Source: Naegleria gruberi (taxonomy: Eukaryota). From it: a stretch of DNA of 64,000 nucleotides. This document shows positions 1 to 64,000 of this stretch, one piece after another. The position numbers and the translations under genes were made by a program. Below the pieces are notes generated by a model. That model made no database searches. It saw only the letters and a program-made list of their open reading frames with translations, and was not told the origin of the DNA. Position 1 is the first letter of the stretch; each line of letters starts with the position of its first letter. Location of the stretch: the NCBI GenBank assembly GCA_000004985.1, contig GG738857.1; one strand, given 5' to 3'.

Positions 1-13
1 ATAATTTCTAAAT

Positions 14-355
14 ATGAAAAATTACGAAAAGTTGATTCGATTCATATCTGAAAGAGAAAAAGAAGGAATCAAGTTTGAGTTTATTCAATCACAAGAATGG
101 CACCATCATAGAATTGAATTATCAAAAGCAATTTTATCAATTCATGGACCAATACTTGGAATTTTCTACATATTTACCAACATTCTAATACGTGGATTGT
201 TATTACATTCATTATGTGGATTGATAATTGTAAAAACAGTTGAACAGAAGAGAGAAATAATTGGATATACTCTCGGACATTCGTTTAAATATTTGGGTTG
301 GAAATATCTTGTCTTTACATTAATAGGAATTCGAGATTCGTATAGGAAAAAGTAA
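14..355 (+). CDS. Hypothetical ORF at the window edge; possibly the 5' exon(s) of the downstream membrane-protein gene
   Basis: Open frame of 113 aa that ends at a GTAAGT (351-356) overlapping its stop codon. A 24-nt GT..AG segment (351-374) would join it in frame to ORF 413-1555. No recognisable domain. Confidence 0.3.
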   Translation: MKNYEKLIRFISEREKEGIKFEFIQSQEWHHHRIELSKAILSIHGPILGIFYIFTNILIRGLLLHSLCGLIIVKTVEQKREIIGYTLGHSFKYLGWKYLVFTLIGIRDSYRKK

Positions 356-412
356 GTTTGTTCAAATCCAACAGTTCACTTATTAAAACTGTTCAGATAT
401 TACGCAACTCAT

Positions 413-1555
413 ATGGTTGATTATTTAATATATCAACACAGGAATCATCTACCATACAGTGAAGTAGATGTTTTCTTCTGTAGTGACGTAAATGCCTATA
501 ATAGTCCAGTTTGGTTTCTGTGTGAGAGAGCTCAATTGCATATTTTCCAATTTTCAAAACAATTGTCTTGGTGGAGATGTTCATACTTGCTTTCTCTTGT
601 GATGATTCCTCATTTGATTCCTGGATTCTTTTTGAGAGGACGATTCATGAACAAACCTAAACCTAAACTTGAGGAAAGTCCAGTAACAAGAAAGGATGTG
701 AAATTTTACTTGAGGCTGGCTGTTAAGTATTTGAAAGATTTCTTGTTCCAATTGTTTGCACTTCCACATCTAGAGAGAAAAAAGGCGAGAATACTTTTCA
801 ACGAATCAGAATCGTACGGTTTCTTCTCATTCATTTTGGCAACTCTCTTCTCAACTCTTTGTGTGTTCATTGGAAGATGCATTGTAAATGAAGCATACAG
901 AAAGAGACCTATTCTTGTAAAGGAGAGAAATTATTTTCAATTGGTTCCTTATCAAATTGAAGAAATTGAAGAACACACCTTAATACTTTCCTTTCTATAT
1001 TTGGATATCATTGTTGCAGCAGTTTTTTCATTGATATTCCCAGTATCAAAGTTCGTTCTCCACAACATGACAAGTTTTCTTATTCGAAAGAAGTTTCTCA
1101 TTTTCAGAAAGTTTGAATTGGCCACTTTATACCTCTGTCCCGTTACGATCATTACAGGAACTCCAATAATGAGTCCATTCATTGGTAGTTTCTATGCAGC
1201 AGAATCCAAATATAATTATCAATATGAGAAAAATAAGAAAACTGCCGTATTAGTGAGATTACCATTTCTCCTTCTTTTATATTCAGTCATGATAATGAAT
1301 ATCATTCCACAATTATTAATCAGATACCAAGGAGTAGTTCTTTTGAGAGAAACCATTCAAGATGATTGGTTTATTTGGTTTTCCTATTTGGGTTATTATT
1401 GTGCTTTTTATACTTTCTTTGAGAGTGTTTGCTACATACCTGGAAGTTTCTGTTATCATGCTTTTAAAAAGAGTATTTGGTTGGGATGCTTTATTGTTAC
1501 AATTGGTGTAATATTGGAAGTTGCCTTCTTCTTTGGATTACAAAGATGGTTGTAA
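413..1555 (+). CDS. Multi-pass integral membrane protein of unknown family
   Basis: ORF of 380 aa with at least 6 hydrophobic helices, e.g. FFSFILATLFSTLCVFIG, LILSFLYLDIIVAAVFSLIF, VLVRLPFLLLLYSVMIMNIIP and IWLGCFIVTIGVILEVAFFFGL. The 5' exon structure is uncertain. Confidence 0.5.
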   Translation: MVDYLIYQHRNHLPYSEVDVFFCSDVNAYNSPVWFLCERAQLHIFQFSKQLSWWRCSYLLSLVMIPHLIPGFFLRGRFMNKPKPKLEESPVTRKDVKFYLRLAVKYLKDFLFQLFALPHLERKKARILFNESESYGFFSFILATLFSTLCVFIGRCIVNEAYRKRPILVKERNYFQLVPYQIEEIEEHTLILSFLYLDIIVAAVFSLIFPVSKFVLHNMTSFLIRKKFLIFRKFELATLYLCPVTIITGTPIMSPFIGSFYAAESKYNYQYEKNKKTAVLVRLPFLLLLYSVMIMNIIPQLLIRYQGVVLLRETIQDDWFIWFSYLGYYCAFYTFFESVCYIPGSFCYHAFKKSIWLGCFIVTIGVILEVAFFFGLQRWL

Positions 1556-1939
1556 ATTTCTCCTCTGAATTTCCTTTTGAACTAGAATCTTTTTAAAAAC
1601 AATCTTACTAGTTATGTTATCAGCACAGGCGTGTAGGAGCATTTAACTGAACTTTGAAATAACACTGACTCTGAATAAGCAAATGAGCCAAATGATTCAA
1701 CTGACTCGATATTGAAGGTTACAATGTATCAAAACAATCTTGATTAAACTGTTTATTATTCTGATTACAACATGGAAGATGATAATTCATCTACTGGAAT
1801 TGATTTTTTGATCGTACAACTACTTGGTCCCCAGTAAACTAAATTAGTCGACCTTTAAACAAACAAACAATAACCCTTTAAAATCTTGGGCTCACAAAAT
1901 TCTGTAAACTTTCAATCCCAGATATTATAAAAAAATAGA

Positions 1940-4900
1940 ATGAAACACTTGTTGGATTTCGCGTATATGGGGAGGAAATTTTCACACGTTGATCACGATG
2001 GTCAATTAGTAACAAGGGAGTTTCGCAACTGTTTATTTATTCTAATGATTGCTGCTTGGATAACAATGTTGTGGTTGCCAGCACTTGCACATGGACAACA
2101 GTTAACAAAGACATTTTACATTGATTCGCTTCATGTTTCGAATACTAATTCATTCGAATGTGGAAATTCATCAAATCCATGCACTACAGTACAAGATGCT
2201 CTCAATTATTTTGCTTCGGATAGTTACATTCTAATTCAACACCAAATTTCCACCTCCAACACCTCCACACTCACCATTCAATTAACTTTCTTCATGTTAA
2301 ATGATGAACACAATTTTTGTGGTTACAATTTAAACACAACATTTAATGATAATATTGATTATGAATTGAGTTTTATTGGAAATGGGGTTTCTACATTGAC
2401 ATGTACGAAAGGGTATGGAGAGTTGAATTTCATTGAACCTCGTTTGGATATTTCAAAAGTGTTGTTTAGTCAACTTTCGTTGATTGGAGTGGTGTTTAAT
2501 TCATGTTCTTCTATTTCATTGACAGTTGTTAATTGTTTGATAACAGATGGTGGATTTATGACTTATTATCAACTCCAAGAATGTCCCAATTACGTTGCTT
2601 CGAACAGAACTATTCGAAACTTGTACCTTTCTAATATTTCCACATGGAATGGTGTTTTTTTAATTGGAAATGCAAAGAATGGGCTTATAGAGAATATTAG
2701 ATGTGATGGAGTTAGTGCCCTCTCATTCAATAATATGGAATCCATTCAACTTTCGAATGTTCAAATGCCTGGTGATGGATTATTCTCTTCTAACAATGTA
2801 AACTCTATCAGTTTCAAGAATTTCATTTCTACTGGACCTACATTCAACATCCACATTAGAGAATTTAAATCATTCACAATGGAAAGTAGTTCCTTTCAAA
2901 ACTATAAGTATTTTCAGTCAGCTGTCAACATTGACAGAGGAGAAAGTGCCAAAATTATTGATACAACAGTTCAATATTCCAGTCAATGGCTTTCTGCTAA
3001 AACTGTTAAGAAAATTGTCATTTCCAATTTAAGATTTTTGAATAATTATGTATTGGATGTTAGAACTTCCTTTTTAAGTCCAATTTTCATTTATAGTTGT
3101 GATAGTATTAAGATTGAGAATTCTTATTTTGATGGAAATTTTGGAACTAGATCTGGTCCAGTATTTATTGATGATTATTTGAATGTTGAAGTTTCGAATA
3201 ATACATTCATGAATGGTCGATCACTTGCTTCAGGTGGTGCCCTACATTTGGATAATTATCAAGCAGAATCATTATTAGAAAAGGCGACTGTTTTGATTAA
3301 GGATAATTTATTCCTTAATAACACATGTGAAAGAGTTGGTGGAGCTGTTTGCATTAATACTGTGGTCAATTGTGTTGTTACAGGAAACAAATTTATTAGA
3401 AATCAAGCAGTGGTCACTGGAGGTGCTCTTACTATTGCTGAGCATTGTAGAGATTGCCTTATTGAATCATACTTTGAAGAAAACAAGTCAATTGGAAATT
3501 ATTTAGAATTGGATTCGAATATTGTTTTTTCACAACAACTTTGGAATCGAATTATTGGAACTGGAGGTGCTCTTGCCATTTTCACAGAACCAAGATTTTC
3601 ATTTAGGATTTATGGATCTGTATTTGTGAGAAATTATGCAGGAAAAGGAGGAGCAATCCTAATGGGACTCAATTTACCAATTTCTCTCTCACAAAAAACT
3701 CCAACTTTTGTGCAAGATTGTAAATTTGAGGGAAATTTTGCAACCAAAACTGGAAATGATATTTATGCTGTGAATTTTCAAGCTCCTTTATCATATGTTA
3801 GAACTTTTATTAATCAAACAGAGGGAAATGAATATAGTTTCTCATCTAGTCCCGCCATTTTTAGAATTGTAAAGGTTAGCACTAACAAAGTTTATCCTGG
3901 TCAACCGATTGATATTGCATTCTATGTGGAGAATATATTTGGAAGGGAGATTGATATTGCATCTCAATATGTGGTTATTGATCAATTTCCTAACATGCTT
4001 CCTTTTTTGAATTATTCAAATGTTGACAGAAAGTCACTTGTCTTGACTCCTTATTCATTAACTACTGAAATGCCAATTGTTTCTCAATTTAATTTCTCAG
4101 TTTATTCAGAAGATCAAAAATTTTCAGCTAGTTTCCAATTCGAAATGTTTCCATGCCCAAAAAAGTTTATTCTACAAAAGAATGTTGCCTATTCTAATCT
4201 GGTCTATCAATGTGTGAGTGATAATAGTTTAGATCTTTCACTAGTTCTTGGACTGACTATTCCAATTGGAATTTTATTCTTAATTGTAGGAGCAATTTTG
4301 GGAGGATTGTCAGTTTATGCTATTCGATTCACACTTACACAAATTTCAATTCTCAAGACGAAACAAAGAGCTGAGAAGAGTCTTGAACAGAGAATTATAG
4401 ACAAGAAGATCATTTTCAATTCAGATCCTTCATCTGGTACCACTCACTATTCGAAATATAGTACAAATAGTGACCTTTCGGTTCCATTAATCGAAAATGG
4501 TAGCGCAGAAAAGAGTATGGCCACTCCATCCTTTGTCATTCCAATCGAAAGCATTGATATTATCAAAAAGTTAGCAGAAGGTGGATTAGGCATAATTTAT
4601 CTTGGTAAATTATGGAAGAAAATTGATGTTGCCATCAAATTACTGAAATCAAACGATCAAGATGAAGAATTTGAACAGGAAGTTTCCCTTCTAAGTTCAT
4701 TAAGACATGATAATATTGTTACATTTTATGGTATTTGTATGTCAGATGATGCCAAGTATATGATTACAGAGTTTGTTGAAAAGGGATCATTGGATAAAGC
4801 TCTGTACAAGTCAAGGATTGGAGAGGTGTCAATGTCAATTCAAAAGAAAATGTCAATATTGATAGCGACAGCAAGAGGAATTGAATATCTTCATGGATTA

Positions 4901-5557
4901 ACACCAACAGTTGTTCATCGTGATTTGGTATGTAATATTAGTTTCACAATTTCGCAATTAACATTGTTTTTTCTCTATTGGAAGAAACCTGGTAATATCC
5001 TATTGGAAGAAAAGAATCAAGCAAAGATTTGTGATTTTGGTATTTCAAGAACTGTGTCCAATGCAACTGTCCAACAAACAGCCATGACCACTAATTTAGG
5101 TACCTTAATCTATTGTCCAAATGAAGTAATTGAAGGACCTACTTTGACTAATAAGGCAAGCAAACAAACTGCCACCAAAATTGATATCTTTAGTTTCTCC
5201 GTAATTATGTGGGAAGTTTTCTTTGAAATTATTCCTTATTCACCATCGGTAGGAAAATTAACTCCACTATTTCAGTTATCAAAAGAGGAAAATGAAATGT
5301 TGAGTATGAATTCGTTTAATATTCCTTATTTTGTGGTGAAGGGAATGAGACCATTGATTCCATTCAGAACAGATGAGCAGATTAGAGAGTGGATTGAAAG
5401 ATACATGCCTGAACAGATTCACAATTCGAATATTGTTCAATTTGTAAATCGATTCTTTGCATTGGTTCAACAAGGTTGGTCAACTGATGCAACCAAGAGA
5501 CCAAATATTACAACTGTATTACAAGAACTTGAAGAACTGAATAATCTGATCAGATAG
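1940..5557 (+). CDS. Receptor-like serine/threonine (TKL-type) protein kinase with a signal peptide, an ectodomain of parallel beta-helix (Pmp-like FxxN / GGA[ILV]) repeats, one transmembrane helix and a cytoplasmic kinase domain. It has one in-frame 57-nt intron at 4928-4984.
   Basis: N-terminal hydrophobic signal LFILMIAAWITMLWLPALAHG. Repeated motifs FMNGRSLASGGALHLDN, FLNNTCERVGGAVCINT, FIRNQAVVTGGALTIAE and FVRNYAGKGGAILMG. TM segment LVLGLTIPIGILFLIVGAILGGLSVYAI. Kinase motifs GGLGIIYLGK, VAIKLL, HRDL|KPGNILL (split by the intron GTATGT...GGAAG) and CDFGISR. Confidence 0.8.
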   Translation: MKHLLDFAYMGRKFSHVDHDGQLVTREFRNCLFILMIAAWITMLWLPALAHGQQLTKTFYIDSLHVSNTNSFECGNSSNPCTTVQDALNYFASDSYILIQHQISTSNTSTLTIQLTFFMLNDEHNFCGYNLNTTFNDNIDYELSFIGNGVSTLTCTKGYGELNFIEPRLDISKVLFSQLSLIGVVFNSCSSISLTVVNCLITDGGFMTYYQLQECPNYVASNRTIRNLYLSNISTWNGVFLIGNAKNGLIENIRCDGVSALSFNNMESIQLSNVQMPGDGLFSSNNVNSISFKNFISTGPTFNIHIREFKSFTMESSSFQNYKYFQSAVNIDRGESAKIIDTTVQYSSQWLSAKTVKKIVISNLRFLNNYVLDVRTSFLSPIFIYSCDSIKIENSYFDGNFGTRSGPVFIDDYLNVEVSNNTFMNGRSLASGGALHLDNYQAESLLEKATVLIKDNLFLNNTCERVGGAVCINTVVNCVVTGNKFIRNQAVVTGGALTIAEHCRDCLIESYFEENKSIGNYLELDSNIVFSQQLWNRIIGTGGALAIFTEPRFSFRIYGSVFVRNYAGKGGAILMGLNLPISLSQKTPTFVQDCKFEGNFATKTGNDIYAVNFQAPLSYVRTFINQTEGNEYSFSSSPAIFRIVKVSTNKVYPGQPIDIAFYVENIFGREIDIASQYVVIDQFPNMLPFLNYSNVDRKSLVLTPYSLTTEMPIVSQFNFSVYSEDQKFSASFQFEMFPCPKKFILQKNVAYSNLVYQCVSDNSLDLSLVLGLTIPIGILFLIVGAILGGLSVYAIRFTLTQISILKTKQRAEKSLEQRIIDKKIIFNSDPSSGTTHYSKYSTNSDLSVPLIENGSAEKSMATPSFVIPIESIDIIKKLAEGGLGIIYLGKLWKKIDVAIKLLKSNDQDEEFEQEVSLLSSLRHDNIVTFYGICMSDDAKYMITEFVEKGSLDKALYKSRIGEVSMSIQKKMSILIATARGIEYLHGLTPTVVHRDLVCNISFTISQLTLFFLYWKKPGNILLEEKNQAKICDFGISRTVSNATVQQTAMTTNLGTLIYCPNEVIEGPTLTNKASKQTATKIDIFSFSVIMWEVFFEIIPYSPSVGKLTPLFQLSKEENEMLSMNSFNIPYFVVKGMRPLIPFRTDEQIREWIERYMPEQIHNSNIVQFVNRFFALVQQGWSTDATKRPNITTVLQELEELNNLIR

Positions 5558-5758
5558 TTTGCTTACAATGCTAAAATAGTCTAGTTTCCAAAAAAAAACT
5601 CATCTTTAAATCACCTTTTAAATAGAAAATCCATGAATGAAATCCAAATCAAGAGTTTATCCATTTAGAAAACAAGCTAATAGCACCTGCATTTCTATTC
5701 GAAATCATTTAAATACTCAACGAAATCTTTCCTATTCGAAACAACAACAAAAAACAAA

Positions 5759-6142
5759 ATGAACAAAATCGTTTCTGTCTGCATTCTTGCTCTCCTTGTC
5801 TTATCTGCTTGCTTGGTCAACTGTCAATACAGCAACAATTATGGTACCAATTATGGTTCATATGGAGGAGCTGGTTCTAACTATGGTGTCACTGGTGGAA
5901 ATTACAATCAATATGCTCAAAATACTCAATCCTATTTGAATCAAATTAATGCAGTCAACTCAAGTCCTTACTCAAGTTATGGATCTTCATATGTTGGCCC
6001 AACAAATTATGGTACTAACTATGGAAGTGCTTACTCAATGCCATTCTATGGTGGTTATGGAGGTTATGGTGTTCCTTATTATGGTGGTTATGGTGGTTAT
6101 GGTGGATATGGTGGTTGTGTTGGTGGTGTTAGATGGTGTTAA
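5759..6142 (+). CDS. Small secreted glycine/tyrosine-rich structural protein (cell wall, spore coat or cuticle-like)
   Basis: Signal peptide MNKIVSVCILALLVLSACLVNC, followed by GYGG/NYG repeats. Ends in GYGGYGGYGGCVGGVRWC. Confidence 0.6.
   Translation: MNKIVSVCILALLVLSACLVNCQYSNNYGTNYGSYGGAGSNYGVTGGNYNQYAQNTQSYLNQINAVNSSPYSSYGSSYVGPTNYGTNYGSAYSMPFYGGYGGYGVPYYGGYGGYGGYGGCVGGVRWC
6048..6130 (+). repeat. Tandem GGTGGTTATGG-type (GYGG-coding) microsatellite-like repeat inside the CDS
   Basis: Reiterated ggtggttatgg / ggaggttatgg / ggtggatatgg units are visible in the nucleotide sequence. Confidence 0.6.
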
Positions 6143-6263
6143 ATGATTGAAAGTAATATAGAGTTTGAGAATTTGTGAAGTTTTTGAGTTTTTCAAATAA
6201 AATCTTGAAACTATTTTAGTGAAATGTATCATTGTTTACTCTTAGTTGACTAGTTCTTAAAAA

Positions 6264-7249
6264 TTAAATCATGAATAGCATAAATAACATGCAGAAAATC
6301 AATCCAATTGATGAAATGGTGATAGAAACACTTCCAGAAATTGCAATTAAATTAGTAATAAATGATCCATAATTAAATCTATCCCCATATAATTTCACAG
6401 CACAAGAAGAGCAATTATTTCTATTTTTGGACAACCAGAAAAATAAATCAGAACCATCACCCAATAAGACGTGTATCTTCTTTGATAGAATCATTGCCCA
6501 TGCATCTTTATATTCATCCAAACGAATAATTGTTGCCTTTGGACAATTAGCTGTCACGTAGGCATCAAAAGTTGAAGTGTTGGCTACTGCAATAATTAAT
6601 CCAGCTTGATTTAAATCCTTTTCAGATGTTACAATATATGTGGTATTCTCCAATTCAGTTCTTAAAATTCCAGAATAACTATATCCATAAGCACCTTTCC
6701 AAAATTAGTAATTCCATAAATATTTTTAAAACAAAACCTACATTGAAAATGAGCATTGGCACCTCTTGAATCACTATAATGAGTTGATGCTACAGCAACA
6801 TCACAAACTCCCAAATTAACTGCATTTTGCAATGCTGGAAAATATCCCAACTGATTAATGTCAATCTCTGTAACATTAGCTGTCAATTTCAATGCTGGAT
6901 ATTGTGAAACAATTTCCTCCACAATCATTTGAGAGAATTTAGTGTAGATGACTGGCCAAGGATCCAGAGCTCCTTTATCATAACAAAATACCAAATAATT
7001 TCTTGAAATGTTAAATGATGAAGGATAGGAAAGAGATGACGAGGATGAACAAGTTGGCACACCGAGGAGGAAAGTAGTTTCGATTACATTGATCCACTCG
7101 GTTTTGGCAACGACTTTGGAAGCTGCTGTGTCTATAACTCGTTGGAAATTCTGTGTAATTTGATAGGGACTGCTTTGTCCACATAGAATGGTTAATAGAA
7201 GAAAGCAGACGAAAGTGATGGTCATGGATCCAATATTATTTCGATGCAT
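6264..7249 (-). CDS. Secreted protein with a C-terminal hydrophobic tail (GPI-anchor-like). Two exons joined by a 47-nt intron at 6695-6741.
   Basis: ATG at 7249 precedes the signal peptide MHRNNIGSMTITFVCFLLLTILCGQSS (the ORF is open back to 7351). A minus-strand intron GTAGGT...AAAG joins ...AHFQC to AYGYSYSGILRTELENTTYIV. The C-terminus SITISSIGLIFCMLFMLFMI is hydrophobic. Confidence 0.5.
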
Positions 7250-9079
7250 TTTGCAAGTGTTATTGGTGGTGGGTGGTCTTTTCGTTTTTTTTTGATTAAA
7301 CAATCGAATACTCGAGCGAAACCGCAACGTGTTGAAAAGGTGATTGGCCAAATACAGAAATTAACAGATGACAGAAAGTTGGTACCACCAAAATTTAATG
7401 AGCCTGAAACAGGAAATGAAGTTTGTTAATGGAAAGCAAAAATGACACATTTTGAAGTTTCGAATAGTTTACAGTTAATTCTGAAAAGATTTGGTTATGT
7501 AAGTTATTTGTGCGCCGTATTTAGTTTCAATTGTGGAAAGTGTAAGCAATTTGTATTAATAAGCATAATTCTGTAATTGAGGGAACTATTATTGTGAGTT
7601 GTTTGATCATTTCTAATAAAAAATTTCAGCAACAGGTTCTTTGAATAGTCTAATATTTCCAGGACAGCATTTCAAACTATGTTACAAGTTAGATCATAAG
7701 CATCTCTAATTGATTGTGAAGATTTAGAAGGTTGTTCAGAGTGTGAAGATAATGTGAAATCAATTAATCAAAATAAGGGTTGACTTTTCTATAGTGGAAG
7801 AGAGTTAACATTCGGTGAATATTCTTCAGATCATCATTTGAACATTCAAAAAATCAAAAACAGCAAATTCACAATACAGATCTGTTGAATAGGTACAAGA
7901 ATGGTTATCCCATCGTTATTAAACTCCTTTTTCATGTTTTACTTGAGCTACAATCTTTTGCAATATTTGGCTCATCATGAATTTTTCTGCTCATCACGAA
8001 TATTTTATTTATTTTTTGTGATGAGAGAAAATAAGGAAATTGCTTGCTCCGATGTTTTGCAATCTTGTGTTCTCCTCAGGTCCAGTTAAAGAAGTATCAT
8101 CTTTTGAGGAAAGATGTCTAATGAAGTTAATTTTTGTGTAAGCTTGTTGTTTGTTAAGAACATCATGCAGGCCTATTAGTGAAAGTGTTAAATTCATTCA
8201 CTTCACTGTTATCCACTTGTTTAATTCATAACAATATTCTTACAGTAGATAATGATTCCTAGACAGTTTTGTACTCATTACCCAATTTTTCCTTAATTCC
8301 ATACGTTTATCTGCGCGGCTATTAAATTGATTGAATGACAATGTAGTGAAACAATGATTCTGGTCAATGCAACCAGAGGAAAACACACACCCTTTAAAAC
8401 TTGTCAAATCAACTATTGCCTAGAGTTTACAACAAGTCAAAAACCGGAAATTTATAATATGGAAAGAGTCGCATGTTTGGCATAATCTCTCGTTTTGTTA
8501 CTGCTCCTTTGTAGCTGTAAATTATGATAATTGCTAAACCGCACAACAATTAGAGGTGAAATGCATGATGATGAAAATTTTCCATCGCACTCAATAACTA
8601 GGAGAGCACAACAAGAAAAAACATTTTCCTTCGGGAAGGACCATCACTCAGAATCTTAAAAAAAAATCCCTAAACCCATCCACATTCATCATTTTGTCTC
8701 TTTTGAGGGATATTGTATCAATAGTTCCATCATTCATTTATTTATTATCAACCCAACTCAACTATTAAAGTAATAGTATATTAAACTTGTAGAATAGATT
8801 GTACAAAAGGTATGTATTTGAGTGGTGGAGAGTGTATATTTAATGAGTCTATTCATGATTTGATCATTTTTGTAATGGTTGATGATTTGTTCGTTGTATG
8901 CACTTGTCGTAATACTTGTATGGAACCTATGGATTGATAATATTGTCATGTTTTGTATGTGAAATTGTATTCATATTGAATGTTGTCCATCCACAAACAC
9001 CACAATATTCACTGCATAACACAATATATTAATCTATAAATTGCAATACTATTAATAATAATAATTGCAATTTAAATAG

Positions 9080-11293
9080 ATGAGTCTCCCAAATAACAAC
9101 ACTATTAGTAGCAATTGGCAATTACCTCTTGCTTGGAAGCAACAATTTGCTCTTCCATTCGTTCAAGCTTTGGAAGCACAAGAAAAGGAAAGTCCAGACA
9201 GTGATATTTTGAATAATCCATCACTCACCGAACAACAAAAACAACAACAAATTTCTGCTCGTAACATTGATAGAAAGCAACAAAAGAGACTGAAAGCAAT
9301 CTTTAATAGATTTGCTTCATCGAAGGATACTTTTGGTGAACCAATAATGACACCAGAAGATTTTGTCAAATCAATCACACAAAGAAACATTCCTTTCACT
9401 CAAGAAGAAGTGCAACAACAACAAAAGCAAACAATGACCTCAAGTAACTTGGATTTATTGTTTAAAGCAGCAGATTCTGGTATGTCTGGTAAAATTACCT
9501 TCCCAGAATACTTGTTCCTCTTCAAAATGCTCACAACACCTGAAAGTGAATTCCATCTCTTATTTAAAATGTTTGATTTGAACAAGGATGGTGCTATCAG
9601 TAAGGATGAATTCAAGAAGGCAATGAAATTGAGTAATCAAAGAGGTATTGACTTTGATTTCGATTGTGACTTAATGCACAGATTCTTTGGTCGTGATGGT
9701 ACTGGTTCTCTGAGTTTTAATCAATTCTCACAATTCATGAAATTAATGAATGAAGAACTCAGAAGACAAGAATTCCAAAAACTTGATGCCACAGGAAAGG
9801 GTTTCATTTCCGGTTCTCAATTTGCCACTCTCATTACTCAATATTCAATTAATCTTCCACAAAGAGTTAAGGAAAATATTGGTAAAATCCCAGAATCAAC
9901 AAAGATTTCATATGCCGAATTTGATGCTTACAATAGAGTTATTAGTAATTTGAACTCTATTGCTCAATCCATTAGAGGTTTGGGTAACAGAGAAGGTGGT
10001 ATGATCACCAAGGAATCATTTTCCACTGCTGCTAGACGTGTGACAGGTATTGTCCTCAGCCCAATGGAAATTGATATTATTTTCAACATGTTTGCCACTA
10101 AGCCAGAAGAAGGAGTTTTATATAAGCAAGATTATGAAGAATTTATTCGTGTTATGGATGAAAACAATAATAGAAGACAACACATTTTGGATAGTTGGAG
10201 TAGAGATGAAGTGACACCAGATGGTATGACAGAAATGACTTTCGGAGAAAGATTTTTGAACGGAGTTGTTAAAATTGCCACAAAGACCTTGTATGGTGGT
10301 ATTTCAGGAGCTATTGGTGCTTTTGCTGTCTTCCCAATTGATATGGTCAAGACACGTATGCAAAATCAAAGAAAGCTTCTTGGTAATGCTGGAACTCCTG
10401 CTCCAAATCAAATCATTTATAAGAACAGTATTGATTGTTTTAGACAAATCTATCACTATGAAGGTATTAAGGGTTTCTATAGAGGTTTAATTCCACAATT
10501 GATTGGTGTCTCACCAGAAAAGGCCATCAAGTTGGCAACCAATGATACATTGCGTGATTTGTTCGGAAAGGAAGGTGATGAAATCTATTTCCCATTGGAA
10601 GTTTTGGCTGGTTGTGGTGCTGGTGCTTCTCAAGTTGTTTTCACTAACCCAATTGAAATTGTCAAGATTAGATTGCAAGTTCAAGGAGAATTGGCCAGAA
10701 CTGAAGGAATTGCTCCAAAAGGTGCCATTCAAATCTGTAAAGAATTAGGTTTAAAGGGTTTATATAAGGGTGCTTCTGCCTGTTTTGCTCGTGATATCCC
10801 ATTCTCTGGTATTTACTTCCCACTTTATGCCTTCTTGAAGGAAGAATTCAGAAAGGAAGGTGAAACTGCAACAAGTGGTGGCAATTTGTTTATTGCTGGT
10901 TCAATTGCTGGTGGTGTTTCTGCTGCTTCAGTAACTCCTTTCGATGTCATTAAGACCAGATTACAAGTTGAAGCTAGAGCTGGTCAAACTCAATATAGAG
11001 GTATTGCTCACTGTGCCAAGACAATCATGAAGGAAGAAGGTCCAACAGCTTTCTTCAAGGGTACTGTCCCAAGAGTTTTAAGAAGCAGTCCACAATTTGG
11101 TGTGACATTGCTTGCTTATGAAGCTCTCCATCGTTTTGTCAATGAAAAACATTCTAAACAAGAAGAAAAGGAACATCATAAGAGTTTGCCAGCTTCTGTT
11201 CCTGTTGACGAACAAGACTTGGAAAGTTTGAGACAACTCTTCTACATGAGAACACAAGGTATTTCTTCAATTCTTGGAAATGAAAAGAAGTAA
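9080..11293 (+). CDS. Calcium-binding mitochondrial carrier of the Aralar (aspartate/glutamate carrier) type, single exon
   Basis: The N-terminal half carries EF-hand loops (DLNKDGAISKDEF, DGTGSLSFNQF, DATGKGFISGSQF). The C-terminal half has three mitochondrial-carrier repeats with PIDMVKTRMQ, PIEIVKIRLQ and PFDVIKTRLQ signatures. Confidence 0.85.
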   Translation: MSLPNNNTISSNWQLPLAWKQQFALPFVQALEAQEKESPDSDILNNPSLTEQQKQQQISARNIDRKQQKRLKAIFNRFASSKDTFGEPIMTPEDFVKSITQRNIPFTQEEVQQQQKQTMTSSNLDLLFKAADSGMSGKITFPEYLFLFKMLTTPESEFHLLFKMFDLNKDGAISKDEFKKAMKLSNQRGIDFDFDCDLMHRFFGRDGTGSLSFNQFSQFMKLMNEELRRQEFQKLDATGKGFISGSQFATLITQYSINLPQRVKENIGKIPESTKISYAEFDAYNRVISNLNSIAQSIRGLGNREGGMITKESFSTAARRVTGIVLSPMEIDIIFNMFATKPEEGVLYKQDYEEFIRVMDENNNRRQHILDSWSRDEVTPDGMTEMTFGERFLNGVVKIATKTLYGGISGAIGAFAVFPIDMVKTRMQNQRKLLGNAGTPAPNQIIYKNSIDCFRQIYHYEGIKGFYRGLIPQLIGVSPEKAIKLATNDTLRDLFGKEGDEIYFPLEVLAGCGAGASQVVFTNPIEIVKIRLQVQGELARTEGIAPKGAIQICKELGLKGLYKGASACFARDIPFSGIYFPLYAFLKEEFRKEGETATSGGNLFIAGSIAGGVSAASVTPFDVIKTRLQVEARAGQTQYRGIAHCAKTIMKEEGPTAFFKGTVPRVLRSSPQFGVTLLAYEALHRFVNEKHSKQEEKEHHKSLPASVPVDEQDLESLRQLFYMRTQGISSILGNEKK

Positions 11294-11363
11294 ATATCTC
11301 AAAATGTACAGTAAAAACCCTAATTTATTTAAATTCGAATAAAAAATATTTTGAAATATTTAT

Positions 11364-12930
11364 TTACTTTTTTAAGAGAAATGCTGGTCTGGAAGGTTGT
11401 GAAAATCTTTCAAGACGATCCTTTAGTGAAGGTCTGGCATAATCTTGACATCTCTTCTTGAAGTCTTCCAATATCTTATTGGAAATCTCAATAACTTGAT
11501 TTCTATCACTCTCCTCAGTAATATCGTTTAAAATGCTGACTTGATTTTGTTGGAAATTCTCCACGAGTTGAGCAACAGCTTGATCGAAATCATCCATAGT
11601 TTTAAATTGCTTTGGACATGGATTTGATCTTCTGTGAATATCATAATAACTATTTTCCAAATTATAGTACAAACAAAGGACATTCTTATATGTTACAGAT
11701 ACTTGTTGATTATTAATTGGTCCATTCAATAATTCTTTTCCAATTGCAATTATCAATTCCTTCAAGGTTAATTGTTCAATCCAATTATGAGGAATTCCTT
11801 CAACTCCATAATAACATCCCATCAATTGACCAGCAATAGCTGCAACTGTATCAGAATCATCTCCCAAACGAGTTACCTTTTTAATTCCTTCACCAAACGA
11901 AGAAGTGTGGTAAAAATTCCACAATGCACTCTCTAAAGCTTTTGCAGAATATCCCGAGTTGGAAATTTCATCTTCATTCTTTGATTTAAAGTTGGTAATG
12001 ACATCAAGAACTTCAGCTCTCAATGGATACATTTCCCAATAATTAGAAGGCAATCCTTTTGGTACAAATGGAGTGGACGATAACAATTCTTCCTTTGATG
12101 CATTTTGTAAACAGCCAATCAACAAAGCAGCATAATATCTATTAGTATCAATTGCAATTGGTGAAGGATGTGTAGTCAAGGATGAAACACCACTCTCAGT
12201 AATTACTCTGTGAAGTAATCTTTCTTCAACAAATAGTTCAGATAATTCAATATTTGAAAATCTCTTCTTCCAATTCAAATATATACCATAAAAGTACAAT
12301 GGAATAGTTGCCAATCTCATTAAGGCACCATTTCCAGAAGCATTATCAGTCCATTCAGAAGCACTGCAAAAAGCAGCCTTATTCTTTTCATTTTTCAACA
12401 AGTGAACTATAGTTGTCTTTCCAATATCAAAACAATGTCCACTAGCTGACAAATGTCCATTATTATACCAATTCAAGAATTTGTCTTGCATATCTCTGCC
12501 ATCAATTGCACTATGAGGTATCATATCATTCACCCACATTGCATTATCCTTAGCATTATCCCACGGATAATTAACAATCAATTCATTTCCATTCGAAAGT
12601 ATTTCCTTGAATGTTCCCAATAAACTTTCGCCCTGAATAAGAGACATGGTTGTATCATCAGTAAACATGCCTTTCATTAATCTGAATTTTCCTTCTCCCA
12701 CCAAATCATCCCTTTTTTATTACAATTAAATATATTTAATATTTGATGATTTAAATATTATTTGATTGGAAGAATTTGATCGTCATGAATGAACAAATTT
12801 AATGTTCAGAATATTACAAAGGTACACACATACTTTAAATCGGAATCTTTAATTCCATGTCTAGGAATAAATTCAAATGTTGTTCCGTAAGCATCACCAG
12901 TGGCCATGCCTAATAAACATCCAAGAAATT
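11364..12930 (-). CDS. ADP-ribosylglycohydrolase family protein (ARH-like). Two exons with a 109-nt intron at 12715-12823.
   Basis: Exon 1 (12930-12824) encodes MESKFLGCLLGMATGDAYGTTFEF..., the family's N-terminal GDAxG motif. Exon 2 has the DDTTMSL and GNGALMRLA motifs. The intron runs GTATGT...AAAAAAG. Confidence 0.75.
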
Positions 12931-12990
12931 TTGATTCCATTGTTGATCAATGATGATATTAGGGTGGATGTTGTTTGTTCAATTTTTTAA

Positions 12991-13044
12991 TTATGAATAA
13001 TGAACTTGTTGTGGACCAATCATGAACATGGAACTGAGAAATTT
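12991..13044 (+). repeat. Copy A of a short dispersed upstream motif (TTATGAATAA..TGAACTTGTTG ... ATCATGAACATGGAACTGAGAAATTT)
   Basis: A near-identical bipartite sequence recurs at 19499-19575. Both copies lie upstream of minus-strand genes. Confidence 0.4.
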
Positions 13045-13124
13045 TGTTGAACTACAGTTTTTGATTCAATCAGTAGGGGGAAGACGTCCCTTATAATAAT
13101 ATTTAATTTTTCTTTGGTTCATAT

Positions 13125-13978
13125 TAGACTTCCGGAAAAAGTTTTGCTAAAAGTCGACTTTTTTAAGGTACTTTCACGCTAATTTGCAAAAAGGCGCCTA
13201 AAAGGTGCCTAAAAGGTGCCTTTTTTACCTAAAAACTACTTGAAACACATCCAAAGTTTGTTCAAGAAAATCTTGAGCAACTTTCAAACTGTTTTCAAAC
13301 AATTCCTCAAGAATGATTAATTACTTCTCAACCAAATTCTCAAAACGTTCAAGTATTTGCTGAAAAAACCCCAAGGGCCTTCAAACTTCTGAACACTCTC
13401 TTTCTTAACTATATCCTTTTCCAAAAAATCCACCAATTCCTTAAGAGATCCAAGGTTTTTGAATGTCACCATCTCGGGTCACTGTAGTTTTGATGGATTT
13501 TTTTACATCAATCACGAAATCTTTCGAAAGCTCTGGTCTTTTGGGCTCCTCAACTTTTCTTGGCATGATGATTGTTTTCTTTTTGATAAGGTTCAGGTTT
13601 TTTCTCTTTCTGGGTGGAGTGATGTTCAAATCAGATCTCTTCCTCTTCTGGATTTTTTCTTGTTTCACACTTTTTTCTTGTTCCTGTTTCATGCTTAATT
13701 CAGAATATGGTGTTTCATTAAGATTTTCTTCCACTTCCTCAACATCTTCCGTTCCATCAACAATAGAATCAGCAAGATTAGGGAACCTTTCAACTTCAGC
13801 AAATGCAGTAAAGAAAAGGTTGACATCAGGAAAAAGAAAGCTTCAATAAATGTGCAGGAAAGGTTTAAACATTTCTTGAATTATGCTCAAACAAATTTCA
13901 AAAATTGCTCAAACATTTTTCAAACCACTTTTTTAAAAAGGCGCCTTTTTATTTCTTTTTGACTTTTCCGGAAGTCTA
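13125..13978. mobile_element. Candidate non-autonomous DNA transposon or foldback element bounded by approximately 16-bp terminal inverted repeats TAGACTTCCGGAAAA(A)GT
   Basis: Left end 13125-13146 is tagacttccggaaaaagttttg. Right end 13961-13978 is gacttttccggaagtcta, its reverse complement with one indel. Subterminal GC-rich palindromes AAAAAGGCGCCT occur at 13189-13222, where the motif is reiterated three times, and once at 13937-13950. Subterminal inverted tracts of the ttgagcaa..tttcaaa type are also present. Confidence 0.45.
13441..13734 (-). CDS. Lysine-rich basic ORF inside the inverted-repeat element; coding status uncertain
   Basis: ORF of 97 aa rich in K/R/E (KRKRSDLNITPPRKRKNLNLIKKK). 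A further 42 stop-free codons follow in the +1 frame (ELVDFLEKDIVKKESVQKFEGPWGFF...). No recognisable domain. Confidence 0.3.
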   Translation of the reverse strand: MEENLNETPYSELSMKQEQEKSVKQEKIQKRKRSDLNITPPRKRKNLNLIKKKTIIMPRKVEEPKRPELSKDFVIDVKKSIKTTVTRDGDIQKPWIS

Positions 13979-14074
13979 TTGAAACTCTTGCTTTGTTTAG
14001 GTTTCCCATAATTTTATATTTTTATTTTTATTGGAAATAAATTTTTTAATATGGAAAATCAGGTCAAGTGTTTA

Positions 14075-15415
14075 TTAAGGATCACCACTTGTAACGGCAC
14101 ATCCAAAAAATTCATGTTTTCCAATCAATTGCTTTGGAATTCCCCATTCCCATAAATATTGATCTCCAGATCTTAATTCTTGCTCTCCAGAATAAATGAC
14201 AAGTAAATTTGATTGAGATGAATAGTCAACTGGATCATCATTTACATCCTCATCTATTATTTCTATATCAGAATCAAAATCCATAGAACTAAACAAGCTA
14301 AAAAAGGTAAACTTGTCATCGAATGGTGTTGAAAATTCTTCAATTTTCAAAGTATTTGGAACTTTTCCTCTTTCAGTCATTCTAGGTTGGTGAGGAACTG
14401 AATGGAATTTCATTTTGGCAGCATTGCAATAGGTACGATTTCCTTCTTGTCTCTCCAATCCACCCATTTCTTTAATTTGATTTTCTGTTATGTAAAGAAC
14501 TGGTTGTGAACTAGATCTCTTTGGTGCACAATAGGACCCATTACCTCCTCCATTAGGATCACAAAAGAAATAGAGCATTCCATTATCTTTAGGAAGAAGT
14601 GATCCAGTTCTATCATAATAAGACAAGTGTTTGATGTTGATTTGACAACCAAACATCCATTTCTTATCAAAAAGTGTTGGCCATTGATAGTTTTTTGGTA
14701 AATCAGGCCATCCACCAATTTTTGATTCTCCAACTGCAATTAAATCGTCTCCATTTCCAATAGAGTATCCAGAAGTTACTGATTCTAATGGAACTTTCCA
14801 ATAAAGTGATTCAGGTGTTACAACTTCCTTTTCTTCTTCGGTTTCTTCTTCTTCTTCTTCATACTCCTCATCTATATCATTTTTAATTATCTTAAACTTT
14901 GGATGTAACTTTTCACAATACCCTTGAGTAATTGACTCGACAGAAAAGGTCAAGTTTTGATAATCCTTAGCATTTTCACTAAATGCCTTTAAAATATTGA
15001 CATGTCCTTTTTGTCTGCATTCGTGAACTGTCGAATACTTTCCATAGGCAATTTTACAGATGAAATATTCTTTCCAGAATGCGTTTTCACTTGGAAAAGT
15101 TTCCAATAAACATTCTGGTACATCAATTGGCAGAAAGTTCAATCTATTCTTGACAACATCCTTCCAATTTACTTGATTATCAATCATAGACTTCCATCCC
15201 TTGCATACACGTCTCATCTTTATCAATTCACATCCCTCATTAAATATGAACAATTCACCAACCAATACTTCTGGTGGAATATCTTGGAGGAGTTGTCTTG
15301 TTGATTCTTTCATCTTTTTGTTTGGATTTTCAGTACTACCAACCAGTGTGCTGTTATTGACAGATCGTTTGGACATTTTTTTTGTGGTGTTATCAGTTTT
15401 GGCGCAGAAAATCAA
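14075..15415 (-). CDS. F-box-like domain protein with an acidic linker; the C-terminal region may be DUF1963-like (tentative)
   Basis: LLQDIPPEVLVGELFIFNEGCELIKMRRVCKGWKSMI resembles an F-box. There is an EEYEEEEEETEEEKE acidic tract. The C-terminal GWPDLP...LYFFCDPNGG block resembles DUF1963. Confidence 0.55.
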   Translation of the reverse strand: MIFCAKTDNTTKKMSKRSVNNSTLVGSTENPNKKMKESTRQLLQDIPPEVLVGELFIFNEGCELIKMRRVCKGWKSMIDNQVNWKDVVKNRLNFLPIDVPECLLETFPSENAFWKEYFICKIAYGKYSTVHECRQKGHVNILKAFSENAKDYQNLTFSVESITQGYCEKLHPKFKIIKNDIDEEYEEEEEETEEEKEVVTPESLYWKVPLESVTSGYSIGNGDDLIAVGESKIGGWPDLPKNYQWPTLFDKKWMFGCQINIKHLSYYDRTGSLLPKDNGMLYFFCDPNGGGNGSYCAPKRSSSQPVLYITENQIKEMGGLERQEGNRTYCNAAKMKFHSVPHQPRMTERGKVPNTLKIEEFSTPFDDKFTFFSLFSSMDFDSDIEIIDEDVNDDPVDYSSQSNLLVIYSGEQELRSGDQYLWEWGIPKQLIGKHEFFGCAVTSGDP

Positions 15416-16193
15416 GTTACAACCGGATTAATTAAGTACTCACTTTTTACCGAGTCGATTTTCCATGAATTTCTTGAAAATTGAAAAATGTAACCACACA
15501 AATTTTCACTTTCTTTTCACTTTCTTGCTTTTCTTTTCTCAGTGTTTTATTCTCCATTTCTAATTAGAAGATAAGTATCTTGGAGCTTTGTCCTAATTCT
15601 AATTTTACTTGATTTATGTCTCTATGTAACTTTTCAACATCTGATTTGAGTTGTTTCTCATTATTTTTTTTTCAGTTAATTCAGATTTCAATTTGGTAAT
15701 TAAATCTTGTTTTTCGTTTGATTTCATTATTGCTTTGTTTGATTGTTGACTCCATAATAAGAATGAAAATAAATGAAATTCCTCTCTTTTCTTGCTTTTT
15801 CCAGTTGTTTGGATTCATTATGGCAGATTGACTATTTTGCAATTTTAACAAGCCTGCATATCAAGCACTTTGATTTTAACTATACAACCCGTACAAGCAT
15901 CTGTCTTGGCCATCTTCTGGATATTGAGAGAGTACACCAATCACAGAGTGCAAGGGAAGATCTTCAGCACCTGCGGTGCTGTCAACACTTCTTCTCTAAT
16001 TGTTTAATAAAATGGAAAGAACTGAATAGTTGGACAACTAAGTGAAAGACTGTAATTTGTTGCATTAAGTTTGGACAAACTTGCGTGAAATTTCCACAAA
16101 CTATGACCAGTTACATTCTTCTTGTCATACAAGTATTGAAAATAATTTTTCAACCAACCTCTAAAACATGAAGATTGAAAGCAAAAAAGATAT

Positions 16194-16267
16194 TACCGAC
16201 AATGGGGCTCGAACCCACGACCCCAGGATTAGAAGTCCTGTGCTCTATCCAACTGAGCTATGACGGC
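16194..16267 (-). tRNA. tRNA-Arg (anticodon UCU), copy 1
   Basis: Minus-strand sequence GCCGTCATAGCTCAGTTGGATAGAGCACAGGACTTCTAATCCTGGGGTCGTGGGTTCGAGCCCCATTGTCGGTA. It has a D-arm GCTC/GAGC, the anticodon loop CTTCTAA with U33 and A37, and the T-loop GGTTCGAGCC. It is followed immediately by a T6 run, an RNA polymerase III terminator. The acceptor stem has one T-T mismatch. Confidence 0.88.
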
Positions 16268-16504
16268 TTACATTCATTGTAAAAATCAGCTTTAGATAGT
16301 GTATAATATAAACTTTATGACAAGCTGTACCGGTGATTGATGGTACTATATAATGAAATACCGAAACTAAACAGAACCTCTCTTTAACCAGTATTGTTTA
16401 AAAACTCGGAATTGAGGTTGCTTATATGGCTTAAGTATATAATCCATTTGTCTTAATTTATTATTTTATTATTTTGTGGATTTAAAAACATGAGCTTTTA
16501 CTTA

Positions 16505-19290
16505 TTAGTTTATCAATGATTGTTTCTTTTGGAGAAATGCAAGCTCAGAAATATTCAATAAATAACTCCTGTAAATAAATTTCCCATAATATTGCTCACA
16601 ACCACTCAGACCAAGGATGCCAAAATTTGGGGGGAACTTGTATTTACCATCCTTAAGATTTGCACTAAGAGGTTTGTTTGTAATAATTATAGCAAGAGAA
16701 GTATTTGGGGTTCCACCTATCAGTTCAAGTTTTGGTTCATTGAAATGATTTTGATAAATTTTCTTAACAGCAGTCATTGTTAAACTGTTTGAATCTGATG
16801 TGAAACTCTTGTCTTGCCATAAGATAGTCCAATTGTTATTATCAATATTGCAATCAGCAAATCTATGAAAAAATGAAGAGGTAAAATTATTTTGAACCAA
16901 AGTGTTCTGAGGAATCTCATATTTTGATCTAGTTACATCTGTTAAAATAGTAACAACTTTGTTTGGAAATGTGTTTAAATTAATAATCCTATACCCCATT
17001 TCTTTTTGAAACATAATTCCCTTAAATCTATCCTTGATATGCATTTGAGATACTCCTAAAATAATAAAGCAATAATTTTTTACAATTTCAAAATGTGCAT
17101 TGAAGATTTTAAAATCTCTGGAACAGGTGGTTTTTTTTTTAAATGCTGCTTTTTCAAGTGATTTAAATAATTTTTCAAAGGACGTCTTAATCTTAGGATC
17201 ATCAAATATGATAATATTTAAACAACTCAAGATCATTGGAAGAGACATTGTTATCAATCCATTAGCAATTCTTATATATCCATTATCTTCTAATTGTCTT
17301 AATTTCCTTGTATCAATTGTATCTATAATTTCAGAATTAACAGGTGTTTCTGTTAAAGTGTGGGCCAAAATTAATTTAGCTATTTCATTTTCAAAAACAA
17401 AGTTCACACCATAACTAGAAAAATTGTTCTTGGCAATGTTGTAGGCATTTTGTATTCTATCTTCAACGTTCAATGTTAATTTTGTGTCCTTCAAATTATC
17501 CAAAAACCATTCAATCATTCTAGGATGCTTGTTAATAAAAGTAAGAGCTTTCCATAACGGTGCTGCATATTTTAAAGAAGGAACATTTCTGCAAACAATT
17601 TCTAATTCGTCATCATCAGAAAATTGGTAAGGAGTAAAATAATTACTATGGAAACCTGATTCAAAAACTCTCCTTTCAAAGAAAGCCATATCTAATCCAG
17701 CAAATAATGGAAAAAGTTTAACAGAAGATGGTTTTTGGTTGTTGAGTATTACAAAATTACATATCATAGTGATAATTTCTGAAAAATTCATGTGTGGAAA
17801 CTCCTTAACTTTGGTATATTCATCAATAGCCAAATAAACAGCAACAGGTGAATCTTTTGGTTTGTTGTTAACTTCCTTCCAGTGCTGTACTATTGTCAAT
17901 ATTAACTCCTCAAAGGTAGGATTGATCTTGGCTAATTCAGATGCAATAGATGTAATGGTGTTTGTATCAAAACTTGGGAAATTTAAATATGAAAACAATA
18001 TTCTATATAAAAATCCCATTTTTAAATCATCACCAGCTCCTAAACTCATACCATTACCAAAGGAAATTCTTATTTCCAATGAATTATCTTTGTAATTTTT
18101 TTCTTGGGTGGTTAATTTGAAAATTTCTTGTAATGTCCTTGATTTTCCTAAAATATAATAAAATAATAAAATGATTATGCTAAAGTATAACACTACATAC
18201 CTGTTCCAGAAGCGTAGGCAAGGTAAGGAATAAAAATATTTTGTTTGTCTGTTTCGGTTTCTAATTTATGAAACGTTTCAGAAATTCCCTTGACAAGTTC
18301 ATCATTATATTTGAATGGCATGTCGATAATTGATCGAACTAATCTATAAGCATTTAGCCTGGCTCCATGTTTTGCAATAAAACTTGCCAATAAACTACGA
18401 TTTGAAAAATCAACATTGTCACAAGTAATTATGTACTGTTGTTTCCATCTTTCAATCACTTTCTCATTGTTGTCAGATATTTGAATGCCACTTAGTTTTA
18501 GGGATAACAAGTAGGAACTTTCGTTTTTAGTTAAATATTCTAAACTTTCGCTAATTGCTTGACTGATTTTCTCAGTTTGCCACAAATGAAAGAGTCTTGT
18601 TGTGAGTAGTTGGTATACCCAATTAACAACGGCCTCTAAAGTGGTTTGGGAAATGCTTTTGTAATCGTTGTTGTTTCTTACTTGTGTAATAGCATAATGC
18701 TTGTCCTTATCTTGGATATAAGTAACAATATTACTAAGAGCAATACCATCAAACCCAACATCATACAATTGCTTTACCTTTTCAACAATCAAACCAGCTC
18801 CACCTTTTCTTTCATCAGTGCACAACAAGGAGCAAACTTGTTCTTTTGTCCATTGTTTAAATTTTGTAGTATCCAATATTTGTTTGTTTTCAGTAGTAAC
18901 CAACGTTACTGGTTCAGAATAAATATTCTCGGAAAGAAAAGTGGTAGTAGAATAATTTTTGCAAGAATTTGTGACGGCAAAAACATGCTTCGTTCTATAA
19001 TGATTGTTTTTGTTTTTTGTTGGATGAATTTGATTTTGCATCTTTAATCTGGTTGAGGTTGAATAATTCTTTGTATTACTAGTATCATTATGCAAATAGA
19101 TGGTGCAACTAATACCGACAGAGGTTTGCCTCAACTTTTGTTGATTAATTGCGGTTTTGGGCAATAGTAAAAGCTTTCGAGGGAGACAGGAGGTGGATAT
19201 TTTTTTTTTGACTCGGAAAAAATTCAACAACTTAGGATGATTATTGTTGATTTTCAGAGTGGTTTCTCTTGGTGAGTACTTTTCCATCAT
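16505..19290 (-). CDS. Large SAM-domain-containing protein of unknown function. Two exons with a 53-nt intron at 18148-18200.
   Basis: ORFs 18193-19290 and 16505-18193 join through a minus-strand intron GTATGTAGTG...TTTTAG, reading ...AYASGT|GKSRTLQEIF. A SAM-like segment WTKEQVCSLLCTDERKGGAGLIVEKVKQLYDVGFDGIAL is present. Confidence 0.6.
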
Positions 19291-19498
19291 GAAGTGTGTT
19301 ACTTGGAGTTTTATGGAACAGACGGATAATCCATTTGTTAGAAAGGTAGAACTGGAAGATCACAAGAGGCAAGATTGCCAACTTATCAGTTTTACCACAA
19401 GAATACCTATTATTAGTATTTTTACTTCATCAACTCGAATATTCTAGTACCACTGTTTAAATCACCACATCTGAAAAATCACAAAAAAGAACTATTTA

Positions 19499-19575
19499 TT
19501 ATGAATAATTGATGAACTTGTTGAGAAGAAAAGCTACTTCTCGATCATGAACATGGAACTGAGAAATTTATTGAA
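19499..19575 (+). repeat. Copy B of the dispersed upstream motif
   Basis: ttatgaataattgatgaacttgttg ... atcatgaacatggaactgagaaattt matches 12991-13044. This copy carries an extra palindromic insert gagaagaaaagctacttctc. Confidence 0.4.
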
Positions 19576-19799
19576 TGTTTACAATGATATTAAAATTGTC
19601 AAGCATATATTCAATAATATTGTAAATTAAATTTGTAATGTAATTTGAATTGGTTCACTTTTAATGTTTCGTTCAAAATTCTTGTTGAAAAATTCAAAAA
19701 CAATTCAAAAAAATTAAAACAATTTCAACTCCGAAAACTGTTGATAAACCATTTTGATAATAATCGTTTCCATCATCATCACATTATCATCGGAAGAAA

Positions 19800-21293
19800 A
19801 TGATTACACCAAAATTTGAATGCATTCAAAATGATGAATTTGTGATAGTGACTATTTACATTCCTCATGTAAAGATGACGGAAATGGAATATAGTATTGA
19901 TAATAATTCTATTGAAGATGAAGATTATGCTCATACTAAATCATTGTTTAGATTTTATGTTAAACCATACTTTTTAAGATTACATTTTGCACAAGCATTA
20001 CAAGATGAAGGAAGTAATGATTTTTCAAAGTATGATCCCGATAATGAAAAGTTAATTGTTCATTTACCTAAAAAGAATAGAGGAGAATATTTTGAAAATC
20101 TTAATATGATTACATGGTTATTAGGATCGAATAGAGAAACACAAGGAACTACTTCATTATTTAATAATTTGACAAGTAATAATATCATTGCTGAACCAAC
20201 TGCACGTGATGAGAAGAAAGCTCCACTGATTGAAGTTGTCGAAAGTAATAATGATGATGAAAATAATGAAATGGATGATGAAGAAGGTGGTGGAATGTAT
20301 GATGACAGTGGTGTTTCTGAATGGGAACAACAATTACCAGGTGATAAGAGTGCGTCTGAAGTGATGAAGGAAGAATTAGGTATTGCCAAAGTTTATTATG
20401 GATTCAATAAGCAATTTACTGATATTTTCACAAAATTCTCAGAGGAATATATTAAAGAAATTATTGATACACCTTATCCAGAAGTTTTACCACAAGAGGA
20501 AAGAAGAAAGATTAGAGAAATGGAAGAAGTTGATGCATTTGATCCTGAACATTATCTTCTCGATATGATGAATAAGGATAGAGATATCAAGATGATTTTT
20601 GATTATAAACCAGCTTGGACAGTTAATCCACAACCAGTTCAATGGACAGAGAAGGAGCAAAAGATGCTCTCTGAATTACCAAAGAAGGAATATTTAATTT
20701 CAAACGAGTTATCTGTCTATTGTGGTCTAGTTGATTTGCTCTGCACATTTGCTTACAATTATAGAAGTTTTATGGGAGAAAATAACGTTGAAAGCTCTTG
20801 GACTATTTGCAAGATGAGTTCACAATTATCCTGGTTGGAAGAATTGACCAATCTGAAAGATACTTTACAAATTTTCATCAGTCGTTCATGTTGCTTTGCA
20901 TTATACAGAAACTTTGATTTGGCCCTCCAATGTATCAAAGATGTTGTCGATTTACTCATTCTAGGAAAGGAATATGTATTGAGAGCTCTTTTAGAAATTA
21001 AGGATATTTTAGCTCACACTTTGGACAAGTATTTACTCAACAAGATTTATGTTGATAATTATTGTATATGGATCCAAGGTGTCTCCAACCAATCTCTTTC
21101 ACAATTAGGTCAAGCCATTCTCAAAGTTGTCAATGAAGATTTCCTTGGCCAAAGAAGTGAATTCCTAATTTCCAATGCAGTTTCACTCAAAAAACTCGAA
21201 GATTATGCTCAAGATTCTCTCGAAGAAGTTGGTGGAAATGTCGATGATCTCGTAATGACTGAACAAGATAAAGAAAGACCACTGGCTCTTTAA
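19800..21293 (+). CDS. SHQ1: SHQ1 homologue (box H/ACA snoRNP assembly factor)
   Basis: The N-terminal CS domain MITPKFECIQNDEFVIVTIYIPHVKM...FRFYVKPYFLRLHF...LIVHLPKKNRGEYFENLNMITWLL aligns with SHQ1 (human [26 protein letters not shown]...FKFYAKPYFLRLTLPG...[24 protein letters not shown]). Confidence 0.8.
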   Translation: MITPKFECIQNDEFVIVTIYIPHVKMTEMEYSIDNNSIEDEDYAHTKSLFRFYVKPYFLRLHFAQALQDEGSNDFSKYDPDNEKLIVHLPKKNRGEYFENLNMITWLLGSNRETQGTTSLFNNLTSNNIIAEPTARDEKKAPLIEVVESNNDDENNEMDDEEGGGMYDDSGVSEWEQQLPGDKSASEVMKEELGIAKVYYGFNKQFTDIFTKFSEEYIKEIIDTPYPEVLPQEERRKIREMEEVDAFDPEHYLLDMMNKDRDIKMIFDYKPAWTVNPQPVQWTEKEQKMLSELPKKEYLISNELSVYCGLVDLLCTFAYNYRSFMGENNVESSWTICKMSSQLSWLEELTNLKDTLQIFISRSCCFALYRNFDLALQCIKDVVDLLILGKEYVLRALLEIKDILAHTLDKYLLNKIYVDNYCIWIQGVSNQSLSQLGQAILKVVNEDFLGQRSEFLISNAVSLKKLEDYAQDSLEEVGGNVDDLVMTEQDKERPLAL

Positions 21294-21480
21294 AACTGTG
21301 AACTAACTAAAATACCAATTAATTTCGAATATTGTATGAGCAGCTAAAAAATTCCCGCCAAAAATTTCTACAACACAACCAATATCCTCAACTGTATTTA
21401 TCTCTCACTACAAATTCATGCTCAAACAAAATCACAATTAAAAAAAAAACAAAGAAACCCTTCTTTAACCGTTTTTCATA

Positions 21481-22317
21481 ATGAATCATAATAACACAAG
21501 ATTGTCGTCGTTATCTTCGGGGGTAGTGATACAAGCAACGAGGCAAGTGAGAGATTTGGCGGCTATGGAGACAGCCTCAACCTCATTGAAATCGACACCT
21601 TCCGAGCCAGTTTGTAAGATAGTCACATCGTTGAATGAGAATACTCAACAAGTGGATGACAAAAGTCTAAATTGTGTACAATCAGATTCGAGGAGTGATA
21701 CTGTTTCGTCTGTGAGGGATTTGTGTAGAGCTTTGAGTAAGAAATTATCCCTCACACAACAAGATAAACAGAAAGATAGATTCCAATGTTTATTAGATCA
21801 TGTGAGATATTCGAATAGTGGATATCATCTAGAGAACTATTGTACATATGACAAAATTGTTGATTGTAATATATTTTCAAAGAGAGTACCAGTTTCAAAT
21901 GTATTGATAGAAGAAGTGACGTTTAAGGATTTTGCCACTCTGTATATTTCCTCCAAATTGAAACAATCCAACTTGAGGTTAATAGAAAAGGAAGAGCTAG
22001 AAAGAAGGTATTGTCTTAAATTAATGGCAACATATAGTAATTTTAGACCAGCCAAGCAGTCGTTAGAGATTCAAAACTCAACTGGTAATGAAACTGTCAT
22101 TGGTGGTAATTATCATGATACCATTTACTGCTGCGAGTTTACTCTTCCAAAATCACAAACCAAATCATTCATTTTACTGGAAGGGAATTCAGTTGATTCC
22201 AATCACAAGTTCAAGCAATTTTTACATGTATTTCGTGTCTATGGAGAGGATTTATTTTCAAAGAAAACTTTTAGTCATTCCAAAAATTTATGTGATATTA
22301 CCATTCACACCAAGTAA
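21481..22317 (+). CDS. Hypothetical protein
   Basis: ORF of 278 aa with no recognisable domain. Called on composition and length only. Confidence 0.4.
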   Translation: MNHNNTRLSSLSSGVVIQATRQVRDLAAMETASTSLKSTPSEPVCKIVTSLNENTQQVDDKSLNCVQSDSRSDTVSSVRDLCRALSKKLSLTQQDKQKDRFQCLLDHVRYSNSGYHLENYCTYDKIVDCNIFSKRVPVSNVLIEEVTFKDFATLYISSKLKQSNLRLIEKEELERRYCLKLMATYSNFRPAKQSLEIQNSTGNETVIGGNYHDTIYCCEFTLPKSQTKSFILLEGNSVDSNHKFKQFLHVFRVYGEDLFSKKTFSHSKNLCDITIHTK

Positions 22318-22507
22318 AACAAAGCACTTTTCAGTTATCATCTTCTGTTCCAGTCCATAAAAAATGTTATTCCAATGGAGAAGACAAATTAATGGTAACA
22401 CTCGATAGATCGCAGAGAAAATCTTTAATAATCATGGGGTAACCCAGTAAACAAGAGTTTTTAACAACCTTTGTTAAAACATCAAGTCAACGAATCCATC
22501 AAAAAAA

Positions 22508-23935
22508 ATGTCCCAACAATACTTTTCTCGTCAATTAGTAGTATTCTGTCTAGTGGCGGCTCTTGCAATGACCTCTATGGTTCAGGGTCATACTATGACA
22601 ATGCATGCAAAGCTCGTCAATGTCATTCATCAAGTAAAGAACAAGATGGCAACAACTGTTACAGATCCAATTCCAACACGTCCTCCACAACTTCCATCTG
22701 CATTCAATGCAACAGTAACTACTACAGTACCATTCATTGGACAAGTCACTGGTCCTTTCTATTTTGATTATGACAATTCAAGAATGAGAACTGATGTTTC
22801 AATGTTTGGACAATCTCAAGCATCCATTGCTTTTTACAATGAAATGGTTCAATATGATATCATGTTACCAAATGGTCCATGTCAAGTGAAAAAATTGACA
22901 GATCCTATTTATCCATTCATTATTCCACCATTTGCCACATTTGTTGGATTTGAAAATGTCAATTCTAAAAATTGTCAACATTGGAACCTCCATTTGAGTC
23001 CATATATTATGGATTTTTATGTTTCATCAGATTCTAATGAAGATAATGGAAAGGATACTTATTATGTGGTTAGATTTACACTTTCTACTGATCCTACCTA
23101 TCCTATTCCAATGAATGTTCAAATGGATTTTGAAAATGTTCAAGTAGGTCCACAACCTGATTCACTTTTCTCAATTTGGAAGAATGCTGGTTGTCCAGTT
23201 CCAAAACCACCAACCTATTATTCTGTCAGTGGATACACAAAGAATGCTTTGAATGGACAAGTTATTCCAAATATTCAAGTTTCTTTGAGTTATGGAAATC
23301 AATATTTCAAAACTGCCTCAGATAAGAATGGTCTTTTCACATTTGACAAGGCCTTGGCAGGTTCAAATATTATTTTGAGTACTGAAGGTTTCACTAATGC
23401 AGGTTATCTTCCAATCAAGCAAAATATTTCATCACTTTCTGGTAACATTAACGCAGGAACAATTGCTGATTTGTTCTTGAGTCCAGTAATTCCATCAGGT
23501 CAATGGAGAGCCATCTTGAGTTGGGCTAGCTCACCTCGTGATTTGGATCTTCACATGATGATGCCAAATGGATGTCATACTTACTTTTCTAATAAGCAAT
23601 GTTTCACTCCTCAAGGAAATGCCACTTTGGATCACGATGTTAGAAATGGATTTGGTCCAGAAACTCTAACTCTTTCACCAAGTTCCAATGCAGCCAATTC
23701 TGAATTCAACTATTTTGTTTATAATTATAGTAATGAAGCAAGTTATGTGAAATCTCAAGCCCTTGTAAAGATTTACAATAGTGCAGGATTTGTTAATCAA
23801 ATTCAAATTCCAACAAGTGGATATGATACAAGTGCTCGTTACTGGAAAGTTTTCAAGTTGGTTATTGATGGAAGTGGTCAACCTCAAGTCAAAATTATCA
23901 ACACAGTTTCTCAAACTAATTTAATAGTTTATTAA
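22508..23935 (+). CDS. Secreted protein with a carboxypeptidase-regulatory-like (prealbumin-fold) segment
   Basis: Signal peptide MSQQYFSRQLVVFCLVAALAMTSMVQG. The segment GYTKNALNGQVIPNIQVSL...NGLFTF resembles a CarboxypepD_reg fold. Confidence 0.55.
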   Translation: MSQQYFSRQLVVFCLVAALAMTSMVQGHTMTMHAKLVNVIHQVKNKMATTVTDPIPTRPPQLPSAFNATVTTTVPFIGQVTGPFYFDYDNSRMRTDVSMFGQSQASIAFYNEMVQYDIMLPNGPCQVKKLTDPIYPFIIPPFATFVGFENVNSKNCQHWNLHLSPYIMDFYVSSDSNEDNGKDTYYVVRFTLSTDPTYPIPMNVQMDFENVQVGPQPDSLFSIWKNAGCPVPKPPTYYSVSGYTKNALNGQVIPNIQVSLSYGNQYFKTASDKNGLFTFDKALAGSNIILSTEGFTNAGYLPIKQNISSLSGNINAGTIADLFLSPVIPSGQWRAILSWASSPRDLDLHMMMPNGCHTYFSNKQCFTPQGNATLDHDVRNGFGPETLTLSPSSNAANSEFNYFVYNYSNEASYVKSQALVKIYNSAGFVNQIQIPTSGYDTSARYWKVFKLVIDGSGQPQVKIINTVSQTNLIVY

Positions 23936-23998
23936 CAATTAATAAATTTTTTTCAGAAGTTAGATAATTACATTATGTACACATAGTTATTATTATAT

Positions 23999-24751
23999 TT
24001 ACAAATTCTGACCACCAATAATCTTTTGAATTATTTCCTTATCTTTAGTTTCCTTAGCATAATCCAAAATAGTCCTTCCTCTATTATCCTTAGCTTTCAA
24101 ATCAATTGAGTGAGTATCTATGAGAGCATTAATACTTTGTCTGAGTCCACTCTTTTGATCGAAAGGATTCTTCTGTTTACTCAATCTCTCCATTGCATAC
24201 ATTAGAACATTTCGACCTTTCTTATCCTTTGCATTAATGTTGAGTGAGTCCTTTTTCAAAATTGCAAGAACCAATGAAAAGTAATCAACACTGTACATTA
24301 AAATTGTTTTTCCCTCTACATCACAATCATTGACACTGTAATCTGATAATATTTTGAACATGATTGAGGAAAAACCCCGTTCAGTGGCAAACATTAGAGC
24401 TGATTGTTGAGTTTCAAATGTTTTGAGTGAATAGTCAATTCCTCCAATAGACATTAATCGAGTTACATATGAGAAATTTTCATTAATAATAGCATGCATC
24501 AAGAGAGTTTTTCCCAAATAATCTTGCTTATTGACCAGTCTTGGATTAATGAGCATTAATTTTTGAAGATGAATTGTAAATTTGTTATCGGAATTGGAAT
24601 CCTGAACACCTCCACTCATCATACACATAGAAAATAACATTTGCAAAATAATTTCATCCTCTCCAAGTCTGATTGTTGGTGAAATTATTTCTTGAATATT
24701 AACCTGTTCTGATGATTCATTCTCGAATTGATAAGCAACAATATGAGACAT
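23999..24751 (-). CDS. Ankyrin-repeat protein
   Basis: Repeated G(K/R)T(L/I)LMYA...G motifs spaced about 33 aa apart: GKTLLMHAI, GKTILMYSV, GRNVLMYAM and GRTILDYAK. Confidence 0.7.
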   Translation of the reverse strand: MSHIVAYQFENESSEQVNIQEIISPTIRLGEDEIILQMLFSMCMMSGGVQDSNSDNKFTIHLQKLMLINPRLVNKQDYLGKTLLMHAIINENFSYVTRLMSIGGIDYSLKTFETQQSALMFATERGFSSIMFKILSDYSVNDCDVEGKTILMYSVDYFSLVLAILKKDSLNINAKDKKGRNVLMYAMERLSKQKNPFDQKSGLRQSINALIDTHSIDLKAKDNRGRTILDYAKETKDKEIIQKIIGGQNL

Positions 24752-24835
24752 TTTTTAAATATGTAATAATATTAATATTAAAAAGAACGTGATTGTAATT
24801 TTAGAAATTTTAGTTGTATTTTATGTTTGAGAAAT

Positions 24836-25420
24836 TTAAGCTCTCTTCTTGTATTGTCTAGAAGCTCTTCTACCTCTGCCCAATTCACCGTATCTACCTT
24901 CTCTCTTAGTGCTACCGTGCTTGTATGGCTTGGCGTGAGAACCAGCTTGACCTGGAGCCAAACCGAAGTGCTTCTTGGCTTCAGTATTCTTGTTACCTCT
25001 CAAGAGAACGCAACCCTTACCGTCTGGTGAGATTTGGGCCAATTGATCGAAAGTCAAGACTTGACCACCGTTTTCAACAATTCTCTTTCTGGCAGTTTCA
25101 GTAACGTGCAAAGCACAGACCTTCAAACCCTTTGGAGCATCCAACAAACGAGCATCATTGGTGATGGTACCAACAACGACAGCAACTTCCTTCTTTTCAC
25201 CAACGAGCTTGGTCAATCTGGCGAGAGTGACTGGTCTTTGTTCTCTTCTAGTGTGCAACATTCTGGCCAAAACCTTCTTGTTGAATTCAGCACCAGTTCT
25301 TCTGGCCAAGAGCTTGTAGAGCTTGACCAAGATGGACAAGTAGACGTTTGGAGAAACCAAATTCTTTCTAACGGACTTCTTTTCGTGAGTCTTTGCCAAG
25401 TACTTCTTATCAATACCCAT
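24836..25420 (-). CDS. RPL18: 60S ribosomal protein eL18
   Basis: MGIDKK...LSILVKLYKLLARRT...VAVVVGTITNDARLLDAPKGLKVCALHVTETARKRIVENGGQVLTFDQLA...GRGRRASRQYK aligns along its full length with eukaryotic L18. Confidence 0.9.
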   Translation of the reverse strand: MGIDKKYLAKTHEKKSVRKNLVSPNVYLSILVKLYKLLARRTGAEFNKKVLARMLHTRREQRPVTLARLTKLVGEKKEVAVVVGTITNDARLLDAPKGLKVCALHVTETARKRIVENGGQVLTFDQLAQISPDGKGCVLLRGNKNTEAKKHFGLAPGQAGSHAKPYKHGSTKREGRYGELGRGRRASRQYKKRA

Positions 25421-25768
25421 CTTTAACTTTTGATGATAAATAAAAGCGTAACAGTGATACCTACTTTTTCAGGATTTTTTTTTCAACAAACTTTTAAAAT
25501 TTTTGGTTGAGCATTCTCTGGTTATTTTACAATGAAAAATTTTACCTCCAAATCCATATTGTTGTTCTCTTTTGCGTGTTAAAAAAACAGGGACAATTTG
25601 TTACTTTCATCAACACCATGATGTTTTGAACAATACAATCCTACCCGAGCTAATAAAACATGCAAATTGGAGTAAATTATTTTGCTATTGGATTCATCTA
25701 CCTAGTACTAGGATTATAACACATCATCAAGATAAACATTCATAATGATACAACTCACCGAATACTAT

Positions 25769-26998
25769 TTATTTCTTTTGGCCTAATTGTTGAGCAAATT
25801 GTTGATAGAATTTTTGGTATTGTTCTTGTTGCTCTTTGGAAAGTTGAGAAAGTTGAGAGTCAGTATTAGGATAGGATGCAGCAACTTTAGAACTTAGGGA
25901 GGCAGAGACCTGTTGATGAATATTGGTCTTTTCATTCGATCCCTTAATATAATTAAAGTAATCTACCTTTTTTCTATCATCATTGGCCAATGCTCCTTGT
26001 TTTCTTAGATTGTCTCTATATGTTTGTTCACTCTTCTTTTCATCAGCTTGTTGAGGTAAATAGTGTTGATAGTATTGTTGTTCTACAGATTTTGTTCCTT
26101 TGATATTAGTGGCAGCACCAGCAGAAACTTGTTGTAATTTGGAATTCATTTGTAAATGTTCTGGAATAATTGGATTTTCTGGTGTGTAACCTTCTGGATA
26201 GTGGAAAGGAAGTGAGGTTGTTGAAATTTTCTTCTCTTCCAAAGATTCCTTGATTTTGTTTTTCATTTCCTGCTCGTGACGTTTGGTGGCCAATGGATTT
26301 GGATCATCAGCACTCCAACGAATATGAATAATATCATCATTATCCAATGATTGACCTAGCATGGCTTCCTTTGCAAATTCAGCACACAATCTATTCTTGT
26401 ATTTTACAAAAGCATAACATTTTTCTGGAAATGCTCTAATATATTCAACTTCTCCCCATTCTTTGAAATGTCTCAGTAAAACTTCCTCATAATCAACTCC
26501 TGAAACATATTTAAATCCACTCACATATAAAGTACGACAATCCCTATTGAAAGAACCAACACCTGACATGTCATCACGATCAGTTGCATGTTTAGGTCTT
26601 CCGAAACAGTCTTTGGTAATTGGTATTCTACTAGCATCAGATGTTGTTGGTATTCTGTGAAGATATTTACATTCTGCTCCTTCAGCACATCTTCCATGAG
26701 CAAAGAATAGACAAAATACCGAATCCTTCAATGTACATCCAACAGTCCATCCAGCATCTGTTTTTATATTACATCTACTTTCTGCAGGTTCAATTTCCTT
26801 CTTTTGATGTTGTTGTCCAATATATTTATGATACCAAATGTTGTATTCTCCTCCGGTTTCTTCTTTTTGTAAATTTTGTTCGGCTGTTTTTCTTTGTGCT
26901 TGTACGCGAGCCTTTCTTATCTTTTTTACTCCACCACTGCTCGGGGATGGCACATCACTAATTTTATCTGATGATGAAGAAGAAGTTTGATTGACCAT
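25769..26998 (-). CDS. CWC2: Pre-mRNA splicing factor CWC2-like (CCCH zinc finger plus RRM)
   Basis: N-terminal NIWYHKYIG (compare yeast Cwc2 NIWYNKW). CCCH finger FCLFFAHGRCAEGAECKYLHRIP. RRM CRTLYVSGF...KCYAFVKY. Confidence 0.75.
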   Translation of the reverse strand: MVNQTSSSSSDKISDVPSPSSGGVKKIRKARVQAQRKTAEQNLQKEETGGEYNIWYHKYIGQQHQKKEIEPAESRCNIKTDAGWTVGCTLKDSVFCLFFAHGRCAEGAECKYLHRIPTTSDASRIPITKDCFGRPKHATDRDDMSGVGSFNRDCRTLYVSGFKYVSGVDYEEVLLRHFKEWGEVEYIRAFPEKCYAFVKYKNRLCAEFAKEAMLGQSLDNDDIIHIRWSADDPNPLATKRHEQEMKNKIKESLEEKKISTTSLPFHYPEGYTPENPIIPEHLQMNSKLQQVSAGAATNIKGTKSVEQQYYQHYLPQQADEKKSEQTYRDNLRKQGALANDDRKKVDYFNYIKGSNEKTNIHQQVSASLSSKVAASYPNTDSQLSQLSKEQQEQYQKFYQQFAQQLGQKK

Positions 26999-27163
26999 TT
27001 TTTTAATATTTTGTTTTTATTTTGATCTTTTGTTGTTAAAAGGCTAAATGTTTTTTTAGAAAATGTTCATACCAACATTTTGTAATCTTTAAATTAAATA
27101 AACAATGGAAACTGCTGGATCACACAACGAGACTATGATAAAATATGTTTTTATTAAGCTTTC

Positions 27164-27919
27164 TTATAAAACCATTTTCATGAGATTACAACAATCTCCA
27201 CAAGTGGCTGGAATTGTTTTGAAAGGCTTTCTAATTCTTTCAATCTTGGCACCGTTTTCACCTGGAATATAATCGACAACTTCATAGTTATCATAGTAAA
27301 GTCTGGCAACTTCCACAAATCCTACTTTGGCATAGAGTCTTTGAGAGGCAAATCCAGTACATTCAACCATAATTTGTTCATAGTTTAATTTTCTTGCCAA
27401 ATCCATTGATGCAGTGAACATTTTCTTGACAAGTCCAGATTGTCTGGCAAATCCATATGATCCAACAGAACAAATCTTTAAAGTTTTCTTTTCCAATTCA
27501 TGAGTATTGTTGGTTCGCTTCAATTGATTGTGATAGAGATCATGTAAATCATCCAACAATTTCAAATGAAGCAAAATACCTTCATCTGAAGAATGTGGTT
27601 CTTCCCAATCATTGTCATCACTACACAAGTGGAATGCAACAACCATGTTTGAATTCTTTTCAACAGCAATGTGTGAAACGCCACCTTGAGCACATCTCTT
27701 AACATATCCAACTGCGTACGGGAAATAAGCTGTTGGAGTAGTAGAAGTGCCAATAGCCAAAGGTTCTTCTTGAGCAAAAATCATGGCAAGAGCAAGGGCT
27801 GTCTGTTGGACGTATTCTTCTGTTAAAACACGAACTTCAAATTCTGATGGAAGAACATTTGGGTCAGATCCCATTCCATCAATTCTAATGACTTGAGTAA
27901 CATTATTTTGAGTATTCAT
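27164..27919 (-). CDS. GNAT-family N-acetyltransferase-like protein
   Basis: C-terminal FARQSGLVKKM...IMVECTGFASQRLYAKVGFVEVARLYYDNYEV resembles the GNAT acetyl-CoA-binding motifs A and B. Confidence 0.5.
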   Translation of the reverse strand: MNTQNNVTQVIRIDGMGSDPNVLPSEFEVRVLTEEYVQQTALALAMIFAQEEPLAIGTSTTPTAYFPYAVGYVKRCAQGGVSHIAVEKNSNMVVAFHLCSDDNDWEEPHSSDEGILLHLKLLDDLHDLYHNQLKRTNNTHELEKKTLKICSVGSYGFARQSGLVKKMFTASMDLARKLNYEQIMVECTGFASQRLYAKVGFVEVARLYYDNYEVVDYIPGENGAKIERIRKPFKTIPATCGDCCNLMKMVL

Positions 27920-28585
27920 TTTGGTTCAATTTGTTGATTGATAATTAATAAGGTTGATTTTCACGGTGTGATAAAGATAAGAGTTGCACCTCTAATTGAA
28001 TAATTGCAAGGTCTGTATAATGGTTTTCTTGTTGAATCAATGATGAAAGGTTCACCATATAGTATAATGTTATTGATTGTACTAAAAAGTTGTTGTGATA
28101 TTAATCGTAGAATTAATATACTAGCAATAGTATGTATCGGAGAAGAGTAAATGATGATACTAATTAATTTAGCTTGTTAAACAATCAGAGAGAGGAGTAT
28201 CTTAAGCAAAATGCAAGAAAACTTCGCGTTGTTGATTTGTTTGATTTTTTTCAAGTTGAGCGCGTCAAACTAATTTTGCACTCTCATAATCTTCTTATCT
28301 GTGCATTGATAGCAGCGGTTTTTTACATTATCGAAATGGTACCCACCAAAAATCTAGAAGGAGTTTTTTAAAGTGTTATGAAAGACAAGTAAGGTGAGGA
28401 CATTTATGGTTGCTACTGATAAGACGTTGGTCCAAAGGTTACAATGATAAAATATCAATGCACTACAGTTTTTTCTTGAATGGAATTAGGTTGCATTTGG
28501 AGATTTGGTTTAATGGAGATTAAGAAATGGAACAGGAATAATGTGAATATTTGGAGATGGAGAGTGATGCAGAATTGATATTATT

Positions 28586-30786
28586 TTATTGAGTAATGAC
28601 AACTGTTTGAGAAAGGGTATTGATAATTTCTTTGGAAATTTTACATTTTTCAATCTTTAACTGTTTCAATTTGCCCTTCTTGCAAAGTTTCAACAATTCA
28701 TCACCAGTGATGAGAGTATTTTCAGAAATGTCAAGAATTTCTAGAGATGGACAGTAAGCTAAATGTGCAAGTCCTTCATTGTTGACATGGATACATCTTT
28801 GAATGACAAATTCTTTGAGTGAGGTACAATTTTCCAAATACTTCAATCCACCATTGGTGAATCCTCTCACACCTGTCAAATTGAGATATTCAACCACGTT
28901 GCTCAAATGTTTAGAAATGCATTCTAATGACTTGTCAGTAATGTTGGAACACTTTTTTAGATTGAGATGAGATAAATTCTTAGAGTTGATAATAACTCTT
29001 TCAATACCGCCATCTGTAATCATATCAGAGAATGATAGGACAAGTTCTTTGAGATTGCAGGTCCAATCAGATATTACTCTTAAACAATTGTCTGAAGTAA
29101 GTTTACAGCCCATCATACTGAGCTTCTCTAATTTTGGAAGGGATCCAGATCTTACTCCAGAAATTTCCAACAAGTGACAACCAGTCAAATTAAGAACTCT
29201 AATATTTTGGCAACTATTCACAAGTTGAGTCAATCCCTTTGCTGTAATATGTCTGCAACATTGAAGAGTCAAGTCCTCCAATTCAGTCATTTCTGATAAA
29301 TACCTTACACCTTCATCTGTAACTTGGTGACAGAATGTCAAATCCAAATATTTCAATTTAGTTTTACATGCAGATTGAGACAAGTGCTTGACACCAAGAT
29401 CTGTTACATTTACACATCCTGTCATGTCCAAATAATTCAATTGAGAAAATTGGCTAATGTAAGACATGGCAGAATCATTAACTTTTGTACAACCTCTAAG
29501 ATTTAAATGGGTTAAATTTTGGCTGATATATGTCAAATACTTGACACCATTGTCAGTAATGTAATGGCATCCTTGAACATTGAGAGTGTGCAATGTTTGA
29601 AGACCATAATTTGGTTCTCTACTGTTTGGATTTCTCTTTGAAGTGAATCCAAAGTTTCTCTGATAATATAATACATTGAATGGTGTTGGAGCAATAGCTT
29701 TGCTAAACTTGGTATTTGTAAAACTGGAAATATCAGTTGATGCAGTTGAGGTTACATCATCATCTTCTTCACCAATGGCTTCAGTATTTTCATCATCCTC
29801 TCCATTGTATGATTGAGTATCAAATGCTGTACTACTGTATACACTTGCTGATTCATCAATTGAATCTAAATGTTGCTCATAATCAAAGTTGAGATCAAAA
29901 TTACCACTGATAGGATCAATGGCAGGTGGCATTGCCAAATAATCAGCATTTGAATAAATGTACTTGTGAGCCAATTGCAATAGACCCTTATCTGTGATTT
30001 GAAAATCTTCACTACTCCCTGAATTACACAAATCCAACACTTCCAAAAATGCAAACTTTCTTACAAACTTTACAAAGGTATCTTCATTCATCTTTCTCAA
30101 TGGTCCAAGAACTTGAACTGTGTGAACTCCTCTGATCCACATACATGCAACTATTTTTCATTTCGAATAACACGAAGATTCTTATACTTACACTTTTTAG
30201 AAACAACTGAAAAGTTCTTTGCCAAATAAACTACTGGAATATATTGAAATATTTGAACAATAATCTCATCAGGTAGATCAGAAAAACTAAATTCATAATC
30301 AGATCCATATCCAAAATCAATATCACTATATCTGATTAATTGACTTGTATCTTCTGGATAGTAAAACTTTTTTCTCAAATTTTTAATTCTCTTTTTATGT
30401 TTTCTTCGCTTTTGTTTGCTCTTACTTTTTAGGAAACTTGAATTTGATGTTGGACTTGCATTTACAATTAAACTTGATTTTTGATTATACGAATTGATAT
30501 TAGAATTTGTTTCCAAAGAAGATTCAACATTTATCTTTGGAATATGAGAGGAAGATGAAGATGTATTCTTTGCTGATTCGGCATGATTTACTACATTCGG
30601 GGATGGTTTTGAAAGGAACAATCGTGCAAGATTAGTACTTGTTAGAGAAAGTCTCTTGTCATTATTTGAAGATGATGTGACAGAAATAGTACTATTTGTA
30701 TGATGTGTTGTTGTTGATGGTGAAGATGCTCCTGTTGGTGTTGTATTGATAGGTGGTTTGTCTTTACTCTTTTTCAGGACAAACAT
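28586..30786 (-). CDS. F-box/LRR-repeat protein (FBXL-type, cysteine-containing LRRs). Two exons with a 41-nt intron at 30151-30191.
   Basis: Exon 1 (30786-30192) ends with the F-box LPDEIIVQIFQYIPVVYLAKNFSVVSKKC. A minus-strand intron GTAAGTATAAG...AAAAATAG follows. Exon 2 carries at least 10 LRR_cc repeats, e.g. LNLRGCTKVNDSAMSYIS, LDMTGCVNVTDLGVKHLS and LDLTFCHQVTDEGVRYLS. Confidence 0.8.
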
Positions 30787-31011
30787 TTTTTTCGAATGTC
30801 GATTTTCAGATTAGTTTAGTTGAGGAGGAAACATCTTCTTGGTGGTTCCTTGTTCTTATTGTTCAAAGTACCAATAAAGGTGATTGACTAGTTTTACAAA
30901 ATCTGATTGTTTGGGGACGCCAGGTCAATTTTAAAGAATTGCAAGTTTAATAGGAGTACAAAATATTTAAGGTGGATAATTTAAAACAAAATTGTTGGCA
31001 AATCAAGTTTC

Positions 31012-31987
<976 letters not shown>

Positions 31988-32108
31988 TTTTTCAAAGTAT
32001 TTAATTTTCCTTTATTAATAAACCTGATGAGGTGGCTTCTTCCAATTCCCTTCAAAGATAAAAATAAGATTTTTGCATTGTCATGATTGGGTTGAGCGAG
32101 TTGAAAGT

Positions 32109-33683
32109 CTAAGGTCTTTTGAAGAATACTTTGGTGATGCATTGGGTTTGTGCAAAGACTCCAGTCAAGCTTATTGAAATTGTAACGTGTCTCAAACTGT
32201 CCATTGTAAAGTCGTCAAATGAAACATTGCAAAATTTGGCTGTGAATTCGAGTTTTGGCTCTAGCTGGATTTCCTTTCGTTGTTCCTTCTTGCAGACTTT
32301 GTAGAGTTTTTGTACATTATTCAATTTGTGCTCGTCTTGAATTGAGTTGGTGGAAGTATTGTTGCCTTGAAGTTTTGAGACTAAATTGTCTAATTTGCTT
32401 GTTTTGAGCATTTGCTTTCCAGAGATGATACAATTAGAGATTGGATTGTTGAATAGGATGGTGTAAAGTTTCTTAATGATCAACATTTGATCTCTTCTCG
32501 TGAAATATCTCAAACCAATTCGTTTAGTAAAGTATTCAATCTTACCTGTGAGGAGGTCGTATAAGGAGAATAATTGATTGAACTGCTTGGAAATTCTATC
32601 TGTAAGATCGGTATAATCCTTTGAGGAGAGAATCATTTCAATAAATCTCACAACACCACTCATAGATGAACCACTAGATACCAGTTTGGAATGGAAGCTT
32701 TCATGGAGCACATTCCTATTGATTTGAACAGTCTTGAATACTGTATTAGAGCTCTCCAAAATGAAACCAACACTCTTTTTGAGATAAATCTCGAATGATT
32801 CACCTTTTGGAACGAAATATCGTGCTACCTTCTCGTCAAAATCTTCCTCAATTTGAACCAGATCTGCAACCATGTTTTGCAGTGTTTTCCTCTTATTATT
32901 GTCATTCGGCATAAATTCCTTATTTAAAATACTTTGCTGTTCTGACAGATAGTATTTGTACTGCAAATTGTTTTTGGAATGTCTGGACCTTTCTGAAAGG
33001 ATATTCGTTAGAATATTCGAATCATGAAGAACTGAAACTGTAAAGTCTCTAGAGTTCTGACATAACTTCATAGTAGGAAGGGAATTAGATCTTTGATTCA
33101 TTTTAGGAGTGGTTGTTTCAAAATTGTGTTGAATTGCTGAATAGGGTTGTGAGGGATTTAGAAATATGAATCCATCAAGGAACCAAAATGATTCATCACA
33201 AAGTATCCTCTGTTCATTCTTCATGGATGAGTTCTTACAACTATCGTCTTGATTAAGCAGCAAAATTGGATAGAATCGAGCAGTCACTCGTCTATATTCA
33301 TTTCCAACTCTCTTTGAGAATGAAGGCATTCTGGAGTTGGCCCAAATAATATTCTCATCGGTATAGTCTTTCCTCAAACCAATCAATTCCTTCTCCACTG
33401 AGGTATAAACTCTCATGTAATTGGAAAACTTGTATGTTAAATTCATCAAATGAAATTGGTCGTTAAAATTCTCAACTTCAAAGTATTGACAAACTGTTTG
33501 AATTAATTGCTCAAAATCCCTACATGCAACTCCAATTTCATATATTGGTTGGATTAAATTCTCTCTCGATTCTTCAATAATCAGGGAACTGAGGAAAATG
33601 TTCACCAATTTGAGTCGAAAGATTTGTTTGGTGGTGAGGAAGAGAAAAATCCTTCTCCATGGCAAACAGCAAAAACTCTTCAT
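32109..33683 (-). CDS. Hypothetical protein (524-aa ORF)
   Basis: Long ORF with no recognisable domain. The 5' end is uncertain. Confidence 0.45.
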   Translation of the reverse strand: MKSFCCLPWRRIFLFLTTKQIFRLKLVNIFLSSLIIEESRENLIQPIYEIGVACRDFEQLIQTVCQYFEVENFNDQFHLMNLTYKFSNYMRVYTSVEKELIGLRKDYTDENIIWANSRMPSFSKRVGNEYRRVTARFYPILLLNQDDSCKNSSMKNEQRILCDESFWFLDGFIFLNPSQPYSAIQHNFETTTPKMNQRSNSLPTMKLCQNSRDFTVSVLHDSNILTNILSERSRHSKNNLQYKYYLSEQQSILNKEFMPNDNNKRKTLQNMVADLVQIEEDFDEKVARYFVPKGESFEIYLKKSVGFILESSNTVFKTVQINRNVLHESFHSKLVSSGSSMSGVVRFIEMILSSKDYTDLTDRISKQFNQLFSLYDLLTGKIEYFTKRIGLRYFTRRDQMLIIKKLYTILFNNPISNCIISGKQMLKTSKLDNLVSKLQGNNTSTNSIQDEHKLNNVQKLYKVCKKEQRKEIQLEPKLEFTAKFCNVSFDDFTMDSLRHVTISISLTGVFAQTQCITKVFFKRP

Positions 33684-34165
33684 GCTTTTTTCTTTGTTTT
33701 GTGTTCAAAAGCAGAATGGAATGTCCACCTGAAAATCAGTTAGGCATCGAACTGTCTTTTGGTTTAATTCCATACTGTTCTTCCTTCCTTTTTTGCTACT
33801 GTTTCCAAACAGTCACATTCAAAATCCAGAACTCGACACTCAATGAGATCTTTTGAAATATATCAAAATCAAACGAACTCGATCATCAACTCGATTCAAT
33901 ACTTTACAATTTTGCTTTCGTTGTCTTTTCAAATTTGACTTTTTGGGAATGAATTCAGATTTCTTTCAATTTATCCACTTTGAAAAAATCTTTCATCACT
34001 CTATTAATAAAATTAATTCTACAGTATCTTCCTCTGTTCCAATAAGATCTCAAAAAAATCACAATCACCACAATCTTCACTCATCATGATACAAATAAGC
34101 AATCCTCAACAACATTCCGAAAGCCTTTGATATTGTTTACTGGATAACAAGCTGTTCTGGTCCGC

Positions 34166-35650
34166 TTGCGCATGGGTTTTTCAATTGTTGGGCATTTTTT
34201 TGGTGGTCAGCACTTTGAAAATCAAAAGCACAAAAAAATGAGCACAATTCAAGATACCTTCGGAGGTGGTAGTAGCATGGATGATCTTTCATCATTTGGC
34301 TCCTCTTACACAACAGGTTATGATTCTTCACGAGGATCAACGATTGGAAATGTTATATTGAAGGATATTGTTTCATTTATAATTTCGGATATGAATTTAA
34401 TTAATCATGGAAATGTTACACATAATCAGACGAAGGGAGGAATTAATTGGGAGCAAGCGCCTCAGGGAGCAATGACTGCTATTGCAGCTATTGTGAGTTT
34501 GATCTGGCTGTGTTTTAGCTTGAAGGGAATATTTAAAAATCAAATTAGTTTACAAAGAAAGCTTTTTTCAATGATTTTGGGTACTTGTACTATTAGAACA
34601 GGTATGTTTTGGAATGATCTTTGAAATTAATTCAAATAGCTCAATCCCTTATTTTCAATCAAATTTGTTTTAGACATAATAGAGATGCCGAGATTTGTCC
34701 TACAATTTCAAAGGTGTCTCAAATTTTAGATATTTATGCTAGCTCGTTCAATTTTGTAATTTATCTTATTTTGGGCCTCTATTGGGCTGAACAGTACTTT
34801 ACATTGAAGAGGATTCAAGATGATAATTATAGTTTCTCCAATTCTCAATCTGAAGTTTCCACATCTGTAAATTCCACCTACTTTTTGAAAGTGAGAAGGG
34901 TTATCAATATTGCATTTTGGATTCTTTCAATATTTTCTTTCTTATTTGTTACACCATTTGCTGTCTTGATTGTTGCTATGGATCACAAAGGATTTGGATA
35001 TTCAACAGTTGCCTATCAAGTTTCAAGATTGGTAATTAGATTAGTGTTATCATGGGGAGTGTGTTTGACACTTGTGGTTTTTGGTATGTAATAATAACTT
35101 GATCAATTTACTTAATTTCCCATAGGAGTACTCGTTTTTAATTTGTATAGAAGAAGTAAGCTATCCAACTCTGAACTTTCTTCAAGGAATATTCAAAAGG
35201 TGGCCATTATTACCATTGTGTGTACTACAGCTTACTTCTTCCTATCAATCACTAATATTGTAACAACTATTGAATGGGAGTGGTACCAAAGTTTTGAACA
35301 TGCCTATGTCTTTTATATTGTAAGTTATTTATTGAGTTACAATCTCTAATCTCATTAAATAGGTATTTGCCCTTATTGAGCTATTTGCAAACACAATTTT
35401 ACTACTTTTCCTTCCTCCAAAGCCAATTGTCATGGCTCTTGCTAACCTTTTTTCATTTTGTAGAAGAAATGTTCCAGAAGAGGAGGGATTTGCTGTACGA
35501 AATAAGTTATTTTATGATAATATTGTTACACTCGATGATGATTCCTATCACATGGACTTTGAACATACAGAAGATGATTTCAGCGAGCATGCAGAAGAAA
35601 CCTCATCTATTATCAATAATAATTTTGCAAATAGAAAGGCAAAAAATTAA
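34166..35650 (+). CDS. Seven-transmembrane membrane protein with an acidic C-terminal tail; family uncertain (possibly THH1/TOM1/TOM3-like). Four exons.
   Basis: Exons 34166(or 34238)-34601, 34640-35083, 35126-35319 and 35363-35650 are joined by introns of 38, 42 and 43 nt (GTATGT..AAATAG, GTATGT..CCATAG, GTAAGT..AAATAG). The frames of ORFs 34166, 34621, 35143 and 35432 are reconciled exactly by these joins. There are 7 hydrophobic helices. Confidence 0.55.
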
Positions 35651-36026
35651 TAAGTTTAGCATCCTACTACTTGTTGATATATCTAGTTTTCAAATGATAT
35701 ATTATTTGTGCACATTTTGGATGATTGTAGGCAGATGAAATTCAATCTATGGAAAATAAGCAAGTACTGATTCTTTGGTTCAGAACTATTTGAAAAATAC
35801 CCGATTTAGTAAATATATTACAGTTAGATATAAACAAAATAGTTTATTAGACACTCCTTGTTGGGTATTAAGGTAACTTGTTTGATAGAATGTCATTGAT
35901 GCATCAACTGACAATCTTTTCAACTCTTTTCAACTTTCTCTTATCTTTACCTGATAATTTTAGATATCCTTGCTTCTTGTCTGATAATACTAGTTTTTGA
36001 TTGGTGGCATTCATAATTGTATCAAT

Positions 36027-37400
36027 CTAGTTTTCCCCTAAATGATAAATGATTTGGGCAATTTTTTGGATGATCGACTTTGTGAGCTGATGCGATTTGC
36101 CTAGATTGGATGCATACAAGATGGCAGCCCGTTTTAACCACATGATACCTTCTTCATACTTGTTCAAAGAAAGGCAGACAGTTCCCAATTTCCTTAGATA
36201 GTCAGCTTCTTCAAGGAATGAAATAAAGTCAAATTCATGTCTTAACTTTAGTCTCTCTGATTGGAGAGCTATATCCAATCCTTTCAGAACTTCGTAAGCT
36301 GCCTCAAGTAACTCAACCTGAACCAGAATTACAGAGCTGTCAATGTAAATATCAAATAAAAGTCGTTTGTAATTCTTTGGCAGGTTAGAATCAAAATTAA
36401 ACTCCAAAATAGAAGGAAGATATTTTTCGAGGAAAGGCAGAGCCTTTTCATGATGAATACCATATTTTGCTACTATTGATAACATCATTTTGAAAAGATG
36501 GAAAACCTTATCCTCAGATGCTACATTCTCACCCAATATGAGTAACTCTATAACAACATCAAGAGCATTTCCAACATCCTTTCTTTCCAAATACAGTTTT
36601 AACCAAAGATATAAAATCATTTTCTTAATCTCATCATCCTTCCTAGAAGAATCAAGTTTCGATTTAAATGTTTCCTGAATATCTTTGAGTGACTCCTTCA
36701 TTGGCAAAATGTCTCCTTTTTTCTGATAAACTATGGTTAATAAATATTTAGCAGAGAAGCAAATCTCGTACTGCTTCTCCTGTTCAACTATTGGTAATAA
36801 TTTAAGTAAAATCTTTTGTGCAATATCTAATTGTCCTCTCTTCAGTTGACACATTGACATTCCTATTAAAATTGTGTGACTCATTATTGTACATCTATTT
36901 CTGAAAATTTCGATTTTTCTATTTAAAACTGATGGTTCATGCTTAATTGGAGAAATCTTTTTAGATTGGTGTATAATTGCTCCTTTTGTGGGAGTAATTG
37001 TGCTTTCCGATGGTAAATAAGGTGATTCAATATAATACAGTTTTTCATATCCAACATCTCCAATTAATTTCGTATGTAAATTCAAAGCTTCGGAGAGGTG
37101 GTTCAGGCTACTATTTAGTGCATTAGACCTCAAATAAATTAAAGATAAATCAATCATTAATTGCACCAATCCAATCCTATATAATCCATTCACTAATTTG
37201 AAATTAGCAATTGCCTCAATTTTTGACTGCACTCCTCTATCAAATTGTTTAAATACAATTGGAGATTTGTTTTGTGGACTGGCAGAGCTGGTCCTCGACA
37301 TGGAAGAACTACTACGTGTTGAAGAGGCAGAGTAGGGACGAAAATCACTCCTACTACTACTTGAAACTCCCAAAAAGCTACTGTCGTTTCCATACATCAT
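36027..37400 (-). CDS. TPR-like helical repeat protein (hypothetical)
   Basis: ORF of 457 aa. It has an N-terminal Ser-rich region followed by amphipathic helical repeats (…ALNLHTKLIGDVGYEKLYY…, …AAYEVLKGLDIALQSERLK…). Confidence 0.5.
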   Translation of the reverse strand: MMYGNDSSFLGVSSSSRSDFRPYSASSTRSSSSMSRTSSASPQNKSPIVFKQFDRGVQSKIEAIANFKLVNGLYRIGLVQLMIDLSLIYLRSNALNSSLNHLSEALNLHTKLIGDVGYEKLYYIESPYLPSESTITPTKGAIIHQSKKISPIKHEPSVLNRKIEIFRNRCTIMSHTILIGMSMCQLKRGQLDIAQKILLKLLPIVEQEKQYEICFSAKYLLTIVYQKKGDILPMKESLKDIQETFKSKLDSSRKDDEIKKMILYLWLKLYLERKDVGNALDVVIELLILGENVASEDKVFHLFKMMLSIVAKYGIHHEKALPFLEKYLPSILEFNFDSNLPKNYKRLLFDIYIDSSVILVQVELLEAAYEVLKGLDIALQSERLKLRHEFDFISFLEEADYLRKLGTVCLSLNKYEEGIMWLKRAAILYASNLGKSHQLTKSIIQKIAQIIYHLGEN

Positions 37401-37873
37401 CCATAATTACTATATTCCCTCCTTCTTCAATATTCTAGAAATCTGATTAATTTATATACAACAAAACTTCCGATATTTCAAAGCTAATTGAAGGTTTTAC
37501 TGTTATTGTTCTTGGAAAAACCTCAATAACAAATTTACGGTATTTTTTTGTGGTGGTTTGTGATTCCAAAAGTCTCGTAATTTTCAATGCCAGTCAAGTC
37601 AAAGAGATTGGACAAGGAATGATGTTTTTGAATTAATGCATGCCCAATTCGTTATGTAGAGAGAAGGATGAGATTCCTTAATTTTGTTGATATCAAAATT
37701 TAACTATCTGTTTCAGACTTCCTTAGTAGATTCGGATCTAAAAATACATGCAAAAAATGGTGCTGATAGATTTATTCAAATATTAGAAAATGATGAAAGA
37801 TAGTTTATTCGAACAAAACCATGTCAATCTATCTTCTGAAGGATCTTCTTTGAGAATCTAACTGCAGCTGTAA

Positions 37874-39606
37874 TTACATGTTTAGATAAGAGTCAGTATA
37901 GCTTGGTTCAATCTTGGCAACCACTTCAGCTAGTGTGCCTGTCATTCTCTTGATGAAACACTTGCTAGGCACTTTTCGAATATTGCAAATAAATTCAAAC
38001 CTGTTAAAGTTGGTATTCCAAATGAGATAGTAAATATTTGTTCTCTTCTTTTTGATAGGTTTGCTATGTTTCTCAATAGACTCGATAAATGATTCAATAC
38101 TCGTTATATTCTCCAATGTCAATTTGGAGGATTGATTGTTTTCATCCTCAAATTCAATGTTATAGTCTTTGATAAACTTATCTTCCAAATAAATAATCAT
38201 GTGGTAACCTCCAACAGCCATGTTGCAAATATTCTTTCTTCAAAAATTGGATGGTAAAATTTGGTTGGTTCTTTCTGGAAGCATTCATCTTTCCACAGTT
38301 GACCACAAATAAAAATTTCATTCTTATCAGTCAGATAAATTGTAGATTCTCTTCCACATCTAACTTCTGTTATCTTATTCTTTGTGAAATTCATGGCATT
38401 GAGAGTTGTTATTGTTTGAACAGTAGTTCCATATGTTTCTGATGGGATACCAAGTTGATTTTTAGTATTATATCCGCATCCATATGTTTGTCCATCTCGA
38501 GTTTTAAAAATTGTGTGAGATTCACCACACTGAATATCTACAATGATTGATTGAATGGATAGTATATCTTGGTACTTTAGCTCTTGAACTTCATCAAAAA
38601 CATCTTCCAAATTTCCTACTCCCAATGCTCCAGAATAATTTCTTCCATAAACGAAAACTCTACCCGATTGAGTCAAAATAATAATGTGGCTATCTCCACA
38701 AGAAACTCTCCTTATTGGATCTGATGATTCTTGTTTAAATATTTCCTTTCTATTTACAGGCATATTGCTTTCTTCAATGTCTCCATTTAATAAAAGAGTA
38801 CCATCCTCTGTTTGGAAGACTGTAAATCTCAACCCAGAGTACACGTGATGAATTATCCCCAAATCTTCTACAAGTGTTGGTGCCAGTACCCAATTATCAG
38901 GAATGCAAAGTTGTGAATAATAATTATTACCAGAGACATAAACTTTTCCATTAACAGTCAAGAATAAAGTATGAAATTGGCTCAAAACAACCTCTACAAT
39001 CTGACTATCAAAAGAAAAATCCATTCTCACTGGTTCATAAACAGTTTTCAAATGATTCACACCTAGTTGACCAAAAAAGTTGTTTCCCGAAACTAGAAAT
39101 AGTTAATACTAGTTAAAATTCAGAAATAACATACCATAAACAAGGTTGTCTATTGTTATCAAAACTGTTTGAGCTACTCCACATTCTATCATTCTAATAT
39201 TTTGATTAGAACAACGAACACCATTACTTTGTAGAATCGGGTGACAGAATGTTTGTGAGCAAACCTCACTAGGCATATTCAACATGTAATCTCTAGGTCT
39301 TTTATGAAGTAGTTGACCATATTGATAATTTCCCATTACCAGAAAAACTGTTCCATCATGTTGTGGATCACTTTCCGTCGATTGACTCCAATTTAAATAA
39401 TTACTCGTTGTTTCAAAAACCATAGTATGAGAATCAAAAGTAGGAGCATAACTATGCTCATATTGTCTATAAAATCCACCACCATTGGAGGTTGATTTTG
39501 CTCCCACATACGTATTTCCCATGATGAATGTCGATGATCCAATCACACACAAATTAATTCTACACAATGTCCAATAAACACAATATATATACACAGACAG
39601 GTACAA
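37874..39606 (-). CDS. RCC1-repeat (beta-propeller) protein. One confirmed 42-nt intron at 39093-39134. A frame discontinuity near 38197-38221 is unresolved.
   Basis: ORF 39109-39606 joins ORF 38197-39060 through GTATGT...TTTCTAG, reading ...LVYG|VSGNNFFGQLGVNHL. RCC1 signatures such as CGDSHIIILTQSGRVFVYGRNYSGALG and CGESHTIFKTRDGQTYGCGYNTKNQLG are present. The downstream 115-aa ORF (37874-38221) is in another frame with no obvious GT-AG intron. Confidence 0.6.
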
Positions 39607-39902
39607 TCCCTCGAGATAATCAGCTGATGATTGAATTTATCCTTTCGAAAAAAGCCTCTTGACAAAAATTCCTCTCGATTTGATGGAAATTTTTTTTAAT
39701 CAAAAGTCTGTTGAATATTTGCAGGTCGGAGCACAAAATTGAATGACGAACATGAAGAACACATAAAAGGCTTGAGTAACACTTGAGAAAATCTTCCTAT
39801 TGCTCCTCTTATCCTACTAATCCCCTATGAAGTGTTACTATTTTCAATGATTGAAGGAAGTGGTCGCATGCTATTGGTTGGGTAATGAAAAAAGAATAAA
39901 AA

Positions 39903-40634
39903 ATGGCACAACAAGAGGAAGGAAAGAGAGTTTTGATTTTTGTGAGACATGGACGATCGATTTTCAATGAATTGTACAAGGAGAGTGAGAGTGATTGTCC
40001 TGCTAGTGATCCTTGGGTGATTGATTCAGAGTTGAGCGAGAGAGGTTTTGAACAAGTTAGACAATTTAACCAAGATTTGAACAAGTTATTAAATTGTGAT
40101 GGAGAGAAGAGAATAATTTCGAGTCCATTGACAAGATGTATTCAAACTTGTTTTTGTGTATTGGAAAGTCATCAGGCTTTACCAAAAGGCGAAGAGAAAA
40201 TTATTCTCGATCCTGATTGTACAGAATTGGAAGAATCAAGTTGTGATGTTGGATCAACTTTTGAGGAATTGTCGAATGGAAAGTTGAAGGATGTTTTGGA
40301 AAACAATTTTGATTTGAAATTAATTGAAGGAAGAGGAAAGTGGTGGTATCAAAATGAAAATAATAAGGATCAAACTCTACATTTCGAAGAGTGGGACGTT
40401 TTCATGAAAAGAATGGACCAATTTATTGACAGATTATTTAACAAGTATTTTGAAAAGGTTGACACTGTAATTGTCTTTTCTCATTTCACATTCATTAGAG
40501 AATGTGTGAATGCAATTGCTAAAAAGTACAACAAAGAGACAGCTCTTTCAATAATTGGAGACCAACCTCAACAAACTAAATCAATACCAATTACTGATTT
40601 GGAAAATAGAGAAGTTGTAGTATTACATTTATAA
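39903..40634 (+). CDS. Histidine phosphatase superfamily protein (phosphoglycerate-mutase-like, branch 1)
   Basis: N-terminal catalytic motif LIFVRHGRSIFN (RHG). Confidence 0.65.
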   Translation: MAQQEEGKRVLIFVRHGRSIFNELYKESESDCPASDPWVIDSELSERGFEQVRQFNQDLNKLLNCDGEKRIISSPLTRCIQTCFCVLESHQALPKGEEKIILDPDCTELEESSCDVGSTFEELSNGKLKDVLENNFDLKLIEGRGKWWYQNENNKDQTLHFEEWDVFMKRMDQFIDRLFNKYFEKVDTVIVFSHFTFIRECVNAIAKKYNKETALSIIGDQPQQTKSIPITDLENREVVVLHL

Positions 40635-41336
40635 TGAGGTTATTTGGTGCATCAAATTTGAGTTTTATTCTATCAACGATTGAGGAAGTGTCGATACCAG
40701 AAATAGGGTATGAGGATGAAGAGGAAGATGAGGATGATGTTAGCAATTTTACAATCATGATGATGATAGAAGAAGAAGACTTTTAGAATAAATTATTAAA
40801 TTATTATTTGGATATCTTCATTCGGAGTAAAGTTGAGATTTCTTTTCATCTTGATAATTTACTTTTTCATATGAGGACATGATAATGTAAATGTCATTAC
40901 AAGTGGAGGGATCTTGAATCCAATTATCTTCAAGTTCAACCATGATTTGTAATTCTTTCAATTATTGATTGTCTAACTGTCCTGTGGCTAAAAAATAGTA
41001 AGCTAAGGTATTGCATCTAACGAGTAAGACCTTGCAAAATAGAGATAAAGCACTCATCGAATTGTAATTACACCAACGAATACTTGTTGTTCAATTATCA
41101 ATTGGAAATAGATTTTTGTTGGACTTGCTAATCATTCACAATTTGAGTACAATCCAATCTTGGAGTTTGTAGACCTAACAAAAAAACTGGCGCTCTTTTT
41201 GATTTTGTTGAAATCCATACTTTACAACGACCATTAACACATTTTTAGGTAGTACTAAAGAAGAGGAAATTAAAAAAGAAACAACTAGCGCTCTTCAATT
41301 CATTTTCGTTCATAAAAAAACACTAAACTCAAAACT

Positions 41337-41762
41337 ATGAAAAGCCAAGTTAGATTTCCACACAACAGAACTGATTCTCAAGAACCATTTATTGTCTCCA
41401 GAAGAATGTCCAGAACGAGCATGTCTAGAAAAGTTGTTGGTAATAGAAACAAACCAATTACAATCATTGTTGTGGGCCTACTCATGTTATTCATTGGTTT
41501 GGTGGAGGCAGTGGCCAGCATAGTTATTGGATGCATTGCTGGAACATGTGAAAACAACTGTATTCCTAATAGCTTGTCAATTATCCTTCCAATAGCAATT
41601 ACAGGATTTATCTTTGTGATTGTTGGCTTAACTTTCATTCCAATAGGTATTAGAAAATTAGTGAGAATGTCAAAGATTGACTTACCTATCGACACTTTCG
41701 ACCTTCAGCCAGATATGATCATTCACACCTCCACAACAATTATCACAACCAGGCCATTCTAA
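41337..41762 (+). CDS. Small two-TM hypothetical protein
   Basis: ORF of 141 aa with two hydrophobic segments. A minus-strand ORF overlaps it fully, so strand assignment is uncertain. Confidence 0.3.
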   Translation: MKSQVRFPHNRTDSQEPFIVSRRMSRTSMSRKVVGNRNKPITIIVVGLLMLFIGLVEAVASIVIGCIAGTCENNCIPNSLSIILPIAITGFIFVIVGLTFIPIGIRKLVRMSKIDLPIDTFDLQPDMIIHTSTTIITTRPF

Positions 41763-42099
41763 TCCTTACCAACCAAACCAAACAACGGGCGATGAACAAG
41801 TGATTTATCCAACATTTTGCTTTCCTCAACATGCTAAATCTCACATGCAGCCACATGTTGGTGAGGAAGACCAACATCAAGAAGAGGTGTAACTCTCAAA
41901 ACAATATGAAACTACCACAACATTAATGTACATAATAAACTCCTTAGATTTAATAAAATCTGGATGGATTAAAACCTCCTTATCAAACTGAGGTGCAATC
42001 CAAGTTGAAAATTGAATTTAACTTCTCCAATCTAGCCATTGGACATTCGACTCAAATTTTTGATTTCATAGATAATGTAACATATACATTAATCGAATA

Positions 42100-43224
42100 T
42101 TACTTTGAAATAGACGCTGAAGCAACATATAAAAATTCTAATATTGTCCAACTCAACCCAGAAGCAAAAGCTCTTTTCATAATTCTTGGGCTTACACCTC
42201 TGAATAGAGTTCTGAATCCTTCGTTCTTAGTGATTGTAACCAATGCGTGAATTACTCCATTATATGCTTTTGTATTTGAACTTGGTTCAAGTTGCAATCT
42301 TGTTCTAATCATATCAAATGGATGTGTAATAACTGATGAAAGAACACCTCCAACAGCGCCACTAGGCATTGTAATGAACGGGCTTGTTTCCATCTCCTTC
42401 TCTCTTCCCTTGTAGAATGTATTTGTAAGTGCATATCTTGTTTGATTATAAAACAAAAAGTTCAATCCAGCATTTGGGATATCTCGCACTAAGGTAGCAA
42501 ATAATCCTGAAAAGAATCCTCTTAAACCTTCATTCTTTGCAATATGTGAAAATGTCTCCAAAACTCCTCTATTGTTTTCCATAAATTCTAATCTTGTTTT
42601 AACAACTGTTATCGGACACAAAATTACTCCTGTCAATCCTCTACTAAATGCTGCAATTAAAAAACTCTCTGTTGGTGAAAGTCGACTCTTTGCCAAAGCA
42701 TCAATAGAATGTGTCTTGGCTGTGATTGTCATTTCTTTCAAATAGCTTAACATGTTGTAATAGAGCAATGATCCAGGAGCAACTCTAATAAATGTTGGTA
42801 TGGTTCCTCTATATAATCCTTTAATTCCTTGTTCTTTATAAATATGTCTTGCTGTCGTCATCATTGTTTCTCTTGGATGAACTCTTTCACTCTTTGCAAA
42901 AGCATCAGCTCGTAAAATCATATTTGTCTTGATGACATCCATCGGTTGTGTAAGCAGTGTCGAGAAGGTACCAGCCACTCCTCCCGACACGAATTTCAAT
43001 ACATTCTCTACCATTTTACTTTCATTTTGTAAAATTTCCGAAGCTTTAGCTGCGTCAGGACCGAGACCGAGAGGAAGACTTGTTTGATTTTCTTGCATTT
43101 TTTTTAGGGTTTGAGATGGAGCTCTTGATTTGGCGCCTTTATTTGTCTCTTGATTCTCAAAGCTTTTCGCTCTAATGTTTGTTGCTTGATATTCAATCAA
43201 AATTGAGTTGGAGATTAATTTCAA
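42100..43224 (-). CDS. Mitochondrial carrier family protein (SLC25-type); substrate unknown
   Basis: Three carrier repeats with PMDVIKTNMIL, PITVVKTRLEF and PFDMIRTRLQL. The likely true start is an internal Met (MQENQTS...). Confidence 0.8.
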   Translation of the reverse strand: MKLISNSILIEYQATNIRAKSFENQETNKGAKSRAPSQTLKKMQENQTSLPLGLGPDAAKASEILQNESKMVENVLKFVSGGVAGTFSTLLTQPMDVIKTNMILRADAFAKSERVHPRETMMTTARHIYKEQGIKGLYRGTIPTFIRVAPGSLLYYNMLSYLKEMTITAKTHSIDALAKSRLSPTESFLIAAFSRGLTGVILCPITVVKTRLEFMENNRGVLETFSHIAKNEGLRGFFSGLFATLVRDIPNAGLNFLFYNQTRYALTNTFYKGREKEMETSPFITMPSGAVGGVLSSVITHPFDMIRTRLQLEPSSNTKAYNGVIHALVTITKNEGFRTLFRGVSPRIMKRAFASGLSWTILEFLYVASASISK

Positions 43225-43691
43225 TTAGAGCTAATTGAAAATTGATTGTAATCTATTAATTGATTCTTAAGGAGCAAATTGATTGTAACTAGTCAAAATT
43301 TTGAATTATTTGAAAAATAGATTTCAAAAGGAAGGCAAAATTGACAAATAACATTGTTTTCACATTTGTCCTCAACAATGCAAAAGGAAATTATAAACAT
43401 TGGATAATTGTCTTCACAAATAGTAATTGTACAAATAATACACGTTACAAAACATTTGGATTGGCCCCTGATCTTTAAAAATAGATTTCAAATTGAACAA
43501 ATTCATTGAAAAAAACATCTCTCAACCACCACCTCCTTGTTGAACAAGACAAAATAAAGCCAGGCTTCGGGAGATTGAGACTTGTATTTCAAAACATTGT
43601 TTATTCAGGAAGGAATCATTAGAATTCGAGCGTACAGCCTTTTTTAAATCAACTCTTTGATTGTGTTTAATAGTTTAGTAATTGGTAATCA

Positions 43692-46379
43692 TTGTTTTTT
43701 CTCAAAGGCTTTGAAATGATCAAATTGAATTACGATCAAGAACTGGATATGTTTATCTGTGGAGGAAGTGGTATTGAGTTTACCTCTCAAATATCTGCTA
43801 ACCAACCTCTAATTAAAACCTCTCTAGTTGAATTGTACTTTCCATCCAAACAATCATCGAGTGGCAAAACAAATACCACTCAAACAACCGATTCCTCGAA
43901 CAAGGATCAATCAACCAACTCTGACGACAAGAAAATCACTCCTCCTATTCAGTATGGTGCCATTCCGAAGTTCTTACAAAAAACCAATCAGAACAACATC
44001 GTCTTTGTCTCAACTCCTTACAGTGAAGGTGTTATATTTCATAACTACAAGGAGATATTTCTGTGTGGCCATGTTTTAAAGGACTCCGTGCAGACTCTTC
44101 ATAAGGTTCCAGTGTTTTCAGAGACTGATAATTCAATTGTGCAAATTGTGACATGTAGACACTCAATGTTTGTCCTGTTATCTAATGGGAAGATGTACAG
44201 TTTGAGAGGAAACGAGATGGTAGTTTATTTAGATCAGGAAAAGAGAGCTCTCGATCCAAAGTGTCTCCTACAAGAAATTCCATTCGATAAACCAATTAAA
44301 TATGTTTCGAATGGTGGTGGGAAACACTTCTTTGCTCAAACAACAGACAATGAGCTCTATGCTATTGGTGACGATACATTTGGACAATTATGCCTTTCTA
44401 AATCCTCCATAAGATCACACAATGGATTTTCCAATAATACCAAAAATGTAGATGAAAGAAAGGAACTTGATGATTATGAATCCACAACTTTCTATCCAAA
44501 ATTTGTAAAAGTCCCAATTGATAAGACAATCTCAATGCAAGATAACGAAATTGAGAAGATTGAATGTGGGTTAAATCATACATTCATTCTAATAAGAAAT
44601 GTACAGACTGGTGCTAAATCTCTCTATTCCTCAGGGTGCTCATACTATGGCCAAACAGCAATTGGTTCAACAAGAAATAGAAACAGACTCTCTCAGGTAG
44701 AATTGAATTGCTCCAATGAAATTATAGATATCAAATGTAATAACAATGGCTCATATGTCATTACACCAAGAGCACTCTTCTATGCCGGTATCAATGATCA
44801 AAATATTCTTTCTGTAAATAAGGCATACAGTTCAGTGTTGACAGAAGTTCCTCTTACTACTCAAATAGCATCAAATGACGAATTCAGTATTATGGAATGT
44901 GGCTACAACCACTGCCTTGCTGTCACTAAGAGGAATAGAATATTTGGCTTTGGAAGATCCTCGTCCAATCAGTTCGGCATTGGTTTAAACAACTATATTT
45001 GCCAAGAGATTGAAACAAAGGAATTGTTTGACAAGAAGATTGTTGCCATTTGTTGTGGTCATTCTCATAGTATTATATTTTCTCAACCTTTGGTAGCTCC
45101 TGTTGAAGATGAAGTGCAGCTCCACGAAGACTTAATCAAGCTAAGATCGAGTAGTAATGTCTGGGATTTACAAATATTTACTGCATCCAAAGACTTTTCA
45201 GTGAAAATTCCTTTGTATATTCTTTCTAAAAGAAGACCAGAACTGCTGAGTTACAACAAGTCAAAGGCACCAAAATCCAAAGATAGTTTATTATATTTGA
45301 TAGATTGGATTTATTTCAATACATTCATTGAACCATCCCTACAGATTGACAGCTTGATTGATGTTCTTGAGTGGATGACTGTAAATAATGTGCAAGATGA
45401 AAGTCTTACTAACCTTGTTCTCAATGAATCAATAATAAGAACTAACGAAGAAAATGTGTATGACACCATCCAATACATATTGAATAGAAAGTATCCTAAG
45501 GAGGAGTCACCATTATCAGCTTTTTGGCACCATGCTCTAAGCTTTTGTAAACAATATATTGTAGAGAATAGCTTCTGTAAAATTAAGAACTCAAGCTTTC
45601 TCAAACAAAGCATTTTAGTTGAAATAGCAAAGCTAGAAGATCCAAATCTATTGGAATGTAGATCACTCAGTGAAGTTCAAGAATCTCTTCCTCAAACTAT
45701 TCCAGAAATTGTTTCAGAAATTTTCGACTCACCACAGCTCTCTGATTTACAAATCGTGCTAGACAAATCTAGAGGATTTGTTGTCTATTGTCACAAATCA
45801 ATTCTTGAAACACGAAGCAATTATTTTAATATGAAAAAGTACGGATTTCAAGCAGCTACAATCAATGAAATTGACGTAAGCTGTCTCTTCACTATATTTA
45901 AGAAAAATGAAGATATTACATTCGAGGATTTCATTAATTTGAAATCATTATTGAAATATCTTTATACTGGAAGAATTGAAATCACAACAAAAAATGCACT
46001 CACACTCATGTTACTTTGGGAAGCTATGGGAATGTCTGAAAAAAGTCCTCTATTTGAAACATGTAAAGACTTTGTTTGTAGAGGGCTCTGTATCGAGAAC
46101 ATTATGAATGTCATTACAAAGGTTGTCAACAGAGAAAAGAAATCTACACCAACTGAGAGTCCTTCAATGATTGGCTTTGGAATTTTCAGAAATCTAATTC
46201 AAGAAGAGGAATCACACTTGCAACCTTATAATTACTCCATCATTGAAACGGAATGCCTAAACTTTTGTGCCAACAAATGGAAGGAAATTCTCTTGATTTA
46301 CAAGCACGACATTTTAAATTTCCTATCAAAGGAACAACTCTTGAAGATTACATGTATCCAAAACAGAGTTTCCTTGTAG
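43692..46379 (+). CDS. RCC1-repeat plus BTB-domain protein (RCBTB/IBtk-like architecture)
   Basis: N-terminal RCC1 repeats (CGLNHTFILIRN..., CGYNHCLAVTKRNRIFGFGRSSSNQFG, CCGHSHSIIFS). C-terminal BTB domain (DLQIVLDKSRGFVVYCHKSILETRSNYFNMM). Confidence 0.7.
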   Translation: MFFLKGFEMIKLNYDQELDMFICGGSGIEFTSQISANQPLIKTSLVELYFPSKQSSSGKTNTTQTTDSSNKDQSTNSDDKKITPPIQYGAIPKFLQKTNQNNIVFVSTPYSEGVIFHNYKEIFLCGHVLKDSVQTLHKVPVFSETDNSIVQIVTCRHSMFVLLSNGKMYSLRGNEMVVYLDQEKRALDPKCLLQEIPFDKPIKYVSNGGGKHFFAQTTDNELYAIGDDTFGQLCLSKSSIRSHNGFSNNTKNVDERKELDDYESTTFYPKFVKVPIDKTISMQDNEIEKIECGLNHTFILIRNVQTGAKSLYSSGCSYYGQTAIGSTRNRNRLSQVELNCSNEIIDIKCNNNGSYVITPRALFYAGINDQNILSVNKAYSSVLTEVPLTTQIASNDEFSIMECGYNHCLAVTKRNRIFGFGRSSSNQFGIGLNNYICQEIETKELFDKKIVAICCGHSHSIIFSQPLVAPVEDEVQLHEDLIKLRSSSNVWDLQIFTASKDFSVKIPLYILSKRRPELLSYNKSKAPKSKDSLLYLIDWIYFNTFIEPSLQIDSLIDVLEWMTVNNVQDESLTNLVLNESIIRTNEENVYDTIQYILNRKYPKEESPLSAFWHHALSFCKQYIVENSFCKIKNSSFLKQSILVEIAKLEDPNLLECRSLSEVQESLPQTIPEIVSEIFDSPQLSDLQIVLDKSRGFVVYCHKSILETRSNYFNMKKYGFQAATINEIDVSCLFTIFKKNEDITFEDFINLKSLLKYLYTGRIEITTKNALTLMLLWEAMGMSEKSPLFETCKDFVCRGLCIENIMNVITKVVNREKKSTPTESPSMIGFGIFRNLIQEEESHLQPYNYSIIETECLNFCANKWKEILLIYKHDILNFLSKEQLLKITCIQNRVSL

Positions 46380-46530
46380 GAAGATTTACATACTTCTCAC
46401 CAAACAAATTATCATCATTCCAAAAACATTCCTCAACAACATTCCTGCAAACAAGCTCTTCCCTTACTTTGCGAGTCCAATTAAAACAAAATAAAAATAA
46501 AAAATAAAATTTTGTAATTCTCTCTAAAAA

Positions 46531-47600
46531 ATGAAGAAACTTCTTAGCTTTACCTCACAAAAGGTTGCTCCATCTTGTTTAGGAACCTTTTCTCACCAAC
46601 CTCTTCTCTCCTTCTCTCTCGCAACTACTACAACACAATCAAATCTTCTCACCGAATGTACCAACAACAATCAAAAGAGATTCGGTTCTAAACACATTTA
46701 TATTAGAGGTAAACTTCACTATCAAAAGAAGTTAGAACAAGAGAAAAAAGTTTCCAAACTCTCTGATAAGTCCAAGGCTGCTTATCGTTCAAATGCTGAA
46801 CGTAGTCAAAGCTTTGCCTGGACTCCTTCAACACCAACTCAAGAATTATATCAAAAGAATATGTTAGAATTCAAGAATTCTCGTAAGAGACCTTCTGCTC
46901 AACAATTCCTTGATATGCTCGCCACCGTTCAAAGTGCCGACGACTTTAATTATGCTATGCGTTATTGGAGAACTTTGTGTTTGAGAAGGATAAAATTCAC
47001 TGCTCAAAGCACTGAAGCCATCCTTGAAGCTATGGAAAAGTATGATGAAAATCACCCACAAACATCTATTGAACGTAAGTATTTTGTATGGGAAATTTTC
47101 TAAATATCATCTATGGATTTATTACCATGATATACGGAATAGTTATCAAAAACTCTGGTTCATCCAAGCTTGCTCAACCACTCACAAAGAAATTATTTTT
47201 CGGATTTATAACTAAACTTGTTAATGAACACAATGATACTGAAACTGCTATTGCATTGTTCAATGAATTCAAGGCAGGTCATTTGAACTTGGTTCCTACT
47301 ACTGAAGATTATGAATCCATTTATACTTTGTTGAAGGAAAAGGAAGTTTCTAAAGAAAAGGTTGTTGAATTGTTTGATAAACAACCAAAATCAGTCAGTA
47401 TTTCATGCCCAGCACCAATTTTGACCACAGTTTTTGATGCTTTCCAAGAAGTTGAAAGTAGTTTGGATGCTGCTGTCAAGAAACGAGTTCTCAATTATTT
47501 ACAAGTTCAATCACTGGGTAAGGAAGATACAATCTTTGAAGCTACCAAGCAAAAGTTATCTGAAATGACTTCCGTTCCTGCTGAAGCAAAGGAAGAGTAA
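46531..47600 (+). CDS. Hypothetical protein. Two exons with a 68-nt intron at 47075-47142.
   Basis: ORF 46531-47103 ends ...TSIE at a GTAAGT donor. The acceptor GGAATAG restores the frame of ORF 47088-47600 (LIKNSGSSKLAQPL...). The S/T/K-rich N-terminus resembles a mitochondrial presequence, but the evidence is weak. Confidence 0.5.
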
Positions 47601-47807
47601 ATATACTAGTTTTTTAACATCACAATTCACACGACACACAAACAAGGACATAAAACTAAAAATTAAATTAATTGATGTGAAATTATATTTGTAAAAATTG
47701 ATGATACACAAATCATTATGGTGTATATCATTTAGATTAATTCTAATCATCAAATATCCACACAACAATAAATCATTGAAAAGAAGTAAAATTAACGAAT
47801 TAAAAAA

Positions 47808-49457
47808 ATGCAAAACGAAGATGATGATTTATTGTTAGGTGCCGTTGAAGAGGAAGAAATGGCACAACAAAGTCTATTCGGTGAATTTGATTCAGGCTCT
47901 AATCATGTAGTCGGATCAGTGGCAGGTTCATCCTCTAATCATAATACAACACCCATCATGATGAATAACGGTCATCCTCAATCTATGCTTCAACCTAATT
48001 TCCTCTTGAGTCCACTTCTTTCCATGTCTTTGAATCCAATGCATACAATGAATCCTCTCTATGGCGTTTCAATTCCACCAATTGCTCATCCTCTAGGTTC
48101 TAACGGATCACTTTCTCTTCTCGGAATGTTGAATCCACTTGGAGCACCACCTCCACCACTTCATACACCACAACAACCATCAGTTAGTTATGGTCATAAA
48201 GTAATGCCAAAAGAAGAAGCCATTGAAGAGGAACAAGATTCATATGAAGTTTATGATGATGATAAACAAGAACCAACAGAATTTCCAACTTTGGCACAAG
48301 AGGATGTAACTAATGAACAACGATTGGATGAAATATTGACTGGACTTTCAATTACTGAGGAACAAGAAAGGATTAAATATTATGTGCAACATGGAGTTAA
48401 ATATCCATTTGTAGCACAATGGAGAAATCCTTTAATTCACTCTATTAGAGAAAATGTGATTGTGAAACATGTTGTGGATTTTAATCCATATTTTGGAATT
48501 GTAGTAATTGTAGAACCTTTATATTTAAGTCATGATAAGAAAAAGAAAAAGTCAACCGTGGATGATTTGAGAAGAACTGGGTTTTATGTTCATGCTGTTG
48601 ATTTATATGGTATGAAAAAGAAGAGTGTTATTGGTAGATTACTTGATGATCATAGAAAATATATTAAGAGATGTGTTCTTGTCAATCAAACCAAAGAATG
48701 TTTCGAATCCAACGACGTACTTATACTAAAAACTAAATGTGAAACTAAGATACCAAAAATTAATGAAATAACAAGTCTAATCAATAGTGCAGTCAAGTTA
48801 AAGAGTTCAGATGATTCTGACTTGGTTACAATTGTGAATAGATACGAGTCTCACGGAGGAAATCCACCCCAAAAATTAAATAAGAAGATTGATGTTGTAA
48901 AGGCCCTAGAAGTTGAGGATATTAATGAAAGAATTACTGCTTTGTGTCCACCTGGTACTGGGTGTATCAATGATTTATCAACCCTTGTAAGATATGCCAC
49001 AACTTGTTGTAAATTCCCATTCGATGCAAAAGTTACTTCATTGTATTCATTCCTAAATGATCAACAAGTTGAATTTACTGTATCGGTGAACAGTGTAAAC
49101 TATAGATGTAAACAAGGTATCATATTCAAAGCAACAATAACATCTGGAACTCTGAGTCCAATAGATGGCAGATTTAAAGTTCACATTGATAATGATGACG
49201 ATGCTGGTTCAGATGACGATGATGAACCATATAGAAAGAAGAGAAAAATGTCAGGATCTACACCATTCGATACATACACTGGTACAACAATCAAGGTTGA
49301 TAGTTCTAGACTGAGAGTAGACGATAGTACCAAGTCTGTAAATCTTACAGTATTGATGGATTATCAAACATGGTTTATTCATTCTACATTGCTTGATGAA
49401 AAGAAGATTGATGAACAATGGACAAACCTGAGATTCTATCTTCAATTTGTTGATTAA
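47808..49457 (+). CDS. Hypothetical protein (549 aa)
   Basis: Long ORF with an acidic N-terminus, a P/S/L-rich low-complexity tract and a C-terminal DDDDAGSDDDDE acidic cluster. No domain recognised. Confidence 0.5.
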   Translation: MQNEDDDLLLGAVEEEEMAQQSLFGEFDSGSNHVVGSVAGSSSNHNTTPIMMNNGHPQSMLQPNFLLSPLLSMSLNPMHTMNPLYGVSIPPIAHPLGSNGSLSLLGMLNPLGAPPPPLHTPQQPSVSYGHKVMPKEEAIEEEQDSYEVYDDDKQEPTEFPTLAQEDVTNEQRLDEILTGLSITEEQERIKYYVQHGVKYPFVAQWRNPLIHSIRENVIVKHVVDFNPYFGIVVIVEPLYLSHDKKKKKSTVDDLRRTGFYVHAVDLYGMKKKSVIGRLLDDHRKYIKRCVLVNQTKECFESNDVLILKTKCETKIPKINEITSLINSAVKLKSSDDSDLVTIVNRYESHGGNPPQKLNKKIDVVKALEVEDINERITALCPPGTGCINDLSTLVRYATTCCKFPFDAKVTSLYSFLNDQQVEFTVSVNSVNYRCKQGIIFKATITSGTLSPIDGRFKVHIDNDDDAGSDDDDEPYRKKRKMSGSTPFDTYTGTTIKVDSSRLRVDDSTKSVNLTVLMDYQTWFIHSTLLDEKKIDEQWTNLRFYLQFVD

Positions 49458-49469
49458 TTTATTAAAACT

Positions 49470-51769
49470 CTATTTGAAACTCAATGATTCAATTTCTAAT
49501 AATGCAAAATTGTTTTCACCTCCAATACATGATACCAAGTAAGGTGAAATAGCAGATTGTGAAGCTAAAGGAGAGAGGATTTGTTGAATGTTTTGGATGA
49601 CTTGGCTGCTTGGAGAGAAGACTCTAACAATATCAATCTTTTTCTTTGGAATGAGGTTTGCAAGTTGACCAAGGTCAAAATTCTCCTTATTCTCTGAAGT
49701 AAGTAAAATAGTTGTGATAGAAGCAAGTGGAGAAGCGATAACAGTCTGGCAAGTGGCCTTAACATTTTCAGACAAGACATGTTGTTCTGCAGCTGAGAGT
49801 GTAATTTGTTCCTTAAAGTCATCGTCATCATAACCATAAATTTCTTCATAGTCAATTGGTAAATTCTTCATGTAACCAAATACGTGTATCTCGACAAGAG
49901 CTCCTCTTGGAAGGTCAGGAACAAAAACTGTTTGCATGAGGCACTTGTTATTGGATAAAAGTTTGCTAGCATGAGTTTTGAATGAATTTTGAACAATTTC
50001 TTGTGCTTTTTGCAAATCAGGCAATTTTCCAAAATTCAAGTAAGTGAGACATCTGAAACAATCTTCAATACGACTCTCTCTCATTCCATCTAAAACTTGA
50101 TTAATATTTTTGAGAGATTGACCAGTTTGTAAATCCAAAGCTTCTTCAATATTTGAAGAAATAATCAGTTCCATACTTTCTGGAATGAAGGCAATTTGTC
50201 CAGCAAGTCTCAACAATTTTTCTTGGGAAGTAGCTTGAGCATACGGACCAATACATGAAGGAGCCCACTCTGAAACACTTTGAACAAACAATGAAGAATT
50301 TGAATAAACACTCGAAGGATTAATCTTCTTTCTATCGAGCAAACATTCAATGGCAATTTGTTGATTTGGATTAACAAAGTTATTGGCAATACAGACTCTA
50401 CTTGGTCTATTGAGTCCATTCGAGAAGAAGTGACAATATGCTTGATTGACACTACCAAAACAATTCATTCCTGAAATTTGTAAAACACAATGAACCATTT
50501 GTTGAGCCATGTCTGGAGCTAATTCACTCAATTTTTGGAAAATGGCAAACAATTCAAGAGCTGGATCATACTTTTGATCAACATTGCAACGACCAACTAC
50601 ATAACAGAGTTTGTCAGTGGTTTCCTCAATCTTAATTTCAACAAGACTCTTCAAATGATCCAAATTAGAATTACTTTGCAATGAATTCACAGCGTTGGTG
50701 TCTTGCATAAAGATGGCAATATTGGTTGATTTTTGACAAGTTGGAGGTTGATAATCGAGCTTATTTTCAACATGGAATTCAGAAATTAAAAGATGACCAA
50801 CTCCGCCCATATCATCTTCAGAAATCATTACAATTTCACTCTTATCTCTGTATTTTGTCAATTCTATTCATAATAAATAATTAGTACTACTCACATGACA
50901 ATTCTCTTCTTGAAAAGTGGACAATCCAAGGTTAAACTCTCATATTCTCCTCCCTCTCCACAAACATTCAATCCAGCACTATCTTTGAGTTTCATAAATG
51001 TTGGTTGTAATTCTGCAAGAGTTTTACCCAAATGTTTTTTAGGGAATAAACCCATAGAGGCAGTCTTGATCAATACACAGTTCATCCCAGCTTTAATCAT
51101 TTCATCCAACAATTCCTCTTGAGGTTTTCTCCACAAATAGCTCAAAGAAACCAATCCTAAACGAGAACAACTGTAAATTCCACAAAATAACATTCGAATC
51201 AATTTCAAATTATTCACAATTCAACACTTACACATTCTCCACTCTAAATCTTTGATAATCTGAAAATATAGCTCCACAAGAAACTGCTCCAACTTCAGGC
51301 ATTTCATCCTTAACTCTCTTCAATAAATTATACAAATTCTCCACCTCATCTTCAATTGACTTTTTATGATCATCATATTCCAATGTAGTTTGTAATGAAG
51401 ATCCACTCAATTCTCCAATAAATAAAGGTAATTCCATACATTCAGCAATTGCAGAAATTACATTATGACCAACAGTTTGAAACATCCAACTATCAAGTTC
51501 CTCTATTTTCAAAAATTCATTTTTTTCATCACAAATTTTTCATCACGAATTTTTAATTATTTTTCCAAAAGGAATTAAATGTAGTTTGATGATCATAATA
51601 TGTATCGGAAATAGTAAATACTATTTAAATAGTATTTAAAAAACGTACGAACTTGAATGTTAGGAGGTCTCAAGTTTGCAAGACAAACAATTTCATGTCC
51701 GTGTTGGACACATTTGACCATATTGTAGCATGAATCTTTACCACCACTGACCAAGGCGACTACTTTCAT
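49470..51769 (-). CDS. DPH6: Diphthine--ammonia ligase (DPH6/ATPBD4). Four exons: approximately 51769-51649, 51502-51232, 51170-50895 and 50847-49470.
   Basis: Exon 1 encodes MKVVALVSGGKDSCYNMVKCVQHGHEIVCLANLRPPNIQ, the PP-loop SGGKDS. Exon 2 encodes ELDSWMFQTVGH...AVSCGAIFSDYQRFRVENV. Exon 3 encodes CSRLGLVSLSYLWRKPQEELLDEMIKAGMNCVLIKTASMGL...HLGKTL...VCGEGGEYESLTLDCPLFKKRIV. All align with human DPH6. The introns are 61 and 47 nt (GTAAGT..TTTACAG and GTGAGT..ATACAG) plus one first intron of about 146 nt. The C-terminal exon carries the YjgF-like domains. Confidence 0.8.
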
Positions 51770-51868
51770 TTTTTTTGATTTTTTTATTAAATATTACAGA
51801 GATTACAATGAATTAAATTGTAAAATGTGAAATTAGTAACCAAATAATGTAATCTTAGGGAAAATAAT

Positions 51869-52338
51869 TTACAATCCAGCCATAGCCATAGCCAACCAAC
51901 CAGCAATGAAGGCAACTCCACCAATTGGAGTAATAGCTCCAAGTTTCTTTGAAATATTCAATAATCATCATCATTTCGAATATATTAAATCCATAATAAT
52001 AAATTCAATCAATTCTAATTCCACTAAATACAAATCAGACTTACAGTTTTATCAGTCAAAACCAAAGCATACAAACTTCCACTAAATAAAATAATTCCAG
52101 TTGATAACAATGATCCAACCACGTGATGATTTCTACCGATTTGACTGATGGCCATCAATCCGAGACCATGAAGAAAATGATATTGTGCTCCAGTTTTCCA
52201 TTGTTCAATTCTACGTGGTTCGAAATTCTTCAATCCATGAGCTCCGAATGCACCAGTAGCAACAGCAATGGCACAATTAATTGCACCCAATGAGAAGTAA
52301 AACTTTCTCGGATTGGAAAGGAGAGTTTGAAAAACCAT
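51869..52338 (-). CDS. TMEM256/DUF423 family small membrane protein. Two exons with an 86-nt intron at 51958-52043.
   Basis: GAINCAIAVATGAFGAHG and HFLHGLGLMAIS match the DUF423 signature (human TMEM256 ALGFASYGAHG...HHFLHSLAL). A minus-strand intron GTAAGT...TTCAAAG adds the C-terminus KLGAITPIGGVAFIAGWLAMAMAGL. Confidence 0.7.
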
Positions 52339-52549
52339 TTTTTTTGATTAATTATTGCTCACAGTAATGATAAATTGTCCTATTTAATATGTCCTTTGTG
52401 TTTTAATGTGGAAAATTCATGAAGTGATGATGAATATTACAATATTACAATTAAATATTATTAACATATAAATAATATTTGAATAGTATTTGTGAAAAGT
52501 GTTAAATTGATGATTTTTGGTGGTTTTTATTTACAAACAGGGAAGGGAA

Positions 52550-53086
52550 TTAAACACTCATGGAAATAGAGAGAGCAACACCTAATGCTAAACTCAAGAA
52601 GAATTGTACAAAGAAGAGAATACCCGATGTTCTGGCGTAGGCTTGAGCTCTTGGATTGCTTGATCTTCTAAATTTAAAGTAACAAATTAACCACACGAGA
52701 CCAATAAATAAACCAATAATTAATAAAAGTTTGGCATCATTTTCTTCCTTGACATCATAATTCGTTAACAAGGCAGTGCTTGTATTAGTCACTGTTTGAT
52801 AGGAAGTTGGTTGTTGATAAGTCACAGGTTGAGTATAAATAACAGGTTGAGCATTATAGAATGGTTGATTGGCTGTATAGGTTCCTTCTTGTTGAGCAAT
52901 TGGTGAATAATATGGTACTGGTTGATAGGTTTGTGGTTGTGAAGTTGTTGCAGTTGTGGTGGTATTTGTTGTTGTTGGGACATTAGGATTAATAGCACCA
53001 TATTGAACAGCTCCGGTATCATAGGAAGGTTGTTGTTGTTGAATACCCTTTGATTGATCGTTGTAATTTTGTTGTTGTTGAGACAT
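52550..53086 (-). CDS. Q/T/P/Y-rich low-complexity protein with a C-terminal two-TM anchor (hypothetical)
   Basis: ORF of 178 aa. The N-terminal region is rich in Q, T, P and Y; the C-terminus has the helices LLLIIGLFIGLVWLICYF and ILFFVQFFLSLALGVALSI. Confidence 0.45.
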   Translation of the reverse strand: MSQQQQNYNDQSKGIQQQQPSYDTGAVQYGAINPNVPTTTNTTTTATTSQPQTYQPVPYYSPIAQQEGTYTANQPFYNAQPVIYTQPVTYQQPTSYQTVTNTSTALLTNYDVKEENDAKLLLIIGLFIGLVWLICYFKFRRSSNPRAQAYARTSGILFFVQFFLSLALGVALSISMSV

Positions 53087-53907
53087 TTTTATGAATTTGT
53101 TTTTTCAAAATTTGATTTGAAGTGGAAGGTTTAAAAGTCTAATTGTGAGTGGAATTTGAAATCTAATTCAATTCCAAGTTGAAGGAGTTTTAGCTTGGAA
53201 TTCATCGCAAGAATTTGATCACCCCGATTAATAGATTTTTATTAGTGTTACTGTTAGGTTCTAATCATGGCTTAATGGGAAGGAAAATCAATAATTTATT
53301 CTGTTTGTGATAATCATCTTAATATAACGTCCTTAATATTGTTTTTTGGCGCCAATATTGAACGTTTCACAGTTATGTTTAAAAAATTAAGGAAAAATAT
53401 GATGAAAAAAATTGAATGAATTGCACCAATAGACGAATTATTGGAAAGGAATCTTCCAATAATTTAATCAATAACAATAATGGAATGATTCCTGATAAAT
53501 CATCCCCAAGTAATTCTTCATCAAGTCTCTCAGGAAATGAGGAAGTATTTAATGATGAAGATATCAATTCTTTAATTGATATCACAGCTAATTCCTCAAT
53601 AGAAAAAGATCCATCCCAACACGAGGAGGAAGAAATTCAATCCGATTCATCACATCATCAATACAATGAAGACGATTTCAAAATTGTGAAGCATTAAGAA
53701 TAATGATTCATTTCATTCTAGGAATAGACACACATCTAAATTGTACCTCTGATACTATTTTTATATAGTATTATTTTGAATACGACAACATCAAATCACC
53801 AAAATATTCTGCTACACAATGTGCGTGTTGAAGCTGAAAAACAATTCTACAATTTTACCTTTTTTGCGAATCCATCATCCCGCCATTGATGTACACTTTT
53901 TTGGCGC

Positions 53908-55620
53908 GTGAATGATACAGAATACACCAAGCAGGTAATTAAGGAGNNNNNNNNNNNNNNNNNNNNNNNNNNNNNNNNNNNNNNNNNNNNNNNNNNTGCA
54001 GATCATCAACAACACATGCAACATTATTTGGACAATTCCGGTGCTGGTCATCATTCCATGAATGTTGGTGGTCAATCCAACAATACAATTTCCTCCACTG
54101 CAAGTCATTATGTATTTGGTGGTGGAAGTAGTCAAGCTACTTCTACACTTCAACCTCTTCCAAATACCTCATCCTTGTTGAGTGGTGCAAGTGGAAACCA
54201 GCATGTTGTAGGAAACAATCAACATACAAATAATGGTCAATCTTCTACAACCTCAATACAAATACAATTACAGCAACTACAACAATATCAACAACAAAGA
54301 TATGGTACTAATAATACAACTCAACAATTGCCTTCCATGAATGCCTACCCATCTCAGCAAAATCAAGAAGATGACCAGTTGGCTGATTGGATGAATGAAC
54401 AACCTTCTAGAATGTTGCAACAACAAGAACTTCCTCCATTTGAGAATGATTTTGGATTTGATGGATGGTTCCAATCTGAGGAGAATCTTAATAATGTTCT
54501 ATCTCAACAATTGACTAATGGTTACTTCCAGAACTCAATGATGGGTAACTTGAACAACCAAGGTGCACAAGATATGGACAACTACCAATCAAGACAAATG
54601 GGACTCGGTTCCAACTTTAACCTTAATTCTGTGTCAGGTAATTTAATGCAAAATGGTCAACCAAATTTTGTAATGGACGATCCAAACTTTAATGTCTGGG
54701 GTGATGCTGGAGATTTAGATTTGGATGAAGGATTACTGAACAAACACCAAGGTAATCCACTCTTTGGCGGTACTCAACTCTTTACCAATCATACAATGTC
54801 GACAACTGAATCTAAGGGCGTGACTAGTATAACAGCATTGGCAAATAGTTTGAATTTCAGTGAATCTCCTCAAATGAAAAAGACAAGGAAATCGAAGAAG
54901 ACCAACAACTTAACAGAACACTATCAACAAAATGGCTTTGATGAATCTTATGAACAAAACATTTTAGATATGGACAATGAAAGCTTTAAGAATTATGTTA
55001 ACGGTTTGTATGGTGAAAAGGGAAAGAAGAAGAATAAGACTCAAATTCCATTCAATGAAGAAGACTTTTCAAAACTACTCCTAGCCAAGGAAAGAATTAC
55101 AGAACTGTACCACCAATGCCAGCAGGACAACATGAGTCTAGTCAACTCAGTGATGAGTCAATACACACCATCCATGGAGATGGATGATTCTTTAAGTAAC
55201 GAAATGAAAGAACTCTATGCCAAGGTTAACGCCAAACTGGACTATAAGAACACTGAGAATAAGAACCACTGTGAACAAGTGCTCAAGAAACTCATCTATG
55301 AATGGGTTGACATGGTTAAGGCTCAAAAAACAGTGGTCAGTTCAGACAAGACTAGTAATGATTCTTCCAACAAATCGAGCAAAAAATCAAAGAGTGCCAA
55401 CAGAAGACTTCCTAATGAAGCTAAGAAAGTTTTAGAAAATTGGTTCTTGGAACACTACAAGCATCCTTACCCAACCAATGAAGAAAAACAATGGCTAAGT
55501 GATCAAACTCAACTCAACCTCACTCAAATCAATAACTGGTTTATTAACAAGAGAGGGCGATCTCTCAAATTGGTGAAGGAAAAATTAAGGACTGAAACTG
55601 ATGATGGAGAAGAAGAATAA
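53908..55620 (+). CDS. TALE-class homeobox protein (MEIS/KNOX/PBX-like homeodomain at the C-terminus). The CDS is interrupted by an assembly gap.
   Basis: Homeodomain RRLPNEAKKVLENWFLEHYKHPYPTNEEKQWLSDQTQLNLTQINNWFINKRGR, with the three-residue loop extension HPYP and the WFIN motif. The N-terminal part is Q/N-rich. The start codon is uncertain because of the N-run and a possible GTAATT donor at 53927. Confidence 0.7.
   Translation: MNDTEYTKQVIKEXXXXXXXXXXXXXXXXXADHQQHMQHYLDNSGAGHHSMNVGGQSNNTISSTASHYVFGGGSSQATSTLQPLPNTSSLLSGASGNQHVVGNNQHTNNGQSSTTSIQIQLQQLQQYQQQRYGTNNTTQQLPSMNAYPSQQNQEDDQLADWMNEQPSRMLQQQELPPFENDFGFDGWFQSEENLNNVLSQQLTNGYFQNSMMGNLNNQGAQDMDNYQSRQMGLGSNFNLNSVSGNLMQNGQPNFVMDDPNFNVWGDAGDLDLDEGLLNKHQGNPLFGGTQLFTNHTMSTTESKGVTSITALANSLNFSESPQMKKTRKSKKTNNLTEHYQQNGFDESYEQNILDMDNESFKNYVNGLYGEKGKKKNKTQIPFNEEDFSKLLLAKERITELYHQCQQDNMSLVNSVMSQYTPSMEMDDSLSNEMKELYAKVNAKLDYKNTENKNHCEQVLKKLIYEWVDMVKAQKTVVSSDKTSNDSSNKSSKKSKSANRRLPNEAKKVLENWFLEHYKHPYPTNEEKQWLSDQTQLNLTQINNWFINKRGRSLKLVKEKLRTETDDGEEE
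53947..53996. other. Assembly gap (run of 50 N)
   Basis: A literal N-run in the sequence. Confidence 0.99.
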
Positions 55621-55690
55621 ATCAAAACTAAAATTTACATTGTAACAATCCTTCTATTCCGATAATTTCTGGAAATTAAATTAAAAAAAA

Positions 55691-56701
55691 ATGAGCATAA
55701 CGGAACCATTGATTGTTGATCGTATTTTAAAGTATTGTCATCATTCTGATTGGAAGGTGGTCAAGCCATTTCTTATAAGCAAACAATTTCATGAGGTGTT
55801 TAACAATTTTACTTTTGCCAAGGATTATTTGATCAATTTATTCCAACTATCGGAATATCAAATTAATCTCCTAAGTGAAGCAATTACCTATTTTTCATCA
55901 CAACAATCTGGTAGTGCTGAAACAGACAATGGATGTAAAAAACCAAAGAAGAAAAAGAGGAAAACAATTAAATTTGAAAAGTATGAAAATGTTGATCAGG
56001 TTTATATGGGAATTTTAGAACTTTATGTAAAATGTAATTTGAAAAATCAAGATAGTGAAGTTAGAAGAGCAAATAAGAGGCTGCAGAAGAATTTTAGTAA
56101 CATGTTGGGTGAATGGAAGATGGACAGATTTAATTTCACAGCTGATTTGAATGATATGATCTCCAATCACAAGGGAATTTTCATGACTGAGTTTGAGATT
56201 TCGAGTCCTGGCTTCTACAGTTACGGAGGTATCACTCAACGCTCAGAGTTTGTGTTATTCACTCATTGTGGGTTTCCTCTAACTTTCAGAAATCAGTACT
56301 CAACTTATTTAGAACTAGATCATTGCTGTTGTGATGTTACGGAAATTTGTGGTTTCAGAAATATTTGTAACAAGCGGTTTGATAGAGGAGGTGAAGAAGA
56401 ATTGTTTCGTCATGCACTCTCATACTCTGGGCACAATGGGACTCAAAATATGGGCACACAATTTTCTGAAAGAGCTTTTAATGGAATATTAATGACATTA
56501 TTCCATCATGCTGAAAATTACTTTGGAGGTTATGATTCACAAGAAGGTTTCGAACAGGAGAAAATACTGGGAACAATGCTATACGAAATTTTAAATTGCT
56601 CACTTGTTGCCTCAGATAATGGTAAGAGCTTCTTTGCTGAGAAATTTCAAGAGGAGGATGACTTTGAAGGTTTACCTTTTTACTCTAGGAACCGTTACTG
56701 A
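55691..56701 (+). CDS. Hypothetical protein (336 aa) with an internal KKPKKKKRK basic cluster
   Basis: ORF with no recognisable domain. A possible nuclear localisation signal is present. Confidence 0.45.
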   Translation: MSITEPLIVDRILKYCHHSDWKVVKPFLISKQFHEVFNNFTFAKDYLINLFQLSEYQINLLSEAITYFSSQQSGSAETDNGCKKPKKKKRKTIKFEKYENVDQVYMGILELYVKCNLKNQDSEVRRANKRLQKNFSNMLGEWKMDRFNFTADLNDMISNHKGIFMTEFEISSPGFYSYGGITQRSEFVLFTHCGFPLTFRNQYSTYLELDHCCCDVTEICGFRNICNKRFDRGGEEELFRHALSYSGHNGTQNMGTQFSERAFNGILMTLFHHAENYFGGYDSQEGFEQEKILGTMLYEILNCSLVASDNGKSFFAEKFQEEDDFEGLPFYSRNRY

Positions 56702-56879
56702 TATTCATAGTACTATTCAGATGTTCCTTTTTTACACCATTGTGTTTTCAATTAATTGGAATAAAGTTAAAATTTGAAAATCTGATGGGCTCCAAACACG
56801 TTCACAATGTTGATATTCCTGTGGCTGATTTAATATGAAGGAAGTCGTTGTTTTTAAAAAGACAAAAGACTACAGCACC

Positions 56880-57298
56880 ACAGGTTCCCAAGTTGTCTCC
56901 AACCTCAGTACTGATGTGGCTCGACGATGCTTAACTTCTCAAATCGGACGGGATGAGGTGCATTCATCGTGATATGGCCGTAGCCATTAAATTCCTTAAT
57001 ATCTGAATTATAAATATATTATCTATACTAAATTGAACGTTTTCAGACCTCAAGTTGTTAATTCAGTTCTCCAGTCTGGACGTTTGATTGCTGATGCATG
57101 TGAATCATTCGCCGAACATTGTATTGATGGATTCAAGCTAACGAACCAAAGATTAAGGAATATGTCCAAAACTCCTTAATGTTGGTAACTGCCTTGAACA
57201 CAATTATTGGGAATGCAAAGAAGGCCTACCAAGAAAATATCAGCTTGAAGCAAGCTTGTTTGGACCTCAATTTTCTTACCAATTATTCCTTTCATTAA
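56880..57298 (+). pseudogene. Decayed 3' fragment of a class II fumarate hydratase (fumarase/aspartase family) gene
   Basis: Frame 0 (57033-57164) reads LNVFRPQVVNSVLQSGRLIADACESFAEHCIDGFKLTNQRL. Frame 2 (57149-57298) reads [49 protein letters not shown]. Together they align to the fumarase C-terminus [94 protein letters not shown]. At least one frameshift lies in an A-run at about 57147-57150. Weaker, multiply frameshifted similarity extends upstream to about 56880. No room exists for the N-terminal two-thirds of the protein. Confidence 0.5.
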
Positions 57299-57494
57299 AA
57301 GTTATCAGGTTTCTAATTTGTTTGATAAGAAATTTTATCAATTCTAATAAGTTTCTTTCCAATAATTTATTATTCAATTTACCAACAACGTTACTCTTTA
57401 AAACTGGACTACCTTAATGCATCGAAAGTAAAATGTTGTCAGATTTATAAAAACGAAGGAAATTGAATTGAGTTTCTGGAGGCTAAAAAACAGA

Positions 57495-57568
57495 TACCGA
57501 CAATGGGGCTCGAACCCACGACCCCAGGATTAGAAGTCCTGTGCTCTATCCAACTGAGCTATGACGGC
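57495..57568 (-). tRNA. tRNA-Arg (anticodon UCU), copy 2
   Basis: The 74-nt sequence is identical to copy 1 and is followed by T6 (plus strand cagataccgacaatggggctcgaaccc...). The flanking sequences are unrelated to those of copy 1. Confidence 0.88.
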
Positions 57569-57980
57569 TTCACATTGAAATACATTAAGGGTGGATGGCT
57601 CACTAAATACAATTAGTCGGCTGGGAGAATAGAATGATCGGAATGAATGGTAATGCATACTTGGAGAAATGGTTACCATAGCGAATCATTTGACAAGGTG
57701 CAAAATTCATTTTTCTGATTCAGGACCAACTTCAATCACACGATAGGAGTAATGGACACTGTTTAAACTCTTGGAAGTAAGGGTTAGCTTTTCAGGGATC
57801 AAACTAGAGTCACAATAATACCTATAAAAATCGTTGGCTATTTTTATTAAGGTTAAATAAATAAATTTAAAATTGTGGAAGGAGAGTATTAACTGGATGT
57901 TAATACTTCATCTCCATGTGGACGAATCCAATAAAAATACAATAATGGTTTTTTTCCGAATTGAGCAGTTTTATTAGATT

Positions 57981-58966
57981 TCAATCATTGCAATTATAGT
58001 ATTTATCATAGTCATAATCATAATAAAAATCATCAGAATAATCTTCTTCATAGTGCTCAAGAATTGGTTGTTCCCATTTCTTTCGATCTTCCAAAAAAGT
58101 ACTCATGTAATAGTACTCGTTACTGAAATATAGAGCTGTGGATGGTTTTTCAATAATGAATGAACAAACTAAGTTGAACGTATCTCCACACAACTGAACA
58201 AGAGGATGTCCACGAAGAATTGGATTGGCATTTGGTTCTTTTCCCTTTTCCCTTATTAGGAATGCAGGTTTCACATCTTTCCATGTTTGTTCCTTTCTTT
58301 TCTGTTGATAACATTTCTTGAACTCTTCTTTCACTTCATTGCTCTTCACTCTATTTTCCAAATCCTTGAAATCTATTGCACCTAGAAACTGACATTTTGA
58401 ATACAGAGCTTTGATTATTTCCACTTTTGGATTTTCAACACAATGATGCATCAAATCATCACAATTCAAACCATATATTGCTGTTTTGAACAACATTTTG
58501 AACATTTCCACATTTCCAAGCTCTACAGCTACATAAATGGCTCTCAACTTATTCACATTTCTCTGTTGTGTCTGAAGTAACCATTTCAATAGTTGAACTT
58601 TTCCACTTTTGACCGATTTTGTAAGTGGATCTTCTTTACAATCATCAACAACGTATCTCATTCTCTGTTTCTGATTGCAATTGCGATAGAGAAATTTGGC
58701 AATTTCCAAATTTCCACTCTCACACGCAGCAAGGAATGGTGTCTTCTTTCGGTTGTCCTTTGTTAGAAGTTGTGAGCCAGCATGGAATAAACATTGAACA
58801 ATTTCCAAGTGGGTTTTACATTTGCATGCATGAATTAATGGAGTGGAGCCATCTTTTGTTCTCACACTCATTAGGTTTCTATTGGAGGAGGAGATTCGTT
58901 TAACTTCCTCACATTGATTGTTTGATATGCATTCAATCAATTCATTAAATTGTTCTAAAGACATTT
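57981..58966 (-). CDS. Ankyrin-repeat protein
   Basis: DGSTPLIHACKCKTHLEIVQCLFHAG, KKTPFLAACESGNLEIAKFLY and LRAIYVAVELGNVEMFKMLF are ankyrin repeats. The probable start is MVQKMSLEQF at 58966. The ORF stays open upstream to 59300 through a hydrophobic, low-complexity stretch that is probably not coding. Confidence 0.6.
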
Positions 58967-59483
58967 TTTGCACCATGACTATGTTAGTTGACTTTGTCGA
59001 ATGACATTTAACAACTATTGTGACTTCCCAACACCAACTAATTTTAACTTGTGAATTCAAAGCAAATAAATTATGAAAATTAACAAGCCAACTGTTGAAG
59101 TGTCTTTTACAACTCATAATCTCAATATTTATTAAATTGCATTTAGTTAATAATGTTATATTTCCAGGTGTTTGTTCACAAAGAACAAAACCAAGTAAGG
59201 TGTGAATCAACATTAAGCAAAAACCAATGAATTTAAAAAAAAATTTAAAATTATAAAATGAAAAACAAAATGATTGGAATGTATCAAATATCGCACACAA
59301 CCAGCGATTTTTGATATCTCTTCGCTAAGAGAACCTTTCAAAGAGTTGTACTGGAGGAAAGCAGTGAGAGGTTTTTTTACGCGGTGGAATATTTAGATTG
59401 GTTAAAAAACCAGCCTCGGCAAGTGAGCACAACGCTCGTGGATTTTCTCATCAATTTATTATTTATTTCTGGATACAGCAAGA

Positions 59484-62400
59484 ATGAAATGTCTAGCATT
59501 CAATAATGGCTTGTTATTGTTGTTGGTCATTATGATGATGATGACAACAATTTCAACAATTAGAAGTGAAGTTACTTGTTTCAACAAGAGGAAAATTACT
59601 ATGAAGTTTAAATCATCAGCGATGGGACAAACGTGTGATGGAGAGGCTGCATGCTTTTCTAAACAAAATACCAGATTGGAAACTAATTTTGATGTTCCTA
59701 AAGACCCTTGGACAGATTTTGATCTATCTAAATACTATGTTTTAGCTACGTCTGGCTCATTGAGAGCAACTGTTAGTAGTGTTTTTAATCCTTGTCTTTC
59801 TGATTCTTCAAATTTGAATTCAACTTCTTCATTTAGTATCAATGGTCAACCTGTTTATATTGGTAGAAAGAATTTAGGTAAAGACTTTGTTACTTACAAA
59901 TGTATCAGTAGAGGAAGTTGTAGTGAAACTTTTTCAGCTACTTCCAGTGATGAGGAATATCCATATTCTGGGTTTTTAAATTTGACATCTTCTGGAAATA
60001 CAGCTGTTTTGGAATATAGTGATCCATCAACAGATCTTTGTGTGTATAGTTTGGATTTTACCTTTTGCTATATGTCAAAGAATTACATTATATATGATTT
60101 AAGATTGCAAGTAGATGATATCACAACAAAACCTCTCAAAATTATTTCTCCAAAAACCATGGAAAGTCTTAAACAGGATGTTCTCATACCTCAATCATAT
60201 GACCCTCTGCAAAATGGATATTCTGACAAGTTTACTAGAAAGATTAAAATTACAAACAAGTTAATTGTGCAGACAGGTCTTAACTTATTTAATTTGAAAA
60301 TCTTTCCAAATAACGCCAATTTTAAAGATCCACTAGTTGTTGATATTATTTCAATTACTAAGGAAAAGACAATTGACGGAAGTATAATCAGCCAAGATAT
60401 TTCTGGAAAGTACCAAATTTCAAACAGATCACTTTCTGATTACAATATCAAATTTAACACATCCCTCTCTGTGGATGAAATAATTACTGTTCAATTAACC
60501 CTTGGTGTCAACGGCGAAATTACATCATCAGTTTATGACATGAACATGAATTACAGAATTGAAACGATAGACGAGAATACCTATAATTTACAAGATACCA
60601 CAATAATGGATGGTGTCTATTATTTCAGAAGATCAGATATTACTGCTACCTATGATACAAACCAAAAGATAGCTGCAAAGAGTTTAGTTTCTGACATGGT
60701 CTCTCTTGAGTATGTAAGCGAATCTGAAGAGGATGGAAAATGTTACCTACAAGTTAATACATTGTATGGCTCTTCTTCAGATAAATTTTCTGGACTCTTA
60801 TTTATTTATTCCAGTAAAACTGGAAAACAATATTCCATGAAATTTGGACAAGATTATACACTCGATAAGAGTACCAAACAGATTGGTCAGTATATAATTC
60901 CACCTGAATTACTCGATTGCTCATCTGTTGGAGTTAAAACTAATATTTATTTTAAATGGGTGGTTCTCTCTTCAAATTCATATACAACAACTGAACCATC
61001 TGCCAACTTCCAAATTGCTATTTCCAAGAAGAGTATTATCTTTGTCAATGATCTTGCCAATGCCAACATAGAACTTACCTTTTCTCAACGGTATGAGAGC
61101 AATGTAATTCTCCTAAAGTCAAATCCACCAAATATGATTGTTCCTTACGATGTTATACTTAAAAACTCGTATTCATCATCTGCATCACCATTTGCTTCAT
61201 ACTTGTCCTATTCAGTGCCTCTCTCATGGTTAGATAATAGCCCAATGAACTTGAATCCTGTTAGTTATCCACAATTATCTACAGACTTTTCTGCCAGTGA
61301 AATCTATTTGAAAACAGGAATGTATTTCGGATTTATAGAAAAAAGTTGTAGTGTTCTTCCATGTAAAAGTTCAATTAACTTCCAGCTTAACAGTCAATTG
61401 GCTAATCCTCAATCTATTGCTGTAGATACAACCATCAAAGTTTCTCAATCAGGATACAGATCAAGTGGATATATAACAGCTGTTTCAATCCCTTCCTCTT
61501 TAGCTAGAGCAGCTAGCTCGTCAAAATTTAATTTAAGAGTACTAGCTGAAGTGAAAGAGACATATTATAATTCCTACTCAACCAAAAATCCGTATTATTT
61601 GCAAGTGAGTAAGGGATCTGTTGGAATGACTCAAAATCCACCTTACAATTCAACTTTTGGGCAACAAATAGCCTCCCAAAACTACTTGACCACTGATAAG
61701 TGTGCTTCCACCTCATCGACTGGTTATTTAACAGTTAATATTCCGATTCGTGATGAAAGTGACTATGGAACTTGGTACATAGCCTTTTTTGTAGATCCTA
61801 ATTCTTCCTTTGATGTGAAATATACCATTAATTTGATGAGTAACATAATCCCATTGAAATTGTCTACTACTTCTTCAAAGGCAGCTCTTACCTACACTCC
61901 AATTTCTTCAGTAATATATGGTTTGCAGTTCAGTTCAGAAACAAATTCTGACTCATCATTACTACTAACATTCGATGGATATAGTTTGGAAACAAATTCA
62001 TTTGAAGGAAGTGGTATTCAAGTATTTTTAAAACATGGGTCTATGCCCACAGAGAACGATTATGATGTATTATCTCCAGTGTTAACTGGAAGTCTTTCAT
62101 TCATTGCTCGCTTCGTATATTCAGACAAAGTTACTTTCAGATATTTGATGGATAATTCATATTATTCTGATCCAGCAGAAAGGATTAAATACCCAGAGGA
62201 TTATTACAAGACTTCCATACTTTCAAATTCAAAACTTGATTCCAGCACCCTCTATGTATTGATAAAGAGAGTTCCATCAGGACAAGGCTATACGAATTGT
62301 GTTAGTAGCTCTTATATTGTTTCCCCAAGTTCTTCCTATATTGCTTACCAGTACAGTTCATCTCCTTCAGTTGTTGGAGGATATCTAGAGAAAATGAAAT

Positions 62401-63809
62401 CACAAGTTATCAGTGTGAATCCAGATGTAATAGGTGCAAACCTTGCAATTTCCAATGGTAATCAACTAATGATTGACTTTAATCAAGAAACAATAATTCC
62501 TAATTACGCATCCAAACCAACCATTGTTAGTTACGATGGAAAGAAATTAGAAATTCTTGTTGATCAAAATTCCACAATTAATTCTGACTCTATTTCAGTA
62601 TCTGCCTATACGTTTAAATATTATATTTGGGGGAAATCAGGCCAAACACCAACAGTATCTTTTAGATATTCTATTAATGCCAAACTAAGTGTTGATGAGA
62701 AATCTGGAAAATACTCTCAACAAGTATTCATCGTTTTCCCAGTTAAGAGTGGATATGTTACTCAAGACTCTCCGTATGACACAATTGTTAGAATTAACAG
62801 TAGATATCAACCATCAACATACCTTATTGAAAGTCTCACACCATCTATTATTGCCACAGCCATTGTGGTTGGTATTAGTTTCATTATGAGTTGCATTTAT
62901 TTTGTTTGGTCTGTTTTTATTGTTGTCGTAAAGAGAGGAGAATTTAATTTTGGAACAGTAAGTCCTCAAATGTGGCTTGGCTGTTTGTGTCCAGCTTCTC
63001 TACCAGTTTCTATCTGTTATTTCTACTACTTTGCTCACGAAGGTTTTCAGCAAAAGCTTGCATCACCACCTGTAAAAAGAAGAAGAAGGACTAGAATTTT
63101 AATTGCCCTCTCTATTATTTCATTCACTATTGGAGTTCTATTTGGATTATATTTGTATGGACATGTGGCATTTAATCATCTTGGATTAGAATTATCAGCT
63201 CATTTCAATTTATATACTTTGGGAAAACGTACCACTGATTCTACCTATTCTTCATCGAACCTTATTCCTTGTTGTGCCCAAACTAGAACAGGTACATCCA
63301 AAGATAAGCAATTCAGGACATACTTTGGGGTTGAATCAAGTACCTTTACACCAAAATTTTCAGGGGGAAGATTGGATTGTATTAAGGACCTTGATAGTAT
63401 TGTTAGAGATGCCTTGAGAAGTAAATTCGTTTTGGATGAAATTAATGGACAAAAATATGAACCACCAACTGATAGCGCCATCCAAAAGACAAGCTATGGC
63501 TATTCAAATGCCTTTCAGATGGCTACAGTTTATTGTGTAGGAAACTCAGTTGTACTAATGAAAGCAGACGATTCCTATAACGAATATGGTATTCCAGGAG
63601 CATTCCTTTCTGTTTTCCCAATACTTTATTCATTCTATTTAATTATCCTTGTAATATTCGAAAAGATATTTGGTGATGGAAGAAAGTTGAGTGAATCAAA
63701 TAATGACCAAATTGGAAGAACAACTTTACTATTAGGCAACAATACTGGCTATGAACCAAATACTAATGAAGCCTCTTACAATCCAAACATTCAAAGTACT
63801 GAACAATAA
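59484..63809 (+). CDS. Very large (1441 aa) S/T/N-rich type I membrane glycoprotein with a C-terminal cluster of about 4 TM helices; unknown function
   Basis: Signal peptide MKCLAFNNGLLLLLVIMMMMTTISTIRS. A long ectodomain with many N-x-S/T sites. TM helices IIATAIVVGISFIMSCIYFVWSVFIVVV, ILIALSIISFTIGVLFGLYLYG and GAFLSVFPILYSFYLIILVIF. Confidence 0.6.
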   Translation: MKCLAFNNGLLLLLVIMMMMTTISTIRSEVTCFNKRKITMKFKSSAMGQTCDGEAACFSKQNTRLETNFDVPKDPWTDFDLSKYYVLATSGSLRATVSSVFNPCLSDSSNLNSTSSFSINGQPVYIGRKNLGKDFVTYKCISRGSCSETFSATSSDEEYPYSGFLNLTSSGNTAVLEYSDPSTDLCVYSLDFTFCYMSKNYIIYDLRLQVDDITTKPLKIISPKTMESLKQDVLIPQSYDPLQNGYSDKFTRKIKITNKLIVQTGLNLFNLKIFPNNANFKDPLVVDIISITKEKTIDGSIISQDISGKYQISNRSLSDYNIKFNTSLSVDEIITVQLTLGVNGEITSSVYDMNMNYRIETIDENTYNLQDTTIMDGVYYFRRSDITATYDTNQKIAAKSLVSDMVSLEYVSESEEDGKCYLQVNTLYGSSSDKFSGLLFIYSSKTGKQYSMKFGQDYTLDKSTKQIGQYIIPPELLDCSSVGVKTNIYFKWVVLSSNSYTTTEPSANFQIAISKKSIIFVNDLANANIELTFSQRYESNVILLKSNPPNMIVPYDVILKNSYSSSASPFASYLSYSVPLSWLDNSPMNLNPVSYPQLSTDFSASEIYLKTGMYFGFIEKSCSVLPCKSSINFQLNSQLANPQSIAVDTTIKVSQSGYRSSGYITAVSIPSSLARAASSSKFNLRVLAEVKETYYNSYSTKNPYYLQVSKGSVGMTQNPPYNSTFGQQIASQNYLTTDKCASTSSTGYLTVNIPIRDESDYGTWYIAFFVDPNSSFDVKYTINLMSNIIPLKLSTTSSKAALTYTPISSVIYGLQFSSETNSDSSLLLTFDGYSLETNSFEGSGIQVFLKHGSMPTENDYDVLSPVLTGSLSFIARFVYSDKVTFRYLMDNSYYSDPAERIKYPEDYYKTSILSNSKLDSSTLYVLIKRVPSGQGYTNCVSSSYIVSPSSSYIAYQYSSSPSVVGGYLEKMKSQVISVNPDVIGANLAISNGNQLMIDFNQETIIPNYASKPTIVSYDGKKLEILVDQNSTINSDSISVSAYTFKYYIWGKSGQTPTVSFRYSINAKLSVDEKSGKYSQQVFIVFPVKSGYVTQDSPYDTIVRINSRYQPSTYLIESLTPSIIATAIVVGISFIMSCIYFVWSVFIVVVKRGEFNFGTVSPQMWLGCLCPASLPVSICYFYYFAHEGFQQKLASPPVKRRRRTRILIALSIISFTIGVLFGLYLYGHVAFNHLGLELSAHFNLYTLGKRTTDSTYSSSNLIPCCAQTRTGTSKDKQFRTYFGVESSTFTPKFSGGRLDCIKDLDSIVRDALRSKFVLDEINGQKYEPPTDSAIQKTSYGYSNAFQMATVYCVGNSVVLMKADDSYNEYGIPGAFLSVFPILYSFYLIILVIFEKIFGDGRKLSESNNDQIGRTTLLLGNNTGYEPNTNEASYNPNIQSTEQ

Positions 63810-64000
63810 ATATTCATATATCAGAAGAATAAAATCATATATTCGAAGGAGTTCAATACTTGGTAATGTTAATTATTGAAATTGAAAACTCCAAATATGT
63901 ACAATAATAATTCAGTAAGGGTTCTCTCTTCTTCAGTTTGAAATAAGAAGGGTAGATAAATTTTAGGTGTTCAATGCTCATATTAGTAGGAATGAGCAAC

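Follow-up and report, generated by a model that had tools for sequence, protein, structure and literature searches.

A receptor-like TKL kinase of Naegleria with a predicted beta-helix ectodomain that carries Pmp-type repeats

Gene structure and the catalytic-loop intron

The present study analyzes a receptor-like kinase gene on the plus strand of a Naegleria gruberi window, by which is meant the whole 64-kb stretch of DNA examined. The open reading frame at positions 1940 to 5557 encodes exactly the 1205 aa of the original prediction when left unspliced and 1186 aa once a 57-nt intron is removed, a difference that naive ORF calling would miss, as had been proposed. In-frame ATG codons at aa 1, 10, 36 and 43 make the start codon of exon 1 ambiguous. 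Decay of the gene is unlikely, given an open frame of 1205 codons in a genome of 33% G+C. The features are listed here, all on the plus strand, with their basis in brackets.

1940 to 5557, +: whole gene from start to stop codon (stop at 5555 to 5557), two exons (ORF listing and colinear full-length alignment to homologues P0004, P0153, P0026 and P0003+P0155)
1940 to 4927, +: exon 1, aa 1-996 (sequence)
2027 to 2092, +: probable signal peptide in the form of a hydrophobic leader near the N-terminus, aa 30-51, ...LPALAHG|QQ (hydropathy)
2099 to 2449, +: N-terminal cap region, aa 54-170, with the conserved Cys pair C74 and C81 and one helix (secondary structure of the AF2 model, alignment, Cys positions)
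2450 to 3841, +: right-handed parallel beta-helix of about 15 coils, aa ~171-634 (predicted structure)
3128 to 3838, +: part of the helix with Pmp-type coils, aa 397-633, in which 7-8 units resembling FxxN...GGA[ILV] recur about every 27 aa (motif scan, shuffle test, PF02415, TIGR01376, family alignment)
3857 to 4225, +: Ig-like beta-sandwich stalk, aa ~640-762, in which VYPGQ is conserved and PCP...C lies close to the membrane (predicted structure)
4235 to 4315, +: single transmembrane helix, aa 766-792 (hydropathy, charge bias)
4349 to 4417, +: conserved juxtamembrane motif ILKTKQRAEKSLEQRIIDKKIIF (kept in P0004, P0153, P0026, P0154 and P0155)
4559 to 5524, +: TKL-type protein kinase domain, spliced aa 874-1176, split by the intron (Pfam PF07714/PF00069, PDB relatives, motif coordinates)
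4928 to 4984, +: phase-0 intron of 57 nt, in frame and stop-free (GTATGT 5' end, ATTAAC branch-like motif, T-rich tract, AAG acceptor)
4985 to 5557, +: exon 2, spliced aa 997-1186 plus stop (sequence, motif coordinates)

The intron, placed by the original prediction between the HRDL and KPGN codons, is well supported by comparison with homologues. Its open frame is not the proof, since 38% of all 57-nt windows in this genome are stop-free by chance and such windows are thus not rare; the evidence is comparative. In both N. lovaniensis genes HRDL and KPGN are likewise separated by an intron, which measures 69 nt and holds stops in L001 (GTAAGT...AAAAG) and measures 64 nt in L003 (GTAAGT...CATAG); that the segment is in frame and stop-free in the copy studied here is happenstance. 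Further introns of 41-68 nt that begin with GTA[AT]GT occur in the window. A reading in which the 57 nt are not spliced out, or the gene is a pseudogene in decay, with a 19-aa insert carried in the catalytic loop, would be consistent with that open frame and with an AAG acceptor less typical than the YAG ends of the other candidate introns in the window. It is nonetheless extremely improbable, because the identical codon boundary is interrupted in the two homologues, one of which contains stops and likewise has an acceptor of this kind, AAAAG, because HRDLKPGN is contiguous in the deposited homologue proteins, and because splicing lifts the Pfam kinase match by 17-25 bits, from 136.7/127.5 bits in two stretches to 154 (PK_Tyr_Ser-Thr) and 152 (Pkinase) bits in one; the length of the open frame argues likewise against a pseudogene. 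A second candidate in-frame intron, at 4737-4799, was ruled out, as the homologues align through it without a gap.

The catalytic core of the kinase is complete, with K900 of VAIK, E913, HRDLKPGN at 993-1000 (including N1000) and DFG at 1013-1015 in spliced numbering, and its closest solved relatives in the PDB are TKL kinases, which bears out the intact Ser/Thr-type kinase originally claimed. These relatives are the plant Raf-like and RLK/Pelle kinases CTR1, BRI1, FERONIA, SYMRK and CERK1 and the animal TKLs TNNI3K, TAK1 and RIPK2 (E 5e-30 to 1e-23), with CTR1, TNNI3K, TAK1, RIPK2 and BRI1 at the top; they share the HRDLKxxN catalytic loop, identity to CTR1 is about 35% over the N-lobe and catalytic core, and the likeness is limited to the kinase domain. 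Two motifs depart from consensus: Ala stands in place of the first Gly of the G-loop (AEGGLG), and PNE, which retains the Glu, in place of APE. The domain looks like a catalytically competent TKL Ser/Thr kinase, possibly of dual specificity.

Only two segments exceed a Kyte-Doolittle 19-residue mean of 1.8, the leader at aa 30-51 and a stretch at aa 763-799 that contains the one internal transmembrane helix, as had been predicted. The leader ends in ALAHG and is probably a cleavable signal peptide; its n-region would be long if M1 were used, and the homologue P0003 begins directly with a classical hydrophobic leader. One Lys or Arg precedes the transmembrane helix and five follow it (a positive-inside bias), NxS/T sequons are about twofold denser in the ectodomain (1.55 vs 0.76 per 100 aa), and 17 Cys lie in the ectodomain vs 3 in the cytoplasmic part. 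These biases predict an N-out/C-in topology.

The ectodomain and its Pmp-type coils

The ectodomain, of about 710 aa, was modelled from alignments of 5-6 sequences with a mean pLDDT of 75-79, and the predicted structure is a right-handed beta-helix, in agreement with the fold first suggested. The original prediction held that this ectodomain was built from Pmp repeats. That holds for the last 7-8 of about 15 coils (aa ~397-633) but not for aa ~171-396, an N-terminal helix half that is also predicted to be beta-helix and for which, as for the stalk, a Pfam scan found no family. The models further place the Ig-like stalk between helix and membrane, an element absent from the earlier account. A PDB sequence search with the ectodomain gave no sequence-level relative.

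At least five FxxN...GGA units had been claimed. There are indeed five GGA[ILV] tetrapeptides (aa 432, 467, 494, 542 and 570), where shuffled ectodomains contain 0.023 on average and reached at least five in 0 of 20,000 cases, and 7-8 Pmp-like units can be recognized, but only three are strict FxxN-x(3-10)-GGA[ILV] pairs (aa 458, 485 and 562, with an observed gap of x(8-9)), the other 4-5 units being degenerate. FMNG, given before as the first example unit, is FxN and not FxxN, and the GGAL at aa 542 has its matching FxxN 30 residues upstream. One FxxN follows the next at regular distances of 26-35 aa, in most cases 27, and the F, N and GGA columns are invariant in the family alignment. Scanned alone, the repeat region matched Pfam PF02415 (Chlam_PMP) at aa 366-614 with 28.9 bits (cut-off 20.6), and the ectodomain passed TIGR01376 (POMP_repeat) marginally with 16.8 bits (cut-off 15), so that the profile similarity looked for was found; a Pfam scan of the full-length protein reported kinase families only and not Chlam_PMP, and homologues scanned at full length scored 36.8-48.1 bits for it. 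Motif spacing, a profile score above cut-off and predicted beta-helix coils all place these units among the Pmp-type repeats. FxxN and GGA motifs have a structural role in the beta-helix (PMC11166332), and the identity of a ligand is not given by them.

Chlamydial Pmps, which are type Va autotransporters, share with this protein the FxxN and GGA[ILV] tetrapeptides at one-coil spacing, a parallel beta-helix, and matches to both PF02415 and TIGR01376. They have dozens of GGA motifs vs five here, and the gene studied differs in being eukaryotic, with a spliceosomal intron, and in anchoring its product by an alpha-helical segment followed by a eukaryotic kinase. Since Pfam gave no match in the protein to the Pmp middle domain or the C-terminal beta-barrel autotransporter domain, and its C-terminal half is transmembrane helix and kinase, it is not a Pmp autotransporter, and the repeat type alone is shared. 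Pmp-like proteins of trichomonads (e.g. TVAG_249300 and TVAG_140850) are eukaryotic type I membrane proteins in which an FxxN/GGA ectodomain likewise replaces the autotransporter module and which have been linked to increased adherence (PMC6701047). They differ in that the kinase is missing and the cytoplasmic tail is short and bears endocytic motifs, and they form large, expanded families, in contrast to the small, kinase-linked family described below. The animal surface beta-helix proteins TMEM2/CEMIP2 and fibrocystin (PbH1 repeats) also lack a kinase; for TMEM2, a hyaluronidase of type II topology, no sequence similarity was detected.

The Naegleria family

An exhaustive search of 1.84 billion representatives found no full-length homologues outside Naegleria except on a single metagenome contig, and all full-length ectodomain relatives fall in four 50%-identity clusters. 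The family emerged only from this search and not from a word-indexed one, which with the ectodomain returned two generic Pmp-repeat proteins only. Uncharacterised copies are present in the three sequenced genomes of N. lovaniensis, N. fowleri and N. gruberi.

N. lovaniensis C9374_000528: XP_044552356, uncharacterised homologue
N. lovaniensis C9374_013524+013523: XP_044553933 plus adjacent kinase model, uncharacterised homologue
N. fowleri FDP41_008148: XP_044558157, uncharacterised homologue
N. gruberi NAEGRDRAFT_74710: XP_002670288, uncharacterised homologue

These proteins are colinear with the one studied, each having the cap, the beta-helix with Pmp-type coils, the VYPGQ Ig-like stalk, PCP...C, a transmembrane helix and a TKL kinase, and they share the juxtamembrane motif KExAEKxxEQKIxDK. 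Searched with phmmer, the ectodomain gave E values of 3.6e-40 and 3.0e-38 in matches that span its aa 4-711, and the kinase gave 1e-110 to 1e-129 against the family. Compared with the homologues, the ectodomain is 20-28% identical and the kinase 46-48%, which makes the gene here a divergent orthologue or paralogue; a kinase far more conserved than the ectodomain is the usual receptor pattern. There is no synteny with the N. lovaniensis locus beyond the gene itself.

The design was called unusual in the original prediction. It is uncommon, and literature searches that paired Chlam_PMP with kinases, Pmp proteins with Naegleria, and beta-helices with transmembrane kinases turned up no account of the architecture, but it is not unique, being already deposited, uncharacterised, in Naegleria proteomes. 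An expanded receptor family, for which a paralogue survey had been suggested, was not found: the family is small, and the 64-kb window holds no paralogue of the gene. Two 446-aa ORFs in the window (11364-12704 and 14075-15415) were considered and are not paralogues of the receptor kinase. Among the best 150 ectodomain matches there was no kinase-bearing protein from outside Naegleria, and the nearest Pmp-repeat matches outside the family come partly from metagenomic "outer membrane repeat proteins" and partly from a green alga.

Two lessons for annotation follow from the family. ORF-based callers would silently read through an in-frame, stop-free intron in the catalytic loop, and the N. lovaniensis orthologue, split by a 1-nt frame change, currently stands as two gene models.

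Mechanism, compartment and meaning

On balance we favour the reading that the locus is an intact two-exon gene of a heterolobosean amoeboflagellate of Naegleria type, encoding a type I single-pass receptor-like kinase. That judgement covers the receptor-like kinase layout and the proposed glycan-sensing mechanism jointly, while the domain order, gene structure, repeat signature, predicted folds, conserved intron and family membership are established here. The ligand- or adhesion-sensing role originally suggested is in keeping with this layout as an inference. By analogy, the protein would be a surface or phagosomal sensor, most likely of a glycan, that ligand class being suggested because most beta-helix proteins bind such ligands. 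A long, rigid beta-helix exposed to the medium may bind an extended ligand, such as a polysaccharide or a glycan-rich surface of bacterial prey, cyst-wall material or the substratum; multivalent binding would cluster the receptors, the clustered cytoplasmic kinases would trans-autophosphorylate, and the signal could pass to feeding, adhesion or differentiation pathways. Both the ligand class and activation by clustering are drawn from analogies.

Functional analogues are known from amoebae. Naegleria is itself a phagotroph, and the ectodomains of Entamoeba transmembrane kinases consist of Cys-rich repeats, unlike the beta-helix here. The Dictyostelium GDT/DRK proteins (including VSK3; PMC1420674) and Entamoeba PATMK (PMC2211552) are, like the protein studied, single-pass receptors with lineage-specific ectodomains and TKL-like kinases, with roles in the growth/differentiation switch and phagocytosis. 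Both genera are Amoebozoa, whereas this gene belongs to Discoba, and the Dictyostelium ectodomains differ in having gdt domains, drk domains or TIG (PMC1420674). Plant RLK-type ectodomains (LRR, malectin, LysM) are likewise unrelated to the beta-helix.

The alternatives differ mainly in where the protein sits and what each half of it does. It may reside in the membrane of endosomes, lysosomes or phagosomes, where the beta-helix would be lumenal and the kinase cytoplasmic, and report on ingested material and control phagosome maturation as VSK3 does; we consider this unlikely but a serious contender, the phagotrophic habit and the Ig/IPT-like predicted stalk speaking for it together with the precedent of VSK3, a TKL that crosses the membrane once, has its TIG/IPT domain in the lumen, lies on late endosomes and lysosomes and is required for phagosome-lysosome fusion (PMC2064856; PMC1420674), although the topology fits the plasma membrane equally well. 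It is quite improbable that the product serves mainly as an adhesin, with a pseudokinase or scaffold in place of a catalytically signalling kinase domain: Pmp-type proteins of Chlamydia and Trichomonas do act as adhesins, and the replaced G-loop Gly and degenerate APE of this copy would fit, yet K900, E913, HRD, N1000 and DFG are all intact, and nowhere is conservation across the family higher than in the kinase. That the ectodomain is instead an enzyme of the pectin-lyase-like superfamily (glycoside hydrolase, lyase or epimerase) tethered to the kinase, and not a pure binding module, we hold very improbable. A shared beta-helix fold is no sign of catalysis; columns invariant across five homologues are nearly all structural (F, N, G, A, C), the charged ones being only R168, D170 and D505 with no conserved catalytic Asp/Glu cluster in the alignment, and Pfam and NCBIfam gave no match to any glycoside hydrolase or polysaccharide lyase family, NosD staying below threshold. 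To GH28, GH87, GH110, PL6 and others there is fold likeness only, with no family HMM match and no catalytic residue constellation.

In protists, receptor kinases have repeatedly arisen by the joining of a conserved TKL kinase to sensor domains particular to a lineage, and the receptor-like kinase described here adds a clear case from Heterolobosea. Its sensor is a Pmp-type beta-helix, which is otherwise familiar from adhesins of bacteria and surface proteins of trichomonads. A broader and rather doubtful possibility is that the family constitutes a glycan- or pattern-recognition receptor-kinase system in Discoba, to our knowledge a supergroup with no characterised receptor kinase, having arisen by fusion of a bacterial-type Pmp/beta-helix adhesin module, possibly horizontally acquired, to a eukaryotic TKL kinase and recognizing bacterial prey, host surfaces or the organism's own cyst wall. 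If so, it would be used by Naegleria including the pathogen N. fowleri, in which a homologue exists. If what it binds proves to be a glycan, or the surface of prey or host, this family would open a way into environmental sensing in Naegleria, the genus of the brain-eating N. fowleri.

The kinase gene and its predicted catalytic-loop intron

The original prediction of a receptor-like TKL kinase with a Pmp-type ectodomain was confirmed overall, with small corrections. Two features define the gene and agree with the earlier description.

1940..5557 (+): open reading frame of 1205 codons
4928-4984 (+): 57-nt segment, in frame, phase-0 and stop-free, exactly between HRDL and KPGN

Across 4916-4996 the sequence reads CAT CGT GAT TTG, then GTATGT...ATTAAC...TTGTTTTTTCTCTATTGGAAG, then AAA CCT GGT AAT. 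In the unspliced product the Pfam kinase match is split in two stretches (PF07714, 136.7 bits; PF00069, 127.5 bits), and removal of the segment leaves a product of 1186 aa with a single kinase stretch, positions 3-259 of 263, scoring 154 bits (PF07714) and 152 bits (PF00069). A stop-free, in-frame segment of this length is unremarkable by itself, as 38% of 57-mers across the window lack a stop. At the same codon boundary the orthologue in N. lovaniensis (locus L001) carries a 69-nt intron, GTAAGT...AAAAG, with stop codons inside, and P0155, the protein deposited for that locus, has HRDLKPGN contiguous. A 64-nt intron (GTAAGT...CATAG) occupies the same place in a second N. lovaniensis gene, the paralogue C9374_000528 (L003), and a metagenomic homologue (L002) has no intron at the HRDL/KPGN boundary. 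The size and donor of the predicted 57-nt intron are typical, since other GTA[AT]GT introns of 41-68 nt, required for joining long frames, occur in the window; its AAG acceptor is less typical, yet is common to the L001 orthologue. Candidate introns of the form GTA[AT]GT...YAG, 41-68 nt, were as follows.

18148-18200 (-): candidate intron
30151-30191 (-): candidate intron
39093-39134 (-): candidate intron
51171-51231 (-): candidate intron
35084-35125 (+): candidate intron
47075-47142 (+): candidate intron

These candidates merge, for example, the frame 16505-18193 with 18193-19290, and 28586-30142 with 30151-30786.

The best solved relatives of the kinase domain all belong to the TKL group: CTR1 (4.6e-30), TNNI3K, Pto, TAK1, RIPK2, BRI1, SYMRK, FERONIA, CERK1 and IRAK1. 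The kinase motifs K900 (VAIK), E913, HRDLKPGN, N1000 and DFG proved intact; the first glycine of the G-loop is Ala, likewise in most family members, and the APE motif reads PNE. The predicted kinase is likely to be catalytically competent.

Ectodomain repeats and membrane topology

Five GGA[ILV] motifs are present, at aa 432, 467, 494, 542 and 570, compared with a mean of 0.023 in shuffled ectodomains, and five were reached in 0 of 20,000 shuffles. Three strict FxxN-x(8-9)-GGA[ILV] pairs were found (FLNNTCERVGGAV, FIRNQAVVTGGAL and FVRNYAGKGGAI), and the first FxxN example originally offered (FMNG...) is actually FxN. Degenerate units (FDGN...SGPVF, FEGN...TGNDIY, FINQ...) flank the strict pairs, and from one FxxN to the next the spacing is in most cases 27 aa. 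When the region was scanned alone, Chlam_PMP (PF02415) matched aa 366-614 with 28.9 bits against a cut-off of 20.6, bearing out the proposed profile similarity; it was not reported in the Pfam scan of the full-length protein. TIGR01376 POMP_repeat scored 16.8 bits (cut-off 15), NosD fell below threshold in the ectodomain Pfam scan, and Pfam matched neither the first 313 nor the last 148 residues of the ectodomain. GH110 and RbmB are further names noted for the ectodomain. The predicted strand pattern gives about 15 coils, with the Pmp signature in the last 7-8 only. In published models of chlamydial Pmp proteins the FxxN and GGA residues are directed inward and hold the coils in a stack (PMC11166332), so these motifs mark a fold subtype and not a binding site.

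There are only two strongly hydrophobic segments, aa 30-51 (a putative leader) and aa 763-799, and the frame has four candidate start codons. Three biases fit a type I, N-out/C-in orientation: basic residues (K+R) number five after the TM helix and one before it, the density of NxS/T sequons is double N-terminal to the helix, and 17 cysteines lie on that side versus 3 in the cytoplasmic part.

Relatives and genomic surroundings

An exhaustive phmmer search with the ectodomain against 1.84 billion cluster representatives (E up to 1e-3) gave 280 matches, only four of which aligned over the whole ectodomain (P0003, P0004, P0022 and P0026). All four are from Naegleria: N. lovaniensis C9374_013524 and C9374_000528, N. 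fowleri FDP41_008148 and N. gruberi NAEGRDRAFT_74710. The complete ectodomain-TM-kinase layout is found in P0004, P0026 and another database protein, P0153. P0003 is the ectodomain half, its kinase half being the adjacent model C9374_013523, with a one-nucleotide frame change between them. Among the best 150 of the 280 matches, the only kinase-bearing proteins were those of the Naegleria family, the kinase match of P0113 being negligible (19 bits). Other matches were generic Pmp-repeat proteins of metagenomes, bacteria or archaea, and of a green alga. Identity to the best relatives is 46-48% in the kinase and juxtamembrane part and 20-28% in the ectodomain, the best ectodomain match in the exhaustive search being 28% identical. 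Whether the receptor family is expanded had been raised as a question; the family is small, since the 64-kb window holds no paralogue of the kinase gene and there are just four clusters over three genomes.

Annotation of N. lovaniensis PYSW02000006.1 divides the orthologue (L001, 3489-7375) between two gene models, C9374_013524 for the ectodomain and C9374_013523 for the TM segment and kinase; the frame change near L001 5880-5900 is a genuine frameshift or else an assembly mistake in an A-run. An environmental contig, MLSBCLC_10164188 of JGI metagenome 3300002220 (L002), has the closest homologue of the kinase (48% identity), in the same ectodomain-TM-kinase layout. Two gene calls overlap in L002, which points to a further frame change, or to an intron, near 1233-1288.

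The window is gene-dense and AT-rich, with 32-36% G+C throughout, and exact copies of its proteins were absent from a collection of 15 billion proteins. SHQ1 (19800-21293) is 68% identical to that of N. fowleri, 64% to an ENA protein, 56% to Willaertia magna and 37% to Acrasis kona. The DNA therefore belongs to Naegleria or to a vahlkampfiid very near it. Other neighbours are listed here.

14..355 and 413..1555 (+): probably one multi-pass membrane protein gene, with a 45-nt intron at 352-396 (GTAAGT...TTCAG)
5759-6142 (+): 127-aa frame 200 nt downstream of the kinase gene, with a hydrophobic leader, Gly/Tyr/Asn/Ser-rich low complexity and the end GGCVGGVRWC; its product may be secreted or of cyst-wall type
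9080-11293 (+): 737-aa frame with three mitochondrial-carrier repeats, the best match covering aa 602-690, and with EF-hand matches at about aa 153-183, presumably resembling a calcium-regulated Aralar/SCaMC-type carrier
16194-16267 (-) and 57495-57568 (-): tRNA-Arg(TCT) genes, same strand, 41 kb apart
59484-63809 (+), 47808-49457 (+), 32109-33683 (-), 22508-23935 (+) and 16505-18193 (-): long frames of 475-1441 aa with no Pfam match at E up to 1e-5, which may encode lineage-specific proteins

Proposed receptor function and precedents

The best-supported reading is a surface receptor-like kinase, its architecture being shown and its mechanism inferred. The rigid beta-helix would bind an extended ligand or surface, probably a glycan, and clustering of the receptor would then switch on the TKL kinase. 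A rival is that the protein acts at a phagosomal or lysosomal site, as might be supposed by analogy with Dictyostelium VSK3. A catalytic ectodomain is disfavoured because the conserved columns are structural and the Pfam and TIGR profile scans gave no CAZy-type HMM match. An adhesin carrying a pseudokinase is likewise disfavoured, the catalytic residues being intact, and conservation of the intron counts against both retention of the 57 nt as an insert and a pseudogene.

The Naegleria protein shares its repeat type with Pmp proteins, but it lacks the middle domain and the beta-barrel and so does not count as a Pmp autotransporter. The nearest eukaryotic precedent for the ectodomain is the Pmp-like TM proteins of trichomonads, which are without a kinase (PMC6701047). 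In function, the closest precedents are receptor TKLs of Amoebozoa, namely GDT/DRK in Dictyostelium (PMC1420674) and the TMKs in Entamoeba. Naegleria and beta-helix sensors both go unmentioned in a 2023 survey of transmembrane kinases across kingdoms (PMC10463195), and literature searches found no published description of the beta-helix/TKL receptor architecture. The same architecture is already deposited for three Naegleria species under automatic names ('Right handed beta helix domain-containing protein', 'non-specific serine/threonine protein kinase'), and the gene is therefore a divergent new member of an existing, unstudied family.

Follow-up and report, generated by a model that had tools for sequence, protein, structure and literature searches.

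A two-copy bipartite intergenic repeat in Naegleria gruberi and its possible origin by patchy local duplication

Gene content of the window and position of the two copies

The window, i.e. the whole 64-kb stretch of Naegleria gruberi nuclear DNA analyzed in this study, contains about 33% G+C and is gene-dense, with occasional short introns. Two copies of a repeat unit, copy A and copy B, lie 6.5 kb apart on the same strand of its intergenic DNA, and their coordinates, together with those of their parts and of the neighboring genes, are listed in Table 1.

Copy A is located 50-111 nt upstream of the ATG of a gene encoding an ADP-ribosylglycohydrolase (ARH). This gene is interrupted by an intron (about 110 nt, roughly 12705-12822), and its ORF 11364-12704 shows 100% identity to an N. 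gruberi predicted protein. The ATG at 12940 can be taken as fixed because in-frame stops are found just upstream of it. The left arm of an inverted repeat (13125-13978) begins 74 nt to the right of copy A; its perfect 15-nt arms, TAGACTTCCGGAAAA and TTTTCCGGAAGTCTA, are 824 nt apart. All seven near-copies of AAAAGGCGCCT that occur outside the ORF 1940-5557 fall between these arms (0.23 expected in the whole window), and arms and near-copies bracket a small Lys-rich minus-strand ORF (13441-13734). The arrangement might mark a pair of regulatory sites or the two termini of a small mobile element. A tandem 9-nt repeat of TATGGTGGT, a Tyr-Gly-Gly-type coding repeat, was also recorded at 6047-6128, outside ORFs of at least 150 aa.

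The intergenic region that contains copy B separates two divergent genes: a minus-strand orphan ORF, whose ATG (19290) is 208-285 nt away from the copy, and the plus-strand SHQ1 gene, whose ATG (19800) is at 225-302 nt. The SHQ1 product is 68% identical to SHQ1 of N. fowleri and 56% identical to that of Willaertia magna, and its start is conserved in relatives. An earlier sequence-only reading had placed both copies just upstream of minus-strand genes, which is correct for ARH and copy A; copy B, however, is about equally near to SHQ1 on the other strand. The same reading had called the minus-strand neighbor of copy B a SAM-domain gene, a label that found no support: for the orphan ORF, Pfam remained negative up to E<=1, and the protein search yielded no homologue.

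The orphan ORF abuts a second minus-strand ORF, and the two (562 and 365 aa over 16505-19290) probably belong to one gene that an intron or a frameshift has divided. Neither part has a Pfam domain, and the 365-aa part lacks a homologue in the protein search. At their junction, a P-loop-like stretch (..ASGTGM) followed by a Walker-B-like VYLAIDEY was recognized by eye, and the G+C content of this region is the lowest of the window (30%). Between the two copies lie an F-box/DUF1963 gene, a tRNA-Arg gene, a small ORF and orphan ORFs. No relatives of the F-box protein or of the larger orphan ORF were found on viral contigs, and with the orphan ORF having no homologue at all, an integrated viral or foreign segment between the copies was rejected.

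Table 1. Coordinates of the repeat copies, their parts and the adjacent genes
Feature	Position	Strand	Description
Copy A of the repeat unit	12990-13051	+	62 nt
Copy B of the repeat unit	19498-19575	+	78 nt
Block ATTATGAATAAT (12-mer)	12990-13001 (A), 19498-19509 (B)	+	100% identical
Block ATGAACTTGTTG (12-mer)	13000-13011 (A), 19512-19523 (B)	+	100% identical
26-mer block ATCATGAACATGGAACTGAGAAATTT	13019-13044 (A), 19544-19569 (B)	+	perfect match
First half of copy A	12990-13011	+	ATTATGAATAAT and ATGAACTTGTTG overlapping by 2 nt
First half of copy B	19498-19523	+	net 4-nt insertion, making TGATGA at 19510-19515
Spacer of copy A, TGGACCA	13012-13018	+	7-nt palindrome, absent from copy B
Spacer of copy B, AGAAGAAAAGCTACTTCTCG	19524-19543	+	20 nt, unrelated to the copy A spacer
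TTGAA common to both copies	13047-13051 (A), 19571-19575 (B)		separated from the 26-mer by 2 nt (A) or 1 nt (B)
CTGA inside the 26-mer	13034-13037 (A), 19559-19562 (B)		
ADP-ribosylglycohydrolase (ARH) gene	11364-12940	-	two exons; PF03747, E=3e-40
Orphan ORF	18193-19290	-	abuts ORF 16505-18193; putative start ATG at 19290
SHQ1 gene (H/ACA snoRNP assembly factor)	19800-21293	+	PF04925, E=3e-53; PF21413

Structure of the repeat

The window was read and searched, and the two copies were found to consist of three colinear blocks that are 100% identical, without a single substitution over 48 block positions. The earlier observation that two halves are common to both sites, in the same order and orientation, is confirmed by these blocks, and the similarity runs somewhat farther than had been noticed, by one base on the left and by TTGAA on the right. 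Within the first half, ATTATGAATAAT and ATGAACTTGTTG share 2 nt in copy A, whereas TG stands between them in copy B; this gives the net 4-nt indel already noted from the letters, which sits in a TGA/ATGA-repetitive context.

The halves are 29 nt apart from start to start in copy A and 46 nt in copy B, a difference of 17 nt. Those of copy A resemble each other at 13 of 17 positions without gaps (p ~0.045); in copy B, the 4-nt insertion disrupts the register between the halves. The copy A spacer and the bases next to it form GACCAATCA, which is CCAAT-box-like as judged by eye only. The palindromic insert that had been described between the halves of copy B is likewise present: a 6-bp inverted repeat, GAGAAG (19523-19528) and CTTCTC (19537-19542), which is made up of the spacer plus the preceding G, and the minimum-free-energy fold shows it as a hairpin with a stem of 8-9 bp.

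Statistical support, copy number and boundaries

When up to three mismatches were allowed, the 26-mer had two matches in the 64-kb window and none in 100 dinucleotide shuffles. A chance origin of the match was therefore ruled out on this result of 0/100, in agreement with the earlier judgment that a 26-nt match of this kind is improbable by chance. The repeat is real, intergenic and bipartite, and it is far beyond chance.

No third copy of the unit was detected in the window, where the next-best match to the 26-mer (50763-50788, 77% identity) lies within an ORF. Copies A and B are the only non-tRNA repeat of high identity and at least 20 nt in the window, the other such pair being the tRNA-Arg genes. 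These two tRNA-Arg(TCT) genes, at 16194-16267 and 57495-57568 (minus), are identical, and their 3' trailers agree at 91% over 94 nt; a 5S rRNA gene (56867-56985, minus) lies about 500 nt from the second of them. The search for a further copy in 50 kb of related Naegleria and Willaertia DNA was negative, and so was the search for the core 20-mer in viral and JGI metagenome collections, which hold no close Naegleria relatives.

Alignments of the flanks, 50-220 nt on each side, were no better than those of dinucleotide shuffles, 481/500, 276/500, 209/500 and 195/500 of which reached the observed scores. An older and larger duplication with decayed flanks was ruled out by this shuffle-level similarity. 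Uniform neutral decay cannot yield identical blocks around an unrelated spacer; recent copying of the blocks alone can, and so can selection acting on the blocks. The repeat has sharp edges, a low copy number in the window and no counterpart at the orthologous SHQ1 loci of three relatives.

A discrete unit with sharp edges, unrelated flanks and identical blocks, present twice in intergenic DNA, is what members or fragments of a young, small dispersed repeat or mobile-element family would look like, with the two copies being close by accident; under random placement, two copies in 64 kb would be spaced by 6.5 kb or less with P ~0.2. We nevertheless consider this origin, which the sequence-only reading had listed among its candidates, rather unlikely. 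No terminal inverted repeats were found: ATTATGAATAAT at one end does not correspond to the reverse complement of GAGAAATTT..TTGAA at the other. Convincing target-site duplications are lacking as well, and the A/T-rich direct repeats at the edges (AATTTT in copy A and ATTTATT in copy B) overlap the repeat unit and are uninformative in this respect. The unit has neither coding capacity nor tRNA-like promoter boxes, the neighboring orphan proteins have no relatives on viral contigs, and as far as DNA was sampled (window, 50 kb from related species, viral and JGI metagenome collections) no member beyond the two copies came to light.

Comparison with box C/D RNA genes

The size and layout of the unit would also fit a pair of paralogous plus-strand small RNA genes of the box C/D snoRNA type. 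A length of 62-78 nt matches that of small protist C/D RNAs, and block, spacer and block follow each other as in snoRNA paralogues. In copy B, TGATGA (19510) and CTGA (19559) are 49 nt apart within the 78-nt unit, with a hairpin at its center; CTGA is present in both copies, and an ATGATGA is found 84 nt upstream of the CTGA of copy A. In addition, a conserved LSU rRNA site, GGGTTCCATGTGAAC, could pair with the 8 nt immediately before CTGA in 115/120 eukaryotic rDNA contigs. Even so, the C box is not conserved: copy A has TAATGA at the homologous position, the TGATGA of copy B is created by the 4-nt indel, and the ATGATGA of copy A (12950) is not part of the shared unit but is found 10 nt from the ARH ATG. 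CTGA occurs 432 times and TGATGA 148 times in the window, and 25 TGATGA are followed by CTGA within 25-95 nt, an arrangement that here arises by chance, so that the D box is present but non-specific.

The two copies share no terminal stem; by eye, only a 5-bp A/U pairing (AAUAA/UURUU) was seen, out of line with the boxes. Folding gave no significant result (z = +0.94 for copy A and -1.73 for copy B), no fold on either strand of either copy is more stable than those of shuffles, and the copy B hairpin has no counterpart in copy A. At gathering scores, Rfam reported only one 5S rRNA and two tRNA-Arg in the window, and permissive scans of both regions gave no snoRNA family below E = 1. A known RNA family was excluded on this basis, the snoRNA hits of both regions being noise at E>1.

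The guide was assessed on a set of 120 rDNA contigs from other eukaryotes, which carry a conserved LSU pattern. The stretch ACATGGAA just before CTGA pairs with TTCCATGT over 8 nt in 115 of these contigs, within the conserved site GGGTTCCATGTGAACAG. The complementarity extends to 9 nt in only 5/120 loci and is conserved at 10 nt or more in none, and a candidate guide in the first half, CAACAAGT, finds its target in only 7/120 contigs. Neither strand of either copy holds a complement of at least 10 nt to conserved rRNA in this set. Random 120-nt pieces of the window match rRNA as well or better, with 9-nt complements in every case and 10-nt complements in 87%. As a side observation, the 26-mer (13019-13037) contains TGAACATGG, which equals the sense strand of a conserved LSU hairpin, GTTCCATGTGAACAGCAGTTGAACATGGG, and also ACATGGAAC, the complement of the other arm of that hairpin; since the rRNA site forms a hairpin on its own, this likeness was put down to coincidence. 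Judged from the sequence, the snoRNA reading breaks down at the C box and the terminal stem, and no guide emerged from comparison with rRNA of organisms other than Naegleria; we regard it as very unlikely.

Comparison with related species

The nearest genomes compared were those of N. fowleri and N. lovaniensis, with 53-68% protein identity. At the SHQ1 loci of N. fowleri, a second Naegleria species and Willaertia, no trace of the motif was found. To the right of SHQ1, the gene order (a 278-aa gene, an ankyrin gene, ribosomal protein L18 and a Torus/RRM gene; 19800-27000) is conserved in these three. The left neighbor of SHQ1 is different in every species sampled, and therefore copy B is placed at a synteny break. 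In the locus of one relative (L002), a tRNA-Glu lies 150 nt upstream of SHQ1. A similar difference is seen at the other site. In N. lovaniensis (L004 6113-9641), the gene directly upstream of ARH and on the same strand is the homologue of the window gene 23-1555, which in N. gruberi is 10 kb from ARH and on the opposite strand; the 5' flank of ARH, where copy A lies, thus likewise marks the edge of a rearrangement.

The N. lovaniensis ARH locus gave a weak match to copy A. The best match in 17.6 kb was located within the 91 nt that precede the ARH ATG, with TGTGGATCAACCATGAAC at -84..-66 corresponding to TGTGGACCAATCATGAAC at -87..-69 in N. gruberi, i.e. at the same distance from the ATG. Its score was reached by only 1/500 and 3/1000 shuffles of the 91-nt region, and by 19/500 to 34/1000 shuffles when the whole 500-nt N. 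gruberi intergenic region was the query; scores of 26.5, as against 27 for this match, are found elsewhere in the same locus. The match is inverted relative to ARH, yet palindromic, and it covers the private spacer of copy A and the first 9 nt of the 26-mer, not the parts held in common with copy B. Copy B itself had no match in the N. lovaniensis ARH upstream region (209/500 and 453/1000 shuffles were as good), and the motif was not matched at one more distant ARH locus. We read this similarity as a hint that copy A partly overlaps the promoter-proximal DNA of ARH, with a portion that may be constrained, and not as evidence for a module common to both copies.

Regulatory and leader readings

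A cis-regulatory module was the first candidate offered for the shared motif. The blocks would be putative sites of one DNA-binding factor, possibly built from repeated ATGAAC-like half-sites, and would place ARH under common control with SHQ1, the orphan gene or both. Several features agree with such a role: both copies are intergenic and 50-300 nt from start codons, the blocks are perfectly kept with a spacer free to vary, the halves of copy A are alike as paired binding sites would be, and the weak N. lovaniensis match lies at an equal distance from the ARH ATG, where its palindromic nature may make orientation immaterial. On the other side, that match is marginal and leaves copy B unmatched, and nothing similar is found upstream of SHQ1 in three relatives. 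The spacing of the halves is not kept either, the 4-nt insertion breaks the register of copy B, and the distances to the nearest ATG differ about four-fold. The words ATGAAC, ATGAACT, TGAACT and CATGAAC are not denser outside the long ORFs of the window than inside them, and a general promoter word of the ATGAAC type was rejected for lack of enrichment outside ORFs. With its sub-motifs not enriched, its absence upstream of SHQ1 and a weak, inverted match at ARH, the module is not borne out as proposed; we rate it as unlikely, albeit a candidate of some weight.

The minus strand of both copies contains ATGTTCATGAT..., which would encode MFMIGPQQVHYS in copy A and MFMIEK in copy B, each followed by a stop. 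Both copies lie 5' to ORFs on the minus strand, and in each a short ORF starts at the same ATG. A transcribed 5' leader of these genes, such as a short upstream ORF, might therefore be envisaged, and a 5'UTR or antisense element had indeed been suggested before. The peptides, however, diverge after four residues, and the main ATG is 50 nt away in one case and at least 208 nt in the other, a roughly four-fold difference between the two minus-strand genes that speaks against the suggestion. The copy B gene is moreover an orphan with a putative start, and the N. lovaniensis resemblance, if real, is inverted relative to ARH, which is impossible for a leader element. A leader is accordingly highly improbable in our judgment. 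A coding exon or conserved peptide was eliminated, as the short ORFs of the 26-mer diverge right after the shared bases on both strands.

A patchy local duplication as the possible origin

The explanation that we tentatively prefer, and would place somewhat short of probable, is a young, lineage-specific duplication that is both local and patchy and was produced by error-prone or template-switching repair or recombination, with no function demonstrated. The repeat itself is probably an ordinary one. Perfect patches are colinear with a nearby template, the filler between them is unrelated, and the homology ends abruptly, as expected of a duplication by repair. Two copies lying close to each other in cis, the lack of conservation at the SHQ1 loci of three relatives and the absence of signs of an RNA gene or a general promoter element agree with this reading. 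The evidence points to local duplication, the outcome that the sequence-only reading had itself set against its proposals in case the motif recurred nowhere else, and a dispersed family keeps the low standing given to it above.

According to this scheme, one of the two sites would have served as the template, and three patches of 12, 12 and 26 nt would have been copied, in order and orientation, to a site 6.5 kb off on the same chromosome. The likely process would be an error-prone, template-switching repair or recombination event. The same event would have left non-homologous filler between the patches, including the 4-nt slip and the 20-nt filler with its snap-back hairpin in copy B, for which no source was found nearby. 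Copy A is probably the older one because its spacer region alone resembles another species. At most, copy A would overlap promoter-proximal DNA of ARH, and copy B would have carried part of that DNA to the region between SHQ1 and the orphan gene. We infer the copying mechanism, the direction of copying and the lack of function from the pattern of the patches and from these comparisons.

Implications

If the repeat is only a local patchy duplication, its importance is minor; it would be a small example of repair or recombination scattering short patches in a protist genome, and a caution that perfect intergenic 26-mers need not be regulatory. Distinctly unlikely, in our estimate, is a lineage-specific unit with a function, which selection would have maintained after its copying to a second locus, either as a DNA module coupling ARH with SHQ1 or with the neighboring orphan NTPase-like gene, or as an unusual C/D-like RNA with very short (8-nt) box-to-box spacers touching the LSU rRNA site GGGUUCCAUGU. 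Naegleria promoters and snoRNAs are essentially uncharacterized, and our literature search found no dedicated study of Naegleria snoRNAs or upstream motifs. A functional element would be among the first cis-elements or small RNAs defined in Naegleria, and would still be of local interest.

Comparison with known systems

Box C/D snoRNAs resemble the repeat in length (62-78 nt), in a CUGA near the conserved 3' part, in the UGAUGA of copy B and in having conserved ends around a variable middle. They differ from it by a conserved C box, a terminal stem, antisense of at least 10 nt to conserved rRNA and a match in Rfam, and the box arrangement itself is common by chance in this AT-rich DNA. MITEs are likewise short, non-coding and sharply bounded intergenic repeats, but the unit studied here lacks terminal inverted repeats and a clear target-site duplication, is shorter than most of them and has two copies in the window.

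Promoter-proximal clusters of factor sites, e.g. of the CCAAT-box type, are comparable in their position, here 50-110 nt upstream of the ARH ATG, and in the ATGAAC-like internal repeats, the palindromic core and the GACCAATCA of copy A. In contrast to such clusters, the CCAAT-like sequence is private to copy A and not retained in N. lovaniensis, spacing and gene distance vary between the copies, and the sub-motifs are not enriched in the other upstream regions of the window.

Templated insertions of double-strand-break repair, which arise by polymerase-theta-type end joining, template switching and snap-back synthesis, usually have shorter patches and closer templates in other organisms. Judged by this general knowledge, the N. 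gruberi repeat, with patches of about 50 nt in all and a template at 6.5 kb, would exceed the typical values. In the short perfect patches and the order of the template, and also in the unrelated and hairpin-forming filler, the small slip-type indel and the sharp edges, the repeat and such insertions are alike.

Follow-up and report, generated by a model that had tools for sequence, protein, structure and literature searches.

An 854-bp unit bounded by terminal inverted repeats at two loci of Naegleria gruberi, a probable low-copy, non-autonomous DNA transposon

Non-autonomous class II transposons with terminal inverted repeats (TIRs) are exemplified by Ds of the Ac/Ds system, which is an internally deleted derivative. 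Elements of this kind carry short TIRs and phased subterminal repeats, possess no transposase but retain a decayed remnant of an internal coding region, and lie between genes, near gene ends, at several loci with repeat-bounded edges. The hAT group is characterized by an 8-bp target-site duplication. The Stowaway elements of the Tc1/mariner group are sub-kilobase units with TA at both ends in an AT-rich context, and miniature inverted-repeat transposable elements (MITEs) in general are typically shorter than about 800 bp, non-coding and numerous in the genome. Foldback elements have inverted ends with short tandem subrepeats, and their long arms make up most of the element and form a stable long hairpin.

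Here we report the analysis of an 854-bp unit within a 64,000-nt stretch of Naegleria gruberi DNA, which is referred to below as the window. The unit shares with Ds-like elements the short TIRs, the phased subterminal repeats, the lack of a transposase, what looks like a decayed internal coding remnant, the intergenic position near gene ends, and the occurrence at more than one locus with repeat-bounded edges, but it has no 8-bp duplication as found in hAT. In common with Stowaway and Tc1/mariner, it has TA at both ends when GAC...GTC is taken as the element, the AT-rich context TAT-TA-TTG, and a sub-kilobase size, whereas it is larger than typical MITEs and contains ORF remnants, and an ATT duplication fits it equally well. 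It resembles foldback elements in its inverted ends with short tandem subrepeats and differs from them in that its arms are degenerate and occupy a minor part of its length, and that its hairpin is no better than those of shuffled sequences. The unit is a TIR-bounded mobile or duplicated segment that is no foldback element and cannot demonstrably be counted among the MITEs. We consider that it is probably a low-copy, non-autonomous class II cut-and-paste TIR transposon of N. gruberi, 854 bp in length with TIRs of 15-18 nt.

Termini, arms and subterminal repeats

The features of the unit and its neighbours are collected in Table 1; the GC content of the window as a whole is about 33%. The outermost 15 nt form a perfect inverted repeat, in which TAGACTTCCGGAAAA (13125-13139) faces its exact reverse complement TTTTCCGGAAGTCTA (13964-13978), and with one A indel the terminal match reaches 18 nt on the left and 17 nt on the right (17 of 18 matching), in agreement with a first-pass annotation of this DNA, which had described the termini as reverse complements with a single indel. 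The terminal core TTCCGGAA occurs twice in the 64 kb, both times within the termini of the element, and apart from the 15-nt pair the window contains no perfect inverted repeat of at least 14 nt with a spacing of 50-1500 nt. A 15-nt inverted repeat also arises in 24% of composition-preserving block shuffles, so that the termini taken alone lie within chance and are weak evidence. The local alignment of the left arm with the reverse complement of the right arm has a score of 38, as compared with 18.3 ± 2.6 for shuffled sequences, of which 0 of 500 reach 38; thus, the inverted similarity runs about 100 nt past the termini. The arms consist of the 15 perfect nucleotides followed by about 100-180 nt of degenerate similarity, and they enclose a unique, non-self-complementary core of about 550 nt. 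The similarity of the arms past the 15-mer, together with the second locus described below, indicates that the element is real despite a terminal repeat of chance-level length.

Table 1. Coordinates of the 854-bp unit, its candidate target-site duplications, internal features and flanking genes in the window
Feature	Position	Strand	Remarks
Whole element, 854 bp	13125-13978		Orientation arbitrary; internal ORFs on the minus strand
Left terminal inverted repeat, TAGACTTCCGGAAAAAGT	13125-13142	+	First 15 nt perfect
Right terminal inverted repeat, TAGACTTCCGGAAAAGT (minus-strand reading)	13962-13978	-	
Candidate TA target-site duplication, left copy	13125-13126		If the element is GAC...GTC
Candidate TA target-site duplication, right copy	13977-13978		If the element is GAC...GTC
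Alternative ATT duplication	13123-13125 and 13978-13980		If the element is AGAC...GTCT
Left subterminal perfect palindrome, AAAAGTCGACTTTT, 14 nt	13149-13162		Offset 25-38 from the left end
11-nt tandem array AAAAGG(C/T)GCCT, 3 units	13189-13221	+	
Left-arm YTCAA array (TTGAR on the minus strand)	13261-13352	+	Spacing mostly 11-12 nt
Second ORF, 51 aa, +1 frame	13317-13472	-	Overlaps the end of the first ORF
83-aa ORF from the first ATG	13441-13692	-	
97-aa ORF (GTG start)	13441-13734	-	
Stop-free stretch, 133 codons and stop	13441-13842	-	Acidic, then Lys/Arg-rich
Right-arm 11-nt tandem array, TCAAACATTTT, 3.5 units	13887-13925	+	
Right subterminal perfect palindrome, TAAAAAGGCGCCTTTTTA	13934-13951		Offset about 28-45 from the right end
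ARH gene	Start codon at 12940	-	First exon, then GTATGT intron
F-box/DUF1963 gene	14075-15376	-	Stop codon at 14075

GC palindromes with A/T flanks sit just inside both ends. On the left this is AAAAGTCGACTTTT, which was missing from the first-pass annotation, and on the right AAAAAGGCGCCTTTTT at 13935-13950, which is self-complementary over 13934-13951 as (T)AAAAAGGCGCCTTTTT(A); the two are found at matching offsets from their respective element ends. The annotation had placed a GC palindrome near both ends and had described it as reiterated three times at 13189-13222. The copy near the right end stands, but what is repeated on the left is an 11-nt tandem unit in which GGCGCC occurs in the first unit only, the full palindrome itself being unrepeated. 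Similarly, the TTGAR/YTCAA tracts that had been noted as inverted inside both ends are real and phased at 11 nt, the right-arm array containing four TTGAR motifs at exact 11-nt spacing when read on the minus strand, but they are not purely inverted, as the arrays are in direct orientation between the arms.

The subterminal palindromes and the helically phased 11-nt repeats are likely transposase binding sites. In the mechanism that we propose, a transposase encoded elsewhere would recognize the termini and the subterminal arrays and mobilize the element in trans, and insertion would proceed by cut-and-paste at TA (or ATT) in gene-proximal AT-rich spacers. The internal ORF would then be a relic, possibly from an internally deleted ancestor.

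No further copy of the element was detected in the 64-kb window using blastn (word size 7) and motif searches. Scanning for the TIR gave 0 matches in viral contigs and 64 loci in JGI metagenomes, all of which are limited to at most 31 nt without extension and were therefore rejected as relatives and attributed to chance. One JGI metagenome contig (Ga0209553_1004115) contains the 18-nt TIR string three times at 123-nt spacing within 5145-5408; it appears to be a coding tandem repeat, and its likeness to the TIR was also assigned to chance.

A second locus and the internal reading frames

In the protein collection, the exact 83-aa ORF was encountered once; its source is a Logan contig of 1,701 nt (L004), which belongs to run ERR1078381, a low-coverage sample with short contigs. 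Contigs of this run are 99.7-99.8% identical to single-copy genes of the window, and the sample thus holds a very close N. gruberi strain. The first base of L004 corresponds to window position 13978, which is exactly the right terminus, and from there to 13122 the contig is 99.65% identical to the window, the differences being a single substitution and a single 2-nt indel. Past the element it continues for 842 nt without similarity to the window. At the break, the identity is 100% inward from the junction TAT/TAGAC and random outward, and the match stops within 3 nt of 13125. The foreign flank (889-1701 of L004, minus strand) encodes the C-terminus of eIF2D/ligatin with WH_eIF2D and SUI1 domains; a 38-aa stretch of it shows 100% identity to an N. 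gruberi protein whose scaffold measures 362,555 nt, the scaffold of the window being 573,072 nt long, and the eIF2D stop codon is located 32 nt from the element end. Since L004 matches the element and then enters an eIF2D gene of another scaffold, the 854-bp unit adjoins two unrelated host genes. The earlier proposal of a discrete unit that behaves as a DNA transposon is borne out by this comparison, in which a near-identical strain has the same 854 bp next to another host gene. The loci documented are two, the second from a single short contig with one flank visible. The presence of two copies with about 99.65% identity at different loci suggests recent DNA-transposon activity.

The Lys/Arg-rich 97-aa ORF on the minus strand and the stop-free codons in an adjacent frame, both listed by the first-pass annotation, were recovered. 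In-frame codon log-likelihoods per codon are 0.232 for the 133-codon stretch and 0.314 for the 51-aa ORF, as compared with 0.313 ± 0.111 for real gene segments of the window, at most -0.11 for off-frame and at most -0.01 for antisense readings; both ORFs score in the range of real genes in this test, which is partly confounded in that any stop-free stretch scores well. The joined ORF protein contains no Pfam domain, a word-indexed search returned no homologues of the ORFs, and a full HMMER search over 1.84 billion protein representatives retrieved only the identical Logan ORF. The single-sequence AlphaFold model (pLDDT 61.5, pTM 0.17) offers no usable fold, and neither an Rfam match nor a tRNA was found within the element. 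While the 83-aa ORF is identical in the window and L004 copies, the extra 2-nt indel of L004 shortens the second ORF to 41 aa, and neither copy retains an intact reading frame, the disruptions differing between them. The 51-aa ORF looks like a frameshifted continuation of a decayed coding region, and we infer that the Lys/Arg-rich frameshifted ORF is a decaying remnant without recognizable function, not a working gene. On the opposite strand, a 128-aa ORF with an ATG start (13463-13849, plus strand) has a lower codon score of 0.167, itself an instance of a stop-free stretch scoring well, and does not occur in the protein collection; its presence is probably a side effect of purine richness in the coding strand.

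The host-like codon usage of the ORF and its acidic-then-basic layout, which is typical of nuclear proteins, are also what would be expected from a small orphan host gene for a nuclear Lys/Arg-rich protein. Such a gene, which the first-pass annotation had offered as an alternative in the form of a small nested gene, would have palindromic regulatory ends and would have been copied by segmental duplication or ectopic recombination rather than by transposition, its inverted termini being promoter or terminator motifs; the chance-level terminal repeat and the direct orientation of the TTGAR arrays in both arms agree with this. However, the common segment ends at one TIR terminus and the other coincides with the end of the contig, neither of which is predicted by segmental duplication. 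The frame broken in both copies in different ways, the lack of any homologue, other Naegleria proteomes included, and the lack of a confident fold also make a working gene the less likely interpretation, and we regard this alternative as unlikely.

The second locus comes from a low-coverage sample with short contigs, and no other copy was present in any collection searched. Combined with the frequency of 15-nt inverted repeats in shuffled sequences, this agrees with an artefact, namely a chance inverted repeat and a mis-joined (chimeric) Logan contig, in which case the element would be single-copy and immobile. Yet a mis-join in a k=31 graph needs about 30 common bases, so the eIF2D flank must bear at least the element terminus. 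By this inference, a k-mer join would need the terminal ~30 nt of the element at eIF2D and hence a second, at least partial, copy even if the contig were partly chimeric, and the end of the contig at the right terminus would represent the behaviour of a de Bruijn assembler at a repeat boundary with several continuations. Moreover, a start at exactly 13978 and a break within 3 nt of 13125 would have to coincide twice with independently noticed termini, which is very unlikely, and the similarity of the arms extends past the 15-mer. An artefact is, on these grounds, quite improbable.

The phased repeats and palindromes resemble protein-binding arrays, each ORF has a coding-like score in its own frame, and the 83-aa ORF is preserved between the copies, features that would suit an autonomous or semi-autonomous cassette, in which the Lys/Arg-rich protein, perhaps made from the two ORFs via ribosomal frameshifting, binds the repeats and aids its own mobility or maintenance. 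But the protein comprises about 175 low-complexity residues, far from any known transposase, and has no catalytic domain, homologue or fold, and the second ORF is disrupted differently between the copies; we find such a cassette very improbable.

The foldback element of the first-pass annotation, whose function or mobility would depend on a long hairpin, can appeal to the inverted termini, the several palindromes and the extended arm similarity but is largely refuted and hardly tenable, because the single-stranded DNA fold of the whole element has an energy of -91.2 kcal/mol against -83.2 ± 6.1 kcal/mol for shuffled sequences (z = -1.3), the ~550-nt unique core between the arms is not self-complementary, and the arm repeats are partly direct.

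Target site and class membership

As in class II TIR elements generally, the unit, which we hold to be a probable non-autonomous TIR transposon, has inverted repeats at both ends and occurs at differing loci with homology ending at the termini. No transposase domain was detected in the element, nor in the 14 scanned ORFs of the 25 in the window with at least 250 aa, and the protein search with the internal ORF did not lead to a partner transposase either. Duplications of TA and of ATT both fit the window locus, TA being indistinguishable from a part of the TIR, and the second locus is one-sided; the target-site duplication could be TA or ATT, or be absent. The start of L004 at TAGAC, not AATAGAC, slightly favours TA and hints that the flanks diverge directly after it. 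At both loci, TAGAC is preceded by TAT, which may reflect an AT-rich target preference or chance. The element flanks contain no target duplication of 4, 8 or 9 bp.

On the TA evidence only, membership in the Tc1/mariner-Stowaway group is possible; the element termini (GACTTCCGG) appear unlike the usual terminal sequences of Stowaway and Tc1/mariner elements. Several other groups were considered and rejected. For hAT, the flanks GTTCATAT and TTGAAACT differ and do not form an 8-bp duplication, and TAGAC has a C at position 5, in contrast to the YARNG pattern. The PIF/Harbinger-Tourist group needs a 3-bp TWA (TAA/TTA) duplication, whereas ATT is the only 3-bp duplication that fits. Mutator elements have duplications of 9-11 bp, and there is no 9-bp duplication here; piggyBac would leave TTAA, which is also absent. 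Helitrons have no TIRs and end in 5'-TC...CTRR-3', whereas this element has TIRs and is without Helitron ends.

The first-pass annotation had further called the unit a MITE-like DNA transposon. The boundaries formed by TIRs and the presence at two loci uphold the transposon part of this description, but the term MITE applies only loosely, as two loci are documented, and the length of 854 bp and the 133-codon stretch and 51-aa ORF with coding-like codon usage, in what appears to be a decayed coding region, depart from the small non-coding elements of that name.

Neighbouring genes and implications

The element has the 3' end of an F-box/DUF1963 gene on one side and, on the other, the promoter of an ADP-ribosylglycohydrolase (ARH) gene. 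Both genes are on the minus strand and thus co-directional, contrary to the convergent and divergent arrangement that had been assigned to them. Once the element is subtracted, the distance from the F-box stop codon to the ARH start codon is 280 nt; ORF-free gaps in the window have a median of 337 nt. The ORFs scanned close to the element are ordinary host genes. A mitochondrial-carrier ORF of 737 aa (9080-11293) matches the N. gruberi protein XP_002679471.1 along 628 aa with 100% identity, which marks the window as nuclear DNA of N. gruberi NEG-M. Among the N. gruberi proteins in NCBI, none is identical to the product of the F-box/DUF1963 gene, the best of them reaching 44% identity, and its sole exact match is an ENA metagenome ORF; the gene appears to lack an annotation in the NEG-M gene set. 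Searches of Logan and ENA with the full-length F-box and ARH ORFs returned only two short ENA contigs, both of which end before the element.

In the search for an orthologous or empty site, the neighbourhood of the F-box/DUF1963 homologue in N. lovaniensis proved to be non-syntenic. About 5 kb from this homologue, and adjoining a SAD_SRA gene, the N. lovaniensis contig PYSW02000003.1 has a 495-aa ORF (3645-5132) with HTH_OrfB_IS605, OrfB_IS605 and Cas12f1-like TNB domains, which is TnpB/Fanzor-like and has no sequence relation to the element.

Transposable elements are reported to be nearly lacking in Naegleria genomes, with a content of 0.28% in N. gruberi (bioRxiv 10.64898/2026.06.24.734286). 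The searchable literature yielded no account of a TIR or MITE family in Naegleria, and nothing specific on Naegleria transposases or on PRJEB11402. The terminal and subterminal motifs would provide a handle for finding the transposase responsible for the mobility of the element, which is otherwise ordinary as a genomic feature and likely to affect the ARH promoter and the F-box 3' end only slightly. A bolder and rather doubtful proposal is that the element represents a recently active, uncatalogued TIR family in a transposon-poor genome, with insertion sites that differ among near-identical strains. If this were true, the TTCCGGAA-containing termini, the A/T-clamped GNCGNC palindromes and the 11-nt phased TTGAR arrays would mark the sites recognized by a heterolobosean transposase, possibly of a new lineage, and the element ends could be used as a Naegleria transgenesis vector.

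Elsewhere in the window, two tRNA-Arg(TCT) genes (16194-16267 and 57495-57568, both on the minus strand) are located 41 kb apart, and an assembly gap of 50 N at 53947-53996 falls within an ORF listed at 53908-55620. At the second locus, the NCBI model of N. gruberi eIF2D (425 aa) ends six residues past its divergence from the contig ORF and is without the SUI1 domain that the contig encodes, and truncation or mis-splicing has probably affected the 3' end of this reference model. This suspect 3' end coincides with the position of the element copy in the other strain.

Follow-up and report, generated by a model that had tools for sequence, protein, structure and literature searches.

Does a short intergenic spacer of the amoeba Naegleria gruberi hold a working gene for fumarate hydratase (fumarase), an enzyme of the Krebs cycle, or only the remains of one? 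The question is raised by a stretch of about 270 bases at 57030-57299 on the plus strand, in which about 90 residues, spread over two or three reading frames, match class II fumarase. The window, by which we mean the whole 64-kb stretch of DNA analyzed here, is nuclear DNA of this heterolobosean amoeba and has a G+C content of 33%. The fumarase-like piece is housed in a 1.28-kb spacer (56702-57980) together with two RNA polymerase III genes, both on the other strand. On the right this spacer is bounded by an ankyrin-repeat open reading frame (ORF) on the minus strand (57981-59300), and on the left by a plus-strand ORF (55691-56701) of 336 amino acids that contains no Pfam domain and matches an N. 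gruberi 'predicted protein' with 100% identity. An earlier sequence-only reading of this DNA had considered the left-hand ORF to be unrelated to fumarase and to leave no space for the N-terminal part of the enzyme, and we agree on both points. The 336 codons of this ORF are open from an ATG, and the matching NCBI protein (P0001) has 231 amino acids and starts at an internal Met (MGILELYV...). No homologue other than the ORF itself was found in a protein search; it is either an orphan gene or one for which the P0001 gene model is too short.

The extent of the fumarase similarity was determined with a profile built from 120 fumarase sequences, which spans about 300 residues at the C-terminal end (some two-thirds of the protein, with the signature loop) and was run on all six frames of the 64 kb with filters off, reporting to E <= 100. 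Two adjoining pieces were recovered, both on the plus strand. The first, frame A (57030-57130), has the translation KLNVFRPQVVNSVLQSGRLIADACESFAEHCIDG and an iE of 6.7e-13; it consists of KLNVFRPQVVNSVLQSGRLIADACESFAEHCID plus the GG of a Gly codon, starts from about FumC residue 358 and corresponds to human FH residues of about 404-437. The second, frame B (57131-57298, 55 residues, the homologous segment running to 57292), falls in the FumaraseC_C region with an iE of 2.5e-15, and is laid out as 27 residues, a deletion, and another 27 residues. Joined, the two frames yield 89 residues (SIGNIFICANCE) that align to residues 358-450 of E. coli FumC with a phmmer E-value of 5e-20 in a search of solved structures, in which yeast and human FH score about 1e-19. 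The two-frame fumarase C-terminus described by the sequence-only reading is thereby confirmed, and the absence of any significant alignment to the fumarase family, which that reading had named as the outcome that would count against it, was checked and does not apply. The LMLVTALN octapeptide (within SLMLVTALN) and the S-x-R-L-x-x-D-A-x-x-S-F-x-E-x-C-x-x-G block, both of which it had singled out, are also present. The Pfam FumaraseC_C model (PF10415) scores 30.2-31.4 bits against a cut-off of 32.5, falling just short because of an 18-bp deletion and the missing end of the domain. The similarity to fumarase, judged on these alignments, is real and far above chance.

Beyond these two pieces, neither the profile at E <= 100 nor tblastn with full-length FH gave any further fumarase signal in the 64 kb. 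Specifically, the Lyase_1 domain, with its GSSxMPxKxN loop and active-site residues, is absent from every frame of the window by both methods. Two weak minus-strand tblastn matches, TLIKIAND (57853-57830) and PSTLNVFQCEA (57598-57563, over the 5' end of a tRNA gene), were rejected as fumarase because their order and spacing do not fit a colinear gene and because the profile, run with --max, is silent there at E <= 100. We also ruled out a spliced gene with distant exons, since the window contains no other fumarase-like exon and no AG is found at the 5' boundary of homology. Where a functional fumarase would have an uninterrupted frame of about 460-500 codons opened by a start codon, the window has about 90 codons over two or three frames, representing only about 19% of the fumarase protein.

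Weaker fumarase similarity had been reported to continue upstream of these pieces (QIGRDEV / MAVAI, about 56930-56995). This proved to be mistaken: the DNA from which these residues are read belongs to a 5S rRNA gene, complete and on the minus strand (56867-56985), which matches Rfam RF00001 over model positions 1-120 with 105.4 bits against a gathering threshold of 38. The fumarase profile is silent in this region at E <= 100, and homology to the closest relative described below starts at 57031. Runs of four and five T residues, serving as terminators, directly follow the 3' end of the 5S gene (56867-56856), and a TATA-like TATATTTATAA that lies some 23-33 bp before its start may act as the 5S promoter. 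Because the 64 kb contain a single 5S copy, a dispersed arrangement of the 5S genes seems more likely here than a tandem one. The fragment and the 5S gene are arranged head to head, their 5' ends about 45-46 bp apart and separated by a spacer of 44-45 bp (56986-57029) with a G+C content of 13%. For annotation, recognition of a 5S rRNA gene in the spacer 56702-57980, previously read as protein similarity, is a gain, as are the corrected lesion coordinates given below.

The second polymerase III gene, a tRNA-Arg(UCU) gene at 57495-57568, is encoded on the same strand as the 5S gene, about 510 bp from it, and ends in a T6 terminator (57487-57492, A6 on the plus strand). The fragment had been placed upstream of this gene; as the tRNA lies on the minus strand, the fragment is in fact downstream, on its 3' side, tail to tail and about 195 bp away. 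An identical tRNA-Arg(UCU) gene occurs at 16194-16267, also on the minus strand and 41.3 kb distant. Similarity between the two loci ends at the gene borders, save for the T-run and a few bases, and a segmental duplication linking them was ruled out, only the tRNA gene being common to both.

The closest relative that we found is a 122-amino-acid ORF (P0002) on L001, a 658-bp metagenome contig (ENA ERZ27237200, k141_562439). The fragment is 74% identical to P0002 and 76% identical to L001. This contig is itself a chimera, made up of three pieces from a single fumarase gene. Positions 1 to about 186 carry the middle region in minus orientation, about 188-545 the C-terminal region in plus orientation, and about 551-658 part of the middle region once more, also in plus orientation. 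Its inverted ends of about 100 nt look like an amplification or assembly artefact. At the DNA level, homology of the fragment to L001 sets in sharply at 57031 (AATTGAACGTTTTCAGACC) and is gone by about 57299, and local alignments of the flanks to L001 score no higher than shuffled sequence. The fragment also stands out in composition, with 36.8% G+C versus 13-30% in the surrounding spacer.

Comparison with L001 allowed the damage to be located. The sequence-only reading had proposed a single-nucleotide slip between the two frames and had put it in an A-run at 57147-57150; the slip is there, whereas the site is not the A-run but the Gly codon at 57129-57131, from which one base has been lost (GG|ATT), with the next frame continuing IQAN. 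We place this first frameshift in the Gly codon because frame B reads homologous IQAN from 57131, where L001 has GGA TTA. Further downstream, within GGG AAT at 57209-57214 and at about 57211/57212, an in-frame deletion of 18 bp relative to L001 has removed the residues Y-D-N-A-A-K/V. The deleted columns are among the most constant of the family: in 120 fumarases the Tyr is conserved in all 120, the Asp in 111, the Asn in 112, the two Ala in 118 and 116, and the Lys in 114. An extra C at 57293, after TTT (Phe), is probably a second frameshift (57293-57299), as ATT AAA then reads I-K and the shifted frame reproduces the lineage-specific F-I-K of L001, a match of two residues and correspondingly weak evidence; the unshifted frame runs into a TAA stop at 57296-57298. 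The last 12 or so codons, including the V-x-P-E-x-M C-terminus, are unrecognizable, and no ATG is found ahead of the homologous region. The fragment has thus been disabled at least twice independently, and probably three times. It cannot make fumarase, because it lacks a start, the N-terminal and central lyase domain and the last codons, and because it bears a frameshift, a deletion and a probable second shift.

Could these lesions instead be sequencing or assembly errors inside a genuine, expressed, but truncated lyase-family gene or small ORF? The two frames differ by a single base, and an ATG-initiated ORF of 39 codons lies within the fragment at 57179-57298, as such an explanation would expect. 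It is nevertheless extremely unlikely, in that the homologous region has no start before it, near-invariant residues have gone with the 18-bp deletion, the catalytic domains are absent from 64 kb, and the sequence matches no recorded protein among the matches listed, all of which were shorter than about 1.75 times the query. The more specific fallback of the sequence-only reading, a homopolymer error in a genuinely truncated gene, is unlikely as well, since the slip lies outside any homopolymer and since correcting it would leave the 18-bp deletion, the missing ends and the second shift in place. It is conceivable that the first frameshift arose in assembly; the deletion and truncations would persist.

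The substitutions that separate the fragment from L001 present a different picture from its lesions. Over 87 aligned codons, 19, 4 and 47 differences fall at codon positions 1, 2 and 3, respectively, and dN is about 0.14 with dS saturated, for a dN/dS of about 0.1. The relaxed, neutral pattern expected of a relic is therefore not seen in this comparison. Likewise, the breakpoint and the deleted residues aside, the fragment retains the residues that are invariant among the 120 fumarases. This pattern suggests that nearly all of the divergence from L001 built up under protein-level selection. Since most of the divergence would then predate the loss of function, that loss appears to have been recent relative to the split from the organism of L001, and the relic would be young. 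The constrained pattern does not contradict pseudogene status, which is shown by the lesions. The very low load of amino-acid-changing differences would also fit some remaining constraint, or homogenization by gene conversion.

To what lineage does the sequence belong? Against each of 120 other fumarases, the identity of the fragment, counted over the full-length alignment, does not exceed 57%. A representatives search with 57131-57295, in a library of 1.8 billion proteins, gave best matches of 67-70% over the full-length alignment; no near-identical representative was found there, which is unsurprising, the library being clustered at 50% identity. The matches listed in the protein homologue searches were all shorter than about 1.75 times the query, full-length fumarases apparently having been filtered out. 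A metagenome scan with the codon-degenerate pattern L-N-V-F-R-P-Q-V returned 17 loci, none of them fumarase. The fragment and L001 share unusual residues, including R302, Q304, V305, N307, S308, Q370 and C379 among others, and the two together would constitute a lineage of their own, consistent with a heterolobosean gene.

A foreign source, with DNA of a bacterium or of ingested prey having integrated into the amoeba genome, was also considered. Naegleria feeds on bacteria, and the closest relative is a metagenome contig. When the C-terminus encoded by L001 was compared with one genome per species for 185,579 bacterial and archaeal species, however, the best identity was 63%, versus 76% between the fragment and L001, and a recent bacterial origin was rejected on this basis. 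The G+C content and codon style of the fragment are those of the host, and Naegleria species have a class II fumarase of their own (PMC8296547). Foreign DNA is thus an exceedingly improbable source.

The host's own fumarase has been catalogued elsewhere. In supplementary file 7 of Herman et al. 2021 (PMC8296547), three N. fowleri strains are credited with 'fumarase class II' genes that have Lyase and FumaraseC_C domains, and jgi|Naegr1|83307|estExt_fgeneshNG_pm.C_660002 is given as the N. gruberi orthologue. From this published table, an intact class II fumarase appears to exist elsewhere in N. gruberi. Going by the JGI naming convention, model 83307 would lie on scaffold 66, and so on another scaffold. 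Because 83307 is listed as a class II fumarase, the fragment at 57030-57299 is read here as a spare, partial paralogous copy.

Together, these observations indicate that 57030-57299 is very probably a non-functional, doubly truncated pseudogene fragment of a class II fumarate hydratase of the Naegleria lineage, a spare copy that originated at the DNA level and is drifting. It combines significant homology to a functional family with disabling lesions, the two properties by which a pseudogene is recognized. The central proposal of the sequence-only reading, a truncated, decaying and non-functional copy of the fumarase C-terminus, is accordingly supported by the significant homology, the lack of a start, the lesions and the absence of any other fumarase in 64 kb. 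As to how the copy arose, a short piece may have been ectopically inserted or duplicated, in which case it would have been non-functional from the outset. Alternatively, a duplicate may have lost all but this piece to a rearrangement or deletion ending at the polymerase III genes. By either route the copy would now be drifting. We favor a DNA-level event because no reverse-transcriptase, transposase or other domain remnant, terminal inverted repeat, target-site duplication or poly(A) was found, and because the two tRNA-Arg loci share only the tRNA gene. Specifically, a domain search of the spacer 56702-57980 detected no transposase, reverse transcriptase or other protein domain, and terminal inverted repeats, target-site duplications and flanking direct repeats were looked for in the spacer and none were found. 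Capture by a transposon was rejected on the same grounds.

The second of these routes can be taken further. The fragment could be what is left, in place, of a whole second (or ancestral) fumarase gene from which a breakpoint at the polymerase III genes removed 1.2 kb of the 5' part as well as the 3' end. Both ends of the fragment are sharp and its interior is almost unmutated, its 5' end abuts the promoter region of the 5S gene, and in yeasts tRNA genes are landmarks of rearrangement breakpoints and of gene relics. Against such wreckage in situ, no residual fumarase signal is detected beyond the 5S gene or elsewhere in the window, and the left side is filled by the intact 336-codon ORF. We regard it as a possible but tentative version of events; it is a sub-case of the DNA-level spare copy and does not contradict it.

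An RNA-level origin was weighed against the same features. Fumarase mRNA would have been reverse-transcribed, truncated at the 5' end and inserted beside the polymerase III genes by retrotransposon machinery. In favor of this origin, no part of the gene other than the C-terminal one is found, and the fragment begins about 46 bp ahead of the 5S gene in head-to-head orientation. TRE5-A of Dictyostelium reportedly inserts roughly 48 bp upstream and in an orientation-specific manner, and by analogy the geometry of the fragment would resemble that of TRE5-A. A retro-copy should have kept its 3' end, however, and here neither a 3' UTR nor the final 12 or so codons can be recognized; the fragment is surrounded by neither a poly(A) tract nor target-site duplications, and the spacer holds no reverse-transcriptase remnant. 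To our knowledge, no retroelement that targets polymerase III genes has been described from Naegleria, nor does the literature searched mention one. Such a retro-copy is very improbable. Very improbable, too, is the bolder proposal that a polymerase III-targeting machinery so far unrecognized in Naegleria, analogous to TRE5 of Dictyostelium, placed a 5'-truncated fumarase cDNA head to head with the 5S gene at a distance of about 46 bp, or that the fragment has spread in many copies with a mobile 5S unit.

We then compared the DNA-level spare copy with known systems. With class II fumarate hydratase (FumC/FH; Lyase_1, PF00206, plus FumaraseC_C, PF10415) the fragment shares an alignment to FumC 358-450 in which most invariant residues are kept. 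It differs in having no catalytic lyase domain, SS loop, start codon or native C-terminus and in the deletion of six near-invariant residues, and so it is derived from this family without being a functional member of it. A second comparison is offered by the gene relics of compact genomes. In Saccharomyces, such relics are often found near tRNA genes and rearrangement breakpoints. The fragment resembles relics of this type in being a short homologous piece, frameshifted and deleted, that lies in a spacer beside polymerase III genes while a gene for the protein is listed elsewhere. Unlike those of Saccharomyces, its host is a heterolobosean, and the link to a breakpoint or duplication is here a proposed one. 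No catalogue of gene relics for heterolobosean amoebae was found in the literature searched. Processed pseudogenes and polymerase III-targeted retroelements, among the latter TRE5 and TRE3 of Dictyostelium and Ty3 of yeast, provide a third comparison. A 5'-truncated coding copy whose 5' end lies about 46 bp from a polymerase III gene, head to head, is reminiscent of TRE5/TRE3/Ty3-type insertions; in contrast to processed pseudogenes, the fragment has no poly(A), target-site duplication, 3' end of the coding sequence or retroelement sequence.

The fragment is thus an ordinary, previously unannotated gene relic of a well-known kind, and it bears on no open question in fumarase biochemistry or Naegleria metabolism. 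It should be flagged as a pseudogene fragment, lest it be counted as a second fumarase or taken for a gene transfer. As a small marker that can be dated it also has potential value, since an alignment to 83307 would reveal how recent the copying or stranding of short gene pieces beside polymerase III genes is in this genome.

Several other features of the window were recorded. To the left of the spacer, the ORF at 53908-55620 encodes a Q/N-rich homeobox protein of the TALE class (Homeobox_KN, 63.5 bits), and a run of 50 N, an assembly gap, falls inside its N-terminal part (53947-53996). Far upstream, at 6047-6128, a short tandem array of an imperfect 9-nt repeat, TATGGTGGT and variants, encodes Tyr-Gly-Gly, which suggests a Gly/Tyr-rich low-complexity coding region. 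To the right of the spacer, an uninterrupted ORF of 1441 codons on the plus strand (59484-63809) has no Pfam match and combines a signal-like N-terminus, a long Ser/Thr-rich body and C-terminal hydrophobic segments; it probably encodes a large, lineage-specific surface or membrane protein.
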